Shown one piece after another: positions 1 through 64,000 of a stretch of DNA of 64,000 nucleotides. The notes beneath the pieces were generated by a model that did not search any database, had not been told where the DNA came from, and saw only the letters and a list, made by a program, of their open reading frames with translations. The translations under genes were made by a program, and so were the position numbers. How positions within the stretch are numbered: position 1 is the stretch's first letter; the number at the start of each line of letters is the position of its first letter. This DNA comes from Eledone cirrhosa (taxonomy: Eukaryota): positions 216,566,001 through 216,630,000 of the forward strand of contig OZ024741.1 in NCBI GenBank assembly GCA_964016885.1. The letters run 5' to 3'.

Positions 1-144
1 CAAAAGAAGGGGACAAATACAAATGGGGAGTTTACATACAGGTATATGAAAATAAAACTACTAATACAGCAACAAATAACAATTGTGATCCCCAATAGGG
101 GGGAGGCGTTACACAGGGGTCGTACACACCCCGAAAAAATGTAC
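1..144 (-). mobile_element. Tx1-like LINE 3' UTR fragment
   Basis: Shares 3' UTR motifs with the full copies (GTACA-U-tract-CGGGG-TGTGTAC hairpin, CCTATTGGGG, TGTAAACTCCCC, TTTGTCCCCTTCTTTTG); bounded by (TAGA)n. Confidence 0.75.
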
Positions 145-157
145 AGATAGATAGATA

Positions 158-415
158 TGTTTCTTTATTAGCCACAGGGGCACAAAAGAAGGGGACAAAT
201 ACAAAGAGGGAAGTTTACATACAATAAAAACGCGTAAAATGTTATCACAAATGCAATTGAAAAGTTAATCGATTTTCACCAATAGGGGGAGATATTTCAT
301 ATGGGTAACACATGCCGCCGAAAAAATGTGCAATCCTCATCTCCAGGAGTACGAAGAGTGAGTACTCCTTTCCTGTCTTCCTCTTTTTCCTCAACCTACA
401 GGCTGATATAGAGAG
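158..415 (-). mobile_element. Tx1-like LINE 3' end fragment (family B-type UTR)
   Basis: Near-identical to 18140-18395 and 42045-42240; ends AATAAAGAAAC then (TATC)n. Confidence 0.85.
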
Positions 416-444
416 AAAATAGATAGATAGATAGATAGATAGAT

Positions 445-3400
445 TTCTTTATTTACCATAAAGGCATAAAAAGAAGGGACAAATACAAAGAGGGAGTTTA
501 CATATAATCGAGTAAAAAGGGTGTAACATGAAAATAATCGAAAATAACCTCAAAAGGGAGGGGACGTGATGGGGGTTGCACACACCCCCGAAAAAGTGTG
601 CAATCCTTTGCCCGGGGAGCACATGGAGAAGGTGCTCCCCTCTCCTTTACTTCTTTACCTACAGGATGGTATACAGAGAAGGCCCATTTACACGAGCCAT
701 TCTCGCCACTATCACCCACCTTTCATAAAACTGCCCGTGGCCAAGCACCTCTCTCTCCATTCTTATCCTTCTTCCGAAGTGATATCGGAAGAAGTAGACC
801 AGACTATGGCCAGAGAGGAAGTTGCCTGACCTCAGACCTTTCAATCGTGTCCACCAAACAACCTCTTTCAACATGGCTATTACGCACAGAAAAACCGCCT
901 TTGCTTCCTTTGTGAAGAGGGGAGGCGGTTTGATTGTCATCACGGACTCGGCGGTCAATTTAATCGGCGCCACCCGCGACTGCAGTCGTTCGGCGTAGCC
1001 CCACAGATCAGCCACGCCCGGACATTGCACCAATGCGTGCGCAACGGTTTCTTCGTGACGCACACATCTAGGGCAAATCTTTTTTGAGGGATCCCTGCCC
1101 GGGCGCCCGTGTCTGTAGAGCCTCTCTCGAACGGGTAGAGCCCCCCGGTAGCACTGCCAGGCCAGTGACTTCTGGAAGTTGTCCATTGGTCCTGGGCCGA
1201 AAGTCCTACCGAACAGGCTGGCCAGTTCGTCTTCTTCCATGTCCAGCGACTCTCCAAGGGTGTCATCGCCCCTGCTAGCCACCAGCCCTCTATAGAATGA
1301 TGAGGTGGATTCTCCACCGATGGCCTGGCCCGCTTGCCAGAGAGCCCTGAGCGCCTGAGCACACTCAGTGTGCCAGTCTCCCAGTTTTCCGGATCTTTGC
1401 TTGACCCAGGACTGTAGCTCGGTGAGTGAGACGAGTCTCGGAAAGGCTCGTTTCACGAACAGAGTCCACACCGGTTGACCAGTGAGGAATACCTGTAGGT
1501 GCCGTAGCCTTAATGCGTGCCTACGCATCATCAACCACGGCATCCCCAGCCCTCCTTTCGAAGGTTGTTGGCAGCAGATGGATCTTCTCACCATAGGAGG
1601 ACGCTTCTTCCAAAGAAATTGGAAGAGCATGCGTTCCATGGTGGTGAGTGTTTCCTTAGGGCAAGGCACGACAGTCAGGCGGTAGTAAGTGACGGACGCT
1701 ATGTAAATGTTCGCCACCTCCGCCCGGCCTTTTAGGGACAGCTTACACTTGGCCCATTTCTGGGTTAGTGCAAACACCTTGTTCGTAACCTCGTTCCAGT
1801 TCTTTTCCACCTGGAGGTCCGGTCCAAACCAGACCCCAAGCAACTTTACCGGGCCCTCCGTCCAGTGTCCGACGACACCGTCAGGAGGCATCGGTCTGCC
1901 TCTCCACGTTCCGAGTTGCAGCCCGATGGATTTTTCCCGGTTCAGTTTCGCTCCTGACAACCTTTCGTACTCCTCCAGTAAGGTACCGATCGCCTCGATC
2001 TCCGAGTCGGTTGATACCATTACTGTTACGTCATCGGCGTAGGCCGACACCGCTTTGCTCAATCCTGGTTCCAGTGGGATACCCTGCAACAACTCCAACT
2101 TCCTCAGTAAAGGCTCGAGAGTCAATACGTACAGAAGGGAGGAGAGAGGGCACCCCTGTCGAATGGATCGTGTGATTTCGAACGGCTTCGAAAGGTAGCC
2201 GTTCACCTTGATCCCAGAACAGATGTGGTTGCTATGTAGGGCAGTGATCCAGCCTCTGAAAACAGGACCGAACCCAGCCGCCGCTAGCACCGCATCCAGG
2301 TAACCATGGTCGACCCTATCGAAGGCCTTAGACTGATCCAAGTTGATCAGGGCCCCACCGAAGCCGGGTTTGTTGCCAACCCTCTCTATGATGTATCGCA
2401 TGAGGTGGAGGTTATCGTGAATGGACCTGGATGGGATAGCACATGTCTGCGCATCTCCCACCAGGCCACCCACCACAAGCGCCAACCTCTTTGCTAACAC
2501 CTTGGCCAAAATCTTTAACTCTGTGTTTAGCAGGGTTATGGGCCGAAAATTATTTATACTATCCCCCTTGTTCTCGTCCTTCCTCACCAGCGTGACTACG
2601 CCCTTGGCTACAGAACAAGGAATTCTCCCGTTCTGCTGCCAATTGCAGTAGACTGCTTCGAGGAGTTCGGAGAAGAAGACCGGCATTGCTAAATAAAGTT
2701 CGTAAGGTATACCATCAAGACCTGGAGATTTGCGTCTGCTGCATTGGCTCAGCGCATCTCCGATCTCATCATCCGAGATTGGTCCCTCGCAGGACTCTGC
2801 CTCTTCGTTCGAGAGACGCGGCAGGCCGTCGAGGTATGGACCGAAATCCACGCCCCGGCCCGGACCCTCGCCTCCCCCGAACAATCGGGCAAAGTGCCTT
2901 TGAAAGGCCTCGCACATCTGCTTAGGCTCCCGGATCACCCGTCCATCTTCGTCTTGCAACGACCGGATGGTGGATCGATTTCCACTCTTAGCTTCTGTCA
3001 CGCGGGCCCATCCAACGGCTTTGGCCCCCTCATTACCTAGAGCACGTATTTTACTTCGAATGACGCAGCCTTCGTGCTTTGCATCGAAAAACTGGTTCAA
3101 GGCCGTCCTCGATGCCAGCACTCTGGCCACATCTTCGCTCTTGATTGCCTCTTCTAATTTACCTGTTAATTCTTTCTCGTTTCTATTCCTATCGGCAGCT
3201 AACATCTTGCTATAACTTATTGATTCTGTTCTAATCTCTCTTTTGAGAGATGCCCACCATCGGTTGTTGACGATTGCACCCGTCAACCTCTCCTTAACTA
3301 ATTTGCTAATCCGGTTTCTGTAAGTCTCTTTTGCCGGTAAAGACAAATTAAGTTTCCAGTAACCAGGACCCTGTCTATGTGTTTTCTCGAGATTGACCAC

Positions 3401-4107
3401 GCAGGTCACTAATTTGTGATCCGTGTAGCCAACCGTGCGCATTTCTGGACAGCTTAATATGTCCCTATCCTTACTTCTAACTAAGAATCTATCTAAGTAC
3501 GATCTAGATTGACCACTGTGGTTTCTCCAAGTCCAGGTAGGCACAGTTGGAAAATCTAGTCGATATCTATCGACCAAGTTAAAACGGTCGAGTAACCCCT
3601 TGAGGCTGTTACACCCCCCTCTATTAGGACATGCTCCTGCATAGTCCCAACGTGCATCCAGGATGTCATTCCAATCCCCCGCTAGAAGCAGGGAACGCGA
3701 CGTTCCCAGAAAAGTCTCCAAACGCTGGAAGAAGTCGGGCCGTTCAGCTCCGAAAGGGGAGTAGACGGCGACCAGTCTCAAGGCCGCACTTTCACTACTG
3801 CCAACGTCTAGCACCAACAAACGACCCTCCGGGTCCGAGTGCACAACCTGTACGGCAAGACCCATGTGTTTTTGCAGCAGTACGACAACCCCACCCCCAC
3901 CTCCAGGTTGACAGAGAGATGCATGCACCTCAAAGTCATCGAAGGTGGGGGCCAGCTGCCGCACGACGCTGATTCGAGTCTCACAGGTAACCATTACATT
4001 TATACTACATGACCTGAGGTCATTTAGAAGCTTTGCTTGCTTCCAAGTTGAGCCCAGGCCACGTGCATTCAAACATCCTACTCTTAACACATCCATGTGG
4101 GCGGCAA
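445..4107 (-). mobile_element. Tx1/L1-clade LINE, family A, 5'-truncated copy (ORF2 + 3' UTR)
   Basis: Intact ORF2, 3' UTR ending AATAAAGAAA, (TAGA)n on both sides; near-identical to 45131-48791. Confidence 0.93.
659..4096 (-). CDS. Tx1-like ORF2: AP endonuclease + reverse transcriptase + C-terminal CCHC (zf-RVT-like), 1145 aa, uninterrupted
   Basis: APE motifs LNARGL, CET, GDWN, SYLDRFL, TDH; linker GPGYWKLN; RT motifs KSPGLDG, FRPITLLN, LDQSKAFDRV, RQGCPLS, YADD; CPRC...ETVAHALVQC. Confidence 0.95.
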   Translation of the reverse strand: MDVLRVGCLNARGLGSTWKQAKLLNDLRSCSINVMVTCETRISVVRQLAPTFDDFEVHASLCQPGGGGGVVVLLQKHMGLAVQVVHSDPEGRLLVLDVGSSESAALRLVAVYSPFGAERPDFFQRLETFLGTSRSLLLAGDWNDILDARWDYAGACPNRGGCNSLKGLLDRFNLVDRYRLDFPTVPTWTWRNHSGQSRSYLDRFLVRSKDRDILSCPEMRTVGYTDHKLVTCVVNLEKTHRQGPGYWKLNLSLPAKETYRNRISKLVKERLTGAIVNNRWWASLKREIRTESISYSKMLAADRNRNEKELTGKLEEAIKSEDVARVLASRTALNQFFDAKHEGCVIRSKIRALGNEGAKAVGWARVTEAKSGNRSTIRSLQDEDGRVIREPKQMCEAFQRHFARLFGGGEGPGRGVDFGPYLDGLPRLSNEEAESCEGPISDDEIGDALSQCSRRKSPGLDGIPYELYLAMPVFFSELLEAVYCNWQQNGRIPCSVAKGVVTLVRKDENKGDSINNFRPITLLNTELKILAKVLAKRLALVVGGLVGDAQTCAIPSRSIHDNLHLMRYIIERVGNKPGFGGALINLDQSKAFDRVDHGYLDAVLAAAGFGPVFRGWITALHSNHICSGIKVNGYLSKPFEITRSIRQGCPLSSLLYVLTLEPLLRKLELLQGIPLEPGLSKAVSAYADDVTVMVSTDSEIEAIGTLLEEYERLSGAKLNREKSIGLQLGTWRGRPMPPDGVVGHWTEGPVKLLGVWFGPDLQVEKNWNEVTNKVFALTQKWAKCKLSLKGRAEVANIYIASVTYYRLTVVPCPKETLTTMERMLFQFLWKKRPPMVRRSICCQQPSKGGLGMPWLMMRRHALRLRHLQVFLTGQPVWTLFVKRAFPRLVSLTELQSWVKQRSGKLGDWHTECAQALRALWQAGQAIGGESTSSFYRGLVASRGDDTLGESLDMEEDELASLFGRTFGPGPMDNFQKSLAWQCYRGALPVRERLYRHGRPGRDPSKKICPRCVRHEETVAHALVQCPGVADLWGYAERLQSRVAPIKLTAESVMTIKPPPLFTKEAKAVFLCVIAMLKEVVWWTRLKGLRSGNFLSGHSLVYFFRYHFGRRIRMEREVLGHGQFYERWVIVARMARVNGPSLYTIL

Positions 4108-4108
4108 T

Positions 4109-4173
<65 letters not shown>
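4109..4173. repeat. (TAGA)n microsatellite between two stacked Tx1 copies
   Basis: Read directly. Similar arrays at 145-157, 420-444, 5156-5302, 18050-18137, 42004-42044, 42240-42273 and 42876-42940. Confidence 0.95.
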
Positions 4174-4174
<1 letters not shown>

Positions 4175-5155
4175 TGTTTCTTTTATTTGCCACTAGGGCA
4201 TCAAAAGTGGGACAAGTACAAAGGGGGGAGTTTACACAAAAAGGCGTCCTCAATAAGGAGGAGGCAATAACAAAATATAAAAATAAAATAAGATATAACA
4301 AAAAATAAAATTTTTAACAAAATCCTCAATAGAGAGGAGGCGCCTTGGGGGGGTCGCACACACCCCCGAAAAAAGTGTGCAACCCTTCTCCTCAGGAGCA
4401 CAGAGAAGGGGTGCTCCCTTGGTCTTTCATCTTCCTCACCTATAGTCTGATGTAGAGTGAAGGCCCATTCACACGGGCCATTCTCGCCACTTTCACCCAT
4501 CTTTCATAGAAACGGCTGGGGTGCAGCACCTCTCTCTCCATCCTGATCCTTCTTCCGAAATGATATCGGAAGAAACGGACCAGTTGTTGGCCAGAGAGAA
4601 AGGTGCCTGACCTCAGTCCTTTCAGACGCGTCCACCATACAACCTCTTTCGCCATGGCCATTACGCACAGAAACACCGCCTCTGCTTCATCTTTGAAGGG
4701 GGGAGGCGGCTTGATCATTACAATAGACTCGGTGGTCAACCGGATCGGTCCCACTCTTGACAGCAGTTGTTCGACATAGCCCCACAGATCGGCTACGCCC
4801 GAGCAGTGTACCAATGCGTGTGCAACGGTTTCCTCGTCGCACACGCATCTGGGACAGATCTTTTTGGCGGGGTCCCAACCCGGGCGCCCGTGTCTGTAGA
4901 GCCTTTCTCGAACGGGTAAAGCCCCTCGGTAGCACTGCCAGGCCAGGGACTTCTGGAAGTTGTCCATAGGTCCCGGGCTGAATGTCCTACCGAACAGGCT
5001 GGCCAGTTCGTCCTCCTCCATGTCTAGGGCTTCTCCGAGGGCGTCGTCGCACCTGCTGCGTACCAGCCCTCTATAGAATGTTGCGGTGGAGTCTCCACTG
5101 ATAACCGGATCCGCCTGCCAGAGGGCGGTGAGCGCCTGGGCACACTCAGTGTGCC
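4175..5155 (-). mobile_element. Tx1-like LINE 3' fragment (ORF2 C-terminus + UTR), related subfamily
   Basis: WHTECAQAL...CPRC..ETVAHALVHC...ARVNGPSLYIRL; the N-terminus of the listed ORF is microsatellite read-through. Confidence 0.9.
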
Positions 5156-5200
<45 letters not shown>

Positions 5201-5373
5201 CAAACAGACAGATAGACAGATAGACATATAAACCGATAGACATATAAACCGATAGACAAACAGACAGATAGACATATAAACCGATAGACAAACAGATAGA
5301 TAGATTCGTTCTGAAGCATTGCTCAACATAGCTGTGGTGTTAATAATTCAAATAACAAACTATATAGACAACA

Positions 5374-5610
5374 TTCTGAGTTCAAATCCCGCAGAGGTTA
5401 ACTTTGCCTTTCATCCTTACGGGGTCGATAAAATAAAATACCAGTAATGTACTGGTTAATTTGCTGGCCTTGTGCCTAAAATAGAAACAATTATTTCGCA
5501 AATCCCACCGAGGTTAACTTTGCCTTTCATCCTTACGGGGTCGATAAAATAAAGTACCAGTAATGCACTGGGTAATTGCTGGCCTTGTGCCTAAAATAGA
5601 AACAATTATT
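5374..5610 (+). mobile_element. Two tandem 5'-truncated copies of tRNA-derived SINE family 1
   Basis: GAGTTCAAATCCCG B-box, GCCTTTCATCCTTACGGGGTCGATAAAA body, GGCCTTGTGCCTAAAATAGAAACAATTATT tail. Confidence 0.85.
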
Positions 5611-5852
5611 TCGATTAGCTGTGAATAGTAACAAGATAGTTGTATAGTGGTTGTGTAGCTATTTCATCGGCTGATATTATACAAATACTTTTATCAGCCG
5701 ACCAATTTCACCGTCATCTGTCAAAGGCTACATTTTTCAGGGGAATTAAACTTCGCTGAATCGTGATAATTCCTGTCCTCAATCACATCAATGTCTGTGT
5801 CTAGGTGTCTATAAGCATATATGTATGTATCCATGTATGTATATATACATGT

Positions 5853-6455
5853 CAGGTCACCAGCTGGTGCTACTGGTAACATGTATCCCAGTACAACCTA
5901 TCTCATGGTCGGGTCGTTGGCGACTAAACTGGCAACCCCACCAAGGTTTCTTGGTGAGGAGGGTGACTTTGGACATCCTGCAGGACTAAAAACAAAACCT
6001 GTCAAAGGGCAAAGGAGCTCTTAAGAGTCAATTGCCATCCAAAATCACCGGGAGAGATGACCCTTAGCCTTTGTCAAGGCAGAATTCTAGGAGAAGGGAA
6101 ACTCTGATATAACACCTGCAACCCTGATGGTATCCAATGATGTTGACTTCTTCTTCTTTTTGGTAAATATCATCTTGGTTAAGAGAGTGGGACTGGCTTT
6201 GTGCAGTGCCTTTGCTCACTATAAAAGCTTCACGGCACAGGCATTGCTTTATATCTGGAGATCTCTCTGCACTTGTCGTCACAGGGTACAATGGGCCCAG
6301 CACTATGTGTCAATAATTGTCACAAGTGTAGTGTTTGTACCAGAGTTTTCAACTGGCTGGACTAAATAGTCACACTCGTTCAGCGCATTGGTAGGGGTTC
6401 TCCTACATGGATATAAAGTAGTGGCCGTACTCGAAAACGAGTTGGCAACCACCAT
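5853..6455 (+). mobile_element. Unclassified ~600-bp non-coding interspersed repeat with structured 5' part
   Basis: Homologous to 7705-8048 (-), 8055-8235 (+) and 12061-12470 (-, near-identical); all copies lie in TA-rich microsatellites. Confidence 0.65.
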
Positions 6456-7075
6456 ATATGCATGTATGCATGTATGTATATATGTATGTGTGCATGTATT
6501 TATATATGTATGAATGCATGTATATATTTATGTATGTATGCATGTATGTATATATGTATGTGTGCATGTATTTATATATGTATGTGTGCATGTATTTATA
6601 TATGTATGTGTGCATGTATTTATATATGTATGTGTGCATGTATTTATATATGTATATATTTATGTATATATGCATGTATGTATATATGTGTGTGCTTGTA
6701 TGTGTATATGTATGTCTGTACAAACACAAATATAAACATACATATATGGATGCATATACAAACACATTCACACACACATATACAAATCCATTCGTTCTTT
6801 TATATATGTATATATGCATGTATATATGTATGTATATATGTATATATGTATGTACGTACAAACACAAATATAAACATATATACCTATATGTATGTATATA
6901 CAAACACACTCATACATACACACACTCATACATAGCCATTCGTTCTTTTGCTTTCAAGTTTGCTTGTCAGTTATATTGACGTAAGTACTTTATGTACTAA
7001 ATATATATAAAATATATTACGTACATTAACACACACACACACACACACATACACACATATATATATTTATATATG

Positions 7076-7127
<52 letters not shown>

Positions 7128-7182
7128 TGTATGTATGTATGTATATACGTATATACATATTCATATATGTATGCATGTATAC

Positions 7183-7250
<68 letters not shown>

Positions 7251-7483
7251 GGTGTGTGTGTGCATACACATGTATGTAAGTATGTATATATATATAGAGA
7301 GAGAGAGAGAGAGAAAAGGTGAAGTTGGAAATAGCACGGAAAATATATTTAAGGGTCTGTTTTTCTTTTTTTCTTTTTTATCCTTTCTTTGATTCGTCAA
7401 AGTGACAGTATTGAAAAAATGAGAGGCACAATTCCTTTAAAAAACATTTTTATAATGTATATAAAGTATATAAAGTATATAAG

Positions 7484-7517
<34 letters not shown>

Positions 7518-7613
7518 TTTATATGTATATATGTGTATATGTATGTATATATATATACATATATGTATGCATGTACATATATATGTGTGTGTGTGTGCAT
7601 ACACATATATGTA

Positions 7614-7695
<82 letters not shown>

Positions 7696-7704
7696 TATAT
7701 ATAT

Positions 7705-8235
7705 CATCGGTAACTACTGAGCCGCAGGTTTTATATCAAAGTTATCCCAGTTTCCTGGAGTTGCCTTCTCCTAGAAGAATGCCCTGACAAAGGCTAGGGG
7801 TCCTTCCCTCCCAGTGGTTTAACCGTGCGGTACATGTGTATATACATATTTACACACTTTTGGATGGCCGTTGACTCTTATGAGTTCTTCCGCCCTTTGT
7901 CAAGTTTTGTTTTTTGTCCTGCAGGGTATCCAAAATCACAATCCTCACCAAGTAAACTTGGTGGGGTTGCCGGTTTAGTCGCCGACGACCCGACCATGCG
8001 ACAGGTTCTACTGGGTTACATGTTACCAGTAGCACTCAAGAGTGACCCGAGTGATCTTTTCTTCTTTTTGGGTTATAGCTACTATCTCTCAAAGAGTGGG
8101 ATTGGCTCAGTGCACAGCCTTTCCTCACTTTAAAAAATATCTTCACGCACAGGCATTGCATGATAGAATTCATTAATAATTATTAATAATGGTATATCGT
8201 GCCATGGCCATACTCGATAACGAGGGGGCAGCCAT
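7705..8235. mobile_element. Rearranged relative of the 5853-6455 repeat (inverted 5' part joined to forward 3' part)
   Basis: Reverse complement of 7850-8048 aligns to 5856-6045; 8055-8235 aligns forward to about 6145-6455 with a gap. Confidence 0.6.
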
Positions 8236-8780
8236 AAAAAAAAATATATATATAGGTTTTTTTTTAGTGGCAGCCTTTACTCGCCTTGTCGCAGCTACTT
8301 CACTGGATTGGGAGTTTCCTTGGGAACTACAGCTGTCATCCATTACTCCATCTCCCCTAGTAGTTTACCACTGTTGATCCGAGATTGCTTATTCCTACGG
8401 AAGTTGCTCGCTTTTATCGCAACTAGACATGATATCAGGTGGCCGTGTAGCTATCCGCCACCAGATATGTTCCTGGGTCTCCTGCCTGTTGGTTTTGATC
8501 GAAAAAACTGTCCAACGCTGCTTTCCTGAAACATTTGAAATGCTAAATTACGGAACATTAACTGATACACAGAATCAAACGTAAACAGAGACACAGACAA
8601 ACTCATAGAGATATTTGTATACGACAGGCTTCTGAAGTTTCTGTCTATCAAATTTCACTCACTAGGCATTGGTCACCCCGAGACTATAGTAAAATATACT
8701 TGCCCAATGTGCCGAAGACGAGAGCGAACTCGGAGGCACGAGAATGCGAAGCAGACTCCTTAACCACACATAAATTATTT

Positions 8781-8964
8781 TGGATTAGCAGTATCGGTAG
8801 AGGGTCGGACGCCATGCTTTGACGCATAGAGTTACGGTCCTTTCTATTCTGAGTTCAAATCCCGCTGAGGTCAACTTTGCCTTTCATCCTTACGGGGTCG
8901 ATAAAATAAAGTACCAGTAATGTACTGGGTATTTCCTGGCCTTGTGCCAAAAGTAGAAACAATT
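8781..8964 (+). mobile_element. tRNA-derived SINE family 1, full length
   Basis: A-box-like TAGCAGTATCGG, B-box GAGTTCAAATCC, conserved body and tail. Confidence 0.85.
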
Positions 8965-9139
8965 AGATACACACGCGCATACACGTATATATAAATCTCC
9001 AAAATTGCCGGCTAAATACGCACGTGTCCCCCCCCCCCCCCCCCCACACACACACACATATATACACACATTTTTTTTCCAAACAATCCGTCCTATTCTC
9101 ACTCTTTGTCTTTCTATTTTATCTTCTATTTCTCACTCT

Positions 9140-9177
9140 ATCTTCTGACGAAGGACTAATGTCTGAAACGTTAAGAT
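9140..9177 (+). ncRNA. Minimal type I hammerhead ribozyme motif in a Penelope pLTR-like relic
   Basis: ATCTT-CTGACGA-A-GGAC(TAAT)GTCT-GAAAC-GTT-AAGAT; stem I ATCTT/AAGAT, palindromic ACGT stem III. Confidence 0.65.
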
Positions 9178-9285
9178 TCTTTTCCTCCTATTTCAAGGGT
9201 TAAATTAATATATTTATTCGATATACTGTGTCACTTGGTTTGTTATTTCTGTTTATTTCTTACACAGACAGACAGACACACACAG

Positions 9286-9337
<52 letters not shown>

Positions 9338-9341
<4 letters not shown>

Positions 9342-9515
9342 GTATCTTGTCTTTAAAGCGTAGAAATATCTTAGACCCCAGTAGACAACTGGTGAGCCCC
9401 CCCCCCCCCCAGCCCCCTGTTCTTGCTTTCTTCGTATTCCCACTGCATTTTAAGTTACCTTAAGTAACAATTACACAGCCATTTCTACTCTCCATACACA
9501 CACACACACACACAG

Positions 9516-9605
<90 letters not shown>

Positions 9606-10460
9606 ACATATATCTATACTTATATATGTCTTTGTCATGTAGGCCCCCTCTCCATTATAAAAACATATTCTAAAAACTTAGTCGTGCAGGTTTCTTTGAG
9701 ACTTAACCAAAATACACCCCGGTCCCACTAACCCTACCCCCACCGCCATCTACACCAGTTATGTTGGTACCACAACATCCAGTCCAAAATAAACAACCCG
9801 GTCTGTCTTCCTCTATTCACCATTATTGCTTACGACCCCGTGTCATTCTTCTTTGTCTGCATGCAATATTATTATTTTCTATTTTACTGTTTCTCTCCTA
9901 TTTATGTTTTTTCTTCTTTGGCTAAGCCCTGACACACTTGGGATATCTTTTCATCTATATTTGTGTAATTCACCTAAAGGCATAACTTTTCTCTACCTGT
10001 TTTGTTGTCCTCATTCTTTTCATTTGTCGTTATCCCGTGTCACCCCATTTAGAATATATATATAAAAGAACAACGAGGACAACAAAACAGGTAGAGAAAA
10101 GTTATGCCTTTAGGTGAATTACACAAATATAGATGAAAAGATATCCCAAGTGTGTCAGGGCTTAGCCAAAGAAGAAAAAACATAAATAGGAGAGAAACAG
10201 TAAAATAGAAAATAATAATATTGCATGCAGACAAAGAAGAATGACACGGGGTCGTAAGCAATAATGGTGAATAGAGGAAGACAGACCGGGTTGTGTGATA
10301 TCTATTATATGATAGTCTCAAAGAAACCTGCACGACTAAGTTTTTAGAATATGTATTTATAATGGAGAGGGGGCCTACATGACAAAGATATATTCCTGAT
10401 GATTTCTAAAGAATGAAACAGTTCTAGTCCTGTAGAATCTCATCTATATTAAAACTATAC

Positions 10461-10498
<38 letters not shown>

Positions 10499-10649
10499 AG
10501 AGTAGAAATGGCTGTGTAATTGCTATTTAAGGTAACTTAAAATGCAGTGGGAATACGAAGAAAGCAAGAACAGGGGTGGGGGAGGGGGTTCCTCATCAGA
10601 TGACTACTGGGGTCTAGGATATTTCTATGCTTTAAAGACAAGATACCCC

Positions 10650-10650
<1 letters not shown>
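9338..10650. repeat. Long imperfect inverted repeat (arms about 9338-10010 and 10078-10650)
   Basis: The translation LLTTPCHSSLSACNIIIF... occurs on both strands; outer segments 9338-9492 and 10497-10650 also mirror each other. Confidence 0.88.
10392..10438 (+). ncRNA. Type I hammerhead ribozyme motif
   Basis: ATTC-CTGATGA-TTTCTAAAGAAT-GAA-ACAG(TTCTAGTC)CTGT-A-GAAT; all three stems form, GUA cleavage triplet. Confidence 0.72.
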
Positions 10651-10703
<53 letters not shown>

Positions 10704-10970
10704 TATATGTGTGTGTGTGTATAAGCAAAGAGTTTTTTTTAATTTGTTGGTTAATTAACAAATTTATTTATAACAGATCCAAAGCACTCTACAATAATAT
10801 ATATATATAAACATATATATATATATGAGTGTGTGCGTGGGCATGTGTCTGTGCGTGTATATATGTATGTGCCTCTATGTGTGTGTCTCTGTGTGTGTGT
10901 GTGAGTGTGAATGTGTATGTGTGTGTGCGTGAAATGACTTCTACAGGAATAGAACTATTTCATTCGTAAG

Positions 10971-11015
10971 TTCCTGATGATTTCTTACAAATGAAACAGT
11001 TCTACTGCTGTAGAG
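10971..11015 (+). ncRNA. Type I hammerhead motif (same family as 10392), preceded by an inverted partial copy at 10934-10969
   Basis: TTC-CTGATGA-TTTCTTACAAAT-GAA-ACAG(TTCTACTG)CTGT-A-GAG. Confidence 0.6.
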
Positions 11016-11110
11016 GTCGTTTATATAATAAACTATACTATATACTCTACTAACGTATTGAGTGTCGTTTTTAACTGTAGTCAGCTCCCGATACACATCC
11101 GGAATACACG

Positions 11111-11317
<207 letters not shown>

Positions 11318-11819
11318 CAGTGTCTCAGTATGTCAACTGTTAAATTCTTGAAACTACTAAAAGAATAAAAGAAACATGTGGGTGTACGTGTGTAAACATA
11401 AGCATGTGTGTGTATATATATATATATATATATACATCTGTATGTGTATAAACGTGTGCCTGTATTTATGTATGTATATATGTATGTATTTAAATATGTG
11501 TGGGTGTATAAATATATGTGTATGAGTGTGTGTATACGTATGTGTATTTGTATAAGTGTCCAAAAATGTGTTTAGTTAATTCAGTTTAAAGTTGCCCATT
11601 GGAATTTGATGAACTAGTTCCGTTCTGTGTTGACAGGAAATGGGAGAGGAGAAAATGGCTATACCGGAAGTGATATACGCTTACATTAAAGAACAGCGTG
11701 TGGCTTACAAGATAAAAACCTCCAATACTACAAACTAGATTTTAATCAACTAGTGTGCAGAAGACACAACAGACAGACACATGCAAACACGCAGACACAC
11801 ACACAGACACATACACATG

Positions 11820-11873
<54 letters not shown>

Positions 11874-11901
11874 AGAGAGTATATATATATATTATATATA
11901 T

Positions 11902-11968
<67 letters not shown>

Positions 11969-12060
11969 CACACATATATTCATATATATATATATATATA
12001 TATATAGATACATATATATATATACATATATATATACATATATATACATATATATATATA

Positions 12061-12470
12061 TGGTGGCTGCCAACTCGTTTTCGAGTACGGCCACTACTTT
12101 ATATCCATGTAGGAGATCCCCTACCGATGTGCTGAACGAGTGTGACTTTTTAGCCCAGCCGGCGACTTGAAAACTCTGGTACAAACACTACACTTGTGAC
12201 AATTATTGAAACAGTGCTGGGCCCATGGTACCATGTGACGACAAGTGTAGAGAGATCAGAGATCTCCAGATATAAAGCAATGCTTGTGCCGTGAAGCTTT
12301 TATAGTGAGCAAAGGCACTGCACAAAGCCAGTCCCACTCTCTTAACCAAGATGATATTTACCAAAAAGAAGAACAAGTCAACATCATTGGATACCATCAG
12401 GGTTGCAGGTGTTATATCAGAGTTTTCCTTCTCCTAGAATTCTGCCTTGACAAAGGCTAAGGGGTCATCT
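12061..12470 (-). mobile_element. Inverted near-identical copy of the 6056-6455 repeat segment
   Basis: Same translation (MVSNDVD.FFFLVNIILVKRVGLALCSAF) on the opposite strand. Confidence 0.8.
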
Positions 12471-12614
12471 CTATATATATAAACACATAATTCCTCAATT
12501 TGTATGTGTGGATGTGTGTGTGTGTGTCTGTGGAGGTGGGTGTGAGTGTACGTGCAAGCCAACCTAAATAAGTCTTTTTATTTGTAATTTTTCTACTCTT
12601 ACCATAATTTTCAG

Positions 12615-13046
12615 TAGCACCACTCCACATAAATTCCTCAATTTAAGAATGACCTGTAGTATCTATTTCATACTATAAACCTCAATTGAATATATCTGAC
12701 CAGGAATGCTTTTTGTGCAAATCAGTCATATGGGACTATTGTCATCTTGTCTGATGGTTTGAACTTTACAACACCACCTGCCTCTTTGAGGTCAAATACC
12801 AACCCAAATAGCATCTACAAACTGACCAATGAGAATTAAGACTATTCCTGCTGACAACATTAAATTATTCCTAACAAGCTCATATGTCCCAAGGCTCTGA
12901 TACCATCAACACTATAAACACAGAGCTGGAATATCTAAGAACTGACTAACTGCCTGATGAGGTCATAGCCATTCAATGGCTATCATCGAAATATATATAG
13001 CAGTAAATAAAGGATTATGAGTTCATGCAATTGACTTATGTTTCGT

Positions 13047-13050
<4 letters not shown>
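12615..13050 (+). mobile_element. Penelope-like element 3' end (decayed GIY-YIG tail + pLTR)
   Basis: Remnant ...SISYYKPQLN, then a hammerhead, AATAAA and (TA)n. Confidence 0.5.
12949..13004 (+). ncRNA. Type I hammerhead ribozyme motif
   Basis: ACTGC-CTGATGA-GGTCATAGCCAT(TCA)ATGGCTATCATC-GAA-ATATATAT-A-GCAGT; 5-bp stem I, 12-bp stem II with one C.C mismatch, palindromic stem III. Confidence 0.85.
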
Positions 13051-13113
<63 letters not shown>

Positions 13114-13910
13114 ACGATTAAGCATTTTTATGTATATGAATATGAATATATGTATATATATATACATAATTATTTCTACTTTAAGCACAAGGCCAGCAAT
13201 TACCCAGTGCATTACTGGTACTTTATTTTATCGACCCCGTAAGGATAAAAGGCAAATATACATAATGATATATATATATATATATATAAATATATATATA
13301 TATATCAGCTAGAAATTGATTGACATATATATATAAAATAAACATATATATATATATATATATACACACGTGCGTACCACCACATATTTACACATTCAGC
13401 CTCCGGATTCCTCTCCCCCCACCCCCCTATCCACACACGCACACACACTCCGACCTACACCCCACCCCACACACCCCTTCCTGAACATGCAACCCCGTTC
13501 TTCCCCCAACCCTTGCTTTCACATACACACACACACACACGTACACCTACATACACACACCACCTTCAGCCCTCCCCGCTCGGACACCCCGTCTCCCTCT
13601 CCCCACTCCACCCGCCACCACCCCTACACGCCCCACACACTTCCACCACCTGTTTTACCCCATTTTAATTTTATTTTGATCATGCCTTTATTTTTAATTT
13701 CATTTGCACCGTTTCCTCTCACCCCCTTTTTGCTATATGTCTCTCCACCACTCCCCTACACACCCTTTGAACTCTCTTCCCACACACTTTTCACCTGAAG
13801 AAGGGCTTATGCCCAAAACGTCGTTCCCCACCACCATCCCACTCTCAAAAGCGTGAAATTAATAAACATTTGTTGTACTGCCTCTGTTTTGTTCCCGTTC
13901 AATTTTTCAT

Positions 13911-13944
<34 letters not shown>

Positions 13945-14289
13945 AAGAGAGAGAGAGGGGTGAGAGGTTGTTTGGGAGTTAGTGTATGTGGAGGTGGTGG
14001 TGGGTGATGCTGATGCTGTCTCTGACTGCCGTCTGTTAACTATACTCTTGTTGATGATTATGATGCTGAAGGTCACGTCATCCAAGTAGCCAGTCTATTC
14101 CAGTTATTATATACACAAACTGCTCCAGAAATATCTAACATTAGTGGGATATATATTTGATATATTGTCTCCCCATCCCATGTCTATAGTAATATCATTG
14201 GCCACCATCAGATATTTCTACGGAGATTTTTGTGATATTACATAGAATAGATATGTTGATATATATGTGTATATATATATGATGGCCGC

Positions 14290-15168
14290 AAATTCTGCCA
14301 AGAGTATTGCAATCGCTTGTCAGATTCAGATGTGGGACGCTCGGATATGGCTTTTCCAGCCTTCTAGAGACTTGAACTCCTTCACACACTGACGACAACT
14401 ATGGATCACGCTGGCTTGAGGTCCTGCATCAGGTTGCGCGTGAACCCTCACAACACCATGGAGATCATAGTTCACTGGTTCTCTTTGAACATGGCTGCGA
14501 CTGTGGCTCCTGAGACCAGATTTGCTCAAGCACATTTTCCACACTCAGGGCACTTCAATTCAACGGAGACACCGATCGTTTCGAGAGATACACCAGGACA
14601 TTTCTTACGCACATCTCGTTTGATCTTCTCGTTCTCTATGCCTCCGTCCTCAAAATTATGGACCCCACCATTCACCATTCCACGCCAAGTCTCTCTTTCA
14701 AGAGCTTCTATCTCCCAGTCAGCCATCATCAAACCAGTTTTTTTCAATGAGTCCTTTACACAATCCTTGAATGGGAGCTTTGGTTTGTGAGGTTGTCTCT
14801 TACCGTCACAAAGCTCGCCATACAAGAGTTGTTTTGGGATTCGATCATCCTCCATTCTGCAGAGGTGTCCGGTCCATCGCAAACGCCGTTGGTGGATGAT
14901 ACTCTCAATCCTCCGACACTCACTTCTCTCAAGGACCTCAACATCCCTCACATGCATCTGCCACTTGATACCGAGTATCTTTCTGAGACACTGCTGGTGA
15001 ACCCATTCCAGTCTGTGGATATGCCGTTTGTAGGCAATCCATGTCTCACATGCATACAGCAAAGCTGACAGTACACATGCAACATACACTCTCACCTTGG
15101 TCCTCATTGTGATTCCTCGCCTGCACCAAAGACGGTCGTTGAGCCTTCCAAATGACTCACTTGCCTTA
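14290..15168 (-). pseudogene. RTE-clade LINE 3' fragment (post-RT region + two C2H2-like zinc fingers)
   Basis: TKVRVYVACVLSALLYACETW, RLRWTGHLCRMEDDRIPKQLLYGEL; after a frameshift CPECGK..LSKSGLRSHSRSH and CRQCVKEFKSLEGWKSHIRASH. Confidence 0.85.
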
Positions 15169-15189
15169 CTATATATATATATATAAATA

Positions 15190-15787
15190 TATATGAAAGA
15201 CGTAAAATAAGAAAAATTTAAAAAAAAATTAAAAATTAACTTACTTACTAAAATTTTCACTCCAACTAATTAGTTTCTGTAATGGGATAAAGATAGTTAC
15301 GTAATATAACCATCGAGAATTCATTACGTCATCAGGGAGTCTATTCTCAGCTAAGTCTCCAGGCAATGCGCGGACACTAGGGACTCATATAAAAATAATA
15401 ATAATTCGGTGGATGGAACAGCTAGCGGGGACTGGATTCCATGCACTGAAAAAGTTCGCTGTCTCTGGTCAAGTGGCAGATTCTAAAGAATCAATCACGT
15501 GACACTGAGGCTAGTCGGAAGGAGTGGGTTGATAAGATGACAGAAGCCTAATACCACACCAATGAATTAGTAGCGGATTTGGCAGGTTTGCTCAACAAAT
15601 AAATAATTTGGAGATAAATATATAGAATTAGTATATCTACCAACATATGCGTACAGATGTACACTAATGCTAGCAAATACATAAGTTATGTCATAGTACC
15701 TAGGTGGTTCAATGCAGGAGGATGCAGAACAATAATATGAAAGACGTAAAATAAGAAAAATTTTAAAAAAAATTAAAAATTAACTTA

Positions 15788-15790
<3 letters not shown>
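15190..15790. repeat. ~55-bp direct repeats bracketing a ~480-bp unique segment (probable partial-tandem pLTR)
   Basis: ATATGAAAGACGTAAAATAAGAAAAATT...AATTAACTTACTTA at about 15192-15250 and 15735-15790. Confidence 0.6.
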
Positions 15791-15874
<84 letters not shown>

Positions 15875-15996
15875 AGGCATATATATATATATATGAAGAA
15901 AATAAATTTGTGGAAAGCACAAGTGAAGCCATTTTTTTCTTCCCCCCTGTCTTAATATACCTAACTGTACCAAGGATTACACACATATTCCAATAT

Positions 15997-16027
<31 letters not shown>

Positions 16028-16148
16028 GTAAGTATGATTCCAGTTCCTCAGTGAAGTAACAACCCAACCAGGAACTGGGCATATCAGAGTATTGACAACG
16101 TTAAACACATCAACAACATGTGTACTCGTCTCTACCACACTAATTCGA

Positions 16149-16203
16149 ACTGCCTGAAGAGGTCACACCCAAACATGGCTGTCACCGAAATATATATAGC
16201 AGT
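16149..16203 (+). ncRNA. Type I hammerhead ribozyme motif (same family as 12949)
   Basis: ACTGC-CTGAAGA-GGTCACACCCA(AACA)TGGCTGTCACC-GAA-ATATATAT-A-GCAGT, followed by AATAAA. Confidence 0.8.
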
Positions 16204-16350
16204 AATAAACGAAGCCAAATTTTAAATATTTGACTTATTTATTTTAGTATATTTTACATTACTCCGGAGTAACCAAACCAAGCTGCGCACTCGTCGAGTG
16301 CTCCAATCTGCATACTAGGGTGTTGGTATACAACCAACATATACTCAAAA

Positions 16351-16472
<122 letters not shown>

Positions 16473-16602
16473 TGTATATATATATATATATGAATGTATG
16501 TATAGTATATTTGGCAATATACCGTATGTTTAATTAAAAACATTTTGAAGACCATGCGCTATCATTTTTAAAGTACTGACTATGTCAATATATATATATA
16601 TA

Positions 16603-16655
<53 letters not shown>

Positions 16656-16847
16656 ATATATAATTATTAAGGAAGTGCTCAATCGCAGAAATGCTATAGA
16701 GATAACTTATAAAATTGGGTGAACACCCTTAAAAGATAGAAACAGAAGTTGCCCTCGGCCGCTGGTAACTTCTTTTCCCGTCTTTGAAGGGTGCTCACGC
16801 ATTTCTGCGGTTGAACACTTTCTTTATACACACACACACAGACACAG

Positions 16848-16895
<48 letters not shown>

Positions 16896-17000
16896 GAGAG
16901 AGAGAGAGAAAGTGAGATTGAGAGAGAGAGAGTGAGAGAGTGAGAGATATAGAGAGGCAGAGATTGAGAGAAAGATAGATAGATAGAGAGAGGGAGAGAG

Positions 17001-17074
<74 letters not shown>

Positions 17075-17296
17075 GGGAGAGAAGGAGTATAATGTATAAT
17101 GAAGCAATATATTAGTTTGACGGTTAATATTGTAGGGGAAAACGTTTTTCTACGTTTCCGACATCAATTCTTCATCGGAAGATAGAATGACAAATAAAGG
17201 AAATAGAAAGATAGAGAAGGAAAAGAGGAAGGTAAAGAACATTATTTTTGGAAAAAGTCACGTGAGTATTTAGTCAACTATTTTAAAGAAATGCTG

Positions 17297-17327
<31 letters not shown>

Positions 17328-17417
17328 TGTATGTATGTATGTATGTATGTATGTATGTATGTATGAATATATGTATTAATGTATATATGTATATATGTAT
17401 ATATGTGTATATGTATG

Positions 17418-17453
<36 letters not shown>

Positions 17454-18080
17454 TATATGTATGCATGCATATATATATGTATATATGTATATATGTAACT
17501 ATGTATGTATGTTTGTATGTAACTACGTATGTATGTATATATGTGTTTGTATCTATACAGCGTATAAACCCAATTGAGAGGATATGGATGTACAGGGTGT
17601 ATATATAAAGGGATAGATATCAGCTCCCTAAAATAAAAGATATATATCATATAGACACATATGTTGTTGATTTGTGAGAGAGGTTTCTGGGTATTGAATT
17701 CCAGGGTCTTATATAATCTACCCTGAAAGGGTAGAGTGAACACAAGGACCCGCTGGGATTTGATCCTAGAAATATGAGACGAGGAAATTAGGGGTTTACA
17801 GATTCTGTTGCAGCTTCCTGTCTTCCTTTTCCTTTGGAATGGCACACACCCATATGTGTGCGTATGTGTGTGTACATCATGCATACATGCATACATACAT
17901 CATACATACGTACATACATACATACATACATACATACATACAAACATACATACATGCATGCATACATACATCATACATACATACGTACATACATACATAT
18001 AGAGGCAGATAAAGTGAGGCAGATGTATATATATTTAGAAAGAGAGAGTGATTGATAGATAGATAGATAAGCAGACAGAC

Positions 18081-18137
<57 letters not shown>

Positions 18138-18377
18138 TATTTCTTTATTAGCCACAGGGGCACAAAAGAAGGTGACAAATACAAAGGGGGAAGTTTACAT
18201 ACAATAAAAACGTGTAAAATACTATCACAAATGCAATTTAAAAATTAGTCGATTTTCCCCAATAGGGGGAGACATTTCATATGGGTAACACATACCCCCG
18301 AAAAAAAATGTGCAACCCTCATCTCCAGGAGTACGAAGAGTGAGTACCCCTTTCCTCTCTTCCTCTTTTTCCTCAAC

Positions 18378-21300
18378 CTACAGGCTGATATAGAGCGAAG
18401 GCCCATTCACTCAGGCCTTTCTCGCCACTTTCACCCACCTTTCATAAAACTTGCTGGGGTACAGCGCCTCTCTCCATCCTGATTCTTATTCTAACTTTAG
18501 AATATATTTGAAGGTATTTGAAAAAAAGAATCAGTTGTTGGCCGGAGAGAAAGGTGTCTGACATCAGCCCTTTTAACCTTGTCCACCATACAGCCTCTTT
18601 CGCCATAGCTATCACACAAAGGAAATTCGCCTCTCCTTCGTTTTTGAAGGAGGGTGGCGGTTTGATCATGACAATGGACTCGGTGGTCAACCGGATTGGT
18701 CCCACCCGCGACAATAGTCGTTCTACATAGCCCCACACGTCGGTGACGCCCGGGCAGTGTATGAATGCGTGCGCGACGGTTTCTTCGTCTCGCACGCACC
18801 TCGGGCATATCATTTTTGCAGGGTCCCCTCCCGGGCGCCCATGTTGTAGAGCTTGTCTCGAACTGGTAGAGCTCCTCGGTAGCACTGCCAGGCCAAGGAC
18901 TTTTGGAAGATGTCCATCGGTCCCGGGCGGAAGGTCCTACCGAACAGACTGGCCGGTTCGTCTTCCTCTACGCCTAAAGTTTCACCGAGCGCGTCGTCGC
19001 ACTTGCTGCGGATCAACCCTCTATAGAATGACGAAGTGGAGTCTCCACTGATCGCCGGGTCCGCCTGCCAGAGGGCTGTGAGCACCTGAGCACATTCGAT
19101 GTGCCAGTCGCCCATTTTTCTCGGTCTTAGCTTGACCCAGGACTGCAGCTCGGTCAGCGAGACGAGTCGTGGGAAGGCTCGCCTCACGAACGGGGCCCAC
19201 ACCGGTTGTCCGGTGAGGAATACGTAGAGATGCCGCAGCCTGAGCGCGTGTTTGCGAATCGTCAGCCACGGCATCCCCAGCCCTCCGTTGGAAGGGTGTT
19301 GGCAGCAGATGGATCTTCTCACCAAAGGAGCCCGCCTCTTCAAAGGAATTGGAAGAGCGCGCGCTCCATTTTGGCGAGCGTTTTGGCTGGACAAGGCACG
19401 ACGGTCAAGCGGTAGTAGATGGCGGACGCTATAAAAGTGTTCGCCACCTCCGCTCGACCTTTCAGGGATAGTTTTAACTCGGCCCACTTCTGGGTGAGTG
19501 CAAACACCTTGGCCGACACCTCGTTCCAGTTTTTCTCCACCTGGAGGTCCGGACCAAACCAGACCCCGAGCAGCTTTACCGGTCCTTCCGTCCAGCGTCC
19601 GACGACGCCATCGGAAGGCATCGGTTTGCCTCTCCACGATCCGAGTTGCAAACCGATGGACTTGTCCCGGTTCAGCTTCGCTCCTGTGAACCTTTCGTAT
19701 TCCTTCAGTAAGGTACCGACTTCTTCGATGTGCGAGGCGCTCAACACCATTACTGTCACGTCGTCGTCATAGGCCGACGCCGCTTTCCGCAGTCCCGGTT
19801 CCAGAAGGATGCCCTGTAATAGCTCCAACTTCCGCAGTAGTGGATCGAGAGTCAGTACGTACAGAAGGGAGGAGAGAGAGCATCCCTGTCGAATGGATCG
19901 CGTGATATGGAACGGCTCCGAGAGGTAGCCGTTCACCTTGACCCTTGAGCAGATGTTGCTGTTGTGCATTGCAGTAATCCAGCCCCTGAACACGGGTCCG
20001 AAGCCTGCCGCCTCGAGCACCGCATCCAGGTAACGATGGTCAACCCTATCGAAAGCCTTAGACTGATCGAAGTTGATCAGGGCCCCACCGAAGCCGGGTT
20101 TACACCCTACCCTCTCTATGATGTATCGCATGAGGTGGAGGTTGTCGTGTATGAACCTGGTCGGGATTGCGCTTCTCCCACCAGGTTCTCGACGACAAGC
20201 GCCAGCCTCATTGCCAAAACCTTGGCCAAAATCTGTAACTCTGTGTTTAGCAGAGTTATGGGCCGGAAGTTGCCTATGTCATCCCCCTTATTCTCGTCCT
20301 TCCTGACTAGTGTGACTACGCCCCCGGTCACAGAACTGGGAATTCTCCGTTCTGTTGCCAGTTGCAGTAGACCGCTTCCAGGAAACCGGAGAATAAGTCC
20401 AGCATTGCTATGTAAAATTCGTAGGGTAGACCGTCGAGACCTGGAGATTTGCGTTTGCCGCATTGGCTCAGCGTGTCCCCTATCTCAGCGGCTGAGGTCG
20501 ACCTTTCACAGAACTTTACCTCGCTGTCCGAGAGTCGCGGTAGGACGCCGAGGTATGGACCGAAATCCATAGCCCCTCCCGGCGCGCCGCCCTGCCCGAA
20601 CAGTTGAGCAAAGTGCCGCTGAAAGGCCGCACACATCTGCTTCGGCTCACGTATCACGCGTCCGTTTTGGTCCTTCAAAGCCCGAATCGTGGAGATGTTG
20701 CCACTTTTTGCCTCCATCACTCGGGCCCAGCTAACAGCTTTGGCTCGCTCGTTTCCCAGAGCACGTATTTTGCTTCTGACAACGCAGCCCTCGTGCTTTG
20801 CGTCGAAGAACTGGTCCAAGGCCGTTCTCGTTGCTAGCACGCTAGCTACGTTGCCACTTCTAATTGCCTCTTCTACTTTATCTACCAGTTCCTTCTCGGT
20901 TCTATTTCTAATTCTTTACTAAAAACTATCGAGTCTAATCTAACTGCCCTCTTGAGAGAGTACTATCATCTGTTGTTGACAATGGCCCCTGTCAAGTGCT
21001 GTTTAACTAAAGTGCTAATCCGTCTACTGTAGGCTTTGCATGTCGGTAACGACAAGTTCAGCTTCCAGTGGACGGTCCTTGTCTATGGGTTCTATCAAAG
21101 TTGACCATGCAGGTCACTAGTTTGTGATTTGAATAGGCAACCATGAACATTTGTGGACAGCTTAACATGTCCCTATCCTTATTTCTAACTAGAACCTTAT
21201 CTAGGTACGATCTAGATGTTCCGCTGAGATTAGTCCACGTCCACAGTGGCACAGTCGGAAAATCTAGTCGATATCTATCGGCCAGGTCAAATCGGCCGAT

Positions 21301-21794
21301 TAACTGTTACACCCCCCTTTATCGGGACATGCTCCCACATAGTCCCAACGTGCATCTAGGAATCCATTCCAGTCCCCCACTAAAAGCAAGGAGCGGGGCG
21401 TTCCCAGAAAAGTCTCTAGACGTTTGAAGAAGTCTGGCCGCGGTGTCCCGGATGGGGCATATGCGGCCACCAGCCTGAAGGCTCTACCTTCACTACTGTC
21501 AACGTCTAGGACCACCTGTCGACCCTCCTGGTCCAGATGTACCGTCTGTGTTACGAGGCCCAGGTGTTTCCGCAGCAAAACAGCAACCCCGCTCCTACCC
21601 CCCGGCCGACAGAGAGATGCGTAGATCTCAAAGTCATCGAAGATGGAGGCCAGCTGTCGCTCGCTGTGGATCCTGGACTCGCAAATGGCTACTACATCCT
21701 TAGTGTGCGACCTGAGGTCGTTTAAGAGTTTGCCCTGTTTCTAGGGCATCCCCAGGCTGCGTAGATTCACACATCCAACTCTTATATTGGCCAT
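18378..21794 (-). pseudogene. Family B ORF2 (APE-RT), multiple frameshifts
   Basis: Pieces GDWN, SYLDKVL, KSPGLDG, FDQSKAFDRV, YDDD (mutated YADD), CPRC in changing frames. Confidence 0.9.
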
Positions 21795-21828
21795 GTTGGT
21801 TCTGAAAAGTTAAAAGAGAAGAAAACAC

Positions 21829-23380
21829 TCACCTCTTCGTCTCCCGGGGATCAGGCCGCACGGTTTCCATGGGGGTGTTAGACGGGTTGTCTGGGTGGGT
21901 GGTGGTTTCCGGCGGGGTGGGGACGGAGATGTTTGGTGGGGTGGGGGTGTATGGGGTGAGGGTGGGGAAATATTTTAAAAGGACGCGGTTAATGGGTTTA
22001 ACACAAGGATTACCCACGTCCTTAGGAAAGTTTTCCTTTAAAGACTTATAGGTGTCCGTAGGGACCCTAATCATCTTTAAATTAGGTTTGTCTACACAGT
22101 TCGAAAAAGTTTTCCCTTCGGTTTTCACCGAAGGGTCGTTGGAGATGACCTCCATTAAAGTTTTGTTTTTACTGTTTATGTATGTGTAATGTTCTTGTGG
22201 TTTTTGTCTGTTGTTCTTGTGGGAGCTTTCGTTTTGTTGTAGGTGTTTGTGTTTGGAGTGATGTCGTGGTTTTGTTTTCGGGACGGGGGTTTTTTGTTTG
22301 TAATGTTTGTGTTGTTTGTGTTGGTGGTTATATGTTTGTAGTGATGTTTGTTGTTTTTTTGTTCTTGTGGTGTCTTTTCTTCTTTCTTTTTCGAACGGAG
22401 AGGCTCTCCCTCATGGTGGTGTTGGTGGTGGTGGTGGTGGTTGTGTTGTTGTTTTGGGTGTTGGCAGTAGTGCCTCTTTATTTTTGTAGTTAACTGAGGA
22501 CAGTAAGCCTTCAGGTGACCACTGCTTAAACAGTGGTAACATGAAGGCCGCCTACCCTCAACAGAAATGTTTATTTATGAAATTCCATCCAGAGGCACAC
22601 GTTGGGGTATTTTAGCTATCCGTTCTGGCCTCATTTGGACCAGAACTTCCATGCTTGTAACATTGAATGTGCCTCTGGAGGACTTTCCCACCGAAATGAT
22701 GGTGTCTTCGTCGAAATCGCTGAAGCCAGTTAGAATCCACCAGACGTTTACATTTGGTGCAATGTTCAACATTTTTATTTTTTGTGTTCTTTTTCCCATA
22801 CATGTGGGGGAAAAGGTGTAAAGGGGGGACACAATCAACGATACAGAATATTTTTGTGCTGTCAATTGGTCTCTCAACAACACCGAAATGCTTCCAAAAA
22901 GTTTCCCTTTTTGGATGAAGGCAATATCCTTCATGGAATTCTTCACATCAGGTCAATATCGTTTTGGGATAACTGAACTGGTTTTTTCGACACATTTGAA
23001 ACCGTCTTAAAAATTACTGTTTTTAGAACAGTTTCTCTGCATAACTGTTGAGGAGAAGTGATGCTGAAAGCACCACTCTCACCAAAAGTTACGTATTGTT
23101 TTGCATCGCTTAACATTTCCCTAGCATTGGAAATGTCAAGGTATCTGAACAGTTCCGTCTTTTGGACGGTTTGAGCAAAGGAAATCTTTTCCTTGTTCGT
23201 GGAGTTGTTCGTGTTGCTGTTGTTGTTGGTGGTGTTGTTGTTATCATTGTTGCTGTTGTTGTTCTTGTTGTCATTATTGTTGTTGTTGTTGTTGTTGTTG
23301 TTGTTCTGGTTGGTGTTGTTTATATTTTGCATGTTATTGGTATTTGTGTTAGTGTTGATGTTACAATCAACGTCCGACAT
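21829..23380 (-). pseudogene. Family B ORF1 (CCHC knuckle), disrupted
   Basis: KISFAQ, KTVIFKTV, VQMRPERIAKIP, GRRPSCYHCLSSGHLKAYC and VKPINRVLLK align with family A ORF1. Confidence 0.85.
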
Positions 23381-23415
23381 CGTGTTTTCAAAACTGACGA
23401 CAGTTTCGATGTCTT

Positions 23416-23986
23416 GCCACAAGGTCGCACAAGAAAAGGGGAGAATACAAAGACATGCCGTGGATTTTACATACAGTCGTGTAAAAAATATAAAAACAAA
23501 CAATTACAACAATCGAAATCCCCAATAGTGGGGAAGCGCCACAAATGGGTTGTTTAATACCCCGTCAATAGAACAACCCTCAACTCCAGGAGCGTGTTGT
23601 GCAAGTGCTCCTTTCTTCCTTTTGCTCTCTTCTTCAACCTACAGGCTTATAAACAGAGAAGGCCCAATCACTCGGGCCATTTTCGCTTCATTCACCCACC
23701 TTTCAGTAAATTTACTGGGGTGCAGTGCCTCCCTCTCCACTCTGATTCGCCTTCTAAAGTGATACTTAAAGAAGGAAATCAATTGTTGTCCGGAGAGAAA
23801 GGCATATGTCCTCAGTCCTCTCAATCTCGTCCACCATATAACTTCTTTCACCATAGCCACCGTACAGAGGAAAACCGCCTCTCTTTCGTTTTTGAAAGAG
23901 GCTGGCGGTTTGATCCTTACTATGGACTCGGCAGTCAACTGGATTTGTCCCATACGCAAAAGCAGTTTTTCTGCATAGTTCCATAA
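23416..23986 (-). mobile_element. Tx1-like 3' fragment fused directly upstream of the family B copy
   Basis: LWNYAEKLL...ARVIGPSLFISL plus a 3' UTR ending TGTGGCAA, with no microsatellite spacer. Confidence 0.85.
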
Positions 23987-24565
23987 GCCTTGTTTCGCAT
24001 TTTTTTATGCTTATCAAGGCTAACTACTCCCTCCTGTCTACTGAGATCTCTGATGTTTCAAAAAATGCGAAACAAGGCCTTGTCGGCTTTATCTCCCCTT
24101 GTTTGCTGAGATTAAAGTAAGTGAGTTTGTCACTACTCTGAAACAATAGCATACGGTCTTCAAAATGCTTTTAATTAAGCATAAAGTGTATTGCAAAATA
24201 CATTATATATACATTCATATATATATTGCTATTTCAGAGCTCCAATTCTAATTTTTAATTTCTGCCTGACAGGCAACCGCTCTGTATAATCAGTTCCTGA
24301 TTATTTACTAGAATTCTATAAGAATATAACATCAGTGATCTCAGTAGACAGGAGGGAGTAGTTAGCCTTGATAAGCATAAAAAAATGCGAAACAAGGCCT
24401 TGTCGACTTTATCTCCCCTTGTTTGCTGAGATTAAAGTAAGTTAGTTTGTCACTACTCTAAAACAATAGCATACGGTCTTCAAAATGCTTTTAATTAAGC
24501 ATAAAGTGTATTGCAAAATACATTATATATACATTCATATATATATTGCTATTTCAGAGCTCCAA

Positions 24566-24572
<7 letters not shown>
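23987..24572. mobile_element. Penelope pLTR relic: inverted head plus ~190-bp direct repeat
   Basis: 23987-24057 is the inverse of about 24328-24398; 24061-24252 repeats at 24381-24572; ends in (TA)n. Confidence 0.7.
24364..24408 (+). ncRNA. Type I hammerhead motif with U3-A8 variant core
   Basis: AGCC-TTGATAA-GCAT(AAAAAA)ATGC-GAA-ACAAGGCCTTGT-C-GACT; the duplicate at 24085 reads GGCT, which restores stem I. Confidence 0.72.
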
Positions 24573-24599
<27 letters not shown>

Positions 24600-24608
<9 letters not shown>

Positions 24609-25415
24609 GAGAATGTCTGTCTGTCTGTCGGTCTCCCTAAAACTCGAGAACCACCCAACCGATTTTTTTAAAACTTTACACATGTAATACTTGTCGTCAT
24701 GTGGGTGTTTTGAGCACAAAATATTTCAAATTTTCAATGTCCTGGGGACCGCATTAAGCACTGGTTAGCGATCTCTCTCTCTCTTTCTTAGTCTGTCTCT
24801 TTAGATAGATACATAGCTATAACGTCGCACCCTTATAATATCTGTCTGTATGTCTGATGTCTGCATTACGACATTATGACAAATATTGTTCTCATGGCTG
24901 ACGTATTATCTTCGCTATTTTCCGTTCATTGCCAGGGAACGTCTTCACGAACCAAAGAATCGTCTTCCTGTTTTCCTTCGGTTGCAACGATTTTCGAAAT
25001 ATTTACTTCTGCGTTTACAGATTTTTTTAGTTTGAGAAGATGCCGTTAAGGGCGAAAGCAGCGATTCTTTGCTTAAAATTGAATCTGTTATTTTAATATA
25101 TATATATATCAAGAAAGAAGAGTGACACGGTTTCCTATACAATAAGGGCTTTAATCACATTGCCGACAATTGTTTCTCTGAACTGGTAGGTCTACAGATC
25201 GCTACCCGCCTGTTTCTGCGTCAATCGATCACCAATACATAGTTATAACCAGTCAATTCATCAGAGCTAGCGAAATCACCGCGTACTCGCAACATCTCTA
25301 TGGAAACGCCTTGTTGAGTCAAACTTAGCTAAGCGTTGATACCATCCTACTACTCGGAGTACCCTAACTGGACTACACCTGAGTGGACTACCTATAACAA
25401 TAATCTGTTATCCCG

Positions 25416-25479
<64 letters not shown>

Positions 25480-25602
25480 TACAAAATGTAGCACCATCCC
25501 CAGGCCGAGATATTCCGTACTTCTCTGTACTGTTTCAGAAAGGAAGGATAAACATGCCAATCTATGTTTAGAATTCCGAGCAACGCCGGGCCATTCTGCT
25601 AG
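24600..25602 (+). mobile_element. Probable non-autonomous Helitron with nested insertions
   Basis: 5' TATAAAA..(TGTC)n..CCGATTT..AAACTTT; 3' CCGAGCAACGCCGGG hairpin, then CTAG followed by T. Confidence 0.5.
25162..25267 (-). ncRNA. Hammerhead-like motif with enlarged stem II domain
   Basis: GCT-CTGATGA-ATTGACTGGT...ACCAGTTCAGA-GAA-ACAATTGT-C-GGC; homologous to 28000-28112. Confidence 0.5.
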
Positions 25603-25619
25603 TATATATATATATTCTT

Positions 25620-26130
25620 GTGGCGCTAAACTCCGCCAGCTGCAGACTGCACATTAACATGTGATATCTCTCTTCACAAAGTTCGTTTACCAGCAGCAGA
25701 GTTCAAAGAGCAAAGGTCAAGTCCAGTCTATAGGTTGACATTATCAAGCCATCGTTTTGGCTGCCGCCCTCTGCTTCTCTTACCAGCCAACTTTCTTGCC
25801 AGGCATAACCGACTCACACCACGAGTTGATCTTTGTATATGGCCATATAGTTTGAGTACTCTTGACTTGACAATTGATGTAATTCGTCTAAGTTTGGTAA
25901 TGTTAAGCAGTTCACTGATACAGATACGGTCGCTGAGCTGCTTGTCAGTCATAAGTCTCATGGTGTGGTTCTGGAATGTAGAGAACTTCTGAAGTGACCT
26001 TGTCATCCAATTAACACAGTCAAGACCATATAACACAACTGGTAGGATGTAAGTATCAAAGATGTTAGCCTTCAAATAATAGGAAAACTCGTTTTGATGT
26101 TAGCACTTCCTTGCTCTTGTTGAAAGCTGC
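25620..26130 (-). pseudogene. RTE-like LINE 3' fragment
   Basis: KANIFDTYILPVVLYGLD, LKLYGHIQR, GKRSRGRQPKRWLDNV. Confidence 0.8.
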
Positions 26131-26172
26131 CCACACACACAAATATATAATATGTATATATATATATATATA

Positions 26173-26328
26173 CAGTAGAATTCCGTTATAACGAAATTCT
26201 CGGGGAATGAAAAAATTCGTTGTATCGAAAAATACTTTATAACGAGATCGACTTAAGACATCGAGTGTGTGGCCGGGATTGAAAGAAATTTCGTTATAAT
26301 GGTATTCGTTATAACGGAATTATACCTG
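26173..26328. mobile_element. MITE, Tc1/mariner (pogo/Tigger-like ends)
   Basis: TA|CAGTAGAATTCCGTTATAACGAA ... TTCGTTATAACGGAATTATACCTG|TA, with internal CGTTATAAC subrepeats. Confidence 0.8.
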
Positions 26329-26405
26329 TATATATATGTATGTGTGTGTATTTTGGGAGGGTTATGTTCCATTTCTATTTACTATTATAATTCATTATTA
26401 TAATT

Positions 26406-26585
26406 TGGATTGGCAGTATCGGTAGAGGGTCGGACGCTATGCTTTCCAGCATAGTTACGCCCCTTTACGATCTGAGTTCAAATCCCGCCGAGGTTGACTT
26501 TGCCTTTCATCCTTACGGGGTCGATAAAATAAAGTACCAGTAATGGACTGGGTTATTGCTGGCCTTGTGCCTACAGTAGAAATAA
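26406..26585 (+). mobile_element. tRNA-derived SINE family 1
   Basis: Full A/B-box head, body and tail. Confidence 0.85.
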
Positions 26586-27055
26586 TTATTTTAATTTATT
26601 ATTATATTTCCAGTTAGTTTAATTACCGGTTTATTGATTTGTTGTTTATTGTGATCGAAGCTGGATCCCCACACAATCCTCAGTGACTACTTTTGTGGTT
26701 ATTTTATGTCTCTCCTTTGATGTCTCATCATTTGATGTCTCTCCTTTGATGTCTCACCATCCTGTTTTTGAGAGGTCACAAAGGTGTGACAAAAGAGCTT
26801 CAGTCACAATGAACAACTAAACAACGATCGCGTTATTAAACTAACCGACGGGGAAATTATAATAATAAATATAAATGAAACTCACCGGATGCAGGCATGT
26901 TTTATTGGCAACATGACCTCCAAAGTATAACAATATGTTTCAACGCACGATTTCAGATTAAAATCTTGCAAAACAAATATAAAAACGAAGCATATATATA
27001 TACATACATATATAGTATCTATATATTATATATCTATCTATCTATCTCTCCCCGC

Positions 27056-27125
<70 letters not shown>

Positions 27126-27127
<2 letters not shown>

Positions 27128-27155
27128 TAGCAGTGGTACCCGGCGTTGCACGGGA
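27126..27155 (-). mobile_element. Helitron-type 3' terminus
   Basis: Reverse complement CCCGTGCAACGCCGGGTACCACTGCTAG|T, similar to 25576-25602; inner extent unresolved. Confidence 0.55.
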
Positions 27156-27999
27156 TAAGGTATTTTGGAATGCGAGCCGCCAACAGACCTAATCGTGGAA
27201 AAACTGCATGCCTGGACATTATGTAAAGAAAATAAACCGAATACTCTGATGGCTGGATAATCTTTAAGATTTTCCTCGATGAAGCAGGAAAAATGCCGGT
27301 TTTCACCTAATGCGGGTCCTAGGAGATCAAGAGAATGAATTGTTTTTATGTTGCATAATATGCCTTGAAATTTCGCGAAAATCGGCTAGACTTAACGCCT
27401 CCAAAAAGCCCTAAGGAGCTGAACAAATGAAGTTTTTCACCTAGTGCGGGCCCTAGGATCACTGGATCATAAATCTCTGAACATCTTTTTCACCCTCTCT
27501 CCCTGAAACAGCATCAATCCCATTAAGATAGAACAATCAGCAAAACATTTACAAGAAAAGTTTATCAAACGTCCCTTCACCCTTAGCCCGTAAATCTCAT
27601 ACATGTATCCCCCAATTAATCTCTAATTTATTGCTTTTTCTTCTTTTATCTGCCACTACTTCAGACCCTCTACACTTATCTATGTATATCTCGAATCTGG
27701 TTTATCATGTTAGCACTAAACCCAGCAAGGAATCCTTATAAGAACATTTATGCACCACTACTACAAACATACTCTGTACTTACATGCTCTCACTTATCCT
27801 TATTCATTTATTTATATTTTCCATTTTCTCATTTTCTTACTTTTTTAATGTATCCTATCTTATCTTTTACTTTTTACTTTTTACATCTGTAACGTCTCTA
27901 CCTATTTACCATATATGTTTTATTATTGATGTTATTGTTTTGATTATAGGCTATTCTTCTATATTTATCTTGCCTCGAGTGAATTATTTTTATATCTAC

Positions 28000-28112
28000 G
28001 TACTCGGATGTGTTGACCAGAGGTAAATAATGTATTGGAGATCGAGTGACGCAACTTCAAGCGATTAACGATCCCTCTATACTCACCTGATCAACGAAAC
28101 AATTGTCAGTAC
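28000..28112 (+). ncRNA. Decayed hammerhead-like motif with enlarged stem II domain
   Basis: GTACT-CGGATGT-GTTGACCAG...CTGATCAAC-GAA-ACAATTGT-C-AGTAC; stems intact, two core substitutions. Confidence 0.55.
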
Positions 28113-28169
28113 TTAAAATAAAGCCCCTTATTGTACGCCAACCATGTTACTCTTCATTCTTTCACTATG

Positions 28170-28278
<109 letters not shown>

Positions 28279-28665
28279 TTCGTTTTATATTTGTTTTGCA
28301 ATATATATATATATATTGCATAGACACACTGGGAGAGGAAGAGGGAGAGGTTAACATATGTTGATGCCCTAAGGACAGACACTGGTCTCTTGGAGACGCA
28401 GGAGATGGCAGCGATAATGAGGGACAGAGACCACTGGAGAGAACTCGTCCATAGATCACGGCAATTTTACCCGCCCTAGATAGAGATAGATATATTAAAA
28501 TAATAGATTAAAGTTTAAGCGAAGAATCGCTGCTTTCACACTTAACGCAATCTTCTGAAACAAAAAAAAGTATTTGCTCTACGGTTTTAGATATTTTATA
28601 TATATATTATCCTTATCGAGCACTCTTTGGATTTTAGTCTTCACATATATTATTATCATTATTAT

Positions 28666-28744
<79 letters not shown>

Positions 28745-29051
28745 TATAAACGTAATCCTGGTATGTGTATATGCATTTTTTCTTCTAACTTTAATTTTAT
28801 ACCTAATTGTGTATGGTTGATGGTATATTTAATCAATTTCCACGTACTATTGAAATGTTGGGTAAACATTCTATAGCGGTTGATCGCGAATATATGGCAG
28901 TCGTTTATTTACCTACTATTTCTTCATAGGTGCCTTTTAATCTTATAGCCTGGTTTAATTGTTTTTTTTTTTTTTGTGTGGTTGATTATGCTAATTGGGA
29001 GAGGAAATGGTGTATATATATTATCAAATGATTCTATGGACATATTTTATA

Positions 29052-29086
<35 letters not shown>

Positions 29087-29466
29087 CAAGGTTTAGCAAA
29101 TAATGAAAAAGTTTCAAAATAAATTAAAAAAAATTAACTTTACTTACTATAGTTACCTTTACCGAATCGGTTTAGAATCTCAAAAATAAACGGAGACCAT
29201 ACAGCCTTCGTTGCAAAGAAAGATTCTCGTCAGAAGGTTCTTTTCATTCGAAGAATATAAAATTCTTGAATTTAAATTACGAACTAGCGCTATCCAAAAC
29301 TGTTCCCGAGATGAGAGTAAATGGAGTGGAATCAATTTTTTCAAGGGCCGAAGTAAAGATAGAGGCAGAGGGAGGTAGGTCAATCGGCCACCACTATCGC
29401 TAGCAGCACTCGGAACGACCAAATTTTTTCTCAACATAGAGGAAATGTGCGTGTAGGAACACATAT

Positions 29467-29514
<48 letters not shown>

Positions 29515-29517
<3 letters not shown>

Positions 29518-31615
29518 TAAAAGAGAAAACACAGGTAAGCATTAAGAGAAGGATTTTATCCAGGTATTTACGACCGTTTCATTGGTAAGTGCAACCTTAT
29601 ATTGCTATACTGCAAATAGCAGCCACTCAAATATAATTGTTGTTCACAGTCCAAATTTTCAAAATAGTGAGTAAGTTACTCTTGAAATAATTCTTAATAT
29701 ATAGAGAAAAATATTTATTTGGAATTGTATTTACTAGTATATAGAGAGAGGAGTCCGAAGGTGAGGGGACAAACGGAATAGTATAGAGAGAGAGGAAGGG
29801 GGAAGAGGTAGGAAGTAGAGTGATGGAGAGAGGGGTAGAGGTGGAAGGATTCCTTGGTCAGCTTTGATAGCAGACTTCATGTCGTGGAATGTAGTGAGTT
29901 AAAGAGAATTAAATTGATCATAGTGGGAGGGATGGATAGAGAGGGAGAGAGAGAGAGGGGGGAGATATAAAGAGATAAATATATATATATATATATAAAA
30001 AATAAAGATAAAGATAATAATGACAAAAATAAAAGCAAAGATGGGGGTGAGAAAGAAGAAAAGAAAAGATAGCCAAGAAGGGAGGGAAGGAATGAAGAAA
30101 ACGAAGAAATAGAAGAGGAATGAGGGAGAAGAGGGGATATATTTATTGCTTAACGCTCAAAAGATACATAACAACACCAAAACACAAATTTACAACAATA
30201 ACAATACAATCACCACCGAACACAACAGAATATCTAATACACAACCACCCACTAATAGGCAAACAAAACGTAACACACTTGTACAGGCATCGCAACGCAC
30301 CAATAATGCCCAATAATGCCCATGACAAGAACGGTAACTGCCACCTACCTGAAACCTGCCCATTACATAATGAATGTATGCAGTCTAACCTGGTTTACCA
30401 ATGCACAGTGGAATCAGACAACCAGAAATGGTATTACATCGGAGCGACTGGGAATACATTTAAAGCCCGTTGGTATACACACCGTTACGCAATGAAACAT
30501 TCCCAGCACCGTTATGTAACTACCCTTGCAAACAAGACCTGGCAACTGAGGGAAAGTAACCATCAATACACCCTGAAGTGGAAAAAATTATCGAACGCGC
30601 CCCATATCGGAGTGGTATGAGAAGCTGTCGATTATGCGACCTTGAGCTGTTCCACATCTTGAGTTCGAAGAATAAGTTACTCAACAATAAAATAGAAAGA
30701 TCAATTTATTGTAACCATAGACTCAAAGAGAAATTTTCGCACTACAAATCGAACCCTTAACCTCTTACTACCAACTGACAAACTGCATATACTTAGACTT
30801 TATACCCTCTTGTTGTATCTAAACCCTTTTAATTACCCACGAAACCAATACATATATCCCCCTCTTCTCCCTCATTCCTCTTCTATTTCTTCGTTTTCTT
30901 CCTTCCTTCCCTCCCCTTCTTGGCTATCTTTTCTTTTCTTCTTTCTCACCCCCATCTTTGCTTTTATTTTTGTCATTATTATCTTTATCTTTATTTTTTA
31001 TATATATATATATATTTATCTCTTTATATCTCCCCCTCTCTCTCTCCCTCTCTATCCATCCCTCCCACTATGATCAATTTAATTCTCTTTAACTCACTAC
31101 ATTCCACATGAAGTCTGCTATCAAAACTGACCAAGGAATCCTTCCACCTCTACCCCTCCCTCCATCTCAGGTTGTCACTCTACTTCCTACTTTTCCCCCT
31201 TCCTCTCTCTCTATACTATTCCATTTGTCCCCTCACCTTCGGACTCCTCTCTCTATATACTAGTAAATACAATTCCAAATACATTTTTTTCTCTATATAT
31301 TAAGAACTATTTCAAGAGTAACTTACCCACTATTTTGAAAATTTGGACTGTGAACAACAATTATATTTGCGTGGCTGTTATTTGCAGTATAGCAATATAA
31401 GGTTGCACTTACCAATGAAACGGTCGTAAATACCTGGATAAAATCCTTCTCTTAATGCTTACCAGTGTTTTCTCTTTTATACTTTATACTCCAAGATTGA
31501 ACGGAATTCTTACAAACTTGTGGAGTTACCCCTAACCGTACGTTAAAACAATCCATGAAACTGGCTTTCTTAACCAAGAACTGGATCACAATAAGCAATT
31601 TTTTGCTTCTCTAAC
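29515..31615 (+). mobile_element. 5'-truncated Penelope-like element with inverted pLTR (arms about 29515-30145 and 30850-31483)
   Basis: ~630-bp near-identical inverted arms flank a GIY-YIG ORF remnant; (TA)n outside. Confidence 0.85.
30150..30760 (+). pseudogene. Penelope-type GIY-YIG endonuclease domain, frameshifted
   Basis: CPLHNEC..NLVYQCTV...YYIGATGNTFKARWYTH...LKWK / IIERAPY..CRLCDLELFHI..LLN. Confidence 0.85.
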
Positions 31616-31694
31616 TATATATATATATATCGACTTTCGTCAAATTGGACAGCGGAAACAATGTTTCCGTTGGTCTTTCCAATTGCTAATACTT

Positions 31695-31840
31695 TCTATC
31701 GGTCGCAACTCCGGGTAGAAGGAACAACATGAAATAAAGTGTCTTGCTCAAGGACATAACGTATCGCCCGGTCAAGGAATCGAACGTACAACATCAAGAT
31801 TGTGAATCCAATTCTCTTACTACTCAGCCACGCGCCTTCA
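31695..31840 (-). mobile_element. tRNA-derived SINE family 2 (CORE-like CCTTGAGCAAGACACTTT segment)
   Basis: GGCGCGTGGCTGAGTAGTAAGAG head, GTTCGATTCC B-box; other copies at 39991-40230, 40335-40575 and 59118-59298. Confidence 0.75.
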
Positions 31841-32013
31841 CATTTATATATATATACATAGACATAGACATATATATACAATATATATTGCGTATATGTG
31901 TGTATGACTATGTGTGTGTATGTGTGCATGTTTAACTTACTTTGTCAAACGTCGGTTTGAGACATTATTTAAAAACAAATATATGCCTATGGGCGTTTAC
32001 ATGCATGTGTAAG

Positions 32014-32087
<74 letters not shown>

Positions 32088-32789
32088 CCTCTCTCTCTTT
32101 TTCTATCTCTCGCTCTCTCTTTCTCACTACCTCTTTATATATATACATATTTATATATATATATATATTTATGTATATATATATGTATATACATATATAT
32201 ATACATATATATATACATATATACATAAATATATATATATATATGGTGCCTTTGGATATGTGTGCATCTGTGCATATGATCATGTGTATGTACTTACATG
32301 CAGATGGGAACAATTACTTAATTATGATTTAGCATTTTGACGATAATAATTCTGAAGACTGCTTAGTGCAATTGTATTTCGTATATCTCGAATTACATAC
32401 AGGGTGTGGTTATGTCATGACACCGATATCGTTTCAACATCTATCGCTATCAAACTATCAAACATCGCCATTTCTTTCACATGAATTTTCCCTTAACCAT
32501 TACAATATGGTTCACTGCCTGTTATTATAAAGATGCTGCCGGAAAAGCCATGTAGGCAATCATTCGACCTGCTAGAAATAGCATCTAAATCACTCTCAAT
32601 TAGCAACCTATCTTCTTGGGGGGAAATAAATAAAAACAGAATGTGTATTTTTTGTGCAAGATGTAGTGTTTAATAAAGTGAATTTGTTGTAAAATTGTTA
32701 TCTTCTTCAGACAATAGGTAACAGTAGCACTCGGGTTTTTTGTAGCATCGTTGAAGCTTTTGAAACATTGAAATTTTTGAGACTATATT

Positions 32790-33115
32790 TTGAAACTAAA
32801 ATAGTTATATTGTACAGGATTGGGAAGTGAATTTATCTAAGACTTTGTTGAAACTAAAGTAACTACATCATGGACGAGTCATTTTAGCGACAATTGTACA
32901 TGACGGGAAAGTTACTTGACCTAAGATTATGTTGAAACGAAAGCAATTACATTATGGAAGTTATTTTAGACACAGTTATGTTTGACTTGATCTGAGATTG
33001 TTTGTTGAAGCTAAAGAAATTACATCGTGGAAGAGGCATTTTAGCCACAGTTGTATTTGTCTGAGATTTGACTTGATCCGAGATTGTGAATTGAAACTAA
33101 AGCCATTACATCATC
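32790..33115. repeat. Degenerate minisatellite, ~60-90-bp unit, about 5 copies
   Basis: Recurrent GAAACTAAAG..ATTACATC..GGA..CATTTTAG..ACAGTT..ACTTGA.CT.AGATT. Confidence 0.65.
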
Positions 33116-33190
33116 TTAATCATTAAAGAATGAAGATATATAAACTTTTGAATTTCAATACAAGCAATATATATCACATACACCTCCATA

Positions 33191-33221
<31 letters not shown>

Positions 33222-33223
<2 letters not shown>

Positions 33224-33331
33224 GGAACCAGTAAGACCCCGACGGTTGAGCTCAAGCCGTTTCGACGGCTAATTCTGGAATTAGCCGTCGAAACGGCTTG
33301 AGCTCAGCCGTCGGGGTCTTACTGGTTCCTA
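33222..33331. repeat. Near-perfect GC-rich palindrome, ~54-bp arms
   Basis: TAGGAACCAGTAAGACCCCGACGG...GCTAATTC(TG)GAATTAGC...CCGTCGGGGTCTTACTGGTTCCTA. Confidence 0.9.
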
Positions 33332-33408
33332 TTACCCACTCTACTACCCCAAGTATTGAGTACTTTGGTGCGTTATGGTCCACCTGGTTCCTTACCACAT
33401 TTCCTTCG

Positions 33409-33480
<72 letters not shown>

Positions 33481-33596
33481 TAGATTAACATATACATAAA
33501 CTAGACACAGCCATAGATATATATATATGTTTTTTTGGCAACCATTCACGGTGTGGCTCAATGATGAAATAATTAAATAATCAACAATCAGAGCAA

Positions 33597-34202
33597 TATA
33601 TAAGAAAGTAAGTCCATAGAATCATCTGATAAAATATATTCAGTATTTCCTCTCCCAATCAGCATAATTAACCACACAAAAATTCAATTAAACGAGGCTA
33701 TAAGTTTAAAAAGTACCTATGAAGAAACAATAGATAAATAAATAATAGCTATTTCATCCGCGATCAACAGCCACAGAAGATTTATCTAGTATTTCTAATA
33801 GCCCGTAGAAATTGATTAGACATATAGCCAACCATACACAATTAGGTACAAAATCAAAGTTAGAAGAAAAAATGTACATAAACATACTAAAATTATGTAT
33901 GTTTATGTACATTTTGGTATGTTTATGTACATTTTTTCTTCTAACTTTGATTTTGTACCTAATTGTGTATGGTTGGCTATATGTCTAATCAATTTCTACG
34001 GGCTATTAGAAATACTAGGTAAATCTTCTGTGGCTGTGTATCGCGGATAAAATAGCTATTATTTATTTATTTATTGTTTCTTCATAGGTATATTTTAAAC
34101 TTATAGCCTCGTTTAATTGATTTTTGATTTTTTGTGTGGTTAATTATGCTGTGGTTAATTATACTGTATATATTTTATCAAATGATTCTATGGACTTACT
34201 TT

Positions 34203-34210
<8 letters not shown>
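33597..34210. repeat. ~300-bp inverted repeat (probable pLTR fold-back); diverged relative at 28770-29045
   Basis: 33597-33888 mirrors about 33916-34210. Confidence 0.8.
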
Positions 34211-34288
<78 letters not shown>

Positions 34289-34426
34289 GATAGAACAAGT
34301 TTAAAACTAGTTAGACCATTACTCAACAGAGTACTCGATACTTAGAGTAGTAGAGTATGGTTATATTATAAAGATCCCGACTCTTTATAATATATATATA
34401 TAGAGAGAGAGAGAGCGAGAGAGAAA

Positions 34427-34501
<75 letters not shown>

Positions 34502-34532
34502 ATATATTGTTCAGTATTTTTGACATATATAC

Positions 34533-34613
<81 letters not shown>

Positions 34614-35110
34614 TAAAAGGAAAAGAAAATGCTGACAAATTGTTCCCAGTGAAAAATAGTTTAATTAGGAATAAATAAAAATTAGTAATAAGTATTGATT
34701 AGTATTCAGTTCTAGTTTTAAGTTTTTACCGGTTGCGCATTTCTAATGCTTTTCAAAATTAATTTTGAAATTCTACCTGTTTTATATGAAAAAAGTGGCT
34801 CCAGAGGTATTAAAATAAGTTTCGCGCCAATTCGTGTTGCAAAAATTCTTGTGGTCAAAACAATTTTGATTGGTCGGTAGAGGTCACGTGAATGTTAAAA
34901 ATTGATTTTGCGCCAAGTGTAGGTTTGTCGAAGAGTGTCCTTTTTCGCCTGATTGAGAAGTCACTGAAAAATAAGTATTTTAAGACAAATATGTGTGTGT
35001 GTGTGTGTGTGTAGTAAAGAGGTTCATTGTTGTGATAATAGTCAGTAGGGATGTGTGTGTGAATTGCAGTCATGTTGAAAGGTCAACAGTTCAGGTGCCT
35101 ATTAAGACAC

Positions 35111-35162
<52 letters not shown>

Positions 35163-35826
35163 CAGAGAAATTCGTGGTAGTGGGATCGCCCAGTAGGAAT
35201 GTGTCTGTACGTGTGTGGGGGATATTTTAACATGTTGAAAGATATATTTCAGCTCTTGTCTTATACGGAGAAGTGTGTGTGTGTGTATATGTCTCTTTGT
35301 ATGTTAGTGTACGCGTGTGTATGTATGTGTATATATATGTGTGTAACTGTGTGTGTATATGTGTGTGAGGGGGGAGGGGGACCAGTATTTTTGTGATACT
35401 GGTAAAAATGGTGTACATTATTCGATATTTTCAGCAAAAACGATTCTCTTAAGAGAACATCAAAAACCTTAATAATAAAAGGTGTGAAATGATATATAGT
35501 ATTGTCATAACACCAAGGTGTGTGTGAGTGTCCAGATTGTACGTACTGCAAGGGGAATCCATTAGGCCCTGCCGTATTGGAATACTTGTGTACAAATATG
35601 TATGTGCCCATCAGTGTGCAATGCATGTGTGCGTATATGTATGTGTGTGTGTCGGCACGTTTATATCTATAGACATCAAAAGGTATGCAAATTTGTGTAT
35701 ATTTGTGTTGCAACATAGAACATGTGTGTTTACGTATGTCATTGTGTTTATATGTGGATAGAGATGTATGTAGGATGTATGCTGATGTAGGTATGTATGT
35801 TGACGTGTGTGTGTTGTGGGTTCGTC

Positions 35827-38000
35827 TTAGGGAGAAGTGTTTAGACGGGGTCCGTATTTGTTAATAAAGTGAGATTCCTTGCTGATGCGCTGGGTGTGGG
35901 TGGCATTATCTTTAAATTTGTAGAGGGGAAAGATTCTAAAGTTGGGATGATTTGGGGCGGTACAGGTATCAATGTGTTCACTCAGTGGTATTTTCCTGTA
36001 TTCCCGTATTTTAATTTGGGTTCTATGGACAGTCATGCGTTGGCGGTGGCTGTTTTTGGTCTGGCCTATGTATTGTTCTCGACAACTTGAGCAAGTTAAT
36101 ACATATAATAGATTTTCTGATGCGCATGTGAAATTGTGTTTTACTATAACACGTTGTCCTTCTTTGAAATAAAATTCCGAACCCTCTATTAGGTTGATGC
36201 ATATGCCACAGTTGGGTCTATCGCATTTTTTTACTGTGGGTTTCGTTGTTGAGGTTGGCAGTACTTTGGCATGTGTTAGGATGTTTTTCATTGACTTAGA
36301 TTGTCTTTTGCTCTTTATGATATCGTGTGTTCGAAGGATTTGGTTCATTCTATGGTCCTTTTTTAACACAGGGATGTTCTGGAGGATGGTGTCAAAGGCC
36401 TCATTGTTGAGGGGTTGTGTGTGGAGATGTATGGAAGAGCTTTTAGTTTCGGTTGATTTACTTTAGGGTGTCTAAGGTCCTGGGTACTGAGTTTTAGGGC
36501 TCGTTGGATTCCATTGTCAATTAGTGATGCAGGGTAGTCCCTGCCTATGAGTGTGTCCTTTAGTTCTTGTAACCGTAAGTAACAGGTGTTTTTATTGGAG
36601 ACTATAGTACAGATTCTCTTGGCTAAGTTGTAGGGAATATTAATTTTAACGTATCTAGGGTGGCAAGAGTTGAAAGAAAGATATTGTTTGGAGTCTGTGG
36701 TCTTGTAGTATATGTCTGTTTCTATTTTTTTGTTATGAATCTTAATGAGGATGTTGAGGAAGAGGAGTTGTTGATGGCTGTATTCCATCGTAAAGTTAAT
36801 ATTCGTGTTGAGCCCATTTATAAGGGTGTGAAATTCTTTAAGTTTCTCGATGATATCGCTTCCAGTTCTTTTCTATGTGTAAGTGGAGAGTGTTTCAAAA
36901 TTTGTTTAGTTCTTTAGTGTAGAGGGTGATTTCCAGGTATCCCATGACTAGGTTGGCATAAGTGGGGGCTGTTTTCGTTCCCATAGCGGTCCCATTTTTC
37001 TGCCTGTAGGATTTGTTATTGAAAACGAAGTAATTGTTCTCCAAGATAAATTTGAGTCCATCTATCACGAATTCTTTTTTGATGCGTTGTGTGAGTTCAT
37101 TGTGATAATTATCCAGCCAGAATTGGATAGCTTCTATTCCTAGGTTGTGGGGGATGTTGGAGTATAGGTTGACTACATCGAACGTCACTAGTAGGGTTTG
37201 TTCAGAAAGGGGCATATTAGGGAGGTGATTGAGCATATCTAGGTCATCCCTTATATAGCTTTTGATGTGTTTGAGAAAAGGCTTGAGAAGGGTATCAATG
37301 AAGTTGCTAAGGCGGTGGGTTTCGCAAGCGGGGCCTGCTATTATAGGTCTTAATTTGAGATCATTGGGTGAGGGGACATTGATGACTATGTCTGTGGCTT
37401 CCTTGCATGCCTTACTTATTAATTCGCTTTTATGTACTTTAGGGATACCGTAGAAAAGGCTGGATTTACTTGTGAAGTCTGTGATGAAGCTGAATTCCTT
37501 GTTAGTGAGTCCTTCTTTGTATTGGTTGATCAGAGTTTTTAGGTTTCTCATAATTTTCTGTTGATTGTGGTGCCTTTTCGTAGTATGTTTCGTTTTCCAA
37601 AGTGGAGAGCTCTAAGTTGATATAGAATTCTGTCTCCATTAGGACTACTGTACTCCCTTTATCAGCCTCTTTAATTGTAATGGTTCTGTCGGTTTTTAAT
37701 CTATTTAATTCTTCCCATTCTTTCTTGTTGAGGTTTAGCTTGTGTTTTTGTCTGTGCAAGTGTTGGTAAGGGAAGTTTGTGATGTGTTCACAGAATTCGT
37801 CCAGGATTTTATTTCTACCTTTTGATGGGGTGTAGTTACTCTTATTTCTGGCTAATGATTCATCCTCATTGTACTGGTCGAATAGTTCTTCACTGAGTCG
37901 TAACTTTCTACAGAAGTCTGTGATGTCTTCCTTCATTTCATAGTAGTTAGGACGTAGTGGGGTCGGTGTGAATAAAAGACCTTTGGAGAGTAAGTTGATA
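35827..38000 (-). pseudogene. Penelope-like element ORF (RT + GIY-YIG), frameshifted, catalytic DD deleted
   Basis: [90 protein letters not shown]. Confidence 0.92.
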
Positions 38001-38001
38001 A

Positions 38002-38099
<98 letters not shown>

Positions 38100-38327
38100 G
38101 TCAAAAATACTGAACAAAATATATATATTCTGTTTATCAGACATGGATATATAATTTGAAGGTTATTCACGAAGGAGGGTTTAAAAATAACAAAATAGAA
38201 CCTTATTTCCCACCCCCTCCACCTTCAACCCGTCCTTAGTTGGCCTTTTACTCTAAACACACAGAAGAGAGAAGAGTTGAGTTCTAAATACTTTTTCCAT
38301 GACACACGGTTAATTGACTGAAGGAAG

Positions 38328-38620
38328 GTGGTGATGGTGGTGGGGGGGGGGTGATGGTGGCGGTGGCGGCGGCCGTGATAGTGGTGGTGGTGGTGGTGGC
38401 GGTGGTGATGATGATGGTGGTGTTAGTGGTGATAGTGGTGATGGTGTCGGTGGCAGTGGTGCTGGTGATGGTGGTGGTGGTGGTGTTAGTGGTAGTGGTG
38501 GTGGTGGTGATGATGGTGGTGATAGTGGTGGTGGCGGTGGTGATGATGATGGTGGTGGTGGTGGTAGTGGTGGTGGTGGTGGTGTTAGCAGTGGTGGTGG
38601 GTGTGGCGGTGGTGGCTTGG
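38328..38620. repeat. (GGT/GAT)n degenerate trinucleotide repeat
   Basis: Read directly. Confidence 0.9.
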
Positions 38621-38820
38621 CTGTACAGGGGTAGAGACTTTAGTGGGGGAAGGGGGGATGAACGATGGGAAGAAATAACTTGGGGAGAGGGGAGCAGTGG
38701 AGTGAGGGGTGGGGAGAATTAATTGTCAGACAGACTTTGTTGATGTGTAAATGTTACATCTCGTTGCCGAGACCGGGCGGTGCGGCGTCGTGTAGTAATT
38801 ATGCGACAGTGTGTCGTATA

Positions 38821-38873
<53 letters not shown>

Positions 38874-38889
38874 TATATATATATATATA

Positions 38890-39453
<564 letters not shown>

Positions 39454-39491
39454 CTTAGTCAGAAGGAAAAGGGCAGTGCCCATGACCCTTT

Positions 39492-39646
39492 TCATCATCA
39501 TCATCACCATCATTCTCATCTTCATTTTCATCATCATCATCATCATCATCATCATAATCATCATCCTCATCTTCATCATCATCATTATCATGTTCATCAT
39601 CATCCTCATTTTCATCATCACCATCATCATGATTATCATCATCATG

Positions 39647-39677
<31 letters not shown>

Positions 39678-39717
39678 CCATCACCGTCATCTTTATCATC
39701 ATCATCATCATCATCAT
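39492..39717. repeat. (CAT)n degenerate microsatellite
   Basis: Read directly; source of spurious poly-His/Met/Ile ORFs. Confidence 0.9.
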
Positions 39718-39990
39718 TTTCCCCTAATGGGTGTAGTCAATTACTGGTATGATACTCTAGAGCACAGGTTCTCAACCCATTAGGCCAAACGAAACGCCCC
39801 CGCCCCCCTATCCTATTTTTCCATTTTTCAATATACTACTGATTTTGATATCAGTCGATTACTAAACAATTGATTAACAATATTCCAAAGACACCATTGC
39901 AGGCAGCTGAGAGTATAAATACATTCCTTGAAAGGAAATATATAAATTTCAAAAAAAGGAACATAAATGTTCTTTTTTATGAATAAGGAA

Positions 39991-40263
39991 GGCGCATGGC
40001 TTAGTGGTTAGAGCATTGGGCTTGCAATCGAAAGGTTGTGAGTTCAATTCTCAGACCGGGTGATGTGTTGTTTCCTTGAGCAAGACACTTTATTTCACAT
40101 TGCTCCAGTTTACTCAGCTGTAGAAATGAGATGATAGGACTGGGGTCCCTATCATCAAATTACCTAAGACACTTACAAAGAGATATGCCTTGGAGGAGGC
40201 CAGCTAAACCTGCATAGGTGTGAGCTGTCACACACACACACACATGTATACAAACATATGAAG

Positions 40264-40335
<72 letters not shown>

Positions 40336-40575
40336 ACCGAGCTTAGTCGTTAGAGTATTGGATTCACTGTCGTGAAATTCTGACTTGTATTCTCGAATTA
40401 GGCGATGAGTTATGTCCTTAAATAAGACACTTTATTTCACGTTGCTCCAGTTTACTCAGCTGTAGAAATGAGATGATAGGACAGGGGACCCTATCATTAA
40501 ATCACCCAAGACACTTACAACGAGATATACCTTGGAGGAGGCCAGCTAAACCTGCAAAGGTTTGAGCTGTCACAA
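39991..40575 (+). mobile_element. Two tandem SINE family 2 copies separated by (GT)n
   Basis: TGGCTTAGTGG A-box, GAGTTCAATTC B-box, shared tail ...GGAGGAGGCCAGCTAAACCTGCA. Confidence 0.8.
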
Positions 40576-41369
40576 CAACAAAATACTATCGTTAACACTC
40601 TTCGAGTCAACTCTTCATCTGTACATAATGCCAGAACAGTCCATAATTGTTTGTTTTCACGTGTTCATATAATATGGCGGCGAATTGACAGAGTCGTTAG
40701 AGTGTCGGGTAGAATGTTTTGCAGAATTCGTTTCGGCTCTCTGTTCTCTGAGTTCAAATCCCACCAAGGTCAACTTTGCCTTTCATCATTTCAAGGTCGA
40801 ATAAAAAAAAAAGTACCAGACATATACTGGGATTGATTCTTCCTCTATATCTCTTTCTTACTTCCACTCTTTCACTCTCTATCCTTCTCTTGAGGAAATC
40901 TGCTGTTCAAACCTGGTGATGGGATGGGCTCCGCCAGGTTTTAAAATGCCCTGGAGACGCTGTATATCAATATGGGACCCCTAAGACATCTTCAGGAATT
41001 ATGGGACCTTGCTTGCTTACTTTATATATCATATGACACCACGTACCTCCTCCATATAAATTCTGACTTGCGATGGTATAGTGTTATCCAGGAATCTTAT
41101 GTTGCCATTGACACACATATAAACTATTGCGCGCCCTTGATTTGGTTCCACACCTTGCTACAGCAGCGGTAATTTATTCGGTTCCTCCTTTTGTGTTCTT
41201 GTCTGAACACTAATTCCGAGGTATATGTGTCATCCAGGATGGTGGCGTTGAGGACCGAATCAGATGTCTTCTTTACCTTAGGTATGTTATTGAAACTACA
41301 TCCGCCTCTTTTGTTGCTAAAATGACACAAAGAAAATGTGAAAACCCTTAGTTATTTCTGACAGTTTTT

Positions 41370-41415
<46 letters not shown>

Positions 41416-41443
41416 CTCTCTCTCTCTCCCTCGCTCTCTCTCA

Positions 41444-41587
<144 letters not shown>

Positions 41588-41613
41588 AGTAACACAACAG
41601 TTAGTTCACCATA

Positions 41614-41654
41614 CCGAGAAAAATTGTTTCACCTTATGCGAATCTTCAGCTCGG
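41614..41654 (-). ncRNA. Hammerhead motif within a ~100-bp fold-back (41594-41694)
   Basis: CCGAG-CTGAAGA-TTCGCATAAGGT-GAA-ACAATTTT-T-CTCGG; the opposite arm keeps the palindromic GAAACAATTGTT-CTCGG. Confidence 0.6.
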
Positions 41655-41774
41655 GTGAAACAATTGTTCTCGGTATGGTGAACTAACTGTTGTGTAACCA
41701 CTTCTACCAAACTCGTCCCGTGGACTGAGTGCTCTACCACTACGGATATTACCTTCCAGTGTTCTACTCTCACA

Positions 41775-41897
<123 letters not shown>

Positions 41898-42003
41898 TCT
41901 CTCTCTTCCTCTCTTCACATTCTGAGCTCACCTCAAATCCCGTCAAATTCTACTTTGCCTTTCATTTTTTTTTCATTAGATAAATATATACTTATTTAAA
42001 TAA

Positions 42004-42044
<41 letters not shown>

Positions 42045-42240
42045 GTACTCCTGGAGATGAGGGTTGCACATTTTTTCGGGGGTATGTGTTACCCATATAA
42101 ACTGTCTCCCTCTATTGGGGAAAATCGACTAACTTTTTAAATTCCATTTGTGATAACATTTTACACGTTTTTATTGTATGTAAACTTCCCCCTTTGTATT
42201 TGTCCCCTTCTTTTGTGCCCCTGTGGCTAATAAAGAAACA
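42045..42240 (+). mobile_element. Tx1-like 3' UTR fragment (family B-type)
   Basis: Matches the reverse complement of 158-352 and 18140-18335; (TATC)n on both sides. Confidence 0.85.
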
Positions 42241-42273
42241 TATCTATCTATCTATCTATCTATTTATCTATCT

Positions 42274-42873
42274 CTGTGGAATTATGTCGAACAGCTACTG
42301 ACACGTGTGGGACGCATCCAGTTGTCAGCCGAGTCCATCGTGAGGATCACTTCGCCGCCTTCATTTAAGAATGAAGAGAGGCGGTTTTCCTCTGTTTGGT
42401 GGCTATGGCGAAAGAGGTAATATGGTGGACGAGGTTAAAAGGACTGAGGGCAAACACCTTTCTTCCCGGACAACAACTCATTCCCTTCTTTAAGTACCAC
42501 TTTAGAAGAAAGGGGAGAGTGGAGAGGGAGGTGCTACACTCCAGTAAATTCGCTGAAAGGTGGGTGAATGTGGCGAAAATGGCCCGAGTGAATGGGCCTT
42601 CTCTGTATATAAACTTGTAGGTTGAGGAAGATAAACAGAGGAAAGACGGGAACACCTACAAAACGTGTTCCTGGTGTTGAGAGTTGTTCTATCCACGGGA
42701 TGTAAAACAACCCTGCAGTATTGTTCACCCCTATTGGGGATTTCAATTGTTATTTTATTTTTATAGTTTATTGTTATTTATTAATGTTAAAGTTATATGA
42801 TTTTTATGTAAAACCCCCGCCGTCACGTCTTGTAATGTCATATTTTTGTACGCCCCTAAGGCAAATAAAGAAA
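42274..42873 (+). mobile_element. Tx1-like 3' fragment (ORF2 tail + UTR)
   Basis: LWNYVEQLL...KEVIWWTRLKGL...ARVNGPSLYINL, then UTR and (TATC)n. Confidence 0.88.
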
Positions 42874-42893
42874 GATATCTATTTATCTATCTG

Positions 42894-42934
<41 letters not shown>

Positions 42935-43202
42935 ATATCTAGTAATCTATCTATCTAAATTAGCTAACATAATCTAGCTGTCGTCTGTTCTACAGTGTGG
43001 ATGTCATTCACTTCGCACAGAAGTTTTGTTCAAATTTATTGAGGAAATTTTGTGAGTTCAAACTTAATTTTGATACAATTGTGTAGCTTGACCCTCCGTC
43101 TGAACTGTCAGGCGGTGGGTCAGCTCATCTTTACCCCTCCTAGAGGTGAAAAACCTGTTTTAAAAAAAATTTTGTGTAAAAAATTTCAATCGTCTAACAG
43201 AA

Positions 43203-45107
43203 ATGTTAAACGCAGCGAACGAAAATAGTGGTGGGGGGACAGCGGTAAGAGTTGTAAGCTCGCACGCTTTAGTCCTCCCTTCCTTCCCAACTAACGTCAT
43301 AGAGAAGGAAGGAAAAATGAAAATAAAAACGGACGAATCTGCGGAGAAAAAATTAAATGACGAAAACAACGAAAAAAAATTAAATGACGAAAACAACGAA
43401 AAAAAAAAATTTGAAAAATTGCATGACAATACTAATAACACAAACAAAGACACAACAAACAAAAAAATAACAGTTGAAAATAACATCATATCAGAAAACA
43501 AAGCAGACTACAGGATTTCATTTGCACAGAAAACAAAGAAATCTTTGACTTATATAGCGGAAAACATTTCAGATGTGGTACGAAGGATCACGGACGCAAA
43601 ACAATACATAAGTGAAGGTGAGAATGGTATTTTATTGGTAAAAATGCCTCAAGAATTCACGAAAGACATTGAAAGCCGAACGGTCAAGTTTCGGACCATC
43701 AACAACAGTACAAAAAAACCTGAACAGCCTTCTCAAGCAGATATCAAAACAGTACTCGCAGAAGTACTGAATGAAACAACTTTCATAAGAAAAGACAGAC
43801 TGTATGGAAGCCTAGCAATTATCATGAAGAACGAATCGGCGGCAAAAAAATGTGCTTTGTCACCGATTCGTTCGAAAAATTTCACCTTTTATCCATCTTA
43901 TATGGGAAAAAAAACTCAACGCATATGGCTGGATGCAATGATGCCAGATGTGGACTACTGCTGGCTCATAGCTGGCTTCATCGATCCAGTGAATGACAAC
44001 GTGATTTCCATTGGGAAAACCACAGGCAATGCGTTCAGTGGAACAGGTATAGAGCTGGTAGTACAAATGAAGCCTGAACGCATCGCCCAAATACCCGACA
44101 GAATCCTATTAGAGGACCACGGGTATATAAACATTAGCGTGGAGGGGAGAAGGCCGTCCTGCCATATCTGTGCAGGCAGAGGGCACCTGAAGGCCGCTTG
44201 TCCCCAACTCAACAAAAAGAAAACCCTGCTACCAACACCAGCTCCACCACCACCACCACAACAGATAAACAAACAACAAAACTCAGTCCCACCCAACCCG
44301 TCCCTCAGTAACACCACAACACCACCACAACACAAACAGTCACAACACATTACCCCAAAACAAAATACAGGCCCACCCAACCTCTCACTCAATAAAACAA
44401 CACAACCACCGCAGACACAACACACAACACAGTCTAACATAGTGACATCCATCTCCCCCACAAAGAAAACCAACACGGAAACATTACCAGCAAACATACC
44501 TCTTCCCTCCAACACTGAAGATAACCCAACGAATTCGGAGGAAGAAACGGAGTCCTTCAGACAGATTAAAAGGAAAAAAAGAAAACATGTGCAAAACACA
44601 CAAGGACAAACAACCCCCACCCAAATCGCAACACAATCTAACAAAACAGAAAACACCCCTCCAGCAACAAACAAAACCAAACCTGCCCCTCCCCTCTTCG
44701 AAACACTCACACCATCGGAAAAAAAGACATTACACTATACTTACATCAACAGAAACAATAATAAATTAAATGAACTCATATACAATAATCCTTCGGTACA
44801 AACCGAAGGTGTAAACTTTGTTTCATCAGAAAACCACCCACATTTAAAACTAATAAAAATCCCAATGAACCTCTACCAAAAACTAAAAAAGGATTTTAAG
44901 GAGGACGTAGGACCACCCTCTGTCAAACCCATAAACCGCGTCCTACTAAAAAGCTTTCCCCCTCCCCTTCCCCTCCCCAACACAACTCCAAACACCCCAA
45001 CCCCACCACACACCGACGACCCCACACCACCACAAGACACCCCTTCACCCAACACCCCCGACCCCATGGAAGTCGTGCAACCCGAACCCCGGGAAGCGGA
45101 AAGGTAG
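43203..45107 (+). CDS. Tx1-like ORF1, 634 aa, with CCHC zinc knuckle and Pro/Thr-rich linker
   Basis: Uninterrupted ORF upstream of ORF2; CHICAGRGHLKAAC; homologous pieces in families B and C. Start codon uncertain. Confidence 0.88.
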   Translation: MLNAANENSGGGTAVRVVSSHALVLPSFPTNVIEKEGKMKIKTDESAEKKLNDENNEKKLNDENNEKKKFEKLHDNTNNTNKDTTNKKITVENNIISENKADYRISFAQKTKKSLTYIAENISDVVRRITDAKQYISEGENGILLVKMPQEFTKDIESRTVKFRTINNSTKKPEQPSQADIKTVLAEVLNETTFIRKDRLYGSLAIIMKNESAAKKCALSPIRSKNFTFYPSYMGKKTQRIWLDAMMPDVDYCWLIAGFIDPVNDNVISIGKTTGNAFSGTGIELVVQMKPERIAQIPDRILLEDHGYINISVEGRRPSCHICAGRGHLKAACPQLNKKKTLLPTPAPPPPPQQINKQQNSVPPNPSLSNTTTPPQHKQSQHITPKQNTGPPNLSLNKTTQPPQTQHTTQSNIVTSISPTKKTNTETLPANIPLPSNTEDNPTNSEEETESFRQIKRKKRKHVQNTQGQTTPTQIATQSNKTENTPPATNKTKPAPPLFETLTPSEKKTLHYTYINRNNNKLNELIYNNPSVQTEGVNFVSSENHPHLKLIKIPMNLYQKLKKDFKEDVGPPSVKPINRVLLKSFPPPLPLPNTTPNTPTPPHTDDPTPPQDTPSPNTPDPMEVVQPEPREAER

Positions 45108-45140
45108 GTCTCTACACTCTCCTTTGGCTCTGCCGCCCAC

Positions 45141-48100
45141 ATGGATGTGTTAAGAGTAGGATGTTTGAATGCACGTGGCCTGGGCTCAACTTGGAAGCAA
45201 GCAAAGCTTCTAAATGACCTCAGGTCATGTAGTATAAATGTAATGGTTATCTGTGAGACTCGAATCAGCGTCATGCGGCAGCTGGCCCCCACCTTCGATG
45301 ACTTTGAGGTGCATGCATCTCTCTGTCAACCTGGAGGTGGGGGTGGGGTTGTCGTGCTGCTGCAAAAACACCTGGGTCTTGCCGTACAGGTTGTGCACTC
45401 GGACCCGGAGGGTCGTTTGTTGGTGCTAGACGTTGGCAGTAGTGAAAGTGCGGCCTTGAGACTGGTCGCCGTCTACTCCCCTTTCGTTGCTGAACGGCCC
45501 GACTTCTTCCAGCGTTTGGAGACTTTTCTGGGAACGTCGCATTCCCTGCTTCTAGCGGGGGATTGGAATGACATCCTAGATGCACGTTGGGACTATGCAG
45601 GAGCATGTCCTAATAGAGGGGGGTGTAACAGCCTCAAGGGGTTACTCGACCGTTTTAACTTGGTCGATAGATATCGACTAGATTTTCCAACTGTGCCTAC
45701 CTGGACTTGGAGAAACCACAGTGGTCAATCTAGATCGTACTTAGATAGATTCTTAGTTAGAAGTAAGGATAGGGACATATTAAGCTGTCCAGAAATGCGC
45801 ACGGTTGGCTACACGGATCACAAATTAGTGACCTGCGTGGTCAATCTCGAGAAAACACATAGACAGGGTCCCGGTTACTGGAAACTTAATTTGTCTTTAC
45901 CGGCAAAAGAGACTTACAGAAACCGGATTAGCAGATTAGTTAAGGAGAGGTTGACGGGTGCAATCGTCAACAACCGATGGTGGGCATCTCTCAAAAGAGA
46001 GATTAGAACAGAATCAATAAGTTATAGCAAGATGTTAGCTGCCAATAGGAATAGAAACGAGAAAGAATTAACAGGTAAATTAGAAGAGGCAATCAAGAGC
46101 GAAGATGTGGCCAGAGTGCTGGCATCGAGGACGGCCTTGAACCAGTTTTTCGATGCAAAGCATGAAGGCTGCGTCATTCGATGTAAAATACGTGCTCTAG
46201 GTAATGAGGGGGCCAAAGCCGTTGGATGGGCCCGCGTGACAGAAGCTAAAAGTGGAAATCGATCCACCATCCGGTCGTTGCAAGACGAAGATGGACGAGT
46301 GATCCGGGAGCCTAAGCAGATGTGCGAGGCCTTTCAAAAGCACTTTGCCCGATTGTTCGGGGGAGGCGAGGGTCCGGGCCGGGGCGTGGATTTCGGTCCA
46401 TACCTCGACGGCCTGCCGCGTCTCTCGAGCAAAGAGGCAGAGTCCTGCGAGGGACCAATCTCGGCTGATGAGATCGGAGATGCGCTGAGCCAATGCAGCA
46501 GACGCAAATCTCCAGGTCTCGATGGTATACCTTACGAACTTTATTTAGCAATGCCGGTCTTCTTCTCCGAACTCCTCGAAGCGGTCTAGTGCAATTGGCA
46601 GCAGAACGGGAGAATTCCTTGTTCTGTAGCCAAGGGCGTAGTCACGCTGGTGAGGAAGGACGAGAAAAAGGGGGATAGTATAAATAATTTTCGGCCCATA
46701 ACCCTGCTAAACACAGAGTTAAAGATTTTGGCCAAGGTGTTAGCAAAGAGGTTGGCGCTTGTCGTGGGTGGCCTGGTGGGAGATGCGCAGACATGTGCTA
46801 TCCCATCCAGGTCCATTCACGATAACCTCCACCTCATGCGATACATCATAGAGAGGGTTGGCAACAAACCCGGCTTCGGTGGGGCCCTGATCAACTTGGA
46901 TCAGTCTAAGGCCTTCGATAGGGTCGACCATGGTTACCTGGATGCGGTGCTAGCGGCGGCTGGGTTCGGTCCTGTTTTCAGAGGCTGGATCACTGCCCTA
47001 CATAGCAACCACATCTGTTCTAGGATCAAGGTGAACGGCTACCTTTCGAAGCCGTTCGAAATCACACGATCCATTCGACAGGGGTGCCCTCTCTCCTCCC
47101 TTCTGTACGTATTGACTCTCGAGCCTTTACTGAGGAAGTTGGAGTTGTTGCAGGGTATCCCCCTGGAACCAGGATTGAGCAAAGCAGTGTCGGCCTACGC
47201 CGATGACGTAACAGTAATGGTATCAACCGACTCGGAGATCGAGGCGATCGGTACCTTACTGGAGGAGTACGAAAGGTTGTCAGGAGCGAAACTGAACCGG
47301 GAAAAATCCATCGGGCTGCAACTCGGAACGTGGAGAGGCAAACCGATGCCTCCTGACGGTGTCGTCGGACACTGGACGGAGGGCCCGGTAAAGTTGCTTG
47401 GGGTCTGGTTTGGACCGGACCTCCAGGTGGAAAAGAACTGGAACGAGGTTACGAACAAGGTGTTTGCACTAACCCAGAAATGGGCCAAGTGTAAGCTGTC
47501 CCTAAAAGGCCGGGCGGAGGTGGCGAACATTTACATAGCGTCCGTCACTTACTACCGCCTGACTGTCGTGCCTTGCCCTAAGGAAACACTCACCACCATG
47601 GAACGCATGCTCTTCCAATTTCTTTGGAAGAAGCGTCCTCCTATGGTGAGAAGATCCATCTGCTGCCAACAACCTTCGAAAGGAGGGCTGGGGATGCCGT
47701 GGTTGATGATGCGTAGGCACGCATTAAGGCTACGGCACCTACAGGTATTCCTCACTGGTCAACCGGTGTGGGCTCCGTTCGTGAAACGAGCCTTTCCGAG
47801 ACTCGTCTCACTCACCGAGCTACAGTCCTGGGTCAAGCAAAGATCCGGAAAACTGGGAGACTGGCACACTGAGTGTGCTCAGGCGCTCAGGGCTCTCTGG
47901 CAAGCGGGCCGGACCATCGGTGGAGAATCCACCTCATCATTCTATAGAGGGCTGGTGGCTAGCAGGGGCGATGACACCCTTGGAGAGTCGCTGGACATGG
48001 AAGAAGACGAACTGGCCAGCCTGTTCGGTAGGACTTTCGGCCCAGGACCAATGGACAACTTCCAGAAGTCACTGGCCTGGCAGTGCTACCGAGGGGCTCT

Positions 48101-48578
48101 ACCCGTTCGAGAGAGGCTCTACAGACACGGGCGCCCGGGCAGGGATCCCTCAAAAAAGATTTGCCCTAGATGCGTGCGTCACGAAGAAACCGTAGCGCAC
48201 GCATTGGTGCAATGTCCGGGCGTGGCTGATCTGTGGGGCTACGCCGAACAACTGCTGTCGCGGGTGGCGCCGATTAAATTGACCGCCGAGTCCGTGATGA
48301 CAATCAAACCGCCTCCCCTCTTCACAAAGGAAGCAAAGGCGGTTTTTCTGTGCGTAATAGCCATGTTGAAAGAGGTTGTTTGGTGGACACGATTGAAAGG
48401 TCTGAGGTCAGGCAACTTCCTCTCTGGCCATAGTCTGGTCTACTTCTTCCGATATCACTTCGGAAGAAGGATAAGAATGGAGAGAGAGGTGCTTGGCCAC
48501 GGGCAGTTTTATGAAAGGTGGGTGATAGTGGCGAGAATGGCTCGTGTAAATGGGCCTTCTCTGTATACCATCCTGTAG
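45141..48578 (+). pseudogene. Family A ORF2 with a single nonsense codon (TAC>TAG at 46587-46589)
   Basis: Collinear with the intact 659-4096 ORF, about 20 aa differences by eye, same frame across the stop. Confidence 0.92.
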
Positions 48579-48819
48579 GTAAAGAAGTAAAGGAGAGGGG
48601 AGCACCTTCTCCATGTGCTCCCCGGGCAAAGGATTGCACACTTTTTCGGGGGTGTGTGCAACCCCCATCACGTCCCCTCCCTTTTGAGGTTATTTTCGAT
48701 TATTTTCATGTTACACCCTTTTTACTCGATTATATGTAAACTCCCCCTTTGTATTTGTCCCTTCTTTTTATGCCTTTATGGTAAATAAAGAAATCTATCT
48801 ATCTAAGTTAGCTAAATTT

Positions 48820-49195
48820 TACTATAAAAGAGAGGTGCTTTTTTTGTTGATTTACATTTAATAGAAAAACCCCGTGATAATAGAGGTTCCAATACTCAAG
48901 TTATGGGCTTCCAAAATGTTCACTATAGGGGGTTTAACCCCCATAAGGGTGTCTTAATATCATATCTTGTCATATACCTATGGTTTAAATTTCATATAAA
49001 TCGAAGGGAAAAGGTTTTCAGCGGGGGGTTGTGACCCCAGGAAACACCCCCTCCCCTCCGGGGAACCCTTTGATTAAAATGAAATATAATTATCCAAGTA
49101 CCCTGGGCAATGTAGTTTCAGAATATATCTCCAAAACCATAGGAAGAGTTCGTGAACAAACAAGCAAACAAACAGACTGGAACTACAACTTATAT
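48820..49195 (+). mobile_element. Possible Helentron-associated (DINE-like) non-autonomous element
   Basis: AAATTTCA..AAATCG motif and (ACAA)n microsatellite just before a T/TA-rich end; resemblance only. Confidence 0.3.
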
Positions 49196-49269
49196 ATATA
49201 TATATATATATATATCAAGTAAGAATATTTTCGAAACAGCGAGTGGGTTTGAAATTATTAGAAATGTAA

Positions 49270-49455
49270 GCTATCGCCGTATTTTGACTAAAGAAATTAG
49301 TTAGCCTGATAGTGGAGTTAAGAACCCTCGGAGAAACGGAAAAAGATGAGTATGTACGTCAATACTCATCTTTTTCCATTTCTCCGAGGGTTCTTAACCC
49401 CACTATCAGGCTAAATAATTTCTTTAATTTCTTTAGTCAAAATACGGCGTTAGCT
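49270..49455. repeat. ~80-bp-arm fold-back
   Basis: GCTATCGCCGTATTTTGACTAAAG...GATGAGTAT / ATACTCATC...CTTTAGTCAAAATACGGCGTTAGC. Confidence 0.8.
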
Positions 49456-49715
49456 GAGTTTGAGAAGATCCCGTTAAGGGTGAAAGCAGCGATTCTTTGC
49501 TTAAACTTTAATCTGTTATTTTAATAAATATTTTGCTCTACGGTTCTTATATATTTGATATATATTTATCCTTATCGAGCCCTCTTTGGATTTTAGTCTT
49601 CATATTTATTATTATTACTATATATATATATATATATATATAGAACTTTTACATATATATATATATATATATATATAGAACTTTTACATATATATATATA
49701 TATATATAGAACTTT

Positions 49716-49821
<106 letters not shown>

Positions 49822-49915
49822 GTATTTCCTTCAGAAAGGTAAGGAAAAAAGAGTGTTCTATGTAGGCTACAGAGTTTGTTAGTTATGTAATAAACAACAT
49901 AATGTTGTTTATTAC

Positions 49916-49998
<83 letters not shown>

Positions 49999-50082
49999 AA
50001 AGTTCTATTTAAATTGTTGGGATACAACAAGCAAATATTTTTATAACTGATGTAAAGCACTCAACAAATAATTGGAGTAAAA

Positions 50083-50415
50083 ATACGACATTAACAAATG
50101 GAAACTATATTTATAAAACCATATTTATTTCATTATACATATTTCAAGGACACCAAGTTAAATGATGGTGTGCTTTCATCAGATAAAATATAATATAGAG
50201 CAGTTTTATAAATAAATATTGACATACCCTTAAAGAATGCAACCAACAGTAATGGTTGCATTCTTTAAGGGTATGTCAATATTTATTTATAAAACTGCTC
50301 TATATTATATTTTATCTGATGAAAGCACACCATAATTTAACTTGGTGTCCTTGAAATAGGTATAATGAAATAAATATGGTTTTATAAATATAGTTTCTAT
50401 TTGTTAATATCGTAT
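50083..50415. repeat. ~165-bp-arm fold-back pLTR with a hammerhead-like core in each arm
   Basis: Apex near 50250; CTGATGA-AAGCACACCA...TGGTGTCCTT-GAAA; stem I and cleavage register non-canonical. Confidence 0.8.
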
Positions 50416-50429
50416 ATATATATATATAT

Positions 50430-51030
50430 CGGAAACCCACAGGGTAGACCCTTGGTCACAGTCCTAGCGACTGAACGCAGCATCGGATCCTTAAGGATAA
50501 AGGAAGCACTTGTTATTAAGAACCTCAGACCCCCACTTAACAACCGGGCTGAGAGAAATGAGCTGACATGGCTAACTTAACCATAGTGACCATTCAGACC
50601 CCTTTACGGCCTGCTATTTTCACACACACGCACGTATATGCATACCCATACGCATACACACACACATCTATATTTATACACGCACACATGTTTTTACAAC
50701 CTACCACCTTTCACACCCTTTGATTTCCAGCTTCTACAGCCCACTATCTTTCACACACACACGCACTCACACATACACACACACAGTTACACACACATGT
50801 ATACCCATACGCTTACACACACACATGTTTATACACGCACACATGTTTTACAACCTACCACCTTTCACACCCTATGATTTCCAGCTTCTACAGCCCACTA
50901 TCTTTCACACACACACACACTCACACATATACACACTTACACATATACACACACAGTTACACACACATATATATTTACACACACATATTTTACGGATTTC
51001 ACAATGCTTCAAGCAAACTTTAACACCCTC
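50430..51030 (+). mobile_element. Penelope-like 3' fragment (GIY-YIG tail + low-complexity UTR with ~150-bp tandem duplication)
   Basis: VLATERSIGSLRIKEALVIKNLRPPLN at about 50460-50540. Confidence 0.55.
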
Positions 51031-51430
51031 TTATATATATATATATATATATATATTGTCCACTACATGTCTCTTTTTTTTATGTTTCATTTTTGTTTAC
51101 TCTGTTTGAAACTCTTAGACTCCTTAACTGTCGATCACTTCTTCCGCCTTATTGTTCTTGTTCTATTCATGTTGTGTACTAAAACTATCCTTTAATAACA
51201 TTATGTTACGTCCCGAATATTAACCAATCATATTTCAGAAACTACAAACAAGATGACTGAGATGTTTTTTTTTTTGTGTGCAGGGGTAGTTTTTCTTTCG
51301 TTGGACAATGAAGTTATGACAAACCAGATGATTTGGCTAGGTTTTGAACTATATTGTAAATAACAATAATAATAACAATTATTATTATTGGCCAATAAAG
51401 AAATCATTATTATTATTATTATTATTATTT

Positions 51431-51609
51431 CTACTTTTTGGCACAAGGCCAGCAAAATACCCAGTGCATTACTGGTACTATTTTTTATCGACCCCGTAAG
51501 GATGAAAGGCAAAGTTAACCTCGGCAGGATTTGAACTCAGAATGGCAAGGGCCGTAACTCTATGCGTCAAAGCATGGCGTCCGACCCTCTACCGATACTG
51601 CCAATCCAC
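51431..51609 (-). mobile_element. tRNA-derived SINE family 1
   Basis: Full-length reverse complement between (ATT)n and (TAA)n runs. Confidence 0.85.
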
Positions 51610-51889
51610 TAATAATAATAATAATGCTTTCTTTATTGGCCACAAGGGCTGACACGAAGAAAAACATTAGGGACGGCACAGAACAGTACAGGACGATACA
51701 AAGTGGGTTTTGGTCGAGTAAACAGGTTATAACAAAATCGGGCTAGAAATCCAAAAAATTTCAAACAACAAAAATTAACCAAAAAGGGGGAAGCCTCCGA
51801 GGGTCACTCGTGGTGAAAACCTCACAAAAGATCACGGCCACCCTGACCATCAGGGCAAGCGCCCTCTCTCACTTTTCCCACTCCTCAGT

Positions 51890-54800
51890 CTACAGGCGTA
51901 TTATACTCAGAGCGGGCCCGTTCACTCGAACCAGACTCGCCACTTTCACCCACCTTTCAACAAACTTACTAGAAGACAGCACTTGCCTCTCCACCCTGAT
52001 TTTCCTCTTCAAGTGAAACTTGAAAAAGTTAATCAGGGATTGGCCGGAGAGGAAAGTGTTCGTCTTCAACCCTTTCAACCTTGTCCACCACACAATCTCT
52101 TTCGCCATGACCACCAGGCAGATGAAAACTTCCTGCCCTTCCTCCTTTTTAAAGGAGGATGGCGGGGCTCTCTGCACAAAGGACTCAGTCGATAACCGGA
52201 TCCATCCTACACGCGACAGCAGCTGTTCGACATAGCTCCACAAGTCAGCAATCCTCGGGCACTGAACGAGTGCGTACAGGACGGTTTCGTCGCCCTGCGC
52301 GCATCTCGGACAGGCTCGGCTGACAGCACCTCCGTGCCTGTAGAGCTTATCCTAAACCGGCAACGCTCCCCGGTAGCACTGCCAGCCAAGGATTTCTGGA
52401 AGTTGTCCATAGGCCCCGGTCTGAAAGTTCTCTTGAAGAGAACGAACAGCTGATCGGTTTCGACGCCCAGTGTCTCCCCGAGAACGTCGTCGCTCTTTTT
52501 CTCCACTAGCCCTCTATAGAACGCCGAGGTGGATGTTCCACCGATACTAGTGCCCAGCCGGTAGAGGGCGATGAACGCTTGGAGACATTCCAGCTTCTAA
52601 GCGCTATCCCTCGGTCTTTTCCTGATACAGGACTGCAGCTCCGTCAATGAGACGAGCTGGAGAAAAGCGCGTCTAGCAAACGGCAACCACACCTGTTCAC
52701 CGTCAAAGAAGCACCAGAGATGTCGCAGCCTTAGCGCATGTTTGCGCATCATCAACCACGGCATGCCTAGTCCTCCACGCAACGGGTGTTGACAGCAAAT
52801 GGATCGTCTGACCATGGGAGCACGTCCTTTCCACAAAAAGCGGAAGAGAAGGAGCTCCATTTTAGTCAGAGTTGGGCGGGGGGAAAGATACGACGGTCAG
52901 ACGGTAGCAGATGACGGACGCTATGTATGCAATCGCCACCTCTGCACGACCTTTGAGAGACAGCACCCTCTGGGCCTATTTCTGGGTGAGAGAGGCAACT
53001 CTGCTCGTCACCTCGCTCCAGTTTTTCTCCATCTGGAGGTCCGAACCGAACCAGACCCCGAGCAATTTAACCGGTCTTTCCGTCCAGCGCCCCACGACGC
53101 TGTCGGACGGCATGGACTTGCCTCTCCAGGTGCTGAGTTGTAATCCCACCGACTTTTCCTGGTTTATCTATGCTCCTGTCACCACTTCGTATTCCTTGAG
53201 AGCGGTGCCGAGCATCTGGACGTGTTTGGTGCTCGACACCAGTTCGCGTGGGACCCCCTTATCGTCTCCCGTTTGTATAGTAAAGGCTTACAAAAGGGAC
53301 GAGAGGGGGCAACTCTGGCGGACCGAGCGCATGATGCTGAAAGGCTGCGACAGGTGACCATTCACCCTCACAATCGAACAGATGTCGCTGTGCATCGCAG
53401 CGATCCAGCCCCTAAAAATGGGCCCGAAGCCGGCTGCCTCGAGGACCGCAGCCAGGTACTGATGGTCGACCCTATCAAATGCTTTAGATTGATCCAAGTT
53501 GATCAGGGCCCCACCCGTGCCAGATTCCTTAACCACCCTCTCTATGATGTATCGCATGAGATGGATCTGTCCAGATTGGCGTATGTCGGCGCCTCTCCCA
53601 CCAGATCACGGACGACAAGCGCCAATATCTTTGTTAACACCTTGGTCAAAATCTTAAACTCTCCGTTTAGCAGAGTTATGGGCCTGAAGTTATCTATGAC
53701 GTCCCCCTTGTTCGAGTCTTTTCAAAGCAGCCCCACCGCTCCCCGGCTCACAAAACTGGGAATACTCCCGTTCTGCTGCCAGTTGCAGTAGACAACTGCC
53801 AAGAGGTCCCTGAACAAGTCTGGCATATACGCATAAAGCTCGTAGAGCAGACCATCCAAACCTGGCGATCTACCCCCTGCGCAGTCAGACATCGCGCCCC
53901 GTATTTCACCTGCTGTTATCGGCTTTTCGCAGCACTGCGCTGCGGTCGTCGAGAGCCGCGGCAGTCCGTCGAGGTATGCACCGAAGTCCATACTCCGACC
54001 CGGCCCGCCGCCGCTCCCGAACAATTGAGCAAAGTGCTGTTGAAAAGCGGCACACATCTGCTCGGGTTCGAACAACATGCGCCCGTTTTGATCAGGCAAA
54101 GACCGAATTGTGGACCTGTTGCCACGTCGCGCCTCCACCACCCGGGCGCATTGAACGGCTTTTGTCCCCTCGTGTCTTAGATCACGCGTTCTAGCTCTGA
54201 CAACGCAGCCTTCATGCTTTGCGTTGAAGAATTGGTCGAGTGCCAATCTCGCCGCAAGCACGTCGGTTGCGATGCTTGTCCTAAACGCCTCTTCTAGATT
54301 TCTATCTCCCTCTCTACTTTATTTTCCTCTATCACTACTCCTTTGCTAAACCTTATCGATTCTACTCTAAAAGCCCTTTTCAGGGTAAACCACCACCTGT
54401 TGTTGACGTTCGCACCCGTCAACGCACGCTTAACTAATTCGCTAATCTGGTCTCTAAGCTTTGCGCGCCGAGAACGACGCGTTCAGCTTCCAGTAGCCAG
54501 GCCCTTGCCTATGGGGTCTATCTAAGTCACCTTCACAGATCACAAATTTGTGGTCCGTGTAATTGACTACTTTAAATTGTGGACAACCTACACTAGCCTT
54601 ATCTGTTTCCCTACAGAATACCCTATCTAAATACGATCTGGATGACCAGATGCGTTTTGCCCATGTCCACATTGGCACATTCGGATAATCCAGTCTATAC
54701 CTGTCAGACAGTTCAAAACGGCTGAGTAGGTTGTTGAGGCTTTTACACCCTCCTGCCCTGTCTACTAACCCCACATAATCCCAGCGTGCATCTAAGATAC

Positions 54801-55230
54801 CGTTCCAGTCGCCCACCAACACTACAGAGCGGGACGTTCCAACAATGGTCTCTAGACGTCTGAAGAAAGATGGCCGTCCTGCCCCTGTTGGGGCGTAGAC
54901 GGCTACTAGCCTGAAAGCATTGCCTTCGCTGCCGGTCACGTCCAGCACCACCGACTTACCTTCTGAGTCCAGGAAAATGGCCCGTATGGCGAGATCCAAG
55001 CCTCTCCGAAAAAGCACGGCAACCCCTCCCCCCGATCCTCGACGGCTGGGAGATGCGTATACATCGTAGCCGCCGAAGATCGGTGCGAAGGATCGTGCTT
55101 CGGAGACTCTGGTCTCGCTGATGGCCACCACATCTATGTTTAGTGACCTGAGGTCGTTGATCAGGTGACCCTGCTTCCAAGATGACTCCAGGCCACGTAC
55201 ATTTATACTGCCTATTCTAAGTACGGCCAT
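51890..55230 (-). pseudogene. Family C ORF2 (APE-RT), frameshifts and deletion around YADD
   Basis: INVRGL, SET, GDWN, SYLDRV, TDH, GPGYWKLN, LDQSKAFDRV, KEIVWWTRLKGL. Confidence 0.9.
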
Positions 55231-55261
55231 GTTGGATGAGAAACGGGGCAAGTGAGAAAGG

Positions 55262-57167
55262 GTCACTTACCTTGATCGTGTGGTGAAGGGACAGTAGAAC
55301 CGTCCCTTTTGCTGGTCATGGGTATTTCCAAGAGGATGTCAGTGTATATCCTCTTGGTAACCGACCCTCTGAAGTTTCCAACTGCGTTGGGGAATTTTTG
55401 CTTTAAAAGTTTGTAACGTTCTATTGAGATTTCAATGATGTTTATGTTTGTCGGGAGAGTTCTTGGTGTTGGTGGGGTGTAGTAGTGTTTTTCTTTTTGT
55501 GATGTCTGTGTGATGCTTTATATGTTGCAAGAGTTCTTTCTTTATTTGTCATATCTATGGCTGCGTACTTTATTTTTTTTTTTTGGGGGGGGGGGGCGAT
55601 TTTGTTGCTGTTTTCTTCTTGTTGCTGTTGGGTGTGTGTGTTTTGTTGTGTTTGCGATGTTGGTGTTTTGGTCATGCTGGTGGTGGTGTGGTTGTTGTTG
55701 GTGTGGATGCTTGTGGTGCTGATGTGTGATGGTGGTGGTGTTGCTGCAAGTCTCCTTGCAGCCTTTACCCCTCTTTGTCTGCCTTCGCTTTGGAGGGTGA
55801 AGCTAAGGGTTTTTTCTTTTTTCTTTTTTTTGTGGCAGACCGTTTGCCACTTCCCTCCCGCCTCATACTCCATGTCAGAATCCGTGGCGTCTGGGAGGGG
55901 TATGAGCTCCACTGCTGTTCGTGGTGGTAGTGGAGCCTGCTCCGGCGATTTTACCGCCGGCGTAGCTACTGCGACTGTTGGTGTTGCCGCCACTGTTGCC
56001 GCTGTTTTAGTTGTCCGTGGACTTGGTATGGGTGCCACGGACGTTGCACTCCTAGTCACCGTGGAAGGGTCTCCTGCCTCTGTTACCTGCCCTGCTCTTG
56101 GTAGCAGCGAATCAGGCGTCAGAAGGAGGGGGCCCTCTTCTTAGATGTCTTCTGTGGGCAGCAGGCCCTGAGGTGACCCTTCTGCCCACAGAGATAGCAC
56201 TTTGGGTGCCTTCCTTCCACGCTTATAGGGAGATGGAGCCCTTCTTCGAGGTCTATGAGGTCTGGGATGGCCTCGATGCACTCCTGATCAATCTGTATTA
56301 GCATTTGCATGCCTATTCCTGACCAGTTCTCTCTTCCCATTCTCTGTATTTCCAGTATGTTGTCTTCTCCTCGATTCCAGCCAGTATAGATGCGGCCAGC
56401 TAAGGTATGGGCACGTCGGACGGGACCTGGGTCACTTTGACCCTCACAATTTTCTGTCCGCAGTAGGAGGGCACCAAGACTATCTCCTCACTCTTTAGGG
56501 TTTCCAAAGAGTGAGACTTCGCCTCTCTTGGGGGATGGCGAAAAGTACGTCTACTCTGGCGTACTTTTTGCCTCGGGTGATGTGGGTTTTGCGCGCCCAG
56601 ACGCACCCCAAGGCCTTTTGGATTTGAGCCTCCGCGGCTCTCTCCAGCCGATGTGACATTTTGCTTACGGTGCGGTACGTCACCGTGTGCAGCTGCTGGT
56701 CTTTGAAGAAATCGGGTGGAGGTTTCAGGGAGATTCTATTTTCATTCCTTGTCACCATGGCTCTTGCGACTGCCATCTCCTCCTCCGTGGCTAGCACTGT
56801 CTCTATATTTCGGGCCACACCTGCGAAAGAAGTTGCCCCTTTTTCAGCGGCACCATTATTGCTGCCGCTACTGGTCTTGTTATTGGTTCTGTTGCTGTTG
56901 CTACTGCTACAAACGGTGTTGTTGGTGTTGTTGCTGTTATCACTGTTGTAGTTGGTTGTGTTTTTGGTGCCACCGTTGTTGTTGTTTTCGGTGCAATTTG
57001 TTGCTGTTGGTGTTGTCTTTGTTTATTTTCTTGTTAGTGGTGTTAATAGCGTTGTTGCATTTGTTGTCATTTTTTTCTGTTGTCTGTATTTTGGTTGACG
57101 CTGTTGTTGTTGTAGTTGGTGTGGTAATGTTTCCAAAATTAGTGTTCTCAGTGTTGTATTTGTTCAC
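55262..57167 (-). pseudogene. Family C ORF1, disrupted
   Basis: TVTYRTVSK, VEGRHPKCYLCGQKGHLRACC, C-terminal IEISIERYKLLKQKFPNAVG matching family A IKIPMNLYQKLKKDFKEDVG. Confidence 0.8.
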
Positions 57168-57507
57168 ATTGTTTGTGGTGGTGTCTGTTGTATGAATTTC
57201 ACTAACACTCCTCTCAACTTTTACGCCGTTGTCACACGAAAGCAGACATATTGCTGTGTGTGTGGAGGGGGCTGTTCAGTCATTCTTTTTTGTTTTTTTT
57301 TCAAAAGGAAATTGTTCAAATATTGTTCAAATAATTGGGCCAAAAGGCCCAAATATTATACTTTCCCCTTCACAGGGCAAAGTCTAAGGGCTTATATCCC
57401 TTACACAACAAGAAATATTTAACAACAAATAATTTTAACTGGCAAATAAAGCGACTTACTGGGAGCGAGCAAAAAAGTTGTCCAAACAAACCACTAATAA
57501 TAATAAT

Positions 57508-57873
57508 GTTTTCTTTATTGGTCACAAGGGCTAACATAAAGAAAAACATTACAGACGGCACAGAATGGTAGAGGACGATACAAAATGGGTTTTGGTCGTG
57601 TAAAAAGGTTATAACAAGACAGAAACGTGTAAAAACAAATTTAAAAAATTTCAAACCACAAAAATTAGCCAAAAAGGGGGAAGCCTCCGAGGGTCACTCG
57701 TGACGAAAACCACACAAAAGACCACGATCACCCTGACCACCAGGGCAAGCGCCCTCTCCCAGTTTTCCCACTCCTCAGACTACAGGTGCATACTCGGACC
57801 AGACTCGCCACTTTCAACCACCTTTCAACAAACTTACTAGAAGACAGCACTTGCCTCTCCACCCTGATTTTCC
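57508..57873 (-). mobile_element. Family C 3' fragment stacked upstream of the full copy
   Basis: RKIRVERQVLSSSKFVERW plus a UTR similar to 51626-52005; (TAA)n on both sides. Confidence 0.88.
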
Positions 57874-57914
<41 letters not shown>

Positions 57915-57916
<2 letters not shown>

Positions 57917-58230
57917 TGTTTCTACTTTTGGCACAAGGCCAGCAATTATTCCAGTACATTACTGGTACTTTATTTTATCGACCCCCATAAGGGATTTGAA
58001 CTCAGACTATAAAGAAGAAGAATAATAACATTAATAGTAATAATAATAGTTTCTACTTTTGGCACAAGGCCAGTAATTATTCCAGTACATTACTGGTACT
58101 TTATTTTATCTACCTCGTAAGGATGAAAGCAAAGTCAACCTCAGCGGGATTTGAACTCAGACCGTAAAGGGACGTAACTATGCTGGAAAGCATGGCGTCC
58201 GACTCTCTACTGATACTGCCAATCCACCGC
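57915..58230 (-). mobile_element. Two SINE family 1 copies in (TAA)n
   Basis: One internally deleted (57915-58010), one full (58049-58230). Confidence 0.8.
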
Positions 58231-59954
58231 TTTTTATTAATAGTAATAATAATAATATAGGATCTATCATCATTGGTTATGATTTGCACTTTTGGTATAG
58301 TGTCGGTATATCTCCTAGAGCAAAAACGCTACGAATAACAACAATAACTATTATAATTTCCAAGCTTTGTACTAGTTAAACCGGACTTGTTCGACAAAGC
58401 CGCGTTATTCTATACTCGACTATATTTAGAAAAATATATTAAATCATGTTTTATAAACCCATCTATGCGTGAAACTTTAGTAATCACGTATTGACTAACG
58501 AAAGTTCATTCATGTCATTATAGTATAATAGTTATAAATACGTCATTATGGTATAGGATGGTCCCCTAACATATGATAAAATCGTTGGGGCGCCTTAGTG
58601 GCATATGGTGCTTCTATGGCATTTTAAAACCTTGTATGACCACTGTAGATTTCTTCAAGGGAAAGATAGAACGCGGCAAAATTAGACGCCTGCATAACAC
58701 AACACCATCGCAAGCCACAAATTATGTGGAGGAAGTACACAATATATGGTATATCAATTAAGCAAGCAAAGTCCCATAATTCCCGAGGAAGTATTAGGAG
58801 TCCCATATTGACATAGAGCGTTTCTAGGGCATTTTAAATCCTCGAGGAGCCTATCTTTTCTCCAGGTCTGACCACAGCAGTTTTCTTCAAGGGAAGGATA
58901 GAAAGTGAGAGAGGGGAGGAATATACAGAGAAAGAATCAACCCCAGTACTAGACTGGTACTTTTTTATCGACCTTGAAGGGATGAAAGGCAAAATTGCCC
59001 TCGGTAGGATTTGAACTCAGAAAATACCACAAAGCATTCTGTCTGACGTTCTTACGACTCTGCCAATTTGTCGTCGATATATTTATTATCTTTGTTGTTG
59101 TTGTTGTTGTTGTTGTTACAGCTCACACCTATGCAGGTTTAGCTGGCCTCCTCCAAGGTAGATCTCGTTGGAGGTGTCTTGGGTGATTTAATGATAGGGA
59201 CTCCAGCCCTATCATCTCATTTCTACAGCTGAGTAAACTGGAGCAACCCGGTCCGAGAATTGAACTCACAACCTTTCGATTGCAAGCCCAATGTTCTAAC
59301 CACTAAGCCATGCACCTTCACATTTATTATCTTACGCGTGGGTAATCGGCTCACAGGTGACACTTTAGTTCACGTTGTTCCAGTTCACTCAGCGAATTTC
59401 AAAATTAGCAAAAGGGGACATCAAGGAGTTAGCTCTGCATCTGACTGTTTGCTAACCTGTCAAGCGGAGGTAGGGACATTTCTGTTCTCTCAGTCACTTA
59501 ATTCTCTTGGCGGCGGGATTTTGACTTTAGGCAAAAGGACAATACTTGTGGTGGGGAGAAGAATAGTCTATTAAATCAACACCAACACTTATCTGATTCT
59601 TTATTATATCGATCACGAAAGAATGAAAACTAAAGTTGACCTCGGTGAGATTTGAATTCAGAATGTAGAACGTAGAAAGTCGTAAATCAATATCACAGCA
59701 TTTTCTTCCCGACGCTCGATAAAATAAAGTACCAATCATATATTGGTGCCGATATACTCGACATTCCCATCCCCACAAATTTCACCCCTTGTGCCAAAAT
59801 GATAAACGATTGTTATTTTTATATTTGATGGTGTGACTACAGGGTGGTGGGTGATTGGCAGAATCATTAGAACATAACTATCTTCCCGTTGCGTGGTGGT
59901 AACCCCTCATCTTAACTATCTTCCCGTTGCGTGGTGGTAACCCCCTCATCTAAG

Positions 59955-60265
59955 ATGCCATTGCAGCAACACACAATCTCTAGTGGCAATCTGGTGTAAT
60001 CTGCGACTAACCCAGGCTCTGCTGCACTTCGGGCTGAAGAGAGGAAACTCTCCAAATATCGGTCGCTCTCCAACAGGTTTGTGGTCGAGCTCGTAGCTGT
60101 AGAGACTTCTGGTGTCCATGGCTCTAAGACCACCTCCCTACTCACCACCATCGGCATACAGTTGGTTATCCTCAAGTGTGAGCCTCGCGAGCTGGAATGG
60201 CTCTTCCAGTGCGTCTCCCTCACCAAAATCCGGGGAAACTCCTTCTCTATTTTGTCCGCCGGGGC
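59955..60265 (+). pseudogene. C-terminal restriction-like endonuclease region of a CRE-like non-LTR element
   Basis: GSAALRAEERKLSKYRSL..FVVELVAVETSGVHG...WLFQCVSLTKIRGN resembles the A.E..K..KY / P.A.ET.G / QR.S..IQRGN tail of CRE-type proteins. Confidence 0.65.
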
Positions 60266-61400
60266 CGCAGGGCAGCCAGCGCGTGAGTCCCCATCTGCTC
60301 ATAATAGTGAGAGATGGGGAAATCAGGAGAGACGAAGGCAATGACAGTGGAGGTCTGGTTCCATTCAGTTCGGAACTGGTGTATATGTATATATTTATTT
60401 ACCACAATACAGTAATAGAGATATGTTAAGTATAGGGGTTCGATATAATCAACTTTCCCCTTCTACCAATTTCTACTACTGTTAGAAATAAGGGCAGTGG
60501 TTTGGCAGAATAATTACGACATCGGACAATATACTTTCTGGCATTTAGTTAAGGCTTTAGACGTTCTGAGTTCGAATCAAGCCGAGATCAGCTTTACTTT
60601 TAAATAACAGAGGTCGGTTTAATTGACCCTCCCCCCACTCAAAAAATAACTGACTTTGTGTCTAAATTAGAATTTCTCTATATTGTTTTGACTACCCGTT
60701 TACTTATTAAACAATTGAGCACTCTCATGGCTGTTACTCAGTTCTGGTTCAAAAGCGTACAAACATTTCACAGAGTTAATCAAAAGAGAAAAAAAACGTC
60801 TCAACACTTGGAATATATTACAAGAACAACGAACAACGCGAAAAAAAAGCACCAATAAAACCACGTGAAATACTTAAGTTATGTAAATAAACAAAACCTT
60901 GAGAGCACTTAGCATATGAAAACAACAAGAGCAACAACAACCACTACAATATAATGAAGCACACTTTAAAAATAAACGTTGTAGGAGCATGTACTTTGTC
61001 TTTCAACCTTTTAACCCCACCCCAGGATATTTGAAAAGCTTTTATAATTTTTTTAATTATTATTTTGTCTATTTTTTATTATTTCTGTGTGTTTTACTGT
61101 ACGTTTCCTATTTCTGGGAGATCGATAAATTAAAGTACCAGTCAAGTTCTGGTGTCGATTTAATCGACTTTTTGACTCTGCCTCAGAAGTACTGGTTGTT
61201 ATTGTGGTTGTTAGTGGTATATATATATATATAGTGATATATATATATATATATCATTCATTCATTCAATTGCTTATTCCCGCTCTGCTTAAACTATACG
61301 CTAAATATTAACTTCCTCTAATATTTAACTCTGCTAACCCAAGCATTGAGCACACCACGCTTCGGCTATTACTTCCTCCTCTCTTACGATACTTATACCC

Positions 61401-61488
<88 letters not shown>

Positions 61489-61703
61489 AGCGCCGCGGTC
61501 GAGATTTTACATATCCCTACCCACTCTGCATCTCTCCATGATTAGTGGTTTCCCCGGTCTCAGTACCGCAGACCCCCCCTCTCTCTCTCTCTCTCTCTGT
61601 ATGTATATATATATATATAAGTTTATCCCGGGTTCAATCCGGGGGTAACCACAGTAAGTAAGGTACTCAATACAAAGCAGAGTATAAATATTTAATATAG
61701 AAA

Positions 61704-61807
61704 GGCTTCTGCAAGACTAGAACTGTTTCATTCGGGAGAAATTATCAGGAATCATCAGTTTCCTGATAACTTCTCCCGAATGAAACAGTTCTAGTCCTGT
61801 AGAAGCC
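61704..61807. repeat. Fold-back of two head-to-head hammerhead-derived units (10392 family; core CTGATAA)
   Basis: TTCCTGATAA.TTCTCCCGAATGAAACAGTTCTAGTC.TG.AGAAGCC on both strands. Confidence 0.75.
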
Positions 61808-62169
61808 ATTTCTATACTCAGGAGGTTCCTTGCAATCGGAATGACTTGATAGCATGTAGCATGATTTCATTAAAATAGGAGGGACGAGATGGCACTGTAT
61901 AAGTGATATATAGATAGCTTCCGGTAAGAAAAAATAAAAGAAATCAAAAGCGTTTCCGCTCAAGAAGGCTCTTCCACTTAAAGCTTGTGAATAAATAAAC
62001 AATACACGTTGATTTCCTGCCATAGGTGAATACCTGGGATATTTTGTGTTATTTTAATTAATATTATAGTTAATTAGGTCAAAGGGTGGGGGATCGGTAT
62101 AATCGTTATTACGTCAGTTAAAATGCGTTGGGGAATTTGTTCAGGTTCTTAACGATCTGGGTTATAATA

Positions 62170-63274
62170 CCGCCCAGGTCAACTTTGCCTTTCATCCTTT
62201 CGGGGTCGATAAAATAAAGTACCACTTAAGTACTGAAGAGGATATAATTGACTTACCGCTACCCGAAATAATGGTTTCTGAATAGGCACAAGGCCAGCAA
62301 TTTTGGGAGAGGGGAAAGTCTATTAAATCGACCCCAGTGCTTTACTGGTATTTTATTTAATCGACCCCGTAAAGATGGAAGGCAAAGCTAACCTAGGCTA
62401 GATTTGAACTCAGAACGTAAAGGGCCGTAACTCTATGATGCAAAGCATACTGCTAATCCCCGAAATAATAACAGGTTTTGGCTTATGTTATATTGAAATA
62501 TTAATTATGTCAAAAGGGCGGTGGATTGGCAGTATCGGTAGAGGGTCGGACGCCATGTTTTGACGCATAGAGTTACGGCCCTTGCCATTCTGCGTTCAAA
62601 TCCCGCCGAGGTTAACTTTTCCTTTCATCCTTACGGGGTCGATAAAATAAAGTACCAGTAATGAACTGGTGAATTGCTGGCCTTGTGCCAAAAGTAGAAA
62701 CAATTAATTATGTCAGAAGAGCTATTTGGTTGAATAATTCGAGTGTTGGATAAAATACTTTGTGGTATTTAGCTACAGTTCTTTACGCTCTGTGTGCAAA
62801 CCTCGCCGAGGTTAATTTTGACTTCTACATTTCCGGGATCGACAAAAAGAAGTATTGGGATCGATATAATCGACTTTCCTCTCCCGCCAAAAAATATTTG
62901 TTGTTTTGTACCTATGCTAGAAGCCATTATTTATAAAGTCATATGGCGGTGAATTGGCAGTATCGGTAGCGGGTTGGATGCCATGCTTTCTAGCATAGTT
63001 ACGTCCCTTTACAATGTGAGTTCAAATCCTGCCGAGGTTAACTTTGCCTTCCATCCTTACGGGGTCGATAAAATAAAGTACCAGTAATGTACTGGGTAAT
63101 TGCTGGCCTTGTGCCTAAAGTAGAAACAATTATTTATAAAGTCATAAAAGGATAAATGTGAGAGAGCACTTCATGGTCAGGGTCACTATGTACTTTAGGA
63201 GTAACTTTATTATCTCTATATGGAGATGCATCATTTCTTCTTCTTCTTCTTCTTCTTCTTCTTTTTCCTTATAA

Positions 63275-63312
<38 letters not shown>

Positions 63313-63418
63313 TTTGAGTCTCAGTCATTGATGTTAGTTAACTGGAAAGTTTGTTGAAATAAATATCAAGCCACTACCTGCAGCCTCAGATATTCAGGAC
63401 GTATCGGAGGGTTCTTGC

Positions 63419-63471
<53 letters not shown>

Positions 63472-63900
63472 GGCGGTGGATTGGCAGTATCGGTAGAGGG
63501 TCTGACGCCATGCTTTGCAGCAAAGAGTTACGACCTTTTATGGTCTGAGTTCAAATCCCGCCGAGGTTAACTTTGCCTTTCATCCTTACGGGGTCGATAA
63601 AATAAAGTACCAGTCACGCACTGGGGTCGATTTAAATTGCTGGCCTTGTTCCTATATAAGAAATCATTATAATTATTGAGGGTGGTGAATTGGCAGAATC
63701 GTTAGAGCATCGGATAAAATGTTTTGCCGTATTTGCTTCAACTATTTATGTTCTGGGTTCAGATCCCAACATAGTCAACTTTACCTTTTATCCTTCCAGG
63801 GTCGATAAAGTAAGGTACTAGTAGTAGACTGGGGTTAATTTAATCAACTGTCCCTTTCCCTTCAAATTGCTGGCCTTGTATCAAAATGTAAAAACAATTA
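62170..63900. mobile_element. Dense cluster of about 7 SINE family 1 copies of different ages, interleaved with (ATT)n
   Basis: Copies at about 62172-62270 +, 62283-62460 -, 62517-62705 +, 62725-62930 +, 62945-63133 +, 63472-63665 + and 63680-63900 +. Confidence 0.85.
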
Positions 63901-64000
63901 TATCAACGTTAGCTTCGTTGATAAGCAATCTTGATAGTTACGTAAGTTCTTAAGGTGCAAGTTCGTAAGAATTTCACTCAGAAATATCCTGAAAAACTTG

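Follow-up and report, generated by a model that had tools for sequence, protein, structure and literature searches.

LINEs of the Tx1 clade have two ORFs, the first with an RNA-binding region and a CCHC knuckle; the non-LTR elements Waldo, Mino, Dong and Togen belong to other clades (R1, R4 and NeSL-related, in so far as these labels apply). Microsatellite targeting by Tx1 elements is established for TC, TTC and TTCC/TTTC repeats: Kibi occupies (TC)n and Koshi (TTC)n in teleosts, and crocodilian Tx1 families lie in (TTCC)n/(TTTC)n (PMC4494074, PMC3812793). Other non-LTR elements also target microsatellites, namely Waldo (ACAY), Mino (AC), Dong (TAA) and Togen (TG) (PMC3812793, PMC4640811). The choice of microsatellites by APE endonucleases is described as not well understood (PMC3812793). 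In Octopus vulgaris, 421 insertions of 13 L1-Tx1 families with recent activity have been reported (PMC13282606, PMC8967140). Here we analysed a window of 64,000 nucleotides of Eledone cirrhosa (contig OZ024741.1) that contains LINEs, likely of the Tx1 clade, in one orientation within (TCTA)n/(GATA)n microsatellites, which these elements probably choose as targets.

The initial annotation described four pieces from several subfamilies in one orientation, separated by (TAGA)n, and the same pattern at 18050–18140 and 42004–48815. Both descriptions were borne out (Table 1). Array 1, on the minus strand, comprises four subfamilies at 1–5155, assigned as such because the 3′ regions of the pieces are just 60–74% identical to each other. 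Two further clusters lie at 18050–23988, with the repeat itself at 18050–18137, and at 42004–48815.

Table 1. Elements, repeats and duplications in the window, with positions as in the forward strand.
Position	Strand	Feature
1..144	-	Piece of 3′ UTR from subfamily F; window edge removes its last bases
145..157	-	(TCTA)3 spacer, perfect
158..418	-	5′-truncated piece, subfamily A; 93–94% identical to other A copies
419..444	-	(TCTA)6 spacer, perfect
445..4108	-	Subfamily B copy, truncated ~10 nt before ORF2 ATG
4096-662	-	Open ORF2 of this B copy: 1145 aa, APE + RT + zf-RVT
4109..4174	-	(TCTA)16 spacer, perfect
4175..5155	-	5′-truncated piece, subfamily C, ~81% identical to B; ends AATAAAAGAAACAT
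5156..5305	-	(TCTA)11, perfect to 5200, followed by degenerate TCTG/TCTA units; borders array 1 on its outer 5′ side, no upstream element
18050..18137	-	(TCTA)n, 3′ flank of cluster 2
18138..23430	-	Subfamily A copy, nearly full-length but frameshifted; 5′ junction without repeat
23188-22482; 21794-18381	-	ORF1 and ORF2 remnants of this A copy
23425..23988	-	3′ piece D2, last ~10 nt missing; fused to A copy; 5′ junction non-repeat
42004..42044	+	(CTAT)10; borders array 3 on its outer 5′ side, no upstream element
42045..42240	+	3′ UTR piece, subfamily A
42241..42272	+	(TATC)n spacer
42273..42875	+	5′-truncated piece, subfamily D
42876..42944	+	(TCTA)n spacer, edges degenerate
42945..42967	+	Target-site duplication, left copy, 23 bp, of which 13 bp are repeat and 10 bp non-repeat
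42968..48792	+	Full-length subfamily B element
43164-45104	+	ORF1 frame of full-length B, one CCHC knuckle
45141-48578	+	ORF2 of full-length B, one in-frame stop at 46587-46589
48793..48815	+	Target-site duplication, right copy, 23 bp; 1 mismatch to left copy
51390..51405	+	16-bp 3′ stub of family E within (ATT)n
51626..57490	-	Full-length, decayed family E element in (ATT)n
57491-57507 and 51606-51622	-	17-bp duplication of full-length E, ending in 4 non-repeat bases
57508..57874	-	5′-truncated family E piece, stacked directly upstream of full-length E
57875-57917		(ATT)n beside this E piece

The encoded proteins agree with the initial description of the elements as Tx1-like. ORF2 shows a layout of the L1 group, with an N-terminal APE endonuclease followed by a reverse transcriptase (RT) and a C-terminal zinc motif. 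Pfam placed Exo_endo_phos at residues 23–227, RVT_1 at 512–755 and zf-RVT at 976–1032, the last at 26.9 bits, just below the cut-off of 27.5. The best solved relative is human L1 ORF2p (E 4e-50), and alignment to this protein shows the catalytic APE residues and the YADD motif to be intact in P0001. Further L1-group features are 5′ truncation, a conserved 3′ end and target-site duplication. ORF1 of B, A and the sister family E contains a CX2CX4HX4C knuckle, and its Atlas neighbours are zf-CCHC/ZCCHC3-like (0.90–0.92); a Pfam search of ORF1 gave no match. In a quick IQ-TREE analysis of the RT (58 rows without vertebrate L1, Xenopus Tx1L, Keno or Mutsu; SH-aLRT only), the lineage fell on a branch of support 99 away from plant L1-type rows, together with fish TX1-labelled proteins and the pol-like proteins BAC82605, BAC82606 and BAC82609, which we take to be the Kibi/Koshi deposits. 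It formed a separate clade of support 100, whose other members are Argonauta proteins and unnamed ones from ENA, and was not nested in the fish Kibi/Koshi branch. The nearest named relative of ORF2 is from Argonauta hians, and RT identity to the fish TX1-labelled group is 35–38%. Domain order, the ORF1 knuckle and this tree indicate that the copies likely belong to the Tx1 clade.

All seven intact 3′ ends of the TCTA group enter sense-strand (ATCT)n, confirming the fixed strand noted initially, and poly(A) is absent from all ten 3′ ends in the window (TCTA group and family E). The chance that a random window position is followed within 4 nt by at least 10 bp of (ATCT)n is 0.0026, or 1.8e-8 for three separate loci. 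The ends are less uniform than had been proposed: six of the seven read AATAAAGAAA, but the end at 4175 reads AATAAAAGAAA, and only the two B-type ends run straight into the repeat, the other five having a CAT/TAT/GAT linker. The conserved CAT/GAT linkers suggest that the element RNA may carry target-like bases, a point against the targeting reading. (TCTA)n also precedes the 5′ junction in seven of nine cases, the exceptions being at about 23430 and 23988, and twice it does so with no element upstream (the outer flanks of arrays 1 and 3). The Kojima criterion for a target-specific Tx1 element is that >20% of genomic copies are flanked by one sequence type (PMC4494074); the count here, seven of seven 3′ ends in the repeat, comes from one window picked for the pattern.

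Two duplications pass from the repeat into non-repeat DNA. That of the full-length B element measures 23–24 bp and reaches 10 bp into the flank, with nine of the ten non-repeat bases matching (chance 9e-5, about 1e-4). Because this duplication includes non-repeat flank, we conclude that the repeat beside this copy was there before the insertion, rather than being only a tail made by the element. It is the only duplication in the TCTA families to reach non-repeat DNA; the others lie wholly within the repeat and are therefore unable to separate target from tail. The 17-bp duplication of the full-length E element includes four non-repeat bases (chance 0.005). Tx1L reportedly generates a duplication of ~23 bp. 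The stretch from 48806 onward was also considered as the 5′ end of a second element and rejected, as it matches the start of the full-length copy over 10 bp only and nothing else in the window.

Family E departs from the expectation that AATAAAGAAA always precedes TCTA, as its three AATAAAGAAA ends (51394–51402, 51629–51637 and 57511–57519) are followed by (ATT)n. E and B share ~68% DNA identity in ORF2, and in the first 526 aa of the ORF2 protein the endonucleases of the GATA and AAT families have ~53% identity. A and B, the TCTA families, form one group in the quick RT tree (SH-aLRT 99), from which E is separate. Since the 3′ end is common to both but the sister family uses (ATT)n as its site, the target appears to have changed within this octopod lineage. 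The spacer in the family E stack is exactly the duplicated block.

We propose that the APE endonuclease would cut the microsatellite on its purine-rich GATA strand, probably at a T/A step (between AGAT and AGAT, or AAT and AAT in family E, give or take 1–2 nt). Reverse transcription would be primed at the AATAAAGAAA end of the element, with a few paired bases rather than a poly(A) tail probably serving for priming. A second nick ~17–24 bp away would duplicate the target, and 5′ truncation may be resolved via 1–4 nt of homology with the repeat. Slippage could then regrow the duplicated units, each copy would have a target at either side, and later subfamilies inserting there would stack head-to-tail. 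A mixed form, in which targeting is accompanied by a few added units, may be grouped with this explanation.

The GATA targeting suggested initially is supported, by the duplication into non-repeat flank and by the 5′ repeats without an upstream element, but the lineage is not confined to GATA. The idea that each insertion renews its target is a consequence of the duplications and agrees with the spacer of the family E array, but repeated hits on one long pre-existing repeat account for the GATA arrays just as well. More broadly, there may be an octopod Tx1 radiation, separate from Kibi/Koshi and split by microsatellite target (GATA versus AAT) behind a common 3′ end, in which the cycle of duplication and regrowth adds GATA microsatellite on balance and yields stacks of mixed subfamilies that feed themselves; this we put forward tentatively, and would sooner doubt than assert.

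RAD reads of another individual and contigs join TCTA to element positions 46871, 47505, 47550 and 48742, and connect the element 3′ end, followed by TCTA, to positions 47489 and 48059 in head-to-tail fashion; none of these junctions matches one in the window, several have 1–2 start positions only and, at 88% stringency, some may be mis-laid. No empty orthologous site occurred among the matches listed (15 of 215 joints, 24 of 1919 loose ends), and no listed loose end falls at a 3′ junction, so these reads show neither presence nor absence of such sites. A metagenome scan returned 80 related loci, all distant (23–42% in the best segment) and none with a TCTA flank as judged by TRF. One of them, L007, ends AATAAAAA, followed by (GT)n.

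Some CR1, L2 and Rex1 LINEs make tails by RT slippage on a short terminal unit. If the repeat here were such an element-made 3′ tail, with arrays arising from landings in older tails, the lack of poly(A), the fixed strand and the distinct unit that each family has after the same AATAAAGAAA end would be accounted for. Moreover, 12 of the 15 perfect TCTA runs of at least 10 bp in the window (366 of 408 bp, 90%) adjoin these elements, as would likewise be expected if elements produced or extended the repeat. We nevertheless regard this origin as unlikely: in full-length B the repeat at the 3′ end recurs on the 5′ side along with 10 bp of flank, as likewise in E, the outer 5′ repeats have no upstream element, and landings in older tails would themselves require a repeat preference.

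Targeting of the repeat by the endonuclease would also be dispensable if insertion were loose, at T/A steps in AT-rich DNA, and the association came from RNA–DNA pairing of a target-like 3′ end or from survival of harmless insertions. Both candidate nick sites are T/A steps, as in human L1 (PMC1950540), the hairpin loop of the B endonuclease has the L1 length, and the 3′ linkers resemble the target. This account is quite improbable, however, as AT, AC and AG repeats occupy ten times as much of the window as TCTA (3885 versus 398 bp) and hold no 3′ end, and survival alone does not produce a strand bias. Nor are the arrays readily attributed to tandem duplication, unequal recombination, 3′ transduction or mis-assembly in place of separate insertions, even though the region is repeat-rich and cluster 2 contains a deletion-type fusion at ~23430. 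Adjacent pieces belong to different subfamilies (59–75% identity in the 3′ region) in an order that differs between arrays, which argues for separate insertions; the two B copies differ by 38 mismatches in 3662 bp, and other head-to-tail joints occur in independent reads. Such an origin is very improbable.

GATA repeats are widely used genetic markers, and insertions into them could be the cause where octopod marker loci fail or behave oddly. If target choice by these LINEs is real, it extends microsatellite-targeting Tx1 elements from vertebrates to cephalopods and adds GATA to the list of targets, as well as AAT in the case of an APE-type element. Microsatellite choice by APE becomes testable with two close families that differ in target, one of which has an open ORF2; should the radiation hold, the GATA and AAT endonucleases would be a natural pair for mapping the determinants of that choice. 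A GATA/TCTA-targeting LINE or targets of cephalopod Tx1 elements were not found in the literature searched, which lay outside Repbase Reports, Dfam, subscription journals and the supplements of PMC4494074. The Octopus L1-Tx1 families are likely of the same superfamily as the elements here, and the accessible text of their papers does not analyse targets (the word 'target' is absent from PMC13282606 and appears once, in an unrelated context, in PMC8967140).

Microsatellite targeting by Tx1 and tandem insertion around a duplication are already published. Like Kibi, Koshi and the crocodilian Tx1 families, the Eledone elements are LINEs with APE and RT within a specific microsatellite, but their units are TCTA/GATA and ATT in place of pure pyrimidine runs (PMC4494074, PMC3812793). 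They also differ in having a mollusc host and a shorter ORF2 (1145 aa), and their clade is 28–30% identical to the fish group over ~890 aa. Identity as Kibi or Koshi was rejected, since the targets are (TCTA)n and (ATT)n, not (TC)n or (TTC)n, and the RT lies outside their fish branch. Dong and family E have a TAA target in common, and none of Waldo, Mino, Dong and Togen is listed with GATA in the sections available (PMC3812793, PMC4640811). Tx1L of Xenopus is likewise a sequence-specific APE-type LINE, but its target is a DNA transposon instead of a microsatellite and its hairpin loop has 11 residues compared with 9 here (PMC1950540). The arrays resemble SINEU-3/Tx1-Mar and Utopia-1_NVit, which insert sequentially in tandem around a target-site duplication but have Mariner elements or U2 genes as targets (PMC4494074, PMC4640811); in contrast, the spacer here is a microsatellite able to regrow, and the stacks mix subfamilies.

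The window has a GC content of 41% and is dense in AT, AC, AG, ACAT and AGAT microsatellites. All four LINE pieces of array 1 (1-5305) lie in the same orientation on the minus strand, bearing out the initial annotation's description of same-orientation pieces stacked with TAGA spacers, and array 3 (42004-48815) is stacked similarly. Identity in the 3' region is 59-75% between subfamilies and 93-96% among A copies; the two B copies are 100% identical there and carry 38 mismatches over 3662 bp overall. Elsewhere in the window, an ORF at 14526-15269 (minus) has motifs suggesting that it encodes the 3' portion of a reverse transcriptase (RT) from an RTE-type LINE, and fragments at 35827-38224 (minus) and 30096-30620 (plus), with RT and GIY-YIG-type motifs, are presumably Penelope-like.

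LINE pieces, spacers and dispersed repeats in the window
Feature	Position	Strand	Setting
Subfamily F piece, clipped by window edge	1-144	minus	array 1
Subfamily A piece	158-418	minus	array 1
Subfamily B copy	445-4108	minus	array 1
Subfamily C piece	4175-5155	minus	array 1
TAGA runs between and capping pieces	145-157, 419-444, 4109-4174, 5156-5305		array 1
Decayed near full-length A copy, fused to D-like piece (D2)	18138 to ~23430		cluster 2
Subfamily A piece	42045-42240	plus	array 3
Subfamily D piece	42273-42875	plus	array 3
Full-length B	42968-48792	plus	array 3
Family E, Tx1-like: full-length copy, stacked truncated piece, 16-bp stub	51390-57917		(ATT)n
~185-bp SINE-like repeat	51426-51612, 5372-5613, 8781-8959, 26406-26584, 58050-58227, 62521-63126, others

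The 3' end was intact in seven of nine pieces, and all seven enter (ATCT)n on the sense strand without poly(A); the chance of (ATCT)n at a random window position is 0.0026 per site. The earlier claim that every complete 3' end has one sequence and runs straight into the repeat needs small corrections: one end reads AATAAAAGAAA instead of AATAAAGAAA, and a CAT, TAT or GAT linker intervenes in five of the seven. (TCTA)n also precedes 7/9 5' junctions. Both of the others belong to cluster 2, in which a deletion-type fusion can be seen. Adjoining the D2 5' junction is a direct duplicate of ~140 bp, accompanied by an inverted piece of 70 bp (24000-24570, 24603-24750), after which comes a stretch that by resemblance is presumably Helentron/HINE-like; this arrangement may explain why cluster 2 lacks the repeat flank.

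A duplication of 23 bp flanks full-length B on both sides (42945-42967 and 48793-48815); it consists of 13 bp of repeat and then 10 non-repeat bases, with one mismatch; a chance match of the non-repeat part has a probability of ~9e-5 from local base frequencies. Because the duplication includes non-repeat flank, the three repeat units behind B's 3' end predate the insertion, and we consider it unlikely that the repeat is purely an element-made tail. At the outer repeats (5156-5305; 42004-42044), no element lies upstream. Counting against targeting, only this one TCTA-family duplication is informative, no empty site was seen among 15 listed of 215 read joints (42920-49125), and 12 of the 15 perfect TCTA runs in the window (366/408 bp) lie beside elements, a pattern that fits targeting and also repeat growth fed by the elements. 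If nicking were loose, RNA pairing or biased survival could also place elements beside repeats; to us this is somewhat less probable still than a pure tail.

A sister family, E, absent from the initial annotation, also ends in AATAAAGAAA at three places, each followed by (ATT)n. The full-length E element (51626-57490) is flanked by a 17-bp duplication whose last four bases are non-repeat (chance 0.005), and the truncated E piece stacks immediately against the left copy of that duplication. Family E has as its target the (TAA)n terminus of the ~185-bp dispersed repeat. This SINE-like repeat gave 16 BLAST hits in the window, one tandem dimer among them. Outside the window, a distant LINE (27% identity; L007:4150-4230) has an apparent 3' end, AATAAAAA, running directly into (GT)n.

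Four public runs were mapped to 42920-49125 at 88%. Three of the 15 listed joints are loops inside the repeat and six are internal skips, probably from diverged subfamilies. Two join TCTA to the element interior (47505, 48742; further 46871, 47550), and two run from the 3' end into longer TCTA. In the last two, the 3' end and its TCTA lead back into the interior at 47489 and 48059, which makes them head-to-tail stacks absent from the window. Because most of the joints derive from RAD reads of a single other sample, with one or two start positions, they document presence rather than frequency. Near-identical element pieces also occur under two other species labels (X5, X7). We regard the observation as real and, as far as sequence signatures go, well supported; duplication or mis-assembly as the source of the arrays is very improbable.

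Target-primed reverse transcription with duplication and stacking is, in our judgement, probably the correct reading. The GATA strand would be nicked, probably at a T/A step, and reverse transcription would be primed at the AATAAAGAAA end without templated poly(A). A second nick would fall 17-24 bp downstream whatever the sequence, with 5' truncations presumably sealed on 1-4 matching bases. Each event would duplicate a few repeat units, which could then regrow. In human pedigrees, the mutation rate of GATA repeats is ~2e-3 to 4e-3 per generation (PMC3812793). Given such duplication and mutability, both sides would stay targets on which later subfamilies stack.

The 5' truncation of the array 1 B copy stops ~10 nt short of the ORF2 ATG (4096-4108). 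The ORF2 of this copy is fully open (1145 aa) with endonuclease (APE), RT and zf-RVT domains, and the predicted APE catalytic residues align with their human L1 ORF2p counterparts. Full-length B also carries an ORF1 frame of 647 codons, which includes one CCHC knuckle; its ORF2 has a single in-frame stop. Among named proteins, one from Argonauta hians is closest to ORF2 (68% over the RT region), which makes an octopod host likely. A quick maximum-likelihood tree of the RT (58 rows, SH-aLRT support only) paired A with B (99); E, one NCBI protein and Argonauta joined them (100), followed by the sister clade of this octopod lineage (100), the ENA proteins P0102-P0107, P0122 and P0137, which show 50-54% RT identity and belong to clusters with as many as 732 members on long contigs. 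TX1-labelled fish proteins and turtle proteins shared a common branch with the octopod-lineage clade (99), which lay outside the fish/turtle group. Tx1 membership is thus likely rather than proven, the tree having been built without vertebrate L1 or named Keno/Mutsu rows.

Tx1 elements are already known to target microsatellites: Kibi (TC), Koshi (TTC) and crocodilian TTCC/TTTC families do so (PMC4494074). One review gives ACAY, AC, TC, TTC and TAA as its list of microsatellite targets (PMC3812793), to which Togen adds TG (PMC4640811). SINEU-3 has been described as inserting in tandem, with a duplication sandwiched between the copies (PMC4494074, PMC4640811). In octopus, L1-Tx1 families have been catalogued as recently active, with no analysis of their targets (PMC13282606, PMC8967140). 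Our literature search found no GATA-targeting LINE; Repbase, Dfam, Kojima and Fujiwara 2004 and the PMC4494074 supplements, outside that search, may hold one. The significance would be greater if the GATA/AAT target split and net microsatellite gain hold genome-wide. The window elements resemble the teleost Kibi/Koshi in mode of working, but differ in target and sit on a separate branch, and are therefore not members of those families.

Follow-up and report, generated by a model that had tools for sequence, protein, structure and literature searches.

Why would a LINE place a 5′ splice site across the end of its first open reading frame? The question is raised by the window, a 64,000-nt stretch of Eledone cirrhosa DNA, in which an earlier note had described such a motif at the ORF1 end of three LINE families, A (AG|GTAGGT, 45104, + strand), B (AG|GTGAGT, 21832, - strand) and C (AG|GTAAGT, 55270, - strand). 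Re-reading the sequence returned all three motifs as well as the pyrimidine-rich spacers reported for A, B and C. The family A element (Table 1) has the makeup of the L1 group, with APE endonuclease, reverse transcriptase and a C-terminal zinc finger in ORF2, ORF1 upstream and a poly(A) signal/3′ tail. ORF2 contains Pfam domains PF03372, PF00078 and PF13966, and its best PDB match is human L1 ORF2p (E 4e-50). The CCHC zinc knuckle of the Tx1 clade is found in ORF1p by eye (Pfam gave none), and our label L1/Tx1-like is provisional, the comparison tree including no named reference Tx1 family. Neither a homology search with ORF1p nor a first metagenome scan returned a match.

Table 1. Positions of the LINE features in the window; arms and folding energies are predictions.
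Feature	Positions	Strand	Remarks
Full-length family A L1/Tx1-like LINE	42960..48795	+	flanked by (TATC)n tracts; 5′ end approximate
ORF1, 634 aa	43203..45107	+	CX2CX4HX4C knuckle by eye in translation; Pfam: no hit
5′ splice-site-like (U1-complementary) motif AAG|GTAGGT over ORF1 stop, family A	45101..45109	+	
ORF2, APE endonuclease + RT + zinc finger	45141..48578	+	this copy broken: ORFs 45141-46589 and 46836-48578
Candidate 3′ splice site, pyrimidine tract + CTGTAG|G at ORF2 stop	48555..48578	+	inferred; confounded by duplex
AATAAA poly(A) signal	48784..48789	+	
Family A left arm (ORF1 end, donor, spacer, ORF2 codons 1-7)	45092..45161	+	predicted: -59.4 kcal/mol, 52 bp
Family A right arm (last ORF2 codons, stop, purine-rich 3′UTR start)	48554..48623	+	predicted
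Family B left arm, donor 21832, ORF2 ATG 21794	21774..21844	-	predicted: -66.0 kcal/mol, 58 bp
Family B right arm around ORF2 stop (last base 18378)	18327..18402	-	predicted
Family C left arm, donor 55270, ORF1 phase 1	55209..55282	-	predicted: -80.0 kcal/mol, 60 bp
Family C right arm around ORF2 stop (last base 51890)	51838..51918	-	predicted

The donor motif across families

These families are young and of high copy number, with the ORF1-end 16-mer of family A present in 606 genomic copies and ~13,800 ORF2 starts in the genome; one additional junction was found in a random 200 kb of neighbouring DNA. In 19 of 32 loci, and in 27 of 29 H2 loci, the poly(A) signal is followed by a (TATC)n or (TAT)n tract, counts in which tail and target are not told apart. 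ORF2 DNA is 67-92% identical among 15 family representatives, so A, B and C belong to a single lineage. The three are therefore not fully independent witnesses to the shared donor. The last 1.5 kb of ORF1 cannot be aligned between the main family groups.

The conservation anticipated for GTRRGT was borne out, with G|GTRRGT at the ORF1 end of every L1/Tx1-like family of this genome (16/16). Donor positions -1, +1, +2, +5 and +6 are invariant and +3/+4 are always purines (16/16 families), while the flanks vary. The U1 5′ end of L308 is matched at 7-9 of the 9 donor positions (-3 to +6), again in all 16 families. When loci were chosen by an ORF2 pattern blind to the donor, G|GTRRGT lay 30-70 nt upstream in 27 of 30; the three loci without it comprise two with single changes and one whose left flank is, in addition, truncated. 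The hexamer GTRRGT was present in all of the longer loci (40/40), against a background of 31 in 83,775 nt, or ~0.009 per 25-nt window. The motif is real, conserved and above chance, and is very probably under selection.

It occurs in three reading phases of ORF1 (2, 1 and 0). Overlap with a stop codon, as described for A, B and C, is not general: the ORF1 of family F reads straight through the motif in phase 0. Likewise, the one-base offset of family C, put down to decay of a single copy, proved to be a family trait: ORF1 is in phase 1 in 30/30 C copies, with a TGA stop after GTAAG.

More distant relatives carry the comparison further. In clade Z (~40% ORF2p amino acid identity) the donor lies just after the ORF1 stop, and GTAAGT continues 54 of 55 ORF1-end views, the 55th being cut by the end of its locus (these loci overlap). 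No clear donor was seen in the more distant L308 (27%) and L245 (30%). Together, the U1 match in 16/16 families and the recurrence in a distant clade support, at the level of sequence, the earlier reading of the motif as a splice donor or U1 site.

A predicted duplex joining the two ends of ORF2

We found that the ORF1/ORF2 junction is predicted to pair with a region 3.4 kb away, made up of the ORF2 end and the first part of the 3′UTR. The duplex would measure 46-62 bp and take in the donor as well as the start and stop codons of ORF2. The arms covary by family: cognate pairs are more stable than non-cognate pairs by 8.5 kcal/mol (permutation p=5e-5; p=1/5040 over 7 lineages), and of six shifted-window controls five were null and one gave a lineage p=0.037. 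Compared with all ~490 other windows, the cognate site pairs most strongly in 13 of 16 families; elsewhere it is equalled or beaten by 61 windows (G), 5 (N) or 1 (A). The sense strand pairs more strongly in 14/16 families and in 6/6 clade Z elements. Arm covariation together with strand asymmetry is the pattern of a conserved long-range helix, and the predicted duplex is very probably real.

Unprompted folding of whole RNAs (~3.8 kb) recovered the duplex in three of six tries (H2, D and B1) and missed it in A (the window's family), F and L279 of clade Z. Mini-models of nine families left the donor fully paired in four and partly covered in five. The partner sequence of the donor varies between families and is an open loop in H2 and F. 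At synonymous sites the end of ORF2 shows no unusual conservation (rank 68 of 422 windows).

Within clade Z, all haplotypes (11/11) keep an 11-bp stem over the AUG paired, and three further positions show double compensatory GC/AT changes, in a partner zone that was widened after the best hit had been seen at -90; between these haplotypes the preference for cognate arms is weak. In the L253 family the duplex occurs with a TAATG stop-start and without an ORF1-end donor, and L308 has no duplex.

Proposed removal of ORF2 by splicing, and its alternatives

A donor within the duplex raises the matter of an acceptor. The AG of the ORF2 stop ranks first of ~250 downstream AGs in 11/16 families, by an ad hoc score devised after the site had been seen; in H1-H3 and C its rank falls to 4-23, and in family E it is gone (stop TAA). 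Arm pairing would also explain its pyrimidine tract and TAG|G, so this evidence is confounded. In clade Z a strong acceptor with a pyrimidine tract lies 240-280 nt past the start of the 3′UTR. In the putative spliced frame a stop is reached within 3 residues in 10/16 families, against 7/32 for the other phases (Fisher p=0.01, uncorrected for kinship). For A, D, G and M, splicing would leave ORF1p unchanged, and tails of at least 28 residues would arise in 6/16 families.

Genomic copies bearing the ORF1-to-3′UTR join were absent from family A, from an 8-family pattern (denominator estimated at ~6,000 copies, its exon side matching 13/30 donor-blind loci) and from H (0 vs ~1033 copies), these genome-wide searches covering families other than C, E and F; nor was the join present in 1.16 Mb of loci. 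Three apparent spliced family A copies and L244 turned out to be point mutants of unspliced copies. Under cis preference this absence is expected, which leaves it neutral for a splice that removes ORF2. Contigs from four of six sequencing runs (X1, X2, X5 and X6; not recorded as RNA), compared with 42965-49185, include neither a 45103-45155 nor a 45103-48579 junction among the 15 joints listed; as contigs neither rank depth nor demonstrate absence, this result and the higher contig depth of X1 over ORF1 carry no weight in either direction.

Our favoured reading, held tentatively, is that donor and duplex form a splice switch gated by structure, through which some of the transcripts would lose the whole of ORF2 and become ORF1-only mRNA; whether the ORF2-removing splice itself is used we consider nearly balanced, leaning slightly against. 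U1 would bind the donor during transcription, and 3.4 kb on, the acceptor (the ORF2-stop AG in most families, the 3′UTR site in Z) and the right arm would emerge together. If splicing commits first, the product would be an ORF1-only mRNA, with the same or a slightly altered ORF1p C-terminus, and ORF1p would be supplied in excess. Should the duplex close before that, donor, ORF2 AUG and acceptor would be hidden and the RNA would stay full length, to serve reverse transcription and the translation of ORF2, for which reinitiation is the probable route after ribosomes on ORF1 have opened the arm. It is possible, and we put this with somewhat more reserve, that for a lineage of L1/Tx1 LINEs, whose members are at least 40% identical in ORF2p, the whole of ORF2 is in effect a retained intron. 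A covarying 50-60 bp clasp between its two ends would then hide donor, start codon and acceptor, setting the ORF1-only/full-length split and licensing ORF2 translation only on complete RNAs.

Alternatively, U1 could bind without splicing and aid transcription through ORF2, the duplex evicting it for export once a 3′ end exists, and premature RNAs keeping their 5′ splice site and being retained and degraded. This is rather unlikely, though it accommodates the conservation of both donor and duplex and, needing no acceptor, also family E and the weak acceptors of H and C. In the portions available of the published accounts, exposed 5′ splice-site motifs cause nuclear retention through U1-70K and ZFC3H1 (PMC9074902), and U1 on the Evade donor suppresses premature termination (PMC5580714), both of which count in its favour. 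However, ORF2 contains only 0-2 A(A/T)TAAA per family, which leaves little to protect and makes telescripting alone a weak explanation. The partial cover of the donor in five mini-models also fits poorly, and neither the phase-matched stops after the ORF2 stop nor the strong 3′UTR acceptor of Z is explained.

The duplex might instead act in translation, hiding the ORF2 start until a ribosome ends ORF1 and thereby making ORF2 depend on ORF1 and on an intact 3′ end, with the donor look-alike a by-product of stacked stops and pairing. In both clades the ORF2 start lies at the centre of the duplex, the donor-less L253 retains duplex and stop-start, and family F has ATA for ATG, overlapped by the ORF1 stop. 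SART1 requires structure downstream of its stop-start, according to the part of the report available (PMC5972666), which favours the same idea. Nevertheless, five motif positions never change despite a varying partner and an open loop in H2 and F, and the motif is kept in phase 0, where it is not a stop, and after the stop in Z. On balance we judge a purely translational role unlikely.

That the motifs are unselected remnants common to related families, or chance, is very improbable and largely refuted by the covariation. The 67-92% identity speaks for it, as do the invariance of 16% of four-fold sites and a donor-like AG|GTGGGT near the ORF2 end that is forced by Arg-Trp-Val codons and kept in 12/15 families. 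Against it, ORF1 is unalignable between main groups over its last 1.5 kb, the donor recurs at 40% amino acid identity and the arms covary with double changes.

Least credible of all is the original proposal, an ORF1-ORF2 fusion made through a 51-54 nt intron or by readthrough of a single stop. Its structural details were accurate: ORF2 codon 5 is AGA in A, B and C, the donor-to-AG spans are 51, 52 and 54 nt, family B has its TTTTCAG, and the join is in frame in phase-2 families having the AG. As a general mechanism the fusion is nonetheless refuted. The join is out of frame in 5/16 families, the frame failing in phase 1 (C, H1-H3 and B2) and also in phase 0 (F), family I has CGA in place of the acceptor codon, the putative micro-intron measures only 39-61 nt across families, and the Z donor follows the ORF1 stop. 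The conserved AGA lies inside the predicted duplex, which offers another explanation for its conservation. Owing to cis preference, a spliced RNA coding for ORF2p is expected to leave genomic copies, so their lack counts against the fusion: the 51-nt spacer was missing from 0/606 family A copies, and an 8-family pattern for the micro-intron join, with the same estimated denominator, gave 0 matches. Readthrough fares no better: only A, D, G, J and N (5/16 families) have an open, in-frame path interrupted by one stop, no more than chance would give.

Comparison with known systems

The excess of ORF1p over ORF2p from a bicistronic LINE RNA, and the translation of ORF2 from intact RNA only, are usually ascribed to inefficient reinitiation. 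The predicted duplex, which would clamp ORF2 at either end and enclose a U1 site, is a concrete cis element open to mutation and to rescue by compensatory changes. Even without splicing, the covarying clasp would be a structural feature seemingly undescribed, as judged from the open-licence literature, where we found no description of it (Repbase notes lie outside that scope).

Among relatives, the Tx1-clade Kibi and Koshi resemble the present elements in an EN-RT-zinc-finger ORF2, an ORF1 zinc knuckle and microsatellite association; their repeats differ from the (TATC)n and (TAT)n seen here, and splicing or a duplex is not mentioned for them in the available part of the source (PMC4494074). 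Human L1 (SpORF2, SpIREs, premature polyadenylation) likewise offers an L1-clade element with usable splice sites (PMC2896524; PMC5860796). In the sections available, however, its described donors lie in the 5′UTR and its splices are dead-end or ORF1-removing, whereas the donor here sits at the ORF1 end, is apparently selected and would remove ORF2. A further parallel is termination-reinitiation in SART1 and L1, the latter with AUG-independent translation of ORF2. These systems and our families have in common a bicistronic LINE RNA in which structure or a spacer lies where ORF1 meets ORF2 and non-AUG starts are tolerated, as far as the accessible text goes (PMC5972666). The structure known from them is local, in contrast to a partner 3.4 kb off at the ORF2 end and a duplex that also covers a splice donor.

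The closest parallel to the splice switch comes from LTR elements. Drosophila copia splices out all of pol, and in its gag-only RNA, as in the shGAG RNAs of plant Ty1/Copia elements (Evade, BARE1), the donor ends the structural gene, removal of the enzyme region gives excess structural protein and U1 has a second role (PMC5580714, from the portion available). Those are LTR elements with one ORF, unlike the bicistronic LINE considered here, whose donor is predicted to be duplex-gated and whose splice we infer. As a non-LTR element with two ORFs it may work like a copia-type system without being a member of it, and if the splice is real, LINEs would have converged on copia's gag-only strategy.

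A splice-donor motif at the ORF1/ORF2 junction

We recovered the motifs, spacers and distances that the earlier note had described in the three LINE families of the window (A, B and C), in which a 5' splice-site consensus, G|GTRRGT, stands at the end of ORF1. To avoid selecting on this donor, we searched the surrounding genome (3.0 Gb, animal, many microsatellites) with an ORF2 N-terminal pattern that left the motif out, obtaining 13,808 matches. G|GTRRGT lay just 5' of ORF2 at 27 of the first 30 matched loci, and GTRRGT was present in all 40 longer loci picked from the match list for variety (background frequency 0.009 per 25 nt). Across 16 family representatives, donor positions -1, +1, +2, +5 and +6 are invariant and +3/+4 are purines; pyrimidines predominate from +10 to +22, where C and T replace each other freely.

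As an independent test of the donor we used clade Z (L254-L307), more distant LINEs (40% aa) whose full-length copies follow one another head to tail in tandem arrays with a period of about 6.5-6.8 kb. The record that contains them is labelled as a bacterial MAG and is probably mis-binned animal DNA within the prokaryote genome set. In clade Z, G|GTAAGT lies directly 3' of the ORF1 stop and 13 nt 5' of the ORF2 ATG (54/55 overlapping views, the remaining one being cut off). A second donor follows 14 nt 3' of the ORF2 stop (63/63 views), and the 3'UTR has a strong acceptor at 240-280 nt from its start; L253 has a similar 3'UTR pair, and a retained 3'UTR intron is possible in both. Near the ORF2 end, a donor-like AG|GTGGGT spelling Arg-Trp-Val codons (window 48516-48523, +) recurs in 12/15 families and clade Z, and its conservation may be protein-driven.

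ORF2 encodes endonuclease, RT and zinc-finger domains, its closest solved structure being human L1 ORF2p. The zinc knuckle of ORF1 and the association with microsatellites make Tx1 membership plausible. The truncated family A copy breaks within the spacer and is inserted in a (TATC)n tail that belongs to another family; judged by eye, the RT and GIY-YIG-like fragments may be Penelope-like elements. ORF1 and ORF2 kinships conflict (L144-L183, 16 representatives): B1, for instance, resembles D, K and M in ORF1 and groups with B2 in ORF2, which suggests that ORF1 was swapped near the junction. Family F (L168-L173) has ATA for ATG at the ORF2 start in 6/6 copies, with the ORF1 stop overlapping; its ORF2 is open for 1145-1146 codons in 2/3 copies checked, and the first Met does not come until codon 34 or 56, which suggests that reinitiation uses a non-AUG start. 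The L308 element (L1-group, distant, 27% aa) is flanked by two U1 snRNA genes of a tandem repeat (L308:1104-1267, 8029-8205) and is possibly a LINE targeting U1 arrays.

Coordinates of elements in the window and of paired splice signals in distant loci
Feature	Position	Strand
LINE A with ORF1/ORF2 junction	42960-48795	+
LINE B with ORF1/ORF2 junction	about 23400-18140	-
LINE C with ORF1/ORF2 junction	about 57540-51630	-
Family A copy, 5'-truncated, ORF2 intact (1145 aa)	ORF2 659-4096, copy to 4108	-
Fragments of RT and GIY-YIG-like ORFs	35827-37936; 30120-30620	-; +
Second donor just after ORF2 stop, strong acceptor 140-260 nt on	L279:6473-6735; L253:6496-6645	

A predicted long-range duplex

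The pyrimidine spacer is complementary to the purine tract 3' of the ORF2 stop. Pairing is further predicted between the donor with the last ORF1 codons and the 3'UTR, between CCAAC-ATG and the stop region, and between ORF2 codons 1-7 and the last ORF2 codons, giving full arms of 46-62 bp (predicted -46 to -75 kcal/mol; 58 bp in the window copy of B, 60 bp in that of C). The arms covary, cognate pairs being 8.5 kcal/mol stronger than swapped ones (p=5e-5; p=1/5040 with seven lineages as units), and shifted controls were null in 5/6 cases (remaining one, 0.037). In 13/16 families the cognate site outscored all remaining windows of the element; when full arms were compared, the cognate partner was best in its row for 8/16. 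The sense strand paired more strongly (14/16 families, 6/6 Z elements), as expected for RNA because of G-U pairs.

In clade Z the partner occupies the homologous ORF2 position, 30-90 nt 5' of an extended stop, and was best of about 530 windows (6/6), a ranking made after the partner zone had been enlarged on seeing the match. An 11-bp stem across the AUG is paired in 11/11 haplotypes, and double GC/AT changes occur at three positions outside it. In L253 the duplex is predicted as well (ranking first among 529 windows), but the TAATG junction of this element carries no donor. When about 3.8 kb of RNA was folded without constraints, the duplex was recovered in H2, D and B1; in A, F and Z L279 it was not.

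As modelled, the duplex would explain the conserved AGA at ORF2 codon 5. It does not explain the donor, whose partner differs by family and stays unpaired as a loop in H2 and F. The 3'UTR part facing the donor (window 48600-48625, +, and homologues) can also fold as a local hairpin, an alternative that could free the donor.

A candidate acceptor and competing readings

In 15/16 families the last bases of ORF2 read CT(G/A)TAG, with G and then a purine-rich tract usually coming next. Under an ad hoc acceptor score, designed after the site was seen, the ORF2-stop AG ranked first of about 250 AGs in 11 families (ranks 1-6 under a second weighting) and 4-23 in H1-H3 and C; it is absent in E. The case for this acceptor is weakened because its pyrimidines and TAG|G pair in the duplex. 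Joining the donor to it would bring a stop within three residues in 10/16 families (vs 7/32 for other phases), leaving ORF1p unchanged in A, D, G and M and adding at least 28 residues in six families. Genome pattern searches covering family A, an 8-family pattern and about 1033 H copies found no copies with ORF1 joined past ORF2, and ORF2-less spliced RNA would seldom be expected to leave any.

The helix is predicted to loop out ORF2 and cover donor, start and stop. We tentatively favor a structure-gated splice switch that removes ORF2: U1 would bind the donor first, splicing would compete with zipping as the 3' arm emerges, and the outcome would be an ORF1-only mRNA if splicing won or retained full-length RNA if zipping did. 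Compared with the 5' end of the U1 sequence in L308, the donor agrees at 7-9 of 9 positions. U1 binding with no splicing (PMC9074902) is a rather unlikely alternative. Somewhat less likely again is a purely translational clasp, for which SART1 (PMC5972666) offers a precedent. The splice switch and these two readings can coexist. Inheritance of unselected motifs is very improbable; the families are kin (ORF2 identity 67-92%), but the main groups cannot be aligned with each other at the end of ORF1.

Least credible of all is the earlier proposal that micro-intron splicing fuses ORF1 to ORF2, which we reject. ORF1 reaches the donor in phase 1 in 30/30 C copies, as it does in B2 and H1-H3, whereas F is in phase 0, so that the codon-5 AG join is out of frame in all of these families; codon 5 is CGA in family I, donor to codon-5 distances span 39-61 nt, and the clade Z donor lies 3' of the ORF1 stop. 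By cis preference, the RNA that makes ORF2p is the RNA that gets copied. Genomic copies lacking the proposed intron did not turn up (0/606 family A copies with a non-G after the exon end; no matches to an 8-family junction pattern); spliced L1 RNAs do integrate, according to PMC5860796. Readthrough, the alternative offered with the fusion, fits only 5/16 families.

Relation to known systems

The donor signal was real and the fusion built on it wrong; the signal belongs to a larger RNA element that is apparently undescribed. Among open-licence papers, judged by title and abstract opening, none described a clasp or an intron that spans ORF2, and the available portions of PMC5203782, PMC13282606 and PMC13534243 mention no such splice. 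The gag-only splice of copia (PMC5580714) would work alike, although copia is an LTR element and the LINEs here are not. Human L1, according to PMC2896524 and PMC5860796, splices from donors in the 5'UTR, with ORF1 removed or dead ends produced, whereas here the donor lies at the end of ORF1 and would remove ORF2.
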